DNA of 40,694 nt from Lentisphaeria bacterium (GTDB lineage Bacteria; Verrucomicrobiota; Lentisphaeria; JABSQK01; JAWLHB01): NCBI GenBank assembly GCA_041690595.1, contig JAWLHB010000005.1, positions 248,001 through 288,694 on the forward strand, in the 5' to 3' direction. Each line of letters starts with the position of its first letter. Position 1 is the first letter of the stretch. A program made the translations under genes and the position numbers. This document shows, one piece after another, positions 1 to 40,694 of the stretch. Below the pieces are notes generated by a model, which was not told where the DNA came from, made no database searches, and saw only the letters and a list, made by a program, of their open reading frames with translations.

Positions 1-258
1 GTATGTTTTGAATCGAATAGGGGGACGCTTTATTGGTGCGACGGGGGTGCAGTGGGATAAGGCGAGTGCAATGGACGGATGTGGAGTCAAATCGGCGGGG
101 ACAACGGGACGGAGTGTCGGGGGACGGACGTTCCGAGGTTTTGGGGTGGTGGCAATGCGAAGGAGGCCGGGCTCAAATCTACCACAAAGAGCGCAAAGAT
201 CGCAGAGAAGGAGAAAGTGGTGGTTGCAGGTTTGGACCGAGGAATGGACCGAGGTTTT

Positions 259-358
259 NNNNNNNNNNNNNNNNNNNNNNNNNNNNNNNNNNNNNNNNNN
301 NNNNNNNNNNNNNNNNNNNNNNNNNNNNNNNNNNNNNNNNNNNNNNNNNNNNNNNNNN
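259..358. other. Scaffold gap (100 N) flanked by an identical 99-bp sequence (160-258 = 359-457)
   Basis: Run of Ns; the identical flanks are seen directly and are most likely overlapping contig ends. Confidence 0.9.
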
Positions 359-479
359 AAGGAGGCCGGGCTCAAATCTACCACAAAGAGCGCAAAGATC
401 GCAGAGAAGGAGAAAGTGGTGGTTGCAGGTTTGGACCGAGGAATGGACCGAGGTTTTTGGGTGGTGGCGGAGCGAGGGA

Positions 480-677
480 GGCTGCTCGGGAGAGTGGCGT
501 GCCCAGGAGGGGGTGGCGAACCGAGGTTTCGACCGAGGTTTTGGGGTGGTGGCAATGCGAAGGAGGCCACTCGGGAGAGTGGCGTGCCCAGGAGGGGGTG
601 GCAAGCCGAGGTTTCGACCGATGTTTTGGGGTGGTGGCAATGCGAAGGAGGCCACTCGGGAGAGTGGCGTGCCCGGG
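480..677. repeat. REP-like palindromic tandem array, 85-bp period, 3 copies of the core GGCCACTC-GGGA-GAGTGGCGTGCCC
   Basis: Cores at ~480 (degenerate), 565 and 650; hairpin GCCACTC/GAGTGGC; spacers contain ccgagg-N3-gaccgaggttttgggg-like motifs. Confidence 0.8.
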
Positions 678-704
678 ATGGGTAAAAATGGGGCGGTGTG
701 GCTC

Positions 705-740
705 TTGCAAATGGTTTAGTTCACCCTATACTGTACTAAA
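705..740 (+). promoter_or_regulatory. Putative sigma70 promoter of the GntR operon with overlapping inverted-repeat operator
   Basis: TTGCAA (705-710), 16 bp, TATACT (727-732); imperfect inverted repeat tttagttca (715-723) / tgtactaaa (732-740); RBS aggagg follows. Confidence 0.65.
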
Positions 741-752
741 GGAGGAGATCCG

Positions 753-1877
753 ATGGAGTTGTTGTCGATGCCACAGGATATCCGGTTGAAGGCCGATCAT
801 ATCTCGAACGAGATTCGGGAAAGGATTGTCTCTGGCGGCTATGTCCCGGGGGAGCGTCTACCGACGCGGGATGCGCTGACGGAGCGTTACGGGGTGAGTA
901 AGGTCACGGTGCAGCGGGCCCTGGAGGCGCTGGCCAATGAGGGTTTTGTTGTGGCGGATGGGCGGCGGGGGACGTTCGTGGCTGAGGGATGTCCGCACCT
1001 GACGCGATACAAGCTGCTCTTTCCGTTCAGCCAGATGTCGCAGCCGAATCAGTTCTGGCTGGCCATGGAGCGGGAGGCGGAGGCGCTGGGGAGTGAGCAT
1101 CTGGTGGAATGTTTTTTTGGTTTCGAGGGGCATCGCGGTTATCTGCGCTATGAATCGCTGATCGCGGATGTGGAGGCGAATCGCGTGGCAGGACTGATCT
1201 TCGCGGCGAATCCCTTTCATGTGGAAGGTTCGCCGCTGCTGACGCGACCGGGGATTCCGCGGGTGGCGGTGATGACGAAGTCGGTGCATCCGGGAATACC
1301 GGCGATCTGCCACGATACGCGGGCCTTCATTCACCTGTGCATGAAAGAGCTGGCGAGTCGCGGCTGTCGTCGACCGGCGGTGATCACGCCGCGCTGGCAT
1401 GACCATTTCGAGAGTATTCTGGATGAGGCGCTTGAGGAGTATGGGATGGAGACGCCGGATACCTGGGTACAGATCGCGACACTTGGAGAACCACAGTCGG
1501 CGGATCGGCTGGTGCGGCTACTTTTTGAGCCGTCGCGCGCGCATCGTCCGGACAGCCTCTTCGTGAGCGACGACAATCTGGTGGAGCATGCCACGCGGGG
1601 CTTGCGGAAACTGGGGCTGCGGGCGCCGGAGGATGTGACCATTGTAGCCGGCTGCAATTTTCCCTGGCCAACGCCGAGCTGCCTGCCGGTCACGCGGATT
1701 GGTTATTCGACGACGGAGCTGCTGCGCAAATGCGTGCAGGTAATCGATTGTCAACGGCGCGGCGAGGCAGTCGCTGACCGGATCGTCCTGCAGCCGATAC
1801 ACGAACGGGAGGTGCCGAAGATGCATGCACCTCAATGGATAAAAAGTCCGAGCATGAAGGAAACGAGTCACGCATGA
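753..1877 (+). CDS. GntR-family regulator with C-terminal LacI-type sugar-binding domain (AraR-like architecture)
   Basis: N-terminal wHTH 'PGERLPTRDALTERYGVSKVTVQRALEALANEG..RRGTFV'; C-terminal 'PDSLFVSDD..GLRAPEDVTIV' periplasmic-binding-fold motifs; strong RBS. Confidence 0.9.
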   Translation: MELLSMPQDIRLKADHISNEIRERIVSGGYVPGERLPTRDALTERYGVSKVTVQRALEALANEGFVVADGRRGTFVAEGCPHLTRYKLLFPFSQMSQPNQFWLAMEREAEALGSEHLVECFFGFEGHRGYLRYESLIADVEANRVAGLIFAANPFHVEGSPLLTRPGIPRVAVMTKSVHPGIPAICHDTRAFIHLCMKELASRGCRRPAVITPRWHDHFESILDEALEEYGMETPDTWVQIATLGEPQSADRLVRLLFEPSRAHRPDSLFVSDDNLVEHATRGLRKLGLRAPEDVTIVAGCNFPWPTPSCLPVTRIGYSTTELLRKCVQVIDCQRRGEAVADRIVLQPIHEREVPKMHAPQWIKSPSMKETSHA

Positions 1878-4800
1878 AGCACCTGCGCCATCTGTTGCTT
1901 GCCGCCGTCTGTATATTGCAGGTCGTCGCCGACGATCGCACCATGTCGTTCAATACGGAGGTGGCGGTGTTGCCGGCGCCCGGTGTCATGACCATCGACG
2001 GGGAGTGGGATGACTGGGATCTGAGCGGCGGGGTCTGGAGCTACAATTCGCCGATGATCACGGATCGGTACAGCGTCTGGACGCACCTGATGCACGACGG
2101 CAACGGGATCTACCTGCTGGCGCGCTACCATGATTTGACGCCCCTGCAGAATGCAGCGAGCGGGAAGGATTTCTCGGTCAGTTGGCGGGCGGACTGCTAT
2201 CAGGCGCGGGTGATTTTCGACGATCGGACGGCTGACGAGCACCAGATGCATGTGAACATGTACTATTCGAGCGTGGACAAGCAGCCGTACATGATCGTGA
2301 AGCATGGTGGTTTTCGGAGCAAGGCGCCGTATGACGAGACGGGTCCGGACCGGCCGGAACAGGCGGAGCGGTGGGGTGCGACGATGGCGGAGGCGGGTGG
2401 CGCGATCGCCTTCAAGGCGTGGCCGGATGGCAAGGGGTACACGATGGAAGCGTTCTGGCCGTGGAGTTATTGCCGGAGCAGCGGGGAGCCGCTGGCGGTG
2501 GGGGAGTCGTTTGTCTTCGGTACGGAAGCGATGTGGGGCAATGCGGATGGCACGATGCTCTCGCACCGCCTGGCGGACGGGATCAAGGACGACACGGTGA
2601 ACCGGATCTTCATGTTCCGCGCCCGCAATGGCTGGGGACGGGCGGTGATGCGCGAGCAGGGAAAGCTGGAGCTTGCGGAGCAGCAGGTGGCGCTGCACAA
2701 GGCGCGGCTGAAGCATTTTGTGGACTACGATACCCATGGCAGTGTGCCGATTGCGTATGACCTGCCGGAGAAGCGGGAGGTGAGCATTGTCATCGACAAT
2801 GCGGCGGGCGAGCGAGTGCGCAACCTCTTCGGCCAGTATCCACGGGAGGCGGGCAGTGTCGTCGACAACTGGGATTGCCTGGACGACGCGGGGAACCCGG
2901 TAGCGGCCGGCACCTACACGGCGAGCATCGTCCATCATCTGCCGATCGAGATGGAGTTTTACAACTCCGCCTACAGCTCGGCGACGCCGCCGTGGGTGAC
3001 GGAGGCGGGCAGCAAGCTGTGGGGCGCGAATCATGGGCATCCGACCTCGGTCGCCACGCGAGGAAAGGTGACGGTGTTGACCTTCACCGGGACGGAAGGG
3101 GGATCGGGGATACAGCTGATCGACGACAACGGCATCATCCAATGGGCGGATCAGCAGGAGTTTCTCGACGCGACGCTGGACGATGTATACGCGTACGGTC
3201 TCTGCCGTTCGAGTTGGCAGCAGCGCGTGCTGCTGGCGCGCTTTCGGTTGAAGGATGGGCAGCAGGTGCCGTTCGAGGATGCGGCGCGCACGCCCAACGT
3301 CACGCTTCTGCCGGATGACGAGGTCGGCATCACCGGGAGCATCGCCATGGCGGAGGGCAAACTCTGGGTTTGCATTCCGGAGCGCGAGTTGCTGCGGGTC
3401 AACCCGGTTACCGGTGAGGTGGAGCAGAGGTATCCGCTGGGGGACCTGGTGGCGGTGACGGATCGGGATGATCTTCTGTACGGGCTCCATGCGGACGGGC
3501 GGGTCACCAGAATGGATGGCGACGGCAAGGGAAGCGACCTTTTCCGGGTTGGAGGCCTGGCCCAGCCGATGCGCCTCGGCATCAGCCATGATGTGCAGCG
3601 ATTCGCCATCAGTGACTGGAGCCTCAATCAGGTGGTGGTGACCGATGCCAGTGGCCAACGGCTGCAGGCGATCGGGAGCGCCTGGTCGGGAGACGATCGG
3701 CCGGCGGGCACCTTCGTCGCGACGAATCTGGTGCAACCGCTGGGGGCGGATTTCGACCACGTGGGGCGGCTGTGGATAGCTGAAGCGAAGAAGACGTGCA
3801 AGCGGGTGACGCTGTGGAGCGCGGATTATGAGCTTGTGGACCAGTTCTGGGGGCAGGCGGATTATGGCGCGATGAGCGGCTTTCCGCTGACCTTCGACGC
3901 CACGCGTTTTGTGGCGCATGGCATCGAGTTCAAGCTGGATCCCACTCCCGACCCATGGCGCCGCAAGACGAACGAGCAGCCGCTCGCGTATCACCCCGAG
4001 TTGGCCCATGAGCGTGGACTGGTCTATCGGCATAACGGCCATGAGTATGCGTGCGGGGCTCCCGGTTTCAACAAGATGGATCACTTGAGCATCCTGAAGC
4101 GCGACAGCAACGGCGTCTTCCGGACGGTGGTGCGGCTGGAGCTGGCGGGGCGGGATAGCGCGGGCAGCGCCTGGGTCGATCGCAACGACAATGGGGCGCG
4201 GGACGATGACGAGGTGCTGGAGGGGTTGGACATTCGCGGCCTGTACTGGGCGAATGGTTGGGTGCGCCCCGATCTGGTTATCCTGACGACGGATGGTCGC
4301 CAGTTCACGCCGCAGGGTTATTCGCAGGGGGGCGTGCCGTTGTATGACTTTGGCGCACCGGAGACGGTCGCGAACTGGATAGCGTTTGCGGACCGGCAGG
4401 GGAGCAGTGGAACGCCGATCATGGATCTGGCGGGGAATGTCTCGAACGGCATTGTCTATCATACGACGGATGGGCGCCGTGGAAGCTGGCCGAACCGGTA
4501 CGGGCGTCATGACGCACCGTCGGCGCAGCGTGGGGTGCTGATCGCGCCGTTCCGCACGAATGGGATTGTCGAAGAGGTGCCGGGCGTGGGCAGCGTCGTG
4601 GCGCTCGGTGGGGATCGCGGCGAGTGGTTCCTGATGACGATGGACGGGATCTACCTGTCGAGCCTCTGCCAGGATGCGAAGGGGTCGGTGACACTCGACG
4701 AGAGTTATGTAGGGCAGGAGTCGTTTGGCGGCTTCATCTGGCGGGATAGTGAGAGCAGCGATGTTCTGGTGCAGCTCGGCGGCGCTTCGTACCGCCTTCT

Positions 4801-5614
4801 CAAGGTGAAGAACCTGGAGAGTTGCGTGAAGGAGAGCCGCACCCTGCAGGTGACGGCGGAGGCTATTGCGGCGGGGTCGCAAATCGCTCAGGATCGCCAG
4901 TCTCAAAGCGTGCGCGAGCCGGATTCGCTGCGCATCGCACGCATACGGCGGGCGCCGACGGAGGCCGCTCCGGTAATGCAGCCGCAGAGCCGCCCGCTGA
5001 TCGAGGGAGCGGTGGATGTGCGAGTCAGCGAGGAGGGGAATCCTTCGCGCTGGTGGCGGGCGGGGTTGGCCGTGCACAACCGGGATCTGATCGTCATGTA
5101 CCAGGTGGCCGATCCGTCGCCGTGGCAGAATGGGGCGGGCAGCTATACACATGCGTTTACCGGGGGCGATGCCGTGGATCTGCAACTCAACGTCCCCGGG
5201 CGTGGTGCGCTTCGCCTGCTGGTGGCGCCCATCGCCGGCAAGGCGACCGTCGTCTATTGGCAGACCGAGGCGGCGGAGCAGCATAACCCGATGCAGTACC
5301 AGGTGGCGAACAATCCCGGGAATGCGAGCGCGTTCGACGTCGTGAAGCGGCTGGACAACGCGACGGTCAAGGTCGCGACTGGTTTCAACGCTTACACGGT
5401 GCTGCTGAGCATACCGCTGGCGGAGTTGGGGTTGGATACAGCTCTGGGCAGTCAGATCAGCGGCATCGTCGGGGTGATCTTCTCCGATCCATCGGGGACC
5501 AATCGCGCCGCACGGCTTTACTGGCACGACAAGGAGACCGGCCTGGTCTCCGATGTGCCGAGCGAATCACGCCTCTCGCCGAAGCGCTGGGGCATTCTTT
5601 CAGTCGATAAATAG
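1874..5614 (+). CDS. Large secreted protein: CBM9-like N-terminus, FlgD Ig-like domain, NHL/beta-propeller repeats, C-terminal sugar-binding-like domain
   Basis: Start moved to ATG 1874 (ATGA overlap with the GntR stop, followed by signal peptide [13 protein letters not shown]). Motifs: 'IDGEWDDWD'; FlgD-like '[40 protein letters not shown]'; NHL-like '[17 protein letters not shown]'. Confidence 0.75.
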
Positions 5615-5639
5615 GTTCAACAGCAGAGGAGAAAAGAGC

Positions 5640-6473
5640 ATGAGCAGAGATCTTCAACAACAGCGGGGCTTCACCCTGATAGAGCTTCTGGTGGTCATCT
5701 CGATAATCGCCATTCTTGCCAGCATGCTGCTGCCGGCGCTGAGCAAGGCACGCGACACGGCGCGGCGCAGTACCTGCCTGAACAATGTCAAGCAGATCGG
5801 CTCGGGCATGTTCTTCTATGTTGGGGACCATGACAATGCGCTGCCGTTGCTGGGCCCGCACAGTCGTCTTGCCGGCGGCGACCATAACGGCGTGTACAGC
5901 TTTTACGTCATGTACTCGGACTACTTCGGTGGTTCGCTGACGAGCCACGCCAGTGGCGCCGGCGCCAGTGTGCGCTTCTACACGCAGGAGACCTTCGTCT
6001 GCCCGTCGAATATTCGCACGAGCAGCATCGGCTACAACTATTACCGCCTGCCTTACGCACAATGGTGCGGCAGCACGGCAAATTACCGGGTGACGATCGA
6101 GAAGACGATGGCGGCGGCGGAAAAGAAGCCGGTGCCGGGGCGCATCGCGGCAATGTGGAGCGACCGCTGCAACATCCTGAATGCCGGTAACAATGGTGGT
6201 CCGGAAGAGACGAATCATCGGGATCCTACCGGCTATCCGTCCGGCGGCAATGTGGTGAACATGGACGGCTCGGCGAAGTGGTTTCGCTACATCGGCAATG
6301 TCAACGGTGAGGATTCATTCGTCATCAACGGCGGCAGTGTGGGCGGTCATATCGCGGTGCCGAGCAACGGCGTCTGGCCGCGCTGCGAGGGAGACAGCAC
6401 CCTGAACATCGTCAGGAGCGACAACCTCTTCATGGGGAAGGGAAGCGGCAGCTTCTTTACGTACATGCAGTAA
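5640..6473 (+). CDS. Prepilin-type N-terminal cleavage/methylation protein (DUF1559-like) with variant C-terminal H-X9-DG motif
   Basis: '[39 protein letters not shown]'; 'FVCPS'; '[15 protein letters not shown]'; RBS agagga upstream of ATG 5640. Confidence 0.9.
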
Positions 6474-6482
6474 GGGGCATCC

Positions 6483-8495
6483 TCACTTCATGGTGGGAAT
6501 GATGATGCCGCGCAGGATGATCTTCTGGCAGAAGAGGAAGACGATGAGGGTCGGGATGGAGGCGAGGACGAAGGCCGCCATGACCATATAGGGGTAGCTG
6601 CCGGCGGCCTGCTGGTACTGGTAGATCCAGACCATGAGCGTCCACATGTGTTGATCCTGGCAGACGAGGAAGGCCCACATGAACCCCCCGTAGGCGGCGA
6701 TGAAGGTGAGAAGGGCCTGGTAGGCGAGGATCGGCTTACAGAGCGGCAAGCTGATGCGGGTGAAGATGGTGATTTCGTTGGCGCCGTCGATGGTGGCGGC
6801 TTCGTAGAGCTCGGAGGGCAGGCTGTCGAAGAAGCCCTTGAGCAGGAAGATGCCAAAGCCGTTGGCAAGTCCAGGTAGGACAAGGGCGGAGAAGGTATTG
6901 AGCATACCCAGTTCGCGCAGGAGGAGGAAGTTGGGGATCATGGCGACTTCGTGGGGGAAGGCCATGGTGGCAAGGAGGAAGAGGAGGATTTTCTGGCTGG
7001 ACTTCATCTGGAAGCGGCTGAGCGCATAGGCGGCGAGGGGGTTGACGGTGAGGCAGGCGATGAGGCTGAGCACGACGAGGATCAAGGTGTTCCAGACGGC
7101 TCTGCCCTGGATGGCCATGTAGGTGAAGACGCGGCGGAAGTTGAAGGTGAGGAACTGCCGCAGCCACCAGCCTTCCGTTTCCAGGAACTGCGCGTAGTCG
7201 ACCTCGGCGAGGGGAATCTCCACCTGCTGGAAGCTGGCGGCATTCCACCCATAGGCTGAGTTCAGGGCGGCAACGTCGCCATAGCGCTCCTGGAGGAAGC
7301 GTCGATAGTCGAGTTCCGGATAGCTCCGGTTGGCGATGAGGAGGTCATCGGACAGCTGGGCGAGGTAGTCGCGCCAGAAGTTGCGTTCGAGGGGGGAGAC
7401 AGGCGGGCGACCATCGAAGGGGACCTCCCGCCAGGAGGTGTAGGCGGCGTTGACCATGCGGTTGAAGCGGTCGAGGTCGCCGGTGCGACGCTGAAGGTAG
7501 TCGCGATAGTCGCCGGCCATGTCGGCAGGGAGTTCGATCATCCACAGGGGCCATTTGTCGTGCAGGAAGGTATCCCACAGCTCTGCCAGACGGGGGTTGT
7601 CGGGCCGACTGTCCGGATAAGGCACCTCGGCATAGGAGTCGACAGCGAGTCCGGTCTCCTCGCGAAAGGCATCGAGGCTGCCGGCCGCATTGTCGAGGTG
7701 GCGGAGCCAGAGCTGGCGCACCGTGATCGGCACCTTCCAATCTCCGGGCAACTGGTCGACGAAGTGCAGGTAGTCCTGGAGGCGCTTCTGGTTGAGGGGT
7801 GGCATCCAGATGCGCAGGTGGTAGGGATAGCTGCCCTCATTGCCCATTTCGACAAAGAAGAAGTGCTTGAACCTGGCCTCGTCCCACGTCTCCGCCATGA
7901 GGGCGAGAGCGCCGGACTCGAGAGCCTCGGTGGTGAGGTGATCGGCCTCCAGGTTGTTCTCGTCCAGGTAGCGGCGGGTGTAGAGATCGCGCATGTGGTC
8001 CTGGTAAGCGATTCTGACGAAGCGGGCGAACATCGGCAGAGTCTGCAAGGGATGGTCGTACTGGGCCATCCACGCGAGGTAGTCCTGGCGGATGAGGGCG
8101 AGTTCCTTGCCGCGGGTGGCTTCGCTGCCGAAGAGAAAGGGGGATTCGTCGTGAAAATCTTCATCTTCGCGCATGACGCGAAAGGAGAGGTGCCAGGGCT
8201 TGGGCTGGTAGGCAGCGGCAAAGATGCGGAAGTCACGGTCGATGCGGCCATCCGCACCCTGGATGTCAAGATACTTCTCGGTGAGGAACTTCATGTAACG
8301 TTCCTGGCGGTCGATCAGGTAGACGGGCCAGGCGTGGAACTTCTCGTAGTCCCATTCGTTGGAAACGGAGCTGGTGAGCATGGTCATGAAGGGGATGACC
8401 ATGCTGATGGCGCCGGCAAGCAGGATGGCGTAGGTGACGACCAGGAAGGAGGCCGCGGGCCAGCTCTTGCGTCCAACCTTGGTCAGCAGGGACAT
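6483..8495 (-). CDS. Carbohydrate ABC transporter permease (MalG-like) with a ~400-aa extracytoplasmic insertion
   Basis: EAA loop 'FFDSLPSELYEAATIDGA'; 'AAYALSRF'; TM helices at both ends with a long hydrophilic insert between them. Confidence 0.9.
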   Translation of the reverse strand: MSLLTKVGRKSWPAASFLVVTYAILLAGAISMVIPFMTMLTSSVSNEWDYEKFHAWPVYLIDRQERYMKFLTEKYLDIQGADGRIDRDFRIFAAAYQPKPWHLSFRVMREDEDFHDESPFLFGSEATRGKELALIRQDYLAWMAQYDHPLQTLPMFARFVRIAYQDHMRDLYTRRYLDENNLEADHLTTEALESGALALMAETWDEARFKHFFFVEMGNEGSYPYHLRIWMPPLNQKRLQDYLHFVDQLPGDWKVPITVRQLWLRHLDNAAGSLDAFREETGLAVDSYAEVPYPDSRPDNPRLAELWDTFLHDKWPLWMIELPADMAGDYRDYLQRRTGDLDRFNRMVNAAYTSWREVPFDGRPPVSPLERNFWRDYLAQLSDDLLIANRSYPELDYRRFLQERYGDVAALNSAYGWNAASFQQVEIPLAEVDYAQFLETEGWWLRQFLTFNFRRVFTYMAIQGRAVWNTLILVVLSLIACLTVNPLAAYALSRFQMKSSQKILLFLLATMAFPHEVAMIPNFLLLRELGMLNTFSALVLPGLANGFGIFLLKGFFDSLPSELYEAATIDGANEITIFTRISLPLCKPILAYQALLTFIAAYGGFMWAFLVCQDQHMWTLMVWIYQYQQAAGSYPYMVMAAFVLASIPTLIVFLFCQKIILRGIIIPTMK

Positions 8496-8522
8496 TGGCG
8501 CCTCCGATAGGGATAGTATCGA

Positions 8523-11216
8523 TCAGTCTGCACTGCGTCGGAACTCCACCTTCTTGAGGATCTGCAATTGCCAGACGGTGAAGGCAACAAGCATGCTGCC
8601 GAGGATCCAAGCGGTGGCGGTGGCGGGGCCGAACTTGAGGTCGGCATAGGCGGTGAGCCAGATGTGGAGGCTGAGAACGCGGGTGCCGGCGCTGCCGCCA
8701 GTCATGACGAAGATGTTCTGCATCTGGTGGAAGGTGCCAATGAAGGCGCCGACGAAGTTGATGACGATGAGGGGGTAGAGGGTGGGAAAGGTGATGCCGC
8801 GCGCCTTCTGGAACATGCCTGCGCCGTCGATATCGGCAGCTTCATAGATCTCGTCGGAGACGTTCTTCAGGGCGGCGAGATAGATGAGACTGCCCATGCC
8901 GACACTGGCCCACAGGATGGGGAGGACGACACAGATGGGCGCCCAGAATTCACTGCCCAGCCAGTTTATCGGCTGAATATCGAGCCCCAGCCAGTCGGCG
9001 ACGGTGAGCACGACCTGATTGAGATAGCCGCGCGGGCTGGGGTCGTACATCTGCTTCCAGAGCAGCATGATGACGACGCTGCTGCAGACCTGCGGCAGAA
9101 AGAAGGCGGTGCGCAGGGTCTGCTTGAACCAGGGGATCTCGCTGAGGAGGATGGCCAGGAGGATGGGCGCGACAAAGGTGAGCGAGAGGGCGACGACCAC
9201 GTACTTGAGCGTCGCCAGCAGGGACTGCTGGAACTGGTGGTCGAGAAAGACGTTGATGAAGTTGTCCATGCCGACCCAACTGCGCTCGCCCATCAGCCGA
9301 TAGTCCATGAAGGCCATGGCGGTGCCGCGGATCAGGGGGTAGTAGGCCCAGAGAGCAATGGAGATGAGGGCCGGCGCCAGCAGCAGCCAGGGTACCCACG
9401 GCCGCTGAACGTTTCGCACCGTACCCGCGCCGGTACGCTTGCCGGCCGATTCGCGCGCCTTCTCGTGCATGGAGCGGATGAAGATCCAGCCAAAGAAGGC
9501 GAGGACAGCGGCTACCAGCAGCAGCAGCCCCAGGGAGATACGCCGATAGAGCCGCATTTCCGCTTCGGGGCGCGCGCTCATGATATAGGTGTTGGCACGC
9601 ACCTCCGCTGCGCGCAAGGCCGCCTTGTAGTCGTAGTCGGGGTACTGAGCCATCTGATCGAAGACGAGGGCCAGATCGTTACGCGCTACCTGAAGCCAGT
9701 TGGCGTTGAAGGGCTCGAAGCGGCGATGGCGGAAGATGCGCTCGTAGTCCTGCTGCCAGTGCTCGGGAATCTCCTGTGCGTACTCCTCGAAGCCCGCCAG
9801 CTCCAGTTGATCTGGAGTCATGAACATGGCCATGCCCTGCTGAACCATATACTCGATGTACATGCGCTTGCCGAGGTCGCTCCCCAGGCTCGATGCGATC
9901 TTCCAGGCTTTGGCGCGTTTGACGGCATGCTCGTCGCCGGCAAGGGCGGGGCTCAACCCCAGCCAGTGCGAGCTGGTATAGAGAACCGGATCGTCCTGCG
10001 CATCCCGGGGCGGGACGGCCCAGAAGCCGAGCTGGTCGGGGCGCACATCGATGCTGCTGGTGGCATCGTCGGTGCCGACGGAAGCCTGGAAGCAGACGAT
10101 CTCGCCGCGTTCAAAGAGTTCCTGCTTCTGGGCAACATCTTCGGAGGTGTAGGTGCGGGCGACGCCGCGGATGATCTGGTTGCGGCTGAAGGTGATCAGC
10201 TTGCCGTCAGAGGGGCGGCGCACCTCGAGAGCGGCGATGGCATCATCGTCGAGATCGATCTCTTCGCCGGTCTCCGCATCGCGGATCCAGGGACCGTGAA
10301 AGAGCTTCCAGAGAAAGTCGTAGGCGGCAAAGACTTCGGGGGTGGAGAAGGTAACCTTCCATTCGCCGGGCTGGGTGGCGAGGCTTTCGCCGGTTTCCGG
10401 ATCGAGGTAGGCCAGTTCCTCCTTGCGGAACCAGTGCTTCGTGCCGGTTCGCGGGTTGACCCTGCCTTCCATGACAAAGGCGCCGCCGGCTGCCCACACC
10501 CACGGATAGAGGTAGATGTGGTGGCGATGCAGATAGAGGCCTCGACGGCCATGTTGCTGCTTGGCGCCGCGGATGGCCAGATCCGGCCAGGTCAGCTTCT
10601 GCATGAGGCGCCAGAACTCCTGCCAATCCCGGGGTGGCGTTTCCGGGAGCCCGTAGTCGCGCATGATGTCCTTGCGGAAGGCGAGGCCGATGTAGTCCTG
10701 GCGGCGGGCGGGAATGCTGTAGACGGTGCCATTGTCGGTAACGATCTTGCGAACCATGGGATCGAGCTGCTTCCAGTATTCCCAGGTCGCCTCGTCGTCA
10801 TCGATGCTGCCGTTCAGGTCGGGGGAGCCATCGGGGAGGAGCTTGGGCGACCCGTCCGCGAGGATGCCATCGTAGCCGATGTACTCGTTGAGTGGGTAGA
10901 GAAAGCCCTGCTCGCGGTAGCTGGCGATCTCATAGGTCCACATGTTGAAGACATCGGGTCCGGCGCCGGTGGCGAAGGCCATGATCTTGCCGCTCTGGTA
11001 GCCCATGCCCCCTTCCATGCGGAGGGGCGAGAACTCGCTGCAGAGGATGGTGGGGTCCTGGCGCATCACCTCGAAACAGACGAGCGGAATGTCCCAACGC
11101 CCATTGGGCGAATACCACTCCACCTTGATCTCGTGCAGTTCCGCCTCCTCCGCCCATGTCGACAACAACGACAGGGAGAGGAAGAGGCAGATTACGAGTG
11201 GGCGCCACACGCTCAT
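8523..11216 (-). CDS. Fused extracellular solute-binding protein + carbohydrate ABC permease (MalF-like)
   Basis: Signal peptide; SBP family-1 motifs 'ATGAGPDVF..GFLYPLNEY' and 'GTVYSIP'; permease 'WVGMDNF' and EAA loop 'IYEAADIDGAG'. Confidence 0.88.
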   Translation of the reverse strand: MSVWRPLVICLFLSLSLLSTWAEEAELHEIKVEWYSPNGRWDIPLVCFEVMRQDPTILCSEFSPLRMEGGMGYQSGKIMAFATGAGPDVFNMWTYEIASYREQGFLYPLNEYIGYDGILADGSPKLLPDGSPDLNGSIDDDEATWEYWKQLDPMVRKIVTDNGTVYSIPARRQDYIGLAFRKDIMRDYGLPETPPRDWQEFWRLMQKLTWPDLAIRGAKQQHGRRGLYLHRHHIYLYPWVWAAGGAFVMEGRVNPRTGTKHWFRKEELAYLDPETGESLATQPGEWKVTFSTPEVFAAYDFLWKLFHGPWIRDAETGEEIDLDDDAIAALEVRRPSDGKLITFSRNQIIRGVARTYTSEDVAQKQELFERGEIVCFQASVGTDDATSSIDVRPDQLGFWAVPPRDAQDDPVLYTSSHWLGLSPALAGDEHAVKRAKAWKIASSLGSDLGKRMYIEYMVQQGMAMFMTPDQLELAGFEEYAQEIPEHWQQDYERIFRHRRFEPFNANWLQVARNDLALVFDQMAQYPDYDYKAALRAAEVRANTYIMSARPEAEMRLYRRISLGLLLLVAAVLAFFGWIFIRSMHEKARESAGKRTGAGTVRNVQRPWVPWLLLAPALISIALWAYYPLIRGTAMAFMDYRLMGERSWVGMDNFINVFLDHQFQQSLLATLKYVVVALSLTFVAPILLAILLSEIPWFKQTLRTAFFLPQVCSSVVIMLLWKQMYDPSPRGYLNQVVLTVADWLGLDIQPINWLGSEFWAPICVVLPILWASVGMGSLIYLAALKNVSDEIYEAADIDGAGMFQKARGITFPTLYPLIVINFVGAFIGTFHQMQNIFVMTGGSAGTRVLSLHIWLTAYADLKFGPATATAWILGSMLVAFTVWQLQILKKVEFRRSAD

Positions 11217-12856
11217 GCGTTCTCCAGATAGAGGGGGGGCGGTTCCGTTGAGACCCGCTGCACCGAATCCGTGGCCCCCTGAGCGCAGATCAACTCGAAG
11301 CGGTCGATCCTCCGGGCGATGGCCTCGGATTCGGCTTGCAGACGGGCGTCGGCAAGCATGGGCTGCACTATACGCAACGTTTCCAGGCTAATCCAGCGAT
11401 AGCTGCCAATCCAATCGAAATAATAGGCGATGCCCCGTTCCGCTTCCTCGCGATGTGCCTTGGCCAAAGTGTCGACGACGGCAAGCATCTGGTCGGCGGC
11501 TCCGGGATACATGCCAGTCACCCACTCCTCTTCGAGCTTGCGGACATCGGCATCGGGATTCCACATCTGGTGGGCAATGACGTATAGATCGAGTGCCAGG
11601 CGGCTCTCCCTGCCGAGGATGTCGGGGGTGAAACCGGCCCAGCCATAGATGCCGCCAACCTGAAGATCGCGGTAGCGGCGGAAGTCCTCGCGCGCCTGAT
11701 GCCGGAAGGGGATCAGCGACACGGCCCACCCCCAGTATTCGAAGATGCCAAGCTGCCCCGGAGCGCAGAGGTCGGACCACGCTTCGAGCGGCGCCAGCCA
11801 GTGGCGGTTCTGTTCGTGGGCGATCGGATACTGGTAGTTGCGTTCCAGCGGGCAGAACCAGCACTGCTGATTGGCGGCCGGACGCTCCCGGCGCGGAGGG
11901 CGGATCAGCTCGAAGTAGGCGATGATACCGAGACGCTTTCCGGGTATTTCCTCGCCGAGGGCGGCGGCCACATGATTCCAGAAGGGCAGATAGCCGTCAG
12001 CCGGGTTTTCACCGGCTACGGGCGAGTTCATGGGGATGTCGTCAGGCCAGAGGCCGATGATTTCCAGCTCGGGATTTCGTTTGGCGTAGTCGAGGTAGCG
12101 CTCGGTGATGAGGTCGCGCACCGCCGGCAGTTCGACGCGGGTCTGCCAGCCTCCCCTCCCCACCTCGTGGGCGGGCAGGAACCAATCCGGATGATGTACC
12201 CGGTAGGAGGCATCGCCGTAATGGCCGAAGTCGAAATTCTCATCGGGCGGGCAGAAGTAATGGATCGAGTGATAGCTCTGCTCGATGGTGAAGCCGCGGT
12301 CGAGCAACGCATCGAGGATGAGGTGCTTGTGCTGCTCCCACAGGTCAAAGCGATAGTAGTCGACGTAGAAGGCAAAGTGGTTGAGACGGCGCTTGGCGAG
12401 CCAGTCGAGCTGGGGAATGGTGAAGTCGGGATTGAGGAAGTCGAAGGGAACATTCTGCCTGAAGCACTGTGCGGTGCGGAAGATGTTGCGTACGGCAAAG
12501 GCGGCCGCCTCCTCGTGGTTGCCGGCCGGCAGCGTCAGGGCATCCAGGTGAGGCACCGTCTCAATGCCCGGCGCGATGAAGCGGCAGCCAAGGGATTCGA
12601 GCAGCTCGTAGACCGCGTAGAGGACGCTGCGGCCGTTACTGCCGAGGAGCGAGAGCCGCCCATTTTCCCAGCGTCGGGCAAAGCAGTCCCCGCCCAATTC
12701 GATCCGCCCACCCACGAGAATGGCCTCTTCATTCGGCGCTGCGTCACTCGCCTGCACAGCGACCGTCCGCGAGGTCATGCGTTCGAGATATGCGGCCAGT
12801 TCACGCGCGGCAAAGCGGCTCACGCGATCGGCGGAAGGTGAATGCTGGACAATCAT
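11213..12856 (-). CDS. DUF4838-like protein with hexosaminidase/glucuronidase-type N-terminal domain; putative glycan-active enzyme
   Basis: 'FAARELAAYLERMT', 'GRSVLYAVYELLESLGCRF', 'HPDWF'; no obvious signal peptide; 4-bp overlap with the next gene. Confidence 0.7.
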   Translation of the reverse strand: MIVQHSPSADRVSRFAARELAAYLERMTSRTVAVQASDAAPNEEAILVGGRIELGGDCFARRWENGRLSLLGSNGRSVLYAVYELLESLGCRFIAPGIETVPHLDALTLPAGNHEEAAAFAVRNIFRTAQCFRQNVPFDFLNPDFTIPQLDWLAKRRLNHFAFYVDYYRFDLWEQHKHLILDALLDRGFTIEQSYHSIHYFCPPDENFDFGHYGDASYRVHHPDWFLPAHEVGRGGWQTRVELPAVRDLITERYLDYAKRNPELEIIGLWPDDIPMNSPVAGENPADGYLPFWNHVAAALGEEIPGKRLGIIAYFELIRPPRRERPAANQQCWFCPLERNYQYPIAHEQNRHWLAPLEAWSDLCAPGQLGIFEYWGWAVSLIPFRHQAREDFRRYRDLQVGGIYGWAGFTPDILGRESRLALDLYVIAHQMWNPDADVRKLEEEWVTGMYPGAADQMLAVVDTLAKAHREEAERGIAYYFDWIGSYRWISLETLRIVQPMLADARLQAESEAIARRIDRFELICAQGATDSVQRVSTEPPPLYLENA

Positions 12857-12868
12857 ACGGGCATGAAC

Positions 12869-13924
12869 CTACGGGTTGAGGATTTGGCGGATCGAAAGGT
12901 CGTCGAACCAGATTTCACTGCCGTGGTCGGCAATGAGGGCAAAGGCAGCCTGGGTGACTTTGCCCCCGACACTGGGCGCAAAGACGTAGGAATAGGCCTG
13001 CCACTCCTCGCCGGCGGGAAAGCAGACGGACGGATGCAGGCTGTCGGCGGCCACGGCCCCTTTGGACTGATACCACATCGCGCAGAAGATGCCCGTACCC
13101 CGTACATGCAGGGTGACTCGATAGCGTGAGCCACTTTGCACCGGCACGCCTGCCTGGTAGAGGATGGTGTTGTCTTCGAGCGCATCCGGCGCCAGACGTA
13201 TGGCCTGCTCCCCGGAACGGGCCGCCGAGGCTTCCCGCACGATCAGCGGATCGGGCGAAGGAACGCTATTGAGGCACCAGCGATGAAGCACCTGGTGGGG
13301 TTCGCGAAAGCGGTCAGTCGGCACAAACAGCTCGAAGTCGCCATTGTGAAGCAGCTCGGGACCAAGCTCTTCGCCAGCGACCGGCAGGACCTCCCACTCG
13401 TCGATGGGTGGCGGAGCCGGCAGCGCGTCGGGAATCAGCAGCAGGGAGTCGAGGACCAGATTGCCTCCTCGGTGATTGGTGCCTTCACTGACAAAGCGCA
13501 GGCGGTTCTCGCCGGCCTTCAGGCGAAGCCGCTTCGTCGTCAGGCTATGGGGCAACTGCCGACTGTGCATCACCTGCGGCCCGCCGAGGTTGTACCAGCC
13601 CTTGACGACCTCATCCTGCTCGACGCGGTAGATGCCGCAGCTTGGCCCATGCGCCGCGTAAAAGCGGAACCGATAGATGCCGGCCTCCTCAATATCGAAG
13701 CTCAGCTCCAGAGCGGAGCCCTTGCCCCGCGGCACAAAGCAGAGAGCGGCGTCGCCGCTGAAGGCAATACGGCCATCATCAGGCTCACGCACGATCAGCA
13801 GATCGCCGCCGCGATAGATCGTTGCTGACGAGGCCTGCGCCTCCGCTTCGATCTCCCGCGGAGCGGCCGCCCAGCACATTGCGCTACAGCAGAACGCCAG
13901 CAGAAGACTAAAAGCCCTTGTCAT
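12869..13924 (-). CDS. Secreted protein with two predicted carbohydrate-binding jelly-roll domains
   Basis: Signal peptide from MTRAFSLLLAF; 'LRLKAGENRLRF..LVLDSL'; 'ELLHNGDFE..IWFDDLSIR' (CBM4/9-like). Alternative start at 13939. Confidence 0.65.
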   Translation of the reverse strand: MTRAFSLLLAFCCSAMCWAAAPREIEAEAQASSATIYRGGDLLIVREPDDGRIAFSGDAALCFVPRGKGSALELSFDIEEAGIYRFRFYAAHGPSCGIYRVEQDEVVKGWYNLGGPQVMHSRQLPHSLTTKRLRLKAGENRLRFVSEGTNHRGGNLVLDSLLLIPDALPAPPPIDEWEVLPVAGEELGPELLHNGDFELFVPTDRFREPHQVLHRWCLNSVPSPDPLIVREASAARSGEQAIRLAPDALEDNTILYQAGVPVQSGSRYRVTLHVRGTGIFCAMWYQSKGAVAADSLHPSVCFPAGEEWQAYSYVFAPSVGGKVTQAAFALIADHGSEIWFDDLSIRQILNP

Positions 13925-16900
13925 AGTCACCACGCTCATCCTGCTCGATCAGGGCATTGTCGTTCACGGCGCCAAAGGTGGCATCCTTCAGCCAGGCATA
14001 GCCGCCCCTTTCCTTCGCTATCGAGACGCGAAAAGCGACGGCATCCGTGGTGATGGGCCCGGCGGTCAGCCGTTCGCCGGTATCGTTGATGCCCAGATAG
14101 AGGGTCTCGCCGCTGTCCAACTCCATGCTGATGACGGTGGCGAAGGGCGTATCCACATGCACCTGCACCCGCTCCGCGTACGTCTCTGCCTCGAAAACAG
14201 GCTTGTGCGGCCAGAGCAGCGACGTAAAGTGCAGGGGGCGATCACCAGCGGGAAGCCCACGCCAGCGCTGGCTGATGCGCAGGGGAACGGACTGCCAGAT
14301 GTTCTCCAGCGAGCGGTCGAAGACTTCATAATCGCGATCCGCCCGCGGCGTATAGTAGATGAGCAGGTCCCAGTTGGGGTTCAGCCAGCGATTGACGCCC
14401 CGCCCCAATCCCAAGCCACTGTTGAGCATCCACGGAATGTTGACATTCACCCAGTTACTGCCCGCCTTGGGGGAGATGTTGCGGGTCTGCCACTGCTGAC
14501 GCACGCGACAGACAAAAGGCTGCTGGAAGTGCAGGAGATCCTTCACCAGCATCGGCCCCTCGCTCGTGAAGAGCACCCGCCGGTCGTTGGTCACCGGCCA
14601 GCGCTTGTAGTTCTCCACCGTGATGGCCGCATAGGTGGCCATGCGGCCCACCGCCAGGCTCACGACGGAGACGGCCTCTTCCCCGGAGGCGGGCGCGATA
14701 CCCGTCAGATCCTCGATGAAGATGACGTTGTGGTACTCGGGCCCCTGCTCGTAATAACCCAGGTCCATGAGGAGAGCCGCACGCTCATGCATGAAGCTGT
14801 TCACGTTGGGCACCGTCGAGGCATGGTGGCCGGCATCGGAGCAAAGCTCGATCATCGCAGCCGGCGCGAAGGGATCGCCACCGGCGCGCAGCAGCAGCTT
14901 GTCCGGCTGCATCTCATCGCGGAGCCTGAAGAAGAGGCCGGTGATCCCGTGCTCCTGGAACATCTCCTGACGGAAGGCTTCATCGACCTTCTCCACCTTC
15001 TTGCGGGTGGTGACCTGCGAGCGATAGTCGGGCGGCACTTCAGCAATGGAATCGTCGGCATAGTACCATGCCCAGGCACACATGGAGGCGGCCCGATCCT
15101 GTACCATGTGGTAGCTGTACAGATCCTCGATCTGCCGCGTGGCGTAGTCGAAGAGACGATGGGCCACCCACTTGTAGCGCCCGTCCCGGGTGATGGTCGC
15201 CATGCGCTCGAAGAGCGCGATCCATTGCCAGGACGACTCGTTCCACGGGCCCGCATCGCCGTACCCCGGCATGGCGCCACTGGGGGTGACCTGAAGCATG
15301 TAGCGTTCGACCCAGCGATGAAGCTCAGGATCCTCCAGATTCGCGGGGTCACGGAAGGCGGCCCAGTCGAGGTAGTCCATCATGCTGGCGGCATTGTAGT
15401 CCGAGGAGTTCTCGTCATGGTCGCGGAAGGGCCACCAGGAATTCCATTCCAGCTCCGCATAGGTGCGCCATTGCGCGACATCGGGGTGCTCCGGCTGGAG
15501 GGTCGCCGCAATGTCGAGCATGCCTCCCCAGAGGAGGGCGCGGTTGAACGCCCCCCACTCCTTCGGTCGGCTCTCGCTCCAGACGCGCTGAATGACCCGC
15601 GGCATGAAGTCGCGCAGCCACTCCTTGTCCGCGGCCGGCACCGCGGGATCCTCCAGCAACATGCGGCTGAACTCATGCAGGAAGATCCAGTGAGGGGTGA
15701 CGACCCCCTTCTCGTGCGTCTCGTGGGTCTTCTTCATGAGGCCCAGCGTAGCCTCCAGATAGCGCGCTTCACCACTCTCCTTGAAGAGCATGTACGAAGG
15801 AACCGCATAGTAGATGCCATGCTGGCCGGCATCGGCCTCCCGTCCCTTGCCGTAGAGCGAGCTCAGATGGTCGGTCACCTGCAGGGTCAGCGCCAGGTAG
15901 TCATCGCGAGTCACCACGCGTGGCTGGTAGCCCCGGCGGGTGGACGGAAAGGCGAAGCGCGTCGGATCCGGCACGATATAACGATCGGGTAGAAGACCGG
16001 CCTGGGCGGCCCCCTCCTCTTCCGACAGGATGATCTCGACCTCTTCGAACGTGGCGGCTGGCAAAGGCTGACCATTGAGGGCGACCTGCGCCATCAACTG
16101 GTAACGCCCCGGCGCAAGCCCCGCTCCCGGAAGACTGCCGGTGAAGAGCGTGGTCTGGCCACCCGGCAGCTCGGCAGCGACGGCAGCGCTGACAAGTTCC
16201 TTCCCCGCCGCATCGCCAAGCGTCACGCCGGTCAGCCGAAGGCCATCCGCCATCGCATCGATCTGCCCCGAAAAGCCGACGGGGCTGCCGCTGGCAACCA
16301 TCTGGTGGGTCGGCACAATCTCGCCGGCATAGGGGGCGCTGCCGAGGAAGCGCAGGTCGAGCCAGTGTGCCTTTGCGCCGTCGCGGCTCATGCCGCGGAT
16401 GAGCTGGGTGAAGCTCCCGTCGCCGTCATGATCCGGAAGGATGAAAGCGATTTTGATGCGATCGCCGGCGCGCGGCGCGAAGCCGATGTCGGGCAGCGAT
16501 ATGGATGCTTCGATGGTGAAGCCCCCATCGATCGGGCGGCAGGCATAGGTGGAGTTCGGCGTCCATGTGCGTGGGCCGGTGGCATCCGTGTACCAGGAGA
16601 AGCCGAAGAACGGTTCGCGGGCGGTCTCCGCCGTCTTGATCGCGTGAAACCGGGGGTTATCCGCGGAAGGGCCATACGGCGCCAGACTGAGCATGAGGCT
16701 GTCGCACTCCCATGGCTTCCCGTCGGGACCCTTCAAGGGCACAAGGTCCTGGTCACGCACGATGGCGGCCAGGTAGAGGCGTTCGCTGCCGTCCCACGCC
16801 ATTCGCACCTCCCCGCTGCTGTCCGCGGCAGAAGAAACGGCGGGCGGATTCTGGTAGGCGCTCGCCGTATCGATGACGATCGGTGACTTGTCGGCGGGCC

Positions 16901-17039
16901 ATTCCGCCAGATCACCGTCGATGACGATTTCCTCGGTCAGGGGAGCGAAGAAACGGTTGACGCGCTCCACGGTTTGCACCTGAACCTCCGCACGCAGGCT
17001 ACCAAGAATCATCAAAAAGACAAGAAGTCGGGGTTTCAT
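13908..17039 (-). CDS. Secreted multidomain protein: CBM9-like N-terminus + alpha/alpha-toroid and beta-sandwich (heparinase II/III-like) region
   Basis: Signal peptide; 'IVIDGDLAEW..MAWD..LYLAAIVRD'; 'ENSSDYN', 'PSGAMPGYGD', 'GHH', 'YHNVI' resemble oligo-lyase/heparinase motifs. Confidence 0.6.
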   Translation of the reverse strand: MKPRLLVFLMILGSLRAEVQVQTVERVNRFFAPLTEEIVIDGDLAEWPADKSPIVIDTASAYQNPPAVSSAADSSGEVRMAWDGSERLYLAAIVRDQDLVPLKGPDGKPWECDSLMLSLAPYGPSADNPRFHAIKTAETAREPFFGFSWYTDATGPRTWTPNSTYACRPIDGGFTIEASISLPDIGFAPRAGDRIKIAFILPDHDGDGSFTQLIRGMSRDGAKAHWLDLRFLGSAPYAGEIVPTHQMVASGSPVGFSGQIDAMADGLRLTGVTLGDAAGKELVSAAVAAELPGGQTTLFTGSLPGAGLAPGRYQLMAQVALNGQPLPAATFEEVEIILSEEEGAAQAGLLPDRYIVPDPTRFAFPSTRRGYQPRVVTRDDYLALTLQVTDHLSSLYGKGREADAGQHGIYYAVPSYMLFKESGEARYLEATLGLMKKTHETHEKGVVTPHWIFLHEFSRMLLEDPAVPAADKEWLRDFMPRVIQRVWSESRPKEWGAFNRALLWGGMLDIAATLQPEHPDVAQWRTYAELEWNSWWPFRDHDENSSDYNAASMMDYLDWAAFRDPANLEDPELHRWVERYMLQVTPSGAMPGYGDAGPWNESSWQWIALFERMATITRDGRYKWVAHRLFDYATRQIEDLYSYHMVQDRAASMCAWAWYYADDSIAEVPPDYRSQVTTRKKVEKVDEAFRQEMFQEHGITGLFFRLRDEMQPDKLLLRAGGDPFAPAAMIELCSDAGHHASTVPNVNSFMHERAALLMDLGYYEQGPEYHNVIFIEDLTGIAPASGEEAVSVVSLAVGRMATYAAITVENYKRWPVTNDRRVLFTSEGPMLVKDLLHFQQPFVCRVRQQWQTRNISPKAGSNWVNVNIPWMLNSGLGLGRGVNRWLNPNWDLLIYYTPRADRDYEVFDRSLENIWQSVPLRISQRWRGLPAGDRPLHFTSLLWPHKPVFEAETYAERVQVHVDTPFATVISMELDSGETLYLGINDTGERLTAGPITTDAVAFRVSIAKERGGYAWLKDATFGAVNDNALIEQDERGDYDKGF

Positions 17040-17040
17040 G

Positions 17041-20000
17041 CTACTTCACCTCCAGCTGGATTGTATGGGATTGGCCAGGCTGCATGTCGAGCGTCGCGCC
17101 CGCCCAGCTCAGCATGTCGAAGGATGGGTTCGGCTGCACCGACACCTTCCGCAGCAGACGATCGGTTGGGTTGTGAATCTCCAGTTCGAAATGGGTGGCG
17201 CTGACCTGCACCAGGTTGAGCACCACCTCCGCGCAGGAACTGGTAACCGGATGGCCGATGAAGACCTCCCATTCCCCCCCGGCTGCCAGGGTCGCCCAGG
17301 CCGCATCGTCCACGCAGCCAAGTGGGCGCCAACGGTGGCTGGCAAGGTCGAGCAGCATGACGGTCCAGTGCTCATGCAGAGGGCTGACCGCGATCGGCAT
17401 GGCTGTCAGCCAGCGTCGGGTGTCGGCATGGAAAACAACCGCGCCGTCCACGGCAATCAGCTCCTGCAGCAGTCGGCTCCCAGCTTGCCCACCCTGGCGC
17501 ATCTCGATGCTTCCTGCCGCTTCGTCGACGAGCCCGGAAGCGCCGTGGAAGAGCCTGCCGATATCTGGATCGGTGACATCGGTGCTGCCGCCAGCGGCGA
17601 TGATGCGCACCTGGCATGGAACGGTTGCCGGATCCAGGCGCAGGCAGAGGCGCTGCCCCTGCGCGTTGAGGCGGGTGAGCCTCTCTGGATCACCCTCGGC
17701 ATCCCGCCACAGCTCCAGATCGATGCCGTCGTTGTGGAAGATGGCAGGCCGCGATCCGTTCTCCCAGCTCACGATGTACTCCCCCCTTTTCCAGATCGTG
17801 GAGAAGGGCTCCGTCGACAAACCCGGAAGCTCCAGCGTGCTCCCGTCCAGCCGATAAAGCACATGCTCCGTCTCGCCGGTAAGCCAGCCCATGCGGAATG
17901 GAGCCTCGAATGCGGGAGGTTCCTTCCACGCGAAGTCGAAGGCATAGATCATGGCCGTCAGCGCATCGGGCTGCGGACGGAAGATCCAGGAGCGCCGCCG
18001 CAGCTCCACGTGGCGGCTTTCGCGGGAGGGATAAAGGCCGAAACCCACCACGATCCGCCCGAAGAACCAGGGCCAGTCCGGCTCATAGATACGATCCATG
18101 ATGAGCCCATCGATCGCCACATCGGGGCTGATCATCTCCTGACGCGAACGGACCATGATGGTCTCCTCGCCAGGCACCTGTGGGAAGATGTTGAGTCTGC
18201 CGCCCACGGAGCCAACGCCCCCGTCACTGGGAGTCGTGGGATCGTGCAGCGGGCTGCGCGGCACCGGCGCGATGGCGTCCCCATTGTACCAGAGCCGCCC
18301 GTTGACATGAGGCGCACCTCCCCACGGCCCGTTGTTATAGTAGAGGTAGAGGGTGCCGGACCAGCCATAGGCATTGCCATCCGCATCCTTCCCGTAGCCA
18401 AGCATGAGCGGGTTGTTGCGATCGGCGCAATAGAACTCGCACCAGTCCAGCCGCAGAGTCGGGAAGTCCTGGCTGATAGCGACCCGCCCACCTCGGTCGC
18501 GCGCCTCCAGGCTGAGATGCATCTGCTGATGATGCGCCAGATCCAGCTCGCGCACGAAATCCAGCTCCCCATTCGGTCGCCAGCGGCGAATAGCCCGGGG
18601 ACCGTCAAAGAGGATGACCTCCTCCAGACCGGCCTCGCTGTGCAGGTGCAGCCGCATGCGGAAGTGGATGATGTCGTTCCGGAAAAGGTCCGCGCAGGGT
18701 GGGATCTCCGTATCCGGCCCTCGCCAGGAGGGATCGCGCCCGGTGACGGAGGCCGCCCACGTGCGGATCTCCGGCCCCTGCGTCACGTACTGGAACGGGG
18801 CGCTGCACTGCCAGTTGTCGAAACGGAATCGCGGCGTGCGGGTGAAGGCCTCGTCGATCATGCCCCACCACTCCAGCTCCGGCGCCATGTACTTGCGGAG
18901 TACCTCCGCGGGCAAGGACTCGTAGGGCTCGGTGAAGACATTGCGCCAGCCGTCCGCCAGCGCGCGGGCAATGTCGCCCGGAGAGTGAAGCAGCGTCAGC
19001 ACGGTCGGGTTGAGGCGCATGCTCTGCTTCTCGATCAGGCGAAAGTGGTCGCGAATATCGTCGACAACCTCGCCATCTTCCCAAGTCACAAGGGCGGCGG
19101 AGTCGCAGAAGCGGTTCTCCTCCACCATGATCATGCTGGCGCCGTAGCGATAGCGGCCACGCCGGCAACGCAGATCCATGTCTGAGAAAAGAAGTGTGGC
19201 ATGAGCGTTCTCCAGGCGGCTGTTGCGCATGTTGCCACCCACAGCACCCGGGGCAACCCGCTTCTTGTCCTCGCTCAGCAGGTCGTCGCTGGGCATGATG
19301 ATCCGATAGCTGTACAGAAAGTAATGCGAGCCCGCGACATCCTCGATCGTATAGCCCGGCACCGCCAGAAAGCTCTCGTCGCTCCACGCTTCGCACTCCG
19401 CCTTGAGCCTCTCCAGTTTCGCGGCAGTGAGAGCGGCGAATTCTTCCAGGAAGACCAGGAAGTCCAACCCGTGGCGCTTGGCTTCGGCGACGTACTCGGC
19501 AACCGAGCCGCTGCCGGTCGAGAGCGCCGTGCGGGCGCCGATCAACCCGCCCCGTGGGGATGGATCCTCCGGCGGAAAGTCGGGATTGGCCCAGAGCACG
19601 GGCGGATCCTCCGGATAGCGCGGCACCTGCGGCTGCAGCGTGCGTGCATCGGTCTCCGCGCCACCCATCACACCGAGCGAAGACTCCGCCAGCCAGCCGT
19701 AGAGGTTGATGAGAAGCCGGGAGAGATGGGAAGGTCTCCCGTCGAAACCTTCGTGCATGATCCGTTCGGCTTCCGGACAGCAGTGTGGAATGTCGACACA
19801 GTACCCGGAGGGAATGCCGCAGACGGCAAGCCGTCCCTTGCCGATCTGGCAGGCTTGGATGATCGGCACATCGCTGGCGAAGGACGGTTGATCGGGATCG
19901 ACGATGATCGTGCTGTTGCCGGCACCCACCCCCTGCGTCGAGGTGCGGCTTTGCGGACTTCCCCAGAGAACCGGGAACCAACCCCTGGCCGGATCTCCCC

Positions 20001-20502
20001 ACACGGGCCGGGTCGAGAGGCCCGACCCCATGCTGGTGTAATACCACACCTGGTCGACCCCCTCGCCAACCCGCTTGTCGACACCGCCTGTACAGGCAGC
20101 GCGAAAGTGGTAATCCGCCATCTCCGGCGCCGCCGCCACACTCTCCTGCTCGATCGACAGCTCGAGTATGCGCGCTCCATACGGCCCCAGCAGCGAGTCG
20201 TACTTCAGCACTCCGCCGCTGGGCATCGCAAAGAAGACCCCACCACCCCGGCTGAGGAAGCTCTTCACCGAAGCCAGAAATGCTTCGACACATTTGGCCT
20301 CCTGCTCCCTGGTATGGCGCAAAGTATAGAAACGACCCAGCAGCAGAACATTGTAAAGGCCGCTGTCGAGGCGCCCGGCAAGCTCCTCGAAGGCGGCATG
20401 CTGAAGCGTGAAACCGGCCGCGACCAGAGGCCCGGCCACCAGTTCGGAATGACCGCCGGCTTCGGAAAGTATGGCGGGCGCGGTGCGGGATCCAGAATGC
20501 AT
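17041..20502 (-). CDS. Large hypothetical protein with degenerate PHP-like (CehA/McbA-type) domain
   Basis: Start moved to ATG 20502 (RBS gagga; avoids overlap with the upstream gene). 'GLIGARTALSTGSGSVAEYVAEAKRHGLDFLVFLE' matches the PHP N-terminal pattern without the His ligands. Confidence 0.6.
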   Translation of the reverse strand: MHSGSRTAPAILSEAGGHSELVAGPLVAAGFTLQHAAFEELAGRLDSGLYNVLLLGRFYTLRHTREQEAKCVEAFLASVKSFLSRGGGVFFAMPSGGVLKYDSLLGPYGARILELSIEQESVAAAPEMADYHFRAACTGGVDKRVGEGVDQVWYYTSMGSGLSTRPVWGDPARGWFPVLWGSPQSRTSTQGVGAGNSTIIVDPDQPSFASDVPIIQACQIGKGRLAVCGIPSGYCVDIPHCCPEAERIMHEGFDGRPSHLSRLLINLYGWLAESSLGVMGGAETDARTLQPQVPRYPEDPPVLWANPDFPPEDPSPRGGLIGARTALSTGSGSVAEYVAEAKRHGLDFLVFLEEFAALTAAKLERLKAECEAWSDESFLAVPGYTIEDVAGSHYFLYSYRIIMPSDDLLSEDKKRVAPGAVGGNMRNSRLENAHATLLFSDMDLRCRRGRYRYGASMIMVEENRFCDSAALVTWEDGEVVDDIRDHFRLIEKQSMRLNPTVLTLLHSPGDIARALADGWRNVFTEPYESLPAEVLRKYMAPELEWWGMIDEAFTRTPRFRFDNWQCSAPFQYVTQGPEIRTWAASVTGRDPSWRGPDTEIPPCADLFRNDIIHFRMRLHLHSEAGLEEVILFDGPRAIRRWRPNGELDFVRELDLAHHQQMHLSLEARDRGGRVAISQDFPTLRLDWCEFYCADRNNPLMLGYGKDADGNAYGWSGTLYLYYNNGPWGGAPHVNGRLWYNGDAIAPVPRSPLHDPTTPSDGGVGSVGGRLNIFPQVPGEETIMVRSRQEMISPDVAIDGLIMDRIYEPDWPWFFGRIVVGFGLYPSRESRHVELRRRSWIFRPQPDALTAMIYAFDFAWKEPPAFEAPFRMGWLTGETEHVLYRLDGSTLELPGLSTEPFSTIWKRGEYIVSWENGSRPAIFHNDGIDLELWRDAEGDPERLTRLNAQGQRLCLRLDPATVPCQVRIIAAGGSTDVTDPDIGRLFHGASGLVDEAAGSIEMRQGGQAGSRLLQELIAVDGAVVFHADTRRWLTAMPIAVSPLHEHWTVMLLDLASHRWRPLGCVDDAAWATLAAGGEWEVFIGHPVTSSCAEVVLNLVQVSATHFELEIHNPTDRLLRKVSVQPNPSFDMLSWAGATLDMQPGQSHTIQLEVK

Positions 20503-20530
20503 GCTCGTCCTCGCTGGTGAAAGGTGATGG

Positions 20531-22387
20531 TCAGGGATTGTCGGTCCAGGTCGCGGGCAGGCTGAGCGGCTGGCCTTGGAGAAACTCTCGATGGGCGCGG
20601 TAAAACAGTTGCTGCGTCCGGCTGCTCGCGCCATGGCGTCCCCATGGGGCACAGAATAGCGTGAGCCGCGATTTGTCCGCCTGGGCAAAGGTCGCGATCT
20701 GACCCGCGGCGCCTGTCACATTGTCCATCCAGCCGATTGTCCCGACGATCGGGCAGCGCACCCGGCCGATGAAGTTGGCCACGTCGAAGTAGCTGAGGGT
20801 ATGGAGCATCTGCTCGAGGCTCTGCCCCTCCGGGATATCGTCCATGGAGAGGGGCCACGAGCCGATGCCGTCGCGAATGGTCCAGTCGAGGCGGCACAGC
20901 CCCGGGAATCCCGGCGCGGCGAGGGCCACCTGTGGACGGAAGGCGGCCGTGACGATGCTCAGCCCCCCACCCTGGCTGCCGCCGAAGACCATGATCCGCT
21001 CCGCGTCGATCTCCGGCACCATCTGCAGCATATCGACGGCTCGCCAGCAGCGCGCATAGACATTGCGGTAGAAGTAGCTCTCACGGCTGGCAAGGCCAAC
21101 GTTGTGGTAACGGCCATTCGGCCAGGGATACGGCGGTTGCGCCGGGAAATCCGATTTGTCCACATCGAAGCCATGTATCGCCACCTTCATCTCGATCGCA
21201 GTGGATTCACCAGGCGGCGGCAGCGCATTGACGCCGCTCGGCGGTAGCTCCAACCGGGCGGGGAAGGGACCGTCGCCCAGCGGAACGCGCAGCCAGGCGG
21301 AGGCACGTTCGCCGTTGAAGACCTGGAAGCTCACCGTATAGAGAATGCTCAGCTCGGTACGCGCGATCTCCTCCCGCTTCAGATCGGGAGGGATCTTCGC
21401 CAACTCTGCCAGCGTCGTCGTCCAGAAGGCGTCGAAGTCCTCCGGCCTTGGACACTCCGGCTGGTAGCCGGCGAAATCATGGCAGAAGTTCCACACCTTG
21501 CCCCGGCTCACCTGCCCACTCTGGATGAGACTCAGGCGAGCCTGATAGATACCCGGCTCGCTCAGCGCCAGCTCGACCGGCGCTATCGCCTCCGCACCGG
21601 CAGCAAGCTCCAGCGCCCCTTCGGCAGTCAGCACCTCCGATCTCTCCGGAAAACGGACCACCTCCACCTTCCAGCCAAAGACCAGCGGCGCCTGTGAGAG
21701 GTTCTTCACCGCGCAGGGAAAGCGCGCCGGACGGCCACCCGGAGGAAGAAAATCGTCATTCTCACCGCGCACTTCGAAGACCAGGGCAGAGCGGCTGCTG
21801 GGTCGGCTCTCGGCGTGCCAGACGAGCTTGCTCTCGTTCCGGGGATAGACGGAGGTACCGAAGCAGGGAGCACCCTGGGCGGTGTAGGGATCCCGCGTCC
21901 AGAAACCATGCCCCTCCAGCCGCAGAAGAGGCCCATCCGCCGTCACGATGCGCGCGTCGACCATGTCGTCATACCAGGTATCATGCGGATTCACGAAGGT
22001 ATCGTCTTCACCATCGTAGGCAGCCGTCACCGCGGCGGACATGCGCCAGCGTAACGCAACCACCTGCATGATCTTCGATCTCCAGCCGATGACGAGCGCA
22101 TCGTCGACCGCCGCATACGTCAGCAGAAAGCTCTCCCCATCGCAGACAATCCTCCCATCCTCGGCCGCGCTGACGGAGGTGAAGGCAATGGGCGCATTCT
22201 CCACCAGCAGCTTCATGGCTGGAGCACCGTCAGGAAAGGGCTGCAGCATCTCCGTTTCATCGATGACAAAGCTGACCAGCCGCCCCTCGTCATCGACGGC
22301 AGCACGCCAGTTGGTCCCAGTCAGGCTTGTCGCGGCATGGACGCCGATGCTGATGAAGAGGCAGAGAAGAAGTAAATAGCGACTCAT
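20531..22387 (-). CDS. Acetylxylan esterase / cephalosporin-C deacetylase (CE7) with N-terminal accessory domains
   Basis: 'RPEDFDAFW', 'YFYRNVYARCWRAVD', nucleophile 'GGSQGGG', 'TLSYFDVANF'; signal peptide from ATG 22387. Confidence 0.88.
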   Translation of the reverse strand: MSRYLLLLCLFISIGVHAATSLTGTNWRAAVDDEGRLVSFVIDETEMLQPFPDGAPAMKLLVENAPIAFTSVSAAEDGRIVCDGESFLLTYAAVDDALVIGWRSKIMQVVALRWRMSAAVTAAYDGEDDTFVNPHDTWYDDMVDARIVTADGPLLRLEGHGFWTRDPYTAQGAPCFGTSVYPRNESKLVWHAESRPSSRSALVFEVRGENDDFLPPGGRPARFPCAVKNLSQAPLVFGWKVEVVRFPERSEVLTAEGALELAAGAEAIAPVELALSEPGIYQARLSLIQSGQVSRGKVWNFCHDFAGYQPECPRPEDFDAFWTTTLAELAKIPPDLKREEIARTELSILYTVSFQVFNGERASAWLRVPLGDGPFPARLELPPSGVNALPPPGESTAIEMKVAIHGFDVDKSDFPAQPPYPWPNGRYHNVGLASRESYFYRNVYARCWRAVDMLQMVPEIDAERIMVFGGSQGGGLSIVTAAFRPQVALAAPGFPGLCRLDWTIRDGIGSWPLSMDDIPEGQSLEQMLHTLSYFDVANFIGRVRCPIVGTIGWMDNVTGAAGQIATFAQADKSRLTLFCAPWGRHGASSRTQQLFYRAHREFLQGQPLSLPATWTDNP

Positions 22388-22418
22388 AGAATAAAACTCC
22401 AGTATTTTATTTAAATAA

Positions 22419-23441
22419 TCACAAAACAGAAGTCTTGGCAAGGGTTGAGGAGCGGGCAATCAGCCGGGGAGCCAGCGATAGCTTCACGCTACACCTTTCG
22501 CCGGCTTCGATACTCTCGATGAGCGCCTGCGCGGCGCATTCGGCCAGCTCCCTGTCCGGCTGACGAATCGAGGTCAGATTCAGGCGGGGCAGCGCCGAGA
22601 ATGGAAGATCGTCGATCCCCATGATGGCTAGCTCCGGCCCCACCGCGATACCCGCCTCGTCCGCGGCCGAAAGCAGACCGAAGGCGCAAAGATCGTTGCC
22701 GCAGAGAACCCCATCCGTCTCCGGCGCCTGCCTGCGCAGCTCCGCAAAAGCAGCGTACCCCTCTTCGATCCCCCAGCCGGCAGAAATGACCTGCCGCGAA
22801 TCGCAGGGCAACCCAGCAACCCGCAACGCCTCCCGAAAGCCACTTTCGAGACGCGCAAACGAGCTGAAGCGCGCTCCCACCGAACCGGCGATCACCAAGG
22901 CCAACCGACGACACCCAACCGCGAGCAGGTGCTCCACCGCCAGCCTGCCGGCCGCCGCGAGATCGTTCACGACATGGGGCCCTTCATACCCTTCCGGAAA
23001 GGTATCCAGAGCCAGGCAGGGAATCCGCATGTCGCGGACCCGCGGCACCGTCTCCGGCGTCGTCTCCGAGAAGCAGATGAGCAGCCCCCGGATCCGCGCC
23101 TGAAGCATCCGGTCGAGGTTGCCCAACTCGCGCGTCGGGTCGAACTGGCTCTCGGAAACAAGCACCTGGTAGCCTTCGGCCATCGCCACCGCTTCCACCT
23201 CGCGCACCATCCGGCCATAGAAGGGATTCGTCAGGTCGTTGACCATGAGCCCCAGCGTCCGCGGACTGCCACGGCGCAATGCGCGCGCCGCTTCGTTGGG
23301 TACATAGTCCAGCTCCGCGGCAATGTGGCGAACCCGTTGGCGTGTCTTCTCCGAGATGCGGGATCTCTCCTTGAACGCCAGCGAGACGGTCGTCTCCGAC
23401 ACCCCCGCCCGACGCGCCACATCTCGAATCGTCGCGTTCAT
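22419..23441 (-). CDS. LacI-family transcriptional regulator
   Basis: 'TIRDVARRAGVSETTVS..LDYVPNEAARAL'; 'NDLCAFG', 'GIDD', 'LTSIRQP'; ATG 23441 overlaps the upstream stop (ATGA). Confidence 0.95.
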   Translation of the reverse strand: MNATIRDVARRAGVSETTVSLAFKERSRISEKTRQRVRHIAAELDYVPNEAARALRRGSPRTLGLMVNDLTNPFYGRMVREVEAVAMAEGYQVLVSESQFDPTRELGNLDRMLQARIRGLLICFSETTPETVPRVRDMRIPCLALDTFPEGYEGPHVVNDLAAAGRLAVEHLLAVGCRRLALVIAGSVGARFSSFARLESGFREALRVAGLPCDSRQVISAGWGIEEGYAAFAELRRQAPETDGVLCGNDLCAFGLLSAADEAGIAVGPELAIMGIDDLPFSALPRLNLTSIRQPDRELAECAAQALIESIEAGERCSVKLSLAPRLIARSSTLAKTSVL

Positions 23442-24487
23442 GCACCACCGCCAAACAGGCTGGCGGGATTCGCGATCAGCATCCGGTCGATCTCGCCCTT
23501 GCCGATCCCCGCTTCGCCCATCATTGGAACGATGTGCTCCAGAATATGCCCATACCCCCATCCCCCATAGTGACAAAGCATCGACTTGAGGCAAATATCG
23601 TTGGTCACCAGCAACTGCCCCCCTCCCCCTTCCCGAATCAACTGCTTGAGCAGATAGATGCGCTGGTGATCGGTCATGAAAATGCCCCCCGCGAATCCAC
23701 GCTCCTCGACCGGCACGTGAAATTCCTTCCCGAAGTTGTCGAACTCCACCATCAGTCCCAGCCCCAGAAGATCCCGGATGTACGACAACTCCGGCTGCAC
23801 GTCCACGTGACAGATCACGATGTGCCGGGCTGCCACCCCACCCTCCAGCAGGATCAGCGCCGCTTCGATCCCGCGCGTACCCCATGGATAGGTGTGTACA
23901 TAGATGGGCGCCGGCACCCGCGCGTAAGCCAGGGCCGCCGCCGCCAGCGATTTCTTCTCGTTCGGATGAATCGGGTCGCTGGTACCGATCTCGCCAATAA
24001 TACCGGCGCGAATGCCGGTCCCATCCATCCCCTCGGTCAGATCCCGCACCATCTGGGCGGCAATGGTTTCGACGCTCCACTCATCCATCTCGGCGGGGTG
24101 GGTATCATGGGTATAATAGCCACAGCCGGCGATGACATGCAGATCGGTGCGTTCCGCGAGCGCCTTCAGGGCGCGGGGATTGCGACTGATGCCGATGGAG
24201 GTGCAGTCGATGATGCAACCGCCACCCAGCCGCTTGAACGCCTTCGCCTCGTCAACGGCAATCTCCAGATCGTCCAGCAGCAGGTTGTCGCGGAGCGCAT
24301 AAGGATTGCGACGCAGCCGCCCCAGCGTGTGCATCGTCACCGGCAATTCACTGAGCCGCGCCTTCTCTGGATCGGCAAAGGTCCGGAACTGATTGCGCAG
24401 ATCGATGAAGAGGTGTTCATGCGGCAGCACCAGCCCAAGCCGGTCTGCCGCCATCGCTCCCCGGACGGTTTCTGCATGTGCGGTCAT
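23438..24487 (-). CDS. Phosphotriesterase-homology (amidohydrolase-fold) protein
   Basis: 'PHEHL', 'GIIGEIG' (Glu at the bridging position), 'YVHT', 'ICHVD', 'TNDIC'. Confidence 0.9.
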   Translation of the reverse strand: MTAHAETVRGAMAADRLGLVLPHEHLFIDLRNQFRTFADPEKARLSELPVTMHTLGRLRRNPYALRDNLLLDDLEIAVDEAKAFKRLGGGCIIDCTSIGISRNPRALKALAERTDLHVIAGCGYYTHDTHPAEMDEWSVETIAAQMVRDLTEGMDGTGIRAGIIGEIGTSDPIHPNEKKSLAAAALAYARVPAPIYVHTYPWGTRGIEAALILLEGGVAARHIVICHVDVQPELSYIRDLLGLGLMVEFDNFGKEFHVPVEERGFAGGIFMTDHQRIYLLKQLIREGGGGQLLVTNDICLKSMLCHYGGWGYGHILEHIVPMMGEAGIGKGEIDRMLIANPASLFGGGA

Positions 24488-25653
24488 GAAATGCCTTCTT
24501 CACATAGTCGACGGATCGTTGGTGTCAGCGATTCGGGGCCGCTCTCCCCGATGACGAAACCCTCCTCGATGCGATTGGAACCCGCGGCGTGCCCGAAGAG
24601 GCTGATGTCCGAGTTCACGCACATGCCGCTCTGGAAGGGATAGCTGCTCGCCTCGGCCGGATACGGCGACTCCGCCTCGGCCAGCCCAATCCCGTGCATC
24701 GGCGGATAAAGGTCGTAGGCACTCAGCTTGTGGCGCGCAAAGACCGCCTTCACCGCCCGCACCATTTCGCCCGTCACCACCCCCGGCTTGAGATACCCAA
24801 GCTGCACATTGGCAGCCTCGAAGAGCGCCTCCAGAAAATGACGCTGGTCATCGTTCGCCTTGCCGATGACAAAGGGATAGCCCACCGTCGCGACATACCC
24901 CTCGTATTGCACCGCCACCGCCGCCATTACCATATCCCCCGCGGCCATCATCCGGTTCGTAGCCCGCCCAATGATGGTGGCCGTGCGCGGTCCCGAACCG
25001 AAGACAGTAAAATTGATATCCTCCGCCCCTGCCGCCCGCGCCGCTCCTTCCCCGGCCCCCGCCGCTTCCAGCTCCGTCGCCCCTGCAACGCAAGACCGAA
25101 TCAACGCCTCGTACCCCACGCACGCCTGGCGACCAGCCTCACGAAGGCACGCCACCTCCGACGCTGACTTGATCAGCCGCAGATCGCTCAGAAGATCATC
25201 CGCCCGAACAACCTCCATCCCCTCTCGCGCGCCACGCAGACGCTCCAGGATCGGCGCCGGAATGTCGAACCACCCGACCAGCCCAAAACGACTCCCGCCA
25301 AGATCCCCAAGTATCTCCTTCAACGACGAAAAGCGCGCCAGAGGATAGTCGATCTCTTCCGGCACCGAAACACAGGCGAACTCCTTCACGTTCCGGATAT
25401 CGTCCCACGCGGACATCTCCCGCGCATACATCTCCCCCTCCGGCGCCCCCGCCAGGATCGGCTCGCCCGTCCGCGGAATGAAGCACGCGCCACGCTCGAA
25501 GATCGGCCAGAAGTTGCTCACATAACGAAGATTCTCTTTGCGATACTCGTCTCCATAGACGATCAACCCGTCAAGCTCACGCTCCGCCAGCTTTCCCTGG
25601 ATAGCGGCGATACGTTGACGAAACTCGGCGCGCGGTATGCGTGGCTGCGACAT
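24484..25653 (-). CDS. M24 / creatinase-like pita-bread-fold hydrolase
   Basis: Creatinase N-domain 'ENLRYVSNF'; 'LRLIKSASE'; 'HGIGL'; 'RIEE'; several metal ligands substituted. Confidence 0.85.
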   Translation of the reverse strand: MSQPRIPRAEFRQRIAAIQGKLAERELDGLIVYGDEYRKENLRYVSNFWPIFERGACFIPRTGEPILAGAPEGEMYAREMSAWDDIRNVKEFACVSVPEEIDYPLARFSSLKEILGDLGGSRFGLVGWFDIPAPILERLRGAREGMEVVRADDLLSDLRLIKSASEVACLREAGRQACVGYEALIRSCVAGATELEAAGAGEGAARAAGAEDINFTVFGSGPRTATIIGRATNRMMAAGDMVMAAVAVQYEGYVATVGYPFVIGKANDDQRHFLEALFEAANVQLGYLKPGVVTGEMVRAVKAVFARHKLSAYDLYPPMHGIGLAEAESPYPAEASSYPFQSGMCVNSDISLFGHAAGSNRIEEGFVIGESGPESLTPTIRRLCEEGIS

Positions 25654-25678
25654 AACGGAACAACTCCTGAAAAGGAAG

Positions 25679-25726
25679 GTTTGACGTCAAACTTACAGAG
25701 TATAGCCTTCCCATCCGCGCTGTCAA
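25679..25726 (-). promoter_or_regulatory. Sigma70 promoter plus perfect 14-bp palindromic operator (probable LacI-family site)
   Basis: - strand TTGACA (25726-25721), 16 bp, TATACT (25704-25699); GTTTGACGTCAAAC (25679-25692) with central CG at the expected start site; RBS AGGAG at 25668-25664. Confidence 0.8.
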
Positions 25727-25736
25727 GAAGCTCTCA

Positions 25737-26864
25737 TCAGGAAAGCTCTGCCGCATGGCGATAGTAGGAGAGCCCTTCGGCCAGCGTCCGCAGGTTTTCC
25801 CACGGAACGCCCGGTGCGATGGAGCTGCTGGCCCCCAGAAAGAGGCGATTCCGCGGCCCATGCTCAACCAGCCACTTCAGCTCCCGCTTCACCTCCGCCG
25901 GCGAACCGTACGGCAGCGTCCGCGTCACCGATACGCCGCCCACGATGATGAGGTCATCACCATCGCGGTTCTTCATCCCGCAGATGGCCTCGTAATCCAT
26001 GCCATCCTCATACTGGAAGCCCTGGAAGCCGTGCAACCCCACCTCCAGAAGGCGCGGCACCATCTGCATGAGGTTGCCGTCGCAGTGCCAGATAAGCTTC
26101 AGCCCCGCCTTCAGGGCAGGCTCGATCGCGCGCACAAAGTGCGGAAACCAGAGTTCATCCAGTGACTCGGTGCGCACCAGCATGCCGCGACTGTCCGCCA
26201 TGTCGTGATCCAGCCGAACCAGCGGCGGAAGCCCCTCCCGCACGATCGCTCCGGCGATGGCCGCATTGTGACGCGCCGCCAGCTCACCTTGCAGGCGAAA
26301 ATGCCGCTCCATCAGCTCTGGATACAACACGTACGCCATCAGATACGGGCCATAGCCGTAGGCGCCGTAATGAAGTGCCGGAAAGCGCAGGCAGCCATAC
26401 GGAACCTTCAGCATCTCCTCTCCCAGAAACGCCTGCACCTCCCGCTCCCGCTGCAGAAAACCCGCCGCGTCAACCGGACTCTCCGCGGCAAGCTCCCCCT
26501 CCAGTCGGGGAAAGACAACCTCTTCCAGATGCGCCGCCACATCGTCCGGCTCCCGGATGACGCGCCCGTCCAGCACCACGCACTCCGCACCCGTCGTCGC
26601 GGTACGAGGACAATCCCCCTCGTAGCCGGCGCTCCCCATGCTCAGCGGATTCCGGGGGATCCACTGGTCGATCATGTTGCTGCCCGCCGCCAGCAGCATA
26701 CGCCGATACGTCACCTCCGGCTCTCGCCTGTAGCTACCCTCCGGCATCCCCGCCAGACGATCGATCAGTCCCCATTCCATCGGGTTGATCAACCATATCG
26801 GAATCCCCTTGTGCGCCCGACCGTGAATCGCATCCAGCACCTGGTGTTGACTATCCGATCCCAT
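25737..26864 (-). CDS. Uroporphyrinogen decarboxylase (UroD/MtaA-CmuA)-family protein
   Basis: 'DMADSRG', 'IWHCDGN', 'IVGGVS..LPYGSPAEVKRE', 'LFLGASSSIAPGVPWENL'. Confidence 0.85.
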   Translation of the reverse strand: MGSDSQHQVLDAIHGRAHKGIPIWLINPMEWGLIDRLAGMPEGSYRREPEVTYRRMLLAAGSNMIDQWIPRNPLSMGSAGYEGDCPRTATTGAECVVLDGRVIREPDDVAAHLEEVVFPRLEGELAAESPVDAAGFLQREREVQAFLGEEMLKVPYGCLRFPALHYGAYGYGPYLMAYVLYPELMERHFRLQGELAARHNAAIAGAIVREGLPPLVRLDHDMADSRGMLVRTESLDELWFPHFVRAIEPALKAGLKLIWHCDGNLMQMVPRLLEVGLHGFQGFQYEDGMDYEAICGMKNRDGDDLIIVGGVSVTRTLPYGSPAEVKRELKWLVEHGPRNRLFLGASSSIAPGVPWENLRTLAEGLSYYRHAAELS

Positions 26865-27029
26865 CCCTCAGCCCTCCTTCAGCCGCTGCGTTTGGCGATC
26901 CCACTTAAGTGAGCCCGACTTCCCAAAGAAGCAACCAACAATAAATAGCAGGAGCGGTCTCAGTATGGTATCACCCTGCCCCAACGCAACGCGATTGCCT
27001 CCCCGCGTCTCCTGCCCCTCCCCCGCTCG

Positions 27030-27255
27030 TTCTTTGCGATCTCTGCGCTCTTTGTGGTTAATCCTCTCGCGTCCCCAGCGCTCGCCGCCTCCATTCTTCT
27101 CATTCTTCCCGTTGCCCTTACCGTCCCCTCGCCCCAGCGCCCCACTTGCCACCCACCTGTCCGCCCTCCGTTGCGGCGCCTGCCCCCTCGCTTCCCTCGA
27201 CCTGCTCGCCTCGCTCCCTCGCAGACAAGGTCAATGAGGTCAACAAGGTCACCAA
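27030..27255. repeat. Cluster of 9-nt-period triple repeats (left boundary of the Rhs array)
   Basis: 27030-27066 is the reverse complement of gaggattaaccacaaagagcgcagagatcgcaaagaa; also cattcttct-cattcttcc and aaggtcaat-gaggtcaac-aaggtcacc. Confidence 0.7.
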
Positions 27256-27258
27256 GCT

Positions 27259-27797
27259 CGCCAGACGATGGCGTTGGCGCCGATGCTGCGCGGGGCACTG
27301 CGCAGCTTGCGGCCGATGGTGCTGTCGGCGGCATCCAAGAAGGCTCTGCACATGATGACATACGTCGACTGCGTCGCTTCCTGCCGCAGGTCGCAGCCCG
27401 CGTACATGAGGGTGGAGCCGAGTTCCGGATAGTCACCGGCGATCTCGGCGAACTGCTCGACCGGATCTTCGTCGGGCGGCAGTTCCTCGTTGTGCTGGGC
27501 CAGGACCTCGTCGCTGCTGCCTTCGAGGATGGAGTAGCCGTCGACGGCGAGCCGCGCGTTGTGGCGGACCGAGTGGGCTTCGAGGGCGACAGCCCCAACC
27601 CCCCAGATGAACCGGTCGCGCAGGCCGCCCTGGATGTCGTTCCGCAGGCGCAGCGGGATGCTCATCTGTACCCGGTCGCCGGTAACAGCGAGGGAGACAG
27701 GGGTGGCAAAGCGGTTGACCATCCCGGTGGATTTGGCGGCAGGAATGGTGAGGGTCATGCCGTCAAGAGTCGTGGTGGCATCTTCCGCCACCCACCC
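27259..27797 (-). pseudogene. Rhs cassette E: pre-core fragment only, truncated at both ends, no toxin tip
   Basis: Near-identical to ~35530-36067 ('AEDATTTLDG..ANAIVWR'); homology ends just before 'GFAYD'. Confidence 0.85.
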
Positions 27798-27880
27798 ACT
27801 GTCCGCCGCGTAGCTCGGGAAACAACGGTGATACCAAACATATCCTTACCCTCTTGGTCCCGAAGCTGCCAGTAGCAGTC

Positions 27881-28330
27881 TTAACAAAGATCCAAGAACT
27901 CGCGTGCGTCCCTCACGATTAGGTCCAAGATATTTTCGGCCTTCTGCGAGATAATGGTTTGGGAACAAACATCCCATACAACCACTCGTCCGCCAGGATC
28001 GTCCGTGTCGACACAGTAATACTCGTCTCCCTCGTTGTTCAGCACGATAACGAGCGACTTCGGCAGACCAACTTGCCCTCGCTTAAGCTGCGTAAACCAT
28101 ATCCCATTTGGAACCCGGCCATTCCGAAAGTCCGTCCCGGCGATGCCGTAGAACTCCAAGGGGCCTTCTGCGATGGTCCCCCATGTCGTCAGGTACTCAA
28201 CAAACGACTCGGGGAACTCCACACCGAGGAACTCCTCCGCAGCAGACACGTATTCGCGAGATGCAGGGGTTCCGATGTCGAAAAAGCCGGGGTTGTCCTC
28301 GACCAGTTGCTTCAGGGTGTTGTCCATCAT
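27881..28330 (-). CDS. SMI1/KNR4 (SUKH) family immunity protein
   Basis: 'PASREYVSAAEEFLGVEFPESFVEYLTTWG', 'GDEYYCVDT'; TGATG coupling to the toxin D stop. Confidence 0.9.
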   Translation of the reverse strand: MMDNTLKQLVEDNPGFFDIGTPASREYVSAAEEFLGVEFPESFVEYLTTWGTIAEGPLEFYGIAGTDFRNGRVPNGIWFTQLKRGQVGLPKSLVIVLNNEGDEYYCVDTDDPGGRVVVWDVCSQTIISQKAENILDLIVRDAREFLDLC

Positions 28331-30375
28331 CAAAAGTCCTTTGCTCTATTCTTCCAGTACCTGTACTTCCAGCGATCGAAGGCCTTCTCCGCCTCGGTCT
28401 TTGCCCCGTCAGCCGAATAGCGGAAACTCCGTTTCGGTTCAGTCAGATGATGGACGGTCGTGGTGTTCTGAACATGAAATGTGCCTGCAACTTCAGCCAT
28501 GGCTCCAGGCTCTCGCTGGGTGAGATGGTGAAGATTGACCGATTCGCGGTCGAAGCCGATTGGGGCTCTTCCCTTCTGCATACGTTGGAGGTTGGTCAGT
28601 CCAGCGTCATCCAGGGCGTATGGATCGAATAGATCCCCGCGTCGATAGACACGTCTTCCCCCAACTTCAATCGGGTCGTCCCAGAACTTATAGTGTCTTG
28701 CCCCATCAAGATTGTCAAGCTGCGGCGCAGTTGCCTTTGCCGCTGCAGCGAGTTTTCTGGCTCGGCGGACATCGTTCAGGTCATCCGTGATGCTTGCCAG
28801 TCGGCCGATCGGGAACAAGGCCGCAGTCATTTCAATGCCAAGCTCTGTACCCACATAGACGGCGAAGTCAACCGCGATGTTCTGCGTTTCGCCAACGTGA
28901 CCGTGTAGTGCGAGACCAGTACGACCGTCTTCCGACTCTAGTGTCTGGTGCACACGTGCATCGCACACATCTCCGGCCTGGCGCCCCGCCGGTGCTTGAG
29001 GCAGAATCCGGACCTGTTGCCGGAGCGCATACATGGCGGCGGCCTCGAAATGCTCCTGTTTCCAGCCTGTTTTGAAGGCGACATTCTGCGTCCTTCCCTT
29101 AGCCACCACATACGCTTCAAAATCATCCAAGAACGCTTTCGCGTCGAGATGCTCGTTCTGCCCCAGCCACTGCGTCAGGTTCTCCACCATCTCCCCATAA
29201 GTGGTGCCGAGAGCGGCAGCGATCTCCCGGGCGTACACATCTGGTAGGTCAACCCCATTGGGTCGATGTACATCAAGGGGTTGTTGGCGCAGAAGACGCG
29301 GTCGGCGATGCCGAAGCGGCGGAGTTCCTTGAGGAAGTCGGGGTTGGTGAAGCTGCCAAGGAAGGGATCGTATTGGCGGTAGCGATAGTGGTATTGGGTG
29401 GCGACATCGTCCCATTCGCGGCCGTGATACCAATAGCGGTTGCGGAGACCATCGCCGGGGGCTTCGAGGCGGTACTTGCTGCGTTCGTTGCCGAAGGCAT
29501 CGTAGGCGCGTTGCTCGACGACGTTCCCGTTCGCGTCGACGATCTGGAGGACGCTGTTGACCTGGTCGGTGAGGTAGTAGTAGAGCTTGGGCGCTTTGCC
29601 GGGCCACTGATCCACAGCCGAACCCGTTGCGGGTGAGACAGCAAACCCAAAGGGTTTAGCGAGGCACGGCCGAGCGGCAACTAGCACCCAAGGCGTTTGT
29701 CGATAGTGGGATCGTCCCAGTAGGTGCGGGTGAAGTCGACGGTCCCATTACTGTCGAGATCGACGAGGTCGGCGACGACGTCCATGCCGAGGCCGTCATA
29801 GACGTAACGGGTGGTGGTCTCCGTTGGGGGTATGGTGTCGTTGAGGGTGCGTTCGGTGCGAACGCGGCTACCGAAAGCATCATAGAAGTGGCTGACCCCG
29901 CGCAGCACCTGGCCCCCACGCGAATCCTGCGCGCTCTTGAGGCGGCCTTCGGCGTCGTAGACAAAGGTCTGCCGATAGTTCCCTTCGTTGACCTCGACGA
30001 GGCGGCCGGCGTCATCGTAAGCGAAGCCGCGCCAGACGATGGCGTTGGCGCCGATGCTGCGCGGGGCACTGCGCAGTTTGCGTCCGATGGTGCTGTCGGC
30101 AGCATCCATGAAGGCTCTGCGCATGATGACATAAGTCGCCTGCGTCGCTTCCTGCCACAGATCGCTGCCCGCATACATGAGGGTGGAGCCGAGTTCCGGA
30201 TAGTCGTCGGCGATCTCGGCGAACTGCTCGACCGGCTCTTCGTCGGACGGCAACTCCTCGTTGTACTGGGCCAGGACATCATCGCTGCTGCCTTCGAGGA
30301 TGGAGTAGCCGTCGACGGCGTGCCGCGCGTTGTGGCGGACCGAGTGGGCTTCGAGGGCAACGGCCCCTATCCCCC
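28330..30375 (-). pseudogene. Rhs cassette D: core + LHH (HNH/EndoVII-fold) nuclease tip, interrupted by a 68-bp insertion and a 1-nt frameshift
   Basis: Core 'YYYLTDQVNS..YDAFG..NNPLMYIDPMG'; tip 'TNLQRMQKGRAPIGFDRESVNLHHLTQ' (28330-~29250) lies in a different frame. Confidence 0.88.
29616..29683 (-). mobile_element. 68-bp structured miniature insertion (REP/MITE-like), copy 1
   Basis: Absent from the homologous sites in cassettes B (~35180) and C (~32720); similar to 39433-39502; boundary ambiguous by 1 nt. Confidence 0.8.
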
Positions 30376-30485
30376 GGAAACCTCAACTCCGATACCTTAT
30401 CTGAAAGACTTCAGCAGGACCATACGTGCAAATAACCTGTTCACGTCAGCTTGGAAAATGCTGCCGCTTGATCAAGATTCCAAGC

Positions 30486-31346
30486 TCACATCCCCCTCTG
30501 CCAAATGTCGTGAAACACCTTAAAGATGGCTTCCCCGGCAACAGGACCCACCTGCTTCGCAAGATCAGCGCGATCCACCATGTTCTGAGGCGTGATGTTG
30601 AGCCGCTTTTCCCACACTCCAATCCATCTTGTAGCCAACTCTATCGCGCCGAAATCGCGCCTGGTCCGCACTTCCTTTTTGAAACAAGCCAAGGCTTTGG
30701 GCCAATCGCAGAACAAAAGGGTGTCCTCAGAAGATTTGCAGTCACTGAAGCGAAACTCATTAAAGGTACAGTCGATGAACGATGCATTGCTAAGATCGCA
30801 GTTTACCATGGAGGCTCCATGCACACCGCCAAATATCACGCCTCGAATTTCTCCCGTAAAGCGGCAACTATAAAAGCAACATTCACCCATTAGCGAATTG
30901 TTCCACTTCGTCTTATCAAACTGGCATCTTTCGAATCTACCGCCGAGACCAGTGGATCCGGACAAGTCAGATCGACTAAAGTCGCATCCTGAGTAGGAAC
31001 TGCCGTTCGCGCCAAGTCCCGAGCCGCGGAGCTTTGAGTCAGCAAAGGACACGTCCAGAAATGATGACTTGAAGTCCCCCAGAGCAAGCTGTGAGCCCTT
31101 GAAAGAACTGCTGGCAATGCTGGATTCAGCAAAGATCAACTTCTGGGCTCTCAGAAAACCGAAGTCGCAACTTGCGAGATTCAGACCTACTGGCCGGATG
31201 TTCGTCTCCAGCAGAATCCCTCGAAAATCCTCTTGTCCACTCTCCGTTACGCCAAACGGGCTGGAAACAATATCACCGCGAAAGAGCGACTCAAGGATCG
31301 ATGTGAAGCCAGACCATCTCTGCTGGATAGATTTATTTATCGACAT
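30486..31346 (-). CDS. Pentapeptide-repeat protein, putative immunity protein of cassette C
   Basis: Repeats such as 'DVSFADSKL', 'GCDFSRSDL', 'RCQFDKTKW', 'NCDLSNASFIDCTF'; starts 12 bp after the toxin stop with RBS; AT-richer than the host genes. Confidence 0.8.
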   Translation of the reverse strand: MSINKSIQQRWSGFTSILESLFRGDIVSSPFGVTESGQEDFRGILLETNIRPVGLNLASCDFGFLRAQKLIFAESSIASSSFKGSQLALGDFKSSFLDVSFADSKLRGSGLGANGSSYSGCDFSRSDLSGSTGLGGRFERCQFDKTKWNNSLMGECCFYSCRFTGEIRGVIFGGVHGASMVNCDLSNASFIDCTFNEFRFSDCKSSEDTLLFCDWPKALACFKKEVRTRRDFGAIELATRWIGVWEKRLNITPQNMVDRADLAKQVGPVAGEAIFKVFHDIWQRGM

Positions 31347-31357
31347 GGCGTCCCTCG

Positions 31358-33487
31358 TTATTTGTAGAGCAACGGCAGCAATACTTCGTATTTGTCACCG
31401 TACCTGTTTATATGTTCCGGCCAAGACCTCAGCGTAGTCAGATCGAAGCCGAAGCTTGCGCCTTGGTAGATGTCAACTCCACCAACTCCTTGTGGCGTTA
31501 TGGAAAGTTTGGACAGGCGTCCTGCAGCTTGCTCCTGCTCTATCAGCTGCTTTAGTATCCGATCTCTGGCTGTTCCCTCAAAAATGGCATGAGACCATTC
31601 ATTTCCCTTAATTGACATAAAATCGATCTCGCCCTGTCTAAGGTATGTAGCTGCAGATGATTGAAAAATCTGCTCTGTTCTTTCGGTCAACCCGATCAAT
31701 TGACGGTGCGTTCGGACAAGCTCCTTCGCCTCACTGAGTGACTTGGTCTTGCTTACTGCCTCAGCAATCGGTTCCCTTCCGGCGAGGCCGTAACGTCCAC
31801 CCAAATTACTCCCTGACCCGAGACGTCTGGCGCCTCTGGCCACATCATCAATTTTGCGCCAGACACCATCAGAATCAAGCACACAGAGAAAAATCCCTCC
31901 TGCCCAGACGTTGCCTGTTGTCTGCTCTGAGATCTCAAGAACGTTCCTGGTGATTATTCCATCCACTCGTTGTCCAGTCGCCACCTGTAACCCTGCGTGA
32001 AAACCTTCATCAGCAACCAAGATCCCGACTCCAAGCCTGGCGACAAGCGGAGTGATCCCAACTGCACCTACCGGCATGAGTATGGTGAGAATCGCGGTTC
32101 CAGTGCCGGTGAGTCGATTTCCCCACCGGACAGCTTCTTCTGTTGGGAGCGGATCGTCACCGGTTTCGGTTATGGCAGTAAGGAGGAAAGCACGTCTATG
32201 TGCCAGTCGGTGCGGTATACCAGCGGATGTAGCAGAGTCATATTCAAGATTGTACAGATATGGATCGAAGCCGTGCCTGTGCGCTCTTGACCTCGCCGCA
32301 TCCCCCATTATCTCCTCCCCTTTCTGCTTCAACCAGGCGGTCAGGCGTCCCCAAAATAACCCCAACGGGTCGATGTACATCAAGGGATTGTTGGCGCAGA
32401 AGACGCGGTCGGCGACGCCGAAGCGGCGGAGTTCCTTGAGGAAGTCTGGGTTGGTGAAGCTGCCAAGGAAGGGATCGTATTGGCGGTAGCGATAGTGGTA
32501 TTGGGTGGCGACGTCGTCCCACTCGCGGCCGTGATACCAATAGCGGTTGCGGAGACCGTCGCCGGGGGCTTCGAGGCGGTACTTGCTGCGTTCGTTGCCG
32601 AAGGCGTCGTAGGCGCGTTGTTCGACGACGTTGCCGTTCGCGTCGACGATCTGCAGGACGCTGTTGACCTGGTCGGTGAGGTAGTAGTAGAGCTTGGGCG
32701 CCTTGCCGGGCCATTGATCGATGAACCCGATGCGCTTGTCGATGGCGGGATCGTCCCAATAGGTGCGGGTGAAGTCGACGGTGCCGTCACTGTCGAGATC
32801 GACGAGGTCGGCGACGACGTCCATGCCGAGGCCGTCATAGACGTAACGGGTGGTGGTTTCCGTTAGGGGGATGGTGTCGTTGAGGGTGCGTTTGGTCCGT
32901 ACGCGGCGACCGAAAGCATCATAGACGTGGCTGACGCCGCGCAGCCCCTGAGCAGAGCCGTCGACCACACGCGAATCCTGCGCGCTCTTGAGGCGGCCTT
33001 CGGCGTCATAGACAAAGGTCTGCCGATAGTTCCCTTCGTTGACCTCGACGAGGCGGCCGGCGTCATCGTAAGCGAAGCCGCGCCAGACAATGGCGTTGGC
33101 GCCGATGCTGCGAGGCGCACTGCGCAGCTTGCGCCCGATGGTGCTGTCGGCGGCATCCATGAAGGCTCTGCACATGATGACATACGTCGACTGCGTCGCT
33201 TCCTGCCGCAGGTCGCAGCCCGCGTACATGAGGGTGGAGCCAAGTTCCGGATACTCGCCGGCGATCTCGGCGAACTGCTCGACCGGATCTTCGTCGGGCG
33301 GCAACTCCTCGTTGTACTGGGCCAGGACATCATCGCTGCTGCCTTCGAGGATGGAGTAGCCGTCGACGGCGAGCCGCGCGTTGTGGCGGACCGAGTGGGC
33401 TTCGAGGGCGACAGCCCCAATCCCCCAGATGAACCGGTCGCGCAGGCCGCCCTGGATGTCGTTCCGCAGGCGCAACGGGATGCTCAT
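31358..33487 (-). CDS. Rhs cassette C: orphan core + hydrophobic linker + putative PD-(D/E)xK-like nuclease tip
   Basis: Core ends at 'NNPLMYIDPLG' (~32360); homology to cassette B begins at ~33521; tip 'GVDIY..FDLTT..WPEHINRYG'. Confidence 0.85.
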   Translation of the reverse strand: MSIPLRLRNDIQGGLRDRFIWGIGAVALEAHSVRHNARLAVDGYSILEGSSDDVLAQYNEELPPDEDPVEQFAEIAGEYPELGSTLMYAGCDLRQEATQSTYVIMCRAFMDAADSTIGRKLRSAPRSIGANAIVWRGFAYDDAGRLVEVNEGNYRQTFVYDAEGRLKSAQDSRVVDGSAQGLRGVSHVYDAFGRRVRTKRTLNDTIPLTETTTRYVYDGLGMDVVADLVDLDSDGTVDFTRTYWDDPAIDKRIGFIDQWPGKAPKLYYYLTDQVNSVLQIVDANGNVVEQRAYDAFGNERSKYRLEAPGDGLRNRYWYHGREWDDVATQYHYRYRQYDPFLGSFTNPDFLKELRRFGVADRVFCANNPLMYIDPLGLFWGRLTAWLKQKGEEIMGDAARSRAHRHGFDPYLYNLEYDSATSAGIPHRLAHRRAFLLTAITETGDDPLPTEEAVRWGNRLTGTGTAILTILMPVGAVGITPLVARLGVGILVADEGFHAGLQVATGQRVDGIITRNVLEISEQTTGNVWAGGIFLCVLDSDGVWRKIDDVARGARRLGSGSNLGGRYGLAGREPIAEAVSKTKSLSEAKELVRTHRQLIGLTERTEQIFQSSAATYLRQGEIDFMSIKGNEWSHAIFEGTARDRILKQLIEQEQAAGRLSKLSITPQGVGGVDIYQGASFGFDLTTLRSWPEHINRYGDKYEVLLPLLYK

Positions 33488-33564
33488 CTCAACCCGGTCG
33501 CCGGTTACAGCGAGGGAGACACTTTGCGTCGTAAAGCTTGCCCTTGGATGAACTCGGCTTCGTA

Positions 33565-33957
33565 TCAGACGTCTGTCTTAAGCAGTTGACCAGCGTGGAG
33601 TGCAATAAGACCGGGAATCTGGGCCTCGGCGAGGGTGAATTCTTGATCGTTGATTGCTTCTGCTTGATACAGACCAAGAAGGTAGCCACAACACAGAGCA
33701 AAGAACAATCGAATGTTATTTCCGCTCGGTCCGTACAGAGAAAGATCACCCGGACGATACTCAGCATCGAGCCGCTGACGCAGAAAGGCGAAGTGGTTTG
33801 GCCCCCATTCCTCAGTGGGAGAATGGTGTGAAAATCCAACGATTGCAGTCTTAACCGTCAGATCGTCCTCCGGGTTTGGTGACATCAACTGACGGGCCAT
33901 CCGTATCTCGCGGCCAAAGACAGGCAAGAGTTTCTTAAGTTCATCATAGACATGCAT
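33565..33957 (-). CDS. Hypothetical protein, putative immunity protein of cassette B
   Basis: 130-aa ORF starting 12 bp after the toxin B stop; role inferred from position only. Confidence 0.65.
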   Translation of the reverse strand: MHVYDELKKLLPVFGREIRMARQLMSPNPEDDLTVKTAIVGFSHHSPTEEWGPNHFAFLRQRLDAEYRPGDLSLYGPSGNNIRLFFALCCGYLLGLYQAEAINDQEFTLAEAQIPGLIALHAGQLLKTDV

Positions 33958-33968
33958 GTTAGTTAGCC

Positions 33969-36905
33969 TCAGTCGGGGAAGGGAATGCCCAAGCTCGCGT
34001 AGTACCTCCTAAGGTGAACAAGCCGCGTCTCGTTAGGAAGGGCGTTCCATTGCGCGATTGTTATCCCTAAGTCATCCGTGATGTGGCTTCGGAGAGAGGC
34101 TTGAAAACCGCCTTTCCCAGTATGAAAGTTTTGGCCGCCGGGGACCTTCCCTCCGGCATTGTCGTTTCTTACGGGAATGGTGGGACCATCCACGTAGTGT
34201 GGGTCGACTCTGCCCAAAGGCGGATCAAGATGGTGGTTATCGTACCCAGGAATCCTGCTCTGCTTGGCTTCATTATAAGGTCTCACCTCGCCGATGACCG
34301 CTGGGGTCTCTGGGACACTCGTGTCTGGGGTACTATGCTTTACGATATCATCAAATCGGTCCGATCCAACCTCTTCCGCGAGTTCCTGGACCATCTCATT
34401 CGCTTCTCGAGCAACGTGGGTTCCGGGAGTGACCGTGGTGTCCAGATACTTGGCATAGCTGCCATTGGGAATCCACTTGAGCGCCTTCCTGAACCCCCAT
34501 CTGACTGCATCGCCAAGAACGGGCACAAAACCCACAACTCCACCGGCAACCATAACGGAGCCAACCAGAATATGCCCATCGGCAATCGCGCAAATCCCAA
34601 GTACAACGTCAGCACCATCAAGGGCGATGCCGGTGGGCGTGAACGAAAGCCCCACGTCGATATAAAGCGGCCTGTCGAGCAGAACCTGAGAAAATGCCTC
34701 CGGCTCGCGCGATCTTAGGATTCTGCCGCTCATACTGAAATGGCTCGACATGAAGACTGGATCACCCGTGGAGAATCGGGCATTGTCCACATCGGCAATA
34801 CTGGGTGGTGGCTCGAACAGCCCCATGGGGTCGATGTACATCAAGGGGTTGTTGGCGCAGAAGACGCGGTCGGCGATGCCGAAGCGGCGGAGTTCCTTGA
34901 GGAAGTCTGGGTTGGTGAAGCTGCCAAGGAAGGGATCGTATTGGCGGTAGCGATAGTGGTATTGGGTGGCGACATCGTCCCATTCGCGGCCGTGATACCA
35001 ATAGCGGTTGCGGAGGCCGTCGCCGGGGGCTTCGAGGCGGTACTTGCTGCGTTCGTTGCCGAAGGCATCGTAAGCGCGTTGCTCGACGACGCTGCCGTTC
35101 GCGTCGACGATCTGGAGGACGCTGTTGACCTGATCGGTGAGGTAGTAGTAGAGCTTGGGCGCTTTGCCGGGCCACTGATCGATGAACCCGATGCGTTTGT
35201 CGATAGTGGGATCGTCCCAGTAGGTGCGGGTGAAGTCGACGGTGCCGTTACTGTCGAGATCGACGAGGTCGGCGACGACGTCCATGCCGAGGCCGTCATA
35301 GACGTAACGGGTGGTGGTTTCCGTTAGGGGGATGGTGTCGTTGAGGGTGCGTTTGGTCCGTACGCGGCGACCGAAAGCGTCGTAGACGTGGCTGACGCCG
35401 CGCAGCACCTGGCCCCCACGCGAATCCTGCGCGCTCTTGAGGCGACCTTCGGCGTCGTAGACAAAGGTCTGCCGATAGTTGCCTTCGTTGATCTCGACGA
35501 GGCGGCCGGCGTCATCGTAAGCGAAGCCGCGCCAGACGATGGCATTGGCGCCGATGCTGCGCGGGGCGCTGCGCAGCTTGCGGCCGATGGTGCTGTCGGC
35601 GGCATCCAAGAAGGCTCTGCACATGATGACATACGTCGACTGCGTCGCTTCCTGCCGCAGGTCGCAGCCCGCATACATGAGGGTGGAGCCAAGTTCCGGA
35701 TACTCGCCGGCGATCTCGGCGAAGTGCTCGACCGGATCTTCGTCGGGCGGCAACTCTTCATTGTGCTGGGCCAGGACATCCTGGCTGCTGCCTTCGAGGA
35801 TGGAGTAGCCGTCGACGGCGAGCCGGGCGTTGTGGCGGACGGAGTGGGCTTCGAGGGCAACGGCCCCTATCCCCCAGATGAACCGGTCTTGCAGGCCACC
35901 CTGGATGTCGTTCCGCAGGCGCAGCGGGATGCTCATCTGTACCCGGTCGCCGGTAATAGCGAGGGAGACAGGGGTGGCAAAGCGGTTGACCAGGCCGGTT
36001 GACTTGGTGGCAGGAATGGTGAGGGTCATGCCGTCAAGGGTCGTGGTGGCATCTTCCGCCAGCCACCCGTTGAGGCTGACGGCGACCGGCGCGCCGTCGA
36101 CGATGGCGTTAACCGCAGGGGTGCCCATCTCCACGATCAGCCCATGACCGGTCCCACCGACGAGGATCTCGTGGAAGGTGGTGGTGGGCTGGCCGGTGAG
36201 CTTAAGACTATGGTCATGGACGACGTTGCTCTCTTCGTCGACAAGCGTGACGTTGACATTAAGGCGCCCCGGCCCGCGACGCTCCAGGCTGTACGTGGCG
36301 GTGTACCACGCATCGACACTCAGACGATTTACGTCGTCAAACGGTACGCTCTGCTCGAGCCTGCCGTCGAAGACGCCAGGCAGTCCTTCATCCGGTACCT
36401 TGACCTGAAAGACTTCAGCCTCAATCGGGACGGGGTAGACGGGGATGGTGGTAAAGAGCCCGCCGTCATCGGTGTCGACCAGCCCCCAACTGAAGGTATT
36501 GTCGAACTGGCTCTGGCCGGCGATGGCGGAGATGGTGAGGCTGATCGTGAGGTATTCGCCGATGGAGGTCAGGGGCACCTCGGGGAAGTCGGCAACCAGA
36601 CGTCCGGAATTGTGGAGCGTGTCGGAAATGCCGAAGCGGATCCCGGTACTGCCGTTGTGATCGGTGATCGAGGCCGAGGCGCCGCTACTGCCGGCGAAGG
36701 TCCAGGCCACGTCGAGCGGGTCGAGCCCATCGGTCATGCCGCCATCGGTAAACGAATCGTCGACCAAGGTGGTATCGACGAAGATGTAGTCGTCCGTGTG
36801 GTCGTCATCGTCTTCGTCATTCACGTCGAGAACGAACTGGCGTCTGTTCAACGTGACATTGTCGACCTGCACGAAGTGGCCGCGGCCGGCGACAGCGAGG
36901 GCCAT
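33969..36905 (-). CDS. Rhs cassette B: 5'-truncated Rhs with acidic beta-rich domains, RHS core and putative His-Me-finger (HNH-type) nuclease tip
   Basis: Frame stays open upstream to ~37130 with no ATG/GTG/TTG start; core ends 'IDPMG' (~34821); pre-toxin-like 'GVVGFVPVLGD'; tip 'YDNHHLDP..GPTIPV..FHTG'. Confidence 0.85.
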   Translation of the reverse strand: MALAVAGRGHFVQVDNVTLNRRQFVLDVNDEDDDDHTDDYIFVDTTLVDDSFTDGGMTDGLDPLDVAWTFAGSSGASASITDHNGSTGIRFGISDTLHNSGRLVADFPEVPLTSIGEYLTISLTISAIAGQSQFDNTFSWGLVDTDDGGLFTTIPVYPVPIEAEVFQVKVPDEGLPGVFDGRLEQSVPFDDVNRLSVDAWYTATYSLERRGPGRLNVNVTLVDEESNVVHDHSLKLTGQPTTTFHEILVGGTGHGLIVEMGTPAVNAIVDGAPVAVSLNGWLAEDATTTLDGMTLTIPATKSTGLVNRFATPVSLAITGDRVQMSIPLRLRNDIQGGLQDRFIWGIGAVALEAHSVRHNARLAVDGYSILEGSSQDVLAQHNEELPPDEDPVEHFAEIAGEYPELGSTLMYAGCDLRQEATQSTYVIMCRAFLDAADSTIGRKLRSAPRSIGANAIVWRGFAYDDAGRLVEINEGNYRQTFVYDAEGRLKSAQDSRGGQVLRGVSHVYDAFGRRVRTKRTLNDTIPLTETTTRYVYDGLGMDVVADLVDLDSNGTVDFTRTYWDDPTIDKRIGFIDQWPGKAPKLYYYLTDQVNSVLQIVDANGSVVEQRAYDAFGNERSKYRLEAPGDGLRNRYWYHGREWDDVATQYHYRYRQYDPFLGSFTNPDFLKELRRFGIADRVFCANNPLMYIDPMGLFEPPPSIADVDNARFSTGDPVFMSSHFSMSGRILRSREPEAFSQVLLDRPLYIDVGLSFTPTGIALDGADVVLGICAIADGHILVGSVMVAGGVVGFVPVLGDAVRWGFRKALKWIPNGSYAKYLDTTVTPGTHVAREANEMVQELAEEVGSDRFDDIVKHSTPDTSVPETPAVIGEVRPYNEAKQSRIPGYDNHHLDPPLGRVDPHYVDGPTIPVRNDNAGGKVPGGQNFHTGKGGFQASLRSHITDDLGITIAQWNALPNETRLVHLRRYYASLGIPFPD

Positions 36906-37226
36906 GCCGCGGAAGGAGCCGTTGTGATTGGCAACCGAGCCGCTCAGGCTCTCTCCCCAGCCACTGCTGGTGACGGCAAGGCCATTGGCGGTGCGCTGGA
37001 CATGCAGGGTGAGCGTATGCGCCTGCGGATCCCGGATGCCGCCGTTGAGGGTGCCTTCCGACAGGACAGTGTGAGCGCCAAGTGGAATCAGGGGCTCGCC
37101 GTCATCACCGCAAACGCATTTGCATCCGCCTCAAGAAGGCCGCCGCAAGATTATCAATTCTGCGTTTTCGCTACCCAGAAATAACAGTCGGTAGCAACCG
37201 TCTCGACCAGCGTCTTGTTCCCAGTG

Positions 37227-38135
37227 TCAATCATCATTATCATCAAAATCTTCCGACTTCAGCAAGAGCTTCACACCTGACTCAGCTAACCATTTCGGTA
37301 AATGGCTCAGCGGATTTCCGACCAGATTAATCCGTTTCAGCAAACGCAGCTCCCTAAGCCACTCCGGAATCTGAGTAATTCGATTGCGAGCCAAATCAAT
37401 ATCCTCGAGTTGGGTGCAAAGACGCAAGCTAGTCGGAATATTGGTTAGACCCGAACCGGATGCCGCAATGCTCCTGAGTGACTCGGGTAGCATTCCATTA
37501 AGTGCTGCTGAATCGCAAGCAACCATAGCCAATTCCTCTAGCTTCTTCGCCTTCTGAAGCTCATTCATCAACGCGGCGGTGTTCTTGCAGAATGCCATGT
37601 TGACCGTCCTTAGCTCTGGCCACATATCAAGGTCGAATGAATCAAAATCCCCGATGTCGCTAACGGTCAGCTGGCGAACAGCCAGCTTGCTGGCAACCTT
37701 CGGGAAAGTCAATGCTCCTGCCTCAACTCTAAGATTAGAAAGCGTCGGTGGCGCGCAATTCAGTTCATTCAGCGCAATGTGCTGACTTGACCTTACCCAA
37801 AGCATCGTCAATATAGATGCACTCCAAAACACACCATCCATCTGATGAAGCACTGGTGAACGTGCGCTGAACACGGTCAGTTTTGGGAATGCACTCAATG
37901 ATACAGGAAGTACCGTCATGGTCTTGCATTCTATGCCCAGTATCTCCATATGTTTTGAGCCAATGAACCTTAAGTCACGCAATCGTTTGCAGCTTATATG
38001 TAACCCCTTGAGTCTGGAGAATCTGGAAAGCTCATCCTTGATGCTCTCCAGATCATCAGTTCCCACCATCAGGTACTCGATTTGATCCGGCGACTCTATA
38101 TCGCGACTGAAGTTGACCCACTTCGCAGCAGTCAT
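37227..38135 (-). CDS. Leucine-rich-repeat protein, putative immunity protein of cassette A
   Basis: 'LEDIDLARNRITQIPEWLRELRLLKRINLVGNPLSHLP'; GGAG upstream of ATG 38135 (alternative GTG 38150); lies directly after toxin A. Confidence 0.82.
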   Translation of the reverse strand: MTAAKWVNFSRDIESPDQIEYLMVGTDDLESIKDELSRFSRLKGLHISCKRLRDLRFIGSKHMEILGIECKTMTVLPVSLSAFPKLTVFSARSPVLHQMDGVFWSASILTMLWVRSSQHIALNELNCAPPTLSNLRVEAGALTFPKVASKLAVRQLTVSDIGDFDSFDLDMWPELRTVNMAFCKNTAALMNELQKAKKLEELAMVACDSAALNGMLPESLRSIAASGSGLTNIPTSLRLCTQLEDIDLARNRITQIPEWLRELRLLKRINLVGNPLSHLPKWLAESGVKLLLKSEDFDDNDD

Positions 38136-38163
38136 TGCACTCTTCTCCACAATTGATTAGTGT

Positions 38164-39429
38164 CTAAAATCCAAAGTAAGCACCAACTCTGGGATCTGCG
38201 TCTATAACGTCGGCGTCAATTTGCACGTCCACACCACCAGGACTTCGCCGGCCGCCTTCAGCCTGGACATAATGCCTTAGGAGTTCAGATCCTAAGTGTT
38301 TTGAAATGCTCTCTGATAACGCCCAATATCCATCAGCCGTCCCCTTGGTAATATCATAAATCGTATCTCCTTCTACAATGCTTGATAAAGCATATGCCCA
38401 CGCCTGTGATTCCGACATGCCTCTATCTCTGGCCTGCTGATGGATAACCGACACGAAGGCAATGCTCAGTACACCTGGAGCGCCCTTTGCGGCCTTTATT
38501 CCATATTTCTTCAGGACGGGTTTGATGGAATCTATGAACTTCGGGTTACGTGCTAGTCTTTCGGCCATACGGTTAGCATAAAGCATCTCCACGACGTTTC
38601 GCCCCTTCCGCATTTCAATCAGGCGCCGGGGATCCATTTCCGTGCGAAGTATAACATGTGCAGCCCATTCGGAATCTATACCTGCATGTCCAGTCTTCAG
38701 ATCAAGGACTACATCTGTAATATCACGTATGGAACGCTGGGATACAGGCTTGCTTAGATCAACAGGCTGCTTCGTAATGATTATATCTGGCACTTTGTTA
38801 CCATTTCCCCATCTGCCATTGTATGACCTACGTTTCACTAATTTCCCTTCTTTATTTATACCAATCTCGGTAAATATATATCCTTTCAGATCGGCAAAGT
38901 CTTTTTCTAGAACTTCGTTCACTCTTGATTGGAAGTCAGCATGAATTAAGCTGCCCGCACTTGTTGCATCACCGCCAGTATGCAGCAGATAGTCATCCCT
39001 TACACTCAGTAACTGGTTGCTAATCTCCTGAACCTTAACCAAGAACTCATCTAGTCTACCGGCAGCAATTTCTTTGCCGAATGGATCCATCTCCTGCAGG
39101 CCATTGTTGTTGAACGCAACATAGTTCCCTGGGCCCATGGGGTCAAGGCGGATGTCCCAGTCGGGGCCGGTGAACTGGCCGAGTTCGGGGATGTAGGTAC
39201 GGAAGCGATAGTAGTAGTGGCCGGCGTGCGCGTCCCACTCGCGGCCCTGGAAGCGATAGCGATTCGGCACGTCGAGCTTGTCGTAGGAGCGATCGAGTTG
39301 GAGGTTGCCGAAGGCATCGTAGACATAGTTGGCGACGACGGAGCCATCCTCCTCCAGCACCTGCAGGATGCTCCCGACCTGGTCGCAGAGGTAATAGTAG
39401 AGCTTGTGATTGTTGCCGGAGAGATCCAT
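38164..39429 (-). CDS. Rhs cassette A: divergent RHS core + restriction-endonuclease-fold (PD-(D/E)xK) toxin tip
   Basis: 'YYYLCDQVGS..YDAFGN..RFQGREWD..YYYRFRTY..DPFG' (ends ~39076); tip 'GSLIH..FTE..VPDIII..VLDLKTG'. Confidence 0.85.
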   Translation of the reverse strand: MDLSGNNHKLYYYLCDQVGSILQVLEEDGSVVANYVYDAFGNLQLDRSYDKLDVPNRYRFQGREWDAHAGHYYYRFRTYIPELGQFTGPDWDIRLDPMGPGNYVAFNNNGLQEMDPFGKEIAAGRLDEFLVKVQEISNQLLSVRDDYLLHTGGDATSAGSLIHADFQSRVNEVLEKDFADLKGYIFTEIGINKEGKLVKRRSYNGRWGNGNKVPDIIITKQPVDLSKPVSQRSIRDITDVVLDLKTGHAGIDSEWAAHVILRTEMDPRRLIEMRKGRNVVEMLYANRMAERLARNPKFIDSIKPVLKKYGIKAAKGAPGVLSIAFVSVIHQQARDRGMSESQAWAYALSSIVEGDTIYDITKGTADGYWALSESISKHLGSELLRHYVQAEGGRRSPGGVDVQIDADVIDADPRVGAYFGF

Positions 39430-39432
39430 GTC

Positions 39433-39502
39433 AGCCGAACCCGCATGGCGAGTGAGACAGCAAACCCGAAGGGTTTAGTGAGGCAAGGCCGAGCGGCAAC
39501 TA
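39433..39502 (-). mobile_element. 70-bp structured miniature insertion (REP/MITE-like), copy 2
   Basis: Homologous to 29616-29683; removal joins 'IDERIG' in frame to '(D/Y)MDLSG'. Confidence 0.8.
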
Positions 39503-39592
39503 GCCGATCCGTTCGTCGATGCCCCTGCCGTTCCAGTAGTTCACGTAGACCCGCACGTGGTTGACGCTGCCGTTGCCGCCGCGGTCGAGGTG
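39503..39592 (-). pseudogene. Upstream remnant of the cassette A Rhs
   Basis: 'HLDRGGNGSVNHVRVYVNYWNGRGIDERIG' aligns with 'LVDLDSNGTVDFTRTYWDDPTIDKRIG' of cassette B; cut off at the repeat cluster. Confidence 0.7.
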
Positions 39593-39601
39593 ACGGGCAT
39601 G

Positions 39602-39975
39602 CACCACGGAGGCACGGAGACACGGAGATGGGGCGGTGTAACTCGGAGGGACACGAAGAAAGCTCAGAGGATTAACCGCAAAGAGCGCAGAAAGGGCAAG
39701 GCCGCAGATAGGCACCTTGGCTCATGTGGTTCACCACGAAGAACTCGAAGGGACACGAAGGAGGATTAACCACAAAGAACGCAAAGAGCGCAACGAGCAG
39801 GCAAGTCTTGGCAGCTGCACGGAATTGAGTTCATCGCAATCAGGATGATTGCGGCCACCTCGGCAAGCTGGAATGCTGGACGCGGGGTGTAGCCGGGAGG
39901 GCGGGGATGGGCGGAGTTATGCAGGAGGATTAACCACAAAGAACGCAAAGATTGCAAAGAGCGGGCAAGGGGAAG
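39602..39975 (+). repeat. Cluster of 9-nt-period triple repeats (right boundary of the Rhs array)
   Basis: gaggattaacc(a/g)caaag.. units at 39667, 39761 and 39925; caccacggaggcacggagacacggag at 39602; caccacgaag.. at 39732. Confidence 0.75.
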
Positions 39976-40038
39976 CGCGGCATCGGCCTGAAGGGCGCAC
40001 TCCAACTGTCGGCGTGAAACTATATTTCCATTCTGGGC

Positions 40039-40066
40039 TTGACGTTTGGGTTATTGATGATATAGT
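40039..40066 (+). promoter_or_regulatory. Putative sigma70 promoter upstream of the terS-like ORF
   Basis: TTGACG, 16 bp, TATAGT in AT-rich DNA; ggaggg RBS before ATG 40126. Confidence 0.55.
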
Positions 40067-40125
40067 TTAAGGTTGGTTACTTTGGGTAATTGTGGGTTTA
40101 TAATTGAGTAAGGGGAGGGTGTGGG

Positions 40126-40674
40126 ATGAGGGGACTGAGCAAGCGGATGCGGCGGTTCGCGGGGGAGTATGTGAAGGATTTCTGTGCGGCAAAGGCGGCG
40201 CTGCGGGCGGGTTATGCGGAGTCGTTCGCAAAGGCACGAGCGTCGGAGTTGCTGCAGGATGGGCGGGGTTCGGGGAACCGATGTGCCGGGACCGAGGAAT
40301 CGACCGAGGTTTTGGGATGGGGCGAGGCGAGGGAGGCCACTCAGGAGAGTGGCATGTGCGGGGGGCGCGGGAGGAGTGATGGAGGTTGGGAAGGGGCAAC
40401 GTCCAACGCCGGTGCCACTCAGGCGAGTGGCGTGTGCGGGGGTCGCTGGAGGAGTGATGGAGGTTGGGAAGGGGCAACGCCCAACGCCGGGGCCACTCAG
40501 GCGAGTGGCGTGCCCAGGAATGCGACCGAGGAATTGACCGAGGTTTTGAGCGTGACCGAGGAGGGAATGGCAGGGCCGTTGAGGGCGATGGCGCTAGTCG
40601 CGGTTCGGAGAACCCCTCCCAACTATGTATGCCTTCAAGTGTTCATGGCTAAAAGATCTCCAGATTTTTTATGA
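40126..40674 (+). CDS. Terminase small subunit-like N-terminal HTH (~45 aa) fused to repeat-derived sequence; possibly a pseudogene
   Basis: 'LSKRMRRFAGEYVKDFCAAKAALRAGYAESFAKARASELL' matches the phage TerS pattern L-x-x-K/R-x-x-x-F-x-x-EY-x-x-D..AA-x-RAGY. Confidence 0.6.
   Translation: MRGLSKRMRRFAGEYVKDFCAAKAALRAGYAESFAKARASELLQDGRGSGNRCAGTEESTEVLGWGEAREATQESGMCGGRGRSDGGWEGATSNAGATQASGVCGGRWRSDGGWEGATPNAGATQASGVPRNATEELTEVLSVTEEGMAGPLRAMALVAVRRTPPNYVCLQVFMAKRSPDFL
40291..40548. repeat. REP-like palindromic tandem array, 78-bp period, same family as 480-677
   Basis: GCCACTC-AGG(A/C)-GAGTGGC at 40336, 40414 and 40492, flanked by accgaggaat-N-gaccgaggtttt motifs. Confidence 0.8.
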
Positions 40675-40694
40675 ATGGCTGCGACGAGTGCGTC

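Follow-up and report, generated by a model that had tools for sequence, protein, structure and literature searches.

Rhs cassettes and inserts of the window

Two of the minus-strand Rhs loci in the window (the whole 40,694-nt stretch of Lentisphaeria bacterium DNA analyzed here) are orphan cassettes, A and D, each interrupted by a small insert, while genes B and C are uninterrupted and retain the empty, native site (Table 1). Both carriers resemble Rhs orphan toxin/immunity cassettes: they are 5′-truncated modules lying beside a longer rhs gene, in which the core is kept and is followed by a toxin region of its own and an adjacent likely immunity gene. Rhs homology upstream of insert A ends at 39589, so A is a 5′-truncated orphan; its toxin region has no Pfam match. 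Cassette D carries a second frame break exactly at the core/toxin junction, before the nuclease domain. D is 94–97% identical to C, and A is 97% identical to an uninterrupted paralog on contig C28, and thus both inserts arose within otherwise near-identical paralogs.

Table 1. Coordinates of the Rhs loci, inserts and native sites (positions are those of the window)
Feature	Position	Strand	Description
SUKH/SMI1-KNR4 family gene	27884..28345	(-)	likely immunity gene of cassette D; PF14567, 3e-18
Toxin region of D	28333..29249	(-)	C-terminal LHH (HNH/EndoVII-type) nuclease domain; PF14411, 1.6e-20; frame differs from core
Rhs core of D	29250..29615	(-)	122 codons, GTG...DPMGL; 95.8% identical to C, 94.5% to B; frame stops 24 codons past DPMGL
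Element copy D	29616..29683	(-)	68 nt; 5′ TAG, three hairpins, 3′ TTCGGCT; splits orphan cassette D
Upstream Rhs part of orphan D	29684..30378	(-)	RHS_repeat; 92–93.5% identity with B and C; frame closed by the TAG of the element; without own N-terminal region
Rhs gene B	31358..33487	(-)	709 aa, uninterrupted; without the N-terminal ~390 aa of C
Empty (native) site in B	32718..32731	(-)	in uninterrupted, 5′-truncated gene
Rhs gene C	33969..36905	(-)	978 aa from its ATG, uninterrupted; alone among the window's copies in having the long N-terminal part
Empty (native) site in C	35179..35192	(-)	ATCGGGTTCATCGA = Ile-Gly-Phe-Ile-Asp
Leucine-rich-repeat gene after cassette A	37230..38156	(-)	candidate immunity gene; duplicated after the C28 gene
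A open frame downstream of element	38164..39429	(-)	421 aa, Rhs core and toxin region; DNA 91% identical to 3′ part of uninterrupted C28 gene
Element copy A	39433..39502	(-)	70 nt; interrupts orphan Rhs cassette A
Sole Rhs-like sequence upstream of element A	39503..39589	(-)	87 nt; 96.6% identical to contig C28

The two inserts are identical in 63 of 70 alignment columns, differing by five substitutions and one 2-nt indel, and their match (BLAST E 5e-20 against the 8.1-Mb genome) is far above chance; BLAST found no further full-length match in that genome. Identity between the Rhs flanks of A and D is only 52% in the 87 nt upstream of the elements and 64% in the 300 nt downstream of them. An earlier note on this DNA had described homologous elements of 68–70 bp embedded in strongly divergent Rhs flanks, and both parts of that description are correct.

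Both inserts lie at conserved Arg-Ile-Gly-Phe codons just before the Rhs core. The native site reads ...ATC GGG TTC ATC GAT... in the D type (from B and C) and ...ATC GGC TTC GTC GAC ATG GAT... in the A type (from contig C28). Relative to these sites D has gained a net 68 nt and A a net 64 nt, with 4–5 target bases lost or replaced, and five substitutions fall among the 12 bases flanking the D insert. As the earlier note held, there is no target duplication at either insert; target bases were lost instead. Because these bases are replaced, removal of an insert restores the frame and not the native sequence: taking out the 68-nt element of D or the 70-nt element of A does give a single frame, as had been claimed, but the junctions are non-native, and gene A with its element removed is still two codons short. 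In both copies the 5′ TAG is indeed in frame with the upstream Rhs sequence. A GTG at 29615–29613 directly follows element D and an ATG at 39429–39427 lies 3 nt past the end of element A. The proposal that the codon homologous to ATC had become a potential start codon 0–3 nt from the element holds for the position of D's GTG and fails for A's ATG, which is a native Met two codons past the Ile/Val. Both inserts disrupt silent, 5′-truncated orphan Rhs cassettes.

Structure, distribution and mobility of the element family

The inserts belong to a family whose unit of ~64–80 nt consists of a 5′ motif (A/G)GTTGYC-RYTC, three hairpins, joints UCRYU and CYGUCUC and a 3′ end UCGGCU; the joints of the four-helix junction are strongly conserved, as are the single-stranded motifs GTTGYC, CYGTCTC and TCGGCT. 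Copies A and D are full-length matches to the covariance models and carry the GTTGYC, CYGUCUC and UCGGCU motifs. Element D scores 102.6 and 85.7 bits with models R1 and R2, respectively, and element A 105.7 and 89.6 bits, R2 having been built partly from A and D themselves; independent copies in genomes G245, G429 and G445 score 36–56 bits with R2.

Covariation analysis, which the earlier note had proposed, shows that the three hairpins covary across the family. Among 34 copies (29 distinct) 84 alignment cells were changed on both sides of a pair, compared with 19.6 ± 3.6 in shuffles and at most 14 in a control with slid partners; such changes occurred in 14 of 19 pairs and 86% of cells were paired, figures that derive from an alignment fitted to the model and therefore biased toward the structure. 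Single-sequence folding of A and D gave z values of −0.46 and −1.03, no stabler than shuffles, and support for the structure thus comes from family covariation and not from the folding of single sequences. The closing helix uses U-G pairs and hence the structure fits one strand only. The difference between the two second hairpins is, as the earlier note had argued, a compensated one-base-pair insertion together with a G-U pair. The terminal pairing that it had drawn, UAGUUG with CGGCUG, has zero pairs changed on both sides across the family and does no better than shuffles. No Rfam family matched at gathering score in the window, and searches of the element and one relative returned nothing relevant at E ≤ 10. 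Group I and group II introns can be set aside, as the element is far too small and has no Rfam intron match; the same is true of known self-cleaving ribozymes, with no Rfam ribozyme match even at E ≤ 10. The strongly conserved nucleotides of the junction may just as well be the signature of a functional RNA.

This genome holds two close and two divergent copies (blastn and covariance model; nhmmer --max gives four matches). The wider search of relatives suggested in the earlier note revealed scattered copies outside Rhs genes: at E ≤ 1e-4 six of the 151 class genomes sampled carry the family, and three of these have dozens of copies (23 in G007, 14 in G014, 22 in G245, and one each in G429 and G445). 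At E ≤ 1, with 150 candidates scored, G007 has 41 matches and G014 has 31. Most copies are intergenic or lie within other selfish DNA, including a ~265-bp TIR-MITE (G007), an IS91-type transposase gene (G429) and a group II intron (G445); different larger repeats carry the module in different genomes, and across the other genomes its orientation relative to neighboring genes is inconsistent. In tandem arrays a new unit starts 0–8 nt past TCGGCT, directly in L048 and after an 8-nt spacer in L056. Association with Rhs genes was seen in this genome only of 401 in the phylum, and the 11 Rhs cores in element-bearing genomes are all uninterrupted.

The element is mobile. Four empty copies of the G007 TIR-MITE read GGTCAT|TCCTGAC, and filled copies carry 64 extra nt at this point without duplication; likewise, Rhs D can be set against B and C, and A against C28, as filled and empty sites. 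The G007 pair is clean and tidy. At the untidy Rhs junctions target bases are replaced, with five substitutions next to D, and such junctions could have been made by recombination or repair as readily as by transposition. A transposase linked to the element was not found. Y1 transposase genes are present in every one of the six element-bearing genomes; of 12 genomes in the order that have no element, six have such genes too. The earlier note had suggested a RAYT/HUH transposase flanked by the repeat. At 20 Y1_Tnp loci in the six genomes the element flanks no Y1 gene and, with one exception, the model had no match around these genes at E ≤ 1 or E ≤ 10, depending on the locus set. The exception is a copy 260 nt outside an IS200-like element. 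In the one IS200-like copy examined, in L104, the end hairpins are unrelated to those of our element.

Comparison with known small elements

REP/BIME elements are mobilized by RAYT (Y1 HUH) transposases and consist of a single imperfect palindrome with a GTAG head. Our family resembles them in being short, structured, strand-asymmetric, non-coding and mostly intergenic, in reaching tens of copies and in having no terminal inverted repeats, but differs in its three-hairpin, four-helix unit of 64–80 nt with conserved single-stranded joints, in the lack of a flanked Y1 gene and in its patchy distribution. The palindrome-associated elements (PATEs) derived from IS200/IS605 transpose as single strands by 'peel and paste'. 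With these the family shares hairpins near both ends, no target duplication, a strand-specific structure with G-T/G-U pairs and an exact excision that is possible in principle; no ends in common with a TnpA-encoding element and no conserved 4–5-nt target 5′ of the left end were seen.

Like classical MITEs, the element is small, non-autonomous and amplified in some genomes, and in G007 it even rides inside a TIR-MITE. By inspection, its 5′ end TAGTTGCCGC and reverse-complemented 3′ end AGCCGAACCC have no identity register and so form no terminal inverted repeat, and target duplication is absent from the clean G007 pair as from the Rhs sites, where target bases were lost. Rickettsia palindromic elements are likewise small structured repeats within open reading frames, but they stay in frame and are translated, whereas this element introduces a stop codon in frame, shifts the reading frame and occupies silent or selfish genes. 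Integron attC sites were rejected by inspection: the ends of the element carry GTT-type words in direct orientation (GTTGCCG ... GTTCGGC) and not as inverted RYYYAAC ... GTTRRRY. In the portions of the literature accessible to our search, no orphan Rhs cassettes were described as sharing a structured insert at a single codon.

Origin of two inserts at one Rhs codon

We think it probable, at roughly 0.6, that the inserts are copies of a previously undescribed REP/MITE-like insertion element that disrupts silent cassettes. What was observed is that the inserts belong to the family, have its structure and disrupt their carriers, that the element moves and that empty sites exist; membership in a small insertion-element family makes the inserts look like selfish DNA and not like a programmed switch. 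The earlier note had offered a dispersed REP/MITE-like element as one option, and the structured family, with dozens of copies elsewhere, mostly outside Rhs, and one clean insertion polymorphism, supports it. The data do not establish its further suggestion of an element that switches toxin cassettes off, since both carriers are promoter-less, 5′-truncated orphans in any case. Each insert is a copy of a small, non-autonomous, strand-specifically structured element, which in some genomes has multiplied to dozens of copies and which does not duplicate its target on insertion. Two sister copies would have entered two different silent orphans and broken the Rhs frame by the in-frame TAG, the net +68 and +64 nt and the replaced target bases; since orphan cassettes are not expressed as such, this damage would be tolerated, and cassette D has decayed further. 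The double hit may reflect homology-guided or end-mimicking insertion at one DNA motif conserved by both Rhs lineages, and a single-strand (HUH-type) mechanism would be a guess only.

Alternatively, a single insertion into one Rhs cassette may have reached the other lineage when Rhs cores underwent gene conversion or template switching with one another, a possibility that we regard as the less likely one. Rhs cores are known recombination substrates and Rhs orphans exist to recombine (Koskiniemi 2014, PMC3967940; Poole 2011, PMC3150448), and the junctions suit such an event in that both are replacements with the same 4–5 bases lost after T^T. The five substitutions in D fall within 12 nt of the insert and are absent from the ~50 nt that follow on each side, a pattern resembling a mosaic tract; the G in the GTG of D agrees with the A-type ATG and not with D's own ATC. 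The bases to the left of the D insert are not A-type, however, and the A and D flanks, with upstream identity runs of at most 6 nt, would be a poor substrate for homologous recombination. Furthermore, with 7 differences in 70 positions the two copies have diverged from each other more than either carrier has from its empty paralog.

We would give only a small chance to a co-opted module that ends translation of the shell and allows separate expression of core and toxin, or that acts as a regulatory or processing RNA (e.g. a self-cleaving or protein-binding four-helix RNA) uncoupling the halves. The in-frame TAG with a start codon within 0–3 nt in both copies, the derivation of D's GTG from ATC and the intact A frame over 421 aa would all suit this account, as would carriage by differing larger repeats in differing genomes and the strongly conserved joints and covarying helices, which are unusual for plain repeats. 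The earlier note's option of stand-alone core and toxin translation is nevertheless weakened: the D restart ends 24 codons past DPMGL, out of frame with the LHH nuclease, and A's ATG is already native in the uninterrupted C28 paralog. Neither an SD-like nor a promoter-like site was found in or beside element A, in agreement with the earlier note's remark that no clear SD precedes the restarts. The inconsistent orientation in other genomes, the unsplit Rhs genes elsewhere and the failure to match any ribozyme or other RNA family of Rfam at a threshold as loose as E ≤ 10 also argue against co-option.

Similarly improbable is a new class of duplication-free, 64–72-nt four-helix ssDNA/RNA modules that home reversibly into Rhs cassettes as an off-switch or separator, a reading in which the 3′ end of the element would home by mimicking the conserved Rhs codon motif, or a four-way junction that is a new catalytic or protein-recruiting RNA. 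Least probable by far is a precisely removable intervening sequence (DNA excision, splicing or ribosome bypass) that yields a full Rhs protein: removal does give one frame and duplication-free insertion makes exact excision conceivable, but joined A would lack two conserved codons and joined D would have altered ones, the size and Rfam results speak against introns, and both carriers are without the N-terminal part so that the joined product would still be a fragment. Bypassing, known from phage T4 gene 60 and mitochondrial byp elements, likewise has a stop codon at the start of a structured, non-multiple-of-three gap within a gene; here, in contrast, the gap is 68–70 nt and native paralogs show target bases replaced, and we rejected programmed bypass for want of matched take-off and landing codons in the right frame (for D's take-off codon TGC the only matching TGT is in the wrong frame, and in A the only landing match for GGC, another GGC, is followed by TGA). 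The earlier note's option of a precisely excisable sequence is weakened accordingly, and splicing, bypassing or restart of the Rhs halves is unsupported.

If insertion by a selfish element is correct, the Rhs part of the finding would be ordinary, namely selfish DNA in silent spare cassettes, and annotators would have an explanation of apparently 'split' Rhs genes without recoding. The element family, for its part, is absent from Rfam; for a repeat it has an unusually good structure, it moves without duplicating its target, and it would offer a compact, testable system for a new mobilization mechanism or a structured RNA/ssDNA motif in a poorly studied bacterial class.

The double hit at one conserved codon provides a concrete test case for homology-guided insertion. 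Native Rhs DNA at the conserved Ile-Gly-Phe codons shares 6–7 nt with the 3′ end of the element (CGGGTTC in the D type and TCGGCT in the A type), which would explain the same-site coincidence only in part. In quantitative terms the coincidence is not accounted for; the genome contains 7187 copies of TCGGCT and 1237 of CGGGTTC. Three sites outside Rhs genes that carry the 14-mer ATCGGSTTCRTCGA are all empty, and the 5′ flanks are heterogeneous, most copies elsewhere having no TCGG-like 5′ flank. The description of the element as site-preferring is plausible, with two of the four family copies of this genome at the homologous Rhs codon, and falls short of proof with no Rhs link elsewhere. One further regularity, which weighs against the selfish-insertion reading, is that the TAG is in frame in all three sense-oriented coding insertions (Rhs A, Rhs D and the IS91-type gene of G429), an outcome with a chance of about 1 in 27 if the events were independent.

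The two elements and their carriers

The Rhs cassettes A and D, both truncated at the 5' end, carry elements that are identical in 63 of the 70 columns of their alignment (five substitutions and one 2-nt indel), whereas the carriers themselves are 52% identical over the 87 nt upstream and 64% identical over the 300 nt downstream. The homology claimed in the earlier note for 29616-29683 and 39433-39502 is thus borne out, and the pair is a real, non-random feature. The indel lengthens the last hairpin by one base pair, as had been proposed, and the TAG forming the first three bases of both elements is indeed read in the frame of the upstream Rhs sequence in A and D. GTG directly follows element D; in A, 3 nt separate the element's end from an ATG. 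A promoter and terminator scan around A found nothing within the element.

Locations of the elements, their divergent relatives and the uninterrupted Rhs genes (window coordinates unless a contig is named)
Feature	Coordinates	Strand	Remarks
Element D	29683-29616	minus	68 nt
Element A	39502-39433	minus	70 nt
Rhs gene B	31358-33487	minus	uninterrupted
Rhs gene C	33969-36905	minus	uninterrupted
Divergent relative	C5:51035-51106		between amidoligase and glutamine amidotransferase genes, which are on the opposite strand
Divergent relative	C46:35237-35313

We compared the carriers by self-comparison of the window and located the A-type paralog by searching the genome with the core in tblastn. On both sides of its insert D is 92-96% identical to B and C, and the self-comparison reveals D, B and a fragment at 27259-27797 to be progressively 5'-truncated copies of C. 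This fragment (539 nt, downstream of a SUKH gene) shares 94-96% identity with the middle part of C and B. Cassette A belongs to a distinct Rhs lineage (71% identity to D across the region) and has no more than 87 nt of Rhs-like sequence preceding its element; its two sides are 96.6% and 97.0% identical to an uninterrupted gene on contig C28. That gene (C28:1-1936, locus L086) runs off the contig start, carries a toxin as in A (91% DNA identity) and has a similar leucine-rich-repeat gene behind it. Short core-only Rhs orphans also occur at C24:112589-112717 and C4:2-130. Direct and inverted repeats of 42-60 nt upstream of orphan A (39640-39969; one arm also at 27025-27075, near the 27-kb Rhs fragment) may mark cassette borders.

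The native D-type site reads ...CGC ATC GGG TTC ATC GAT CAG... and the native A-type site, on C28, ...CGG ATC GGC TTC GTC GAC ATG GAT.... Since the paralogs lacking the element keep the Ile-Gly-Phe-(Ile/Val)-Asp codons, the element is not ancestral. Relative to its native site D has a net gain of 68 nt, with the adjoining codons altered (ATC to CTT, TTC to TGC and ATC to GTG) and, beyond these, about 50 nt on each side identical to C. Element A represents a net gain of 64 nt, with the TTC GTC codons missing. In both cases the 4-5 bases after T^T of the native site are lost or replaced. Contigs from one DNA sequencing run (word share 0.05) cover some stretches of the Rhs region, among them the empty site of C; none extends into either element, and no joint appears at either.

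A structured repeat family in the class

In the source assembly (8.1 Mb in 99 contigs, the window being the end of contig C5) blastn finds A and D as the only copies, and a scan with R1, a covariance model built from these two, gave no further strong match. Elsewhere, two genomes from the same order contained weak R1 matches over the full length, all intergenic, non-tRNA and outside Rhs genes. With R2, a family model rebuilt from seven copies, and nhmmer --max, only two further, divergent relatives emerged in the source genome, the Rhs pair making up two of its four detectable copies. At E<=1 R2 matched 41 times in genome G007 and 31 times in G014 (150 candidates scored per genome). At E<=1e-4, with 32 candidates scored per genome, six of the 151 sampled class genomes had matches: 2 in this genome, 23 in G007, 14 in G014, 22 in G245 and one each in G429 and G445.

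Aligned copies share the 5' end (A/G)GTTGYC-RYTC, the segments UCRYU and CYGUCUC between hairpins and UCGGCU at the 3' end, and the hairpin sequences themselves vary freely. Single-sequence folding of the two Rhs elements is no better than that of shuffled controls (z of -0.46 and -1.03). The covariation test proposed in the earlier note supports the hairpins: in 34 copies (29 distinct) 86% of cells are paired, 14 of the 19 pairs show changes on both sides, and 84 cells are changed on both sides against 19.6+-3.6 after shuffling and no more than 14 when the partners were slid, in an alignment that was fitted to the model and is therefore biased toward structure; the three hairpins are nonetheless clear by eye. 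The closing helix contains U-G pairs compatible with one strand only, and the claimed pairing of the element's ends shows no covariation across the family.

Rfam returned no match at the gathering score, and none at E<=10 for the element or a relative. A tRNA-like identity was rejected: no copy is called as a tRNA by ARAGORN, and the loops measure 3-5 nt. Exact-pattern scans with the central 25-mer gave no match in the genome and metagenome contig collections. Matches to a gapped pattern (6 in genome and 7 in metagenome contigs, from unrelated phyla) did not exceed 21 bits with R2 and were judged chance; by our own estimate about 12 chance matches are expected in the genome collection. BLAST of the element in 40 relatives yielded short chance matches only.

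Mobility and genomic settings

The element family is mobile. One G007 subfamily sits inside a MITE of about 265 bp with terminal inverted repeats (GTTTCTGTCCTGAAATAG...); this MITE is present at locus L040 (1345-1625) and at nine further loci of G007, some forms containing the 64-nt module and others lacking it. BLAST of this MITE in G007 gave 11 places with the module and others in which the two halves abut without it, four of which we aligned for a filled/empty comparison. Empty copies read GGTCAT/TCCTGAC and filled ones carry an additional 64 nt (TGTCATTC...CTCGGC), with zero duplication and 1 nt of ambiguity, so that the absence of target duplication claimed for the Rhs copies recurs here. 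A plasmid collection matched neither the element nor this MITE.

The module also lies within repeats of about 155 nt in G014 and about 130 nt in G245, and units may be nearly tandem, the next one following directly after TCGGCT at L048 and after an 8-nt spacer at L056 (TCGGCTGA-CGATTGAC). Its orientation relative to neighbouring genes is variable. In G429 a family copy splits an IS91-type transposase gene (L092, G429:C334, 560-1920), again with its TAG in frame and with a net length not divisible by three. Family motifs are absent from the IS91 ends in this genome, and an empty paralog of the transposase site was sought there and not found. In G445 a copy lies antisense inside a group II intron (Pfam RVT_1 and GIIM; Rfam D1-D4 and domain V-VI), near the end of the reverse transcriptase plus maturase ORF (L093, G445:C433, 980-2810). 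Reverse transcriptases near two G014 copies are outside the shared unit of about 155 nt and were set aside. Arrays of GATTGAC-like heptamers flank several copies in G007 (L056, L057 and L058), and the element's own 5' end resembles this heptamer.

In lacking both terminal inverted repeats and target duplication, and in having a structure specific to one strand and hairpins near both ends, the element resembles HUH/Y1-type single-strand elements. Y1_Tnp genes occur in all six element-bearing genomes versus 6 of 12 genomes of the order without the element. A RAYT/HUH transposase flanked by the repeat, as the earlier note had envisaged, was not found among the Y1_Tnp genes examined. An IS200-like TnpA adjoins one G014 copy; its end hairpins are unrelated, and the element lies outside it. 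As comparison systems for the element we take REP/RAYT, IS200/IS605, the Rickettsia palindromic elements and T4 gene 60.

Two element copies at one Rhs codon

There is no general link of the element to Rhs. Among the 401 genomes of the phylum sample, only this one matches a pattern that places Lys-Leu-Tyr-Tyr-Tyr codons 15-50 nt downstream of the element's 3' module, and all 11 Rhs cores found with the core of C in G007, G014 and G429 are in long stop-free open frames. Of the proposed site-preferring, REP/MITE-like element, the dispersed structured family stands, and a site preference is plausible. The parts of the literature seen contained nothing on repeats at a fixed Rhs-cassette codon, nor on such repeats in PVC bacteria.

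The native D-type site has CGGGTTC, which equals element positions -11 to -5, and the native A-type site has TCGGCT, the element's last six bases and the hexamer directly preceding the next unit at compound locus L048. These matches suggest that similarity between the native sites and the element's 3' end guides insertion. A single conserved protein motif underlies both similarities; this would account for the hits at one place in two diverged Rhs lineages, and survival in silent orphans would explain why only the A and D copies remain. The double hit is only partly explained in this way: target-like 6-7-mers are frequent in the genome (1237-7187 occurrences), the 14-mer site has three copies outside Rhs, all of them empty, and most family copies elsewhere have no target-like flank. 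The untidy junctions and the substitution cluster beside D are equally compatible with template switching or gene conversion, the donor being a further, unseen copy of Rhs; we regard direct similarity-guided insertion as somewhat more likely.

Stand-alone translation of core plus toxin fares worse. The idea that a start codon replaces the ATC of B and C holds for the GTG of D, but the ATG of A is the native Met codon. Moreover, the D core frame stops 24 codons past DPMGL, the motif closing the Rhs core, and its LHH nuclease domain (PF14411), followed by a SUKH immunity-type gene, is in a different frame; D therefore has a second frame break, and a restart cannot produce its toxin. This frame change sits exactly at the core/toxin junction (29178-29260) and could be decay or an assembly error. 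A precisely excisable intervening sequence is also unlikely: cutting out the 68 or 70 nt does give one frame, as claimed, but does not regenerate the native sequence, and splicing is unsupported by Rfam or by element size. Translational bypassing fails on codon matching and frame. Taken together, the favoured reading is that A and D hold two copies of one small insertion element, newly recognised, structured and free of target duplication, and that these copies disrupt two silent orphan Rhs cassettes.

Tandem arrays at opposite ends of the window (435-682, 85 bp x2.9; 40335-40512, 78 bp x2.3) share a core of about 67 nt (83-87% identity) with a GGCCACTC..GAGTGGC hairpin; they represent a further dispersed repeat that has no relation to the element. 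The window also encodes a DUF1559 protein with a prepilin-type N-methylation motif (5553-6473) and a 1259-aa protein with a FlgD-Ig domain (1835-5614), both typical of PVC-group bacteria.
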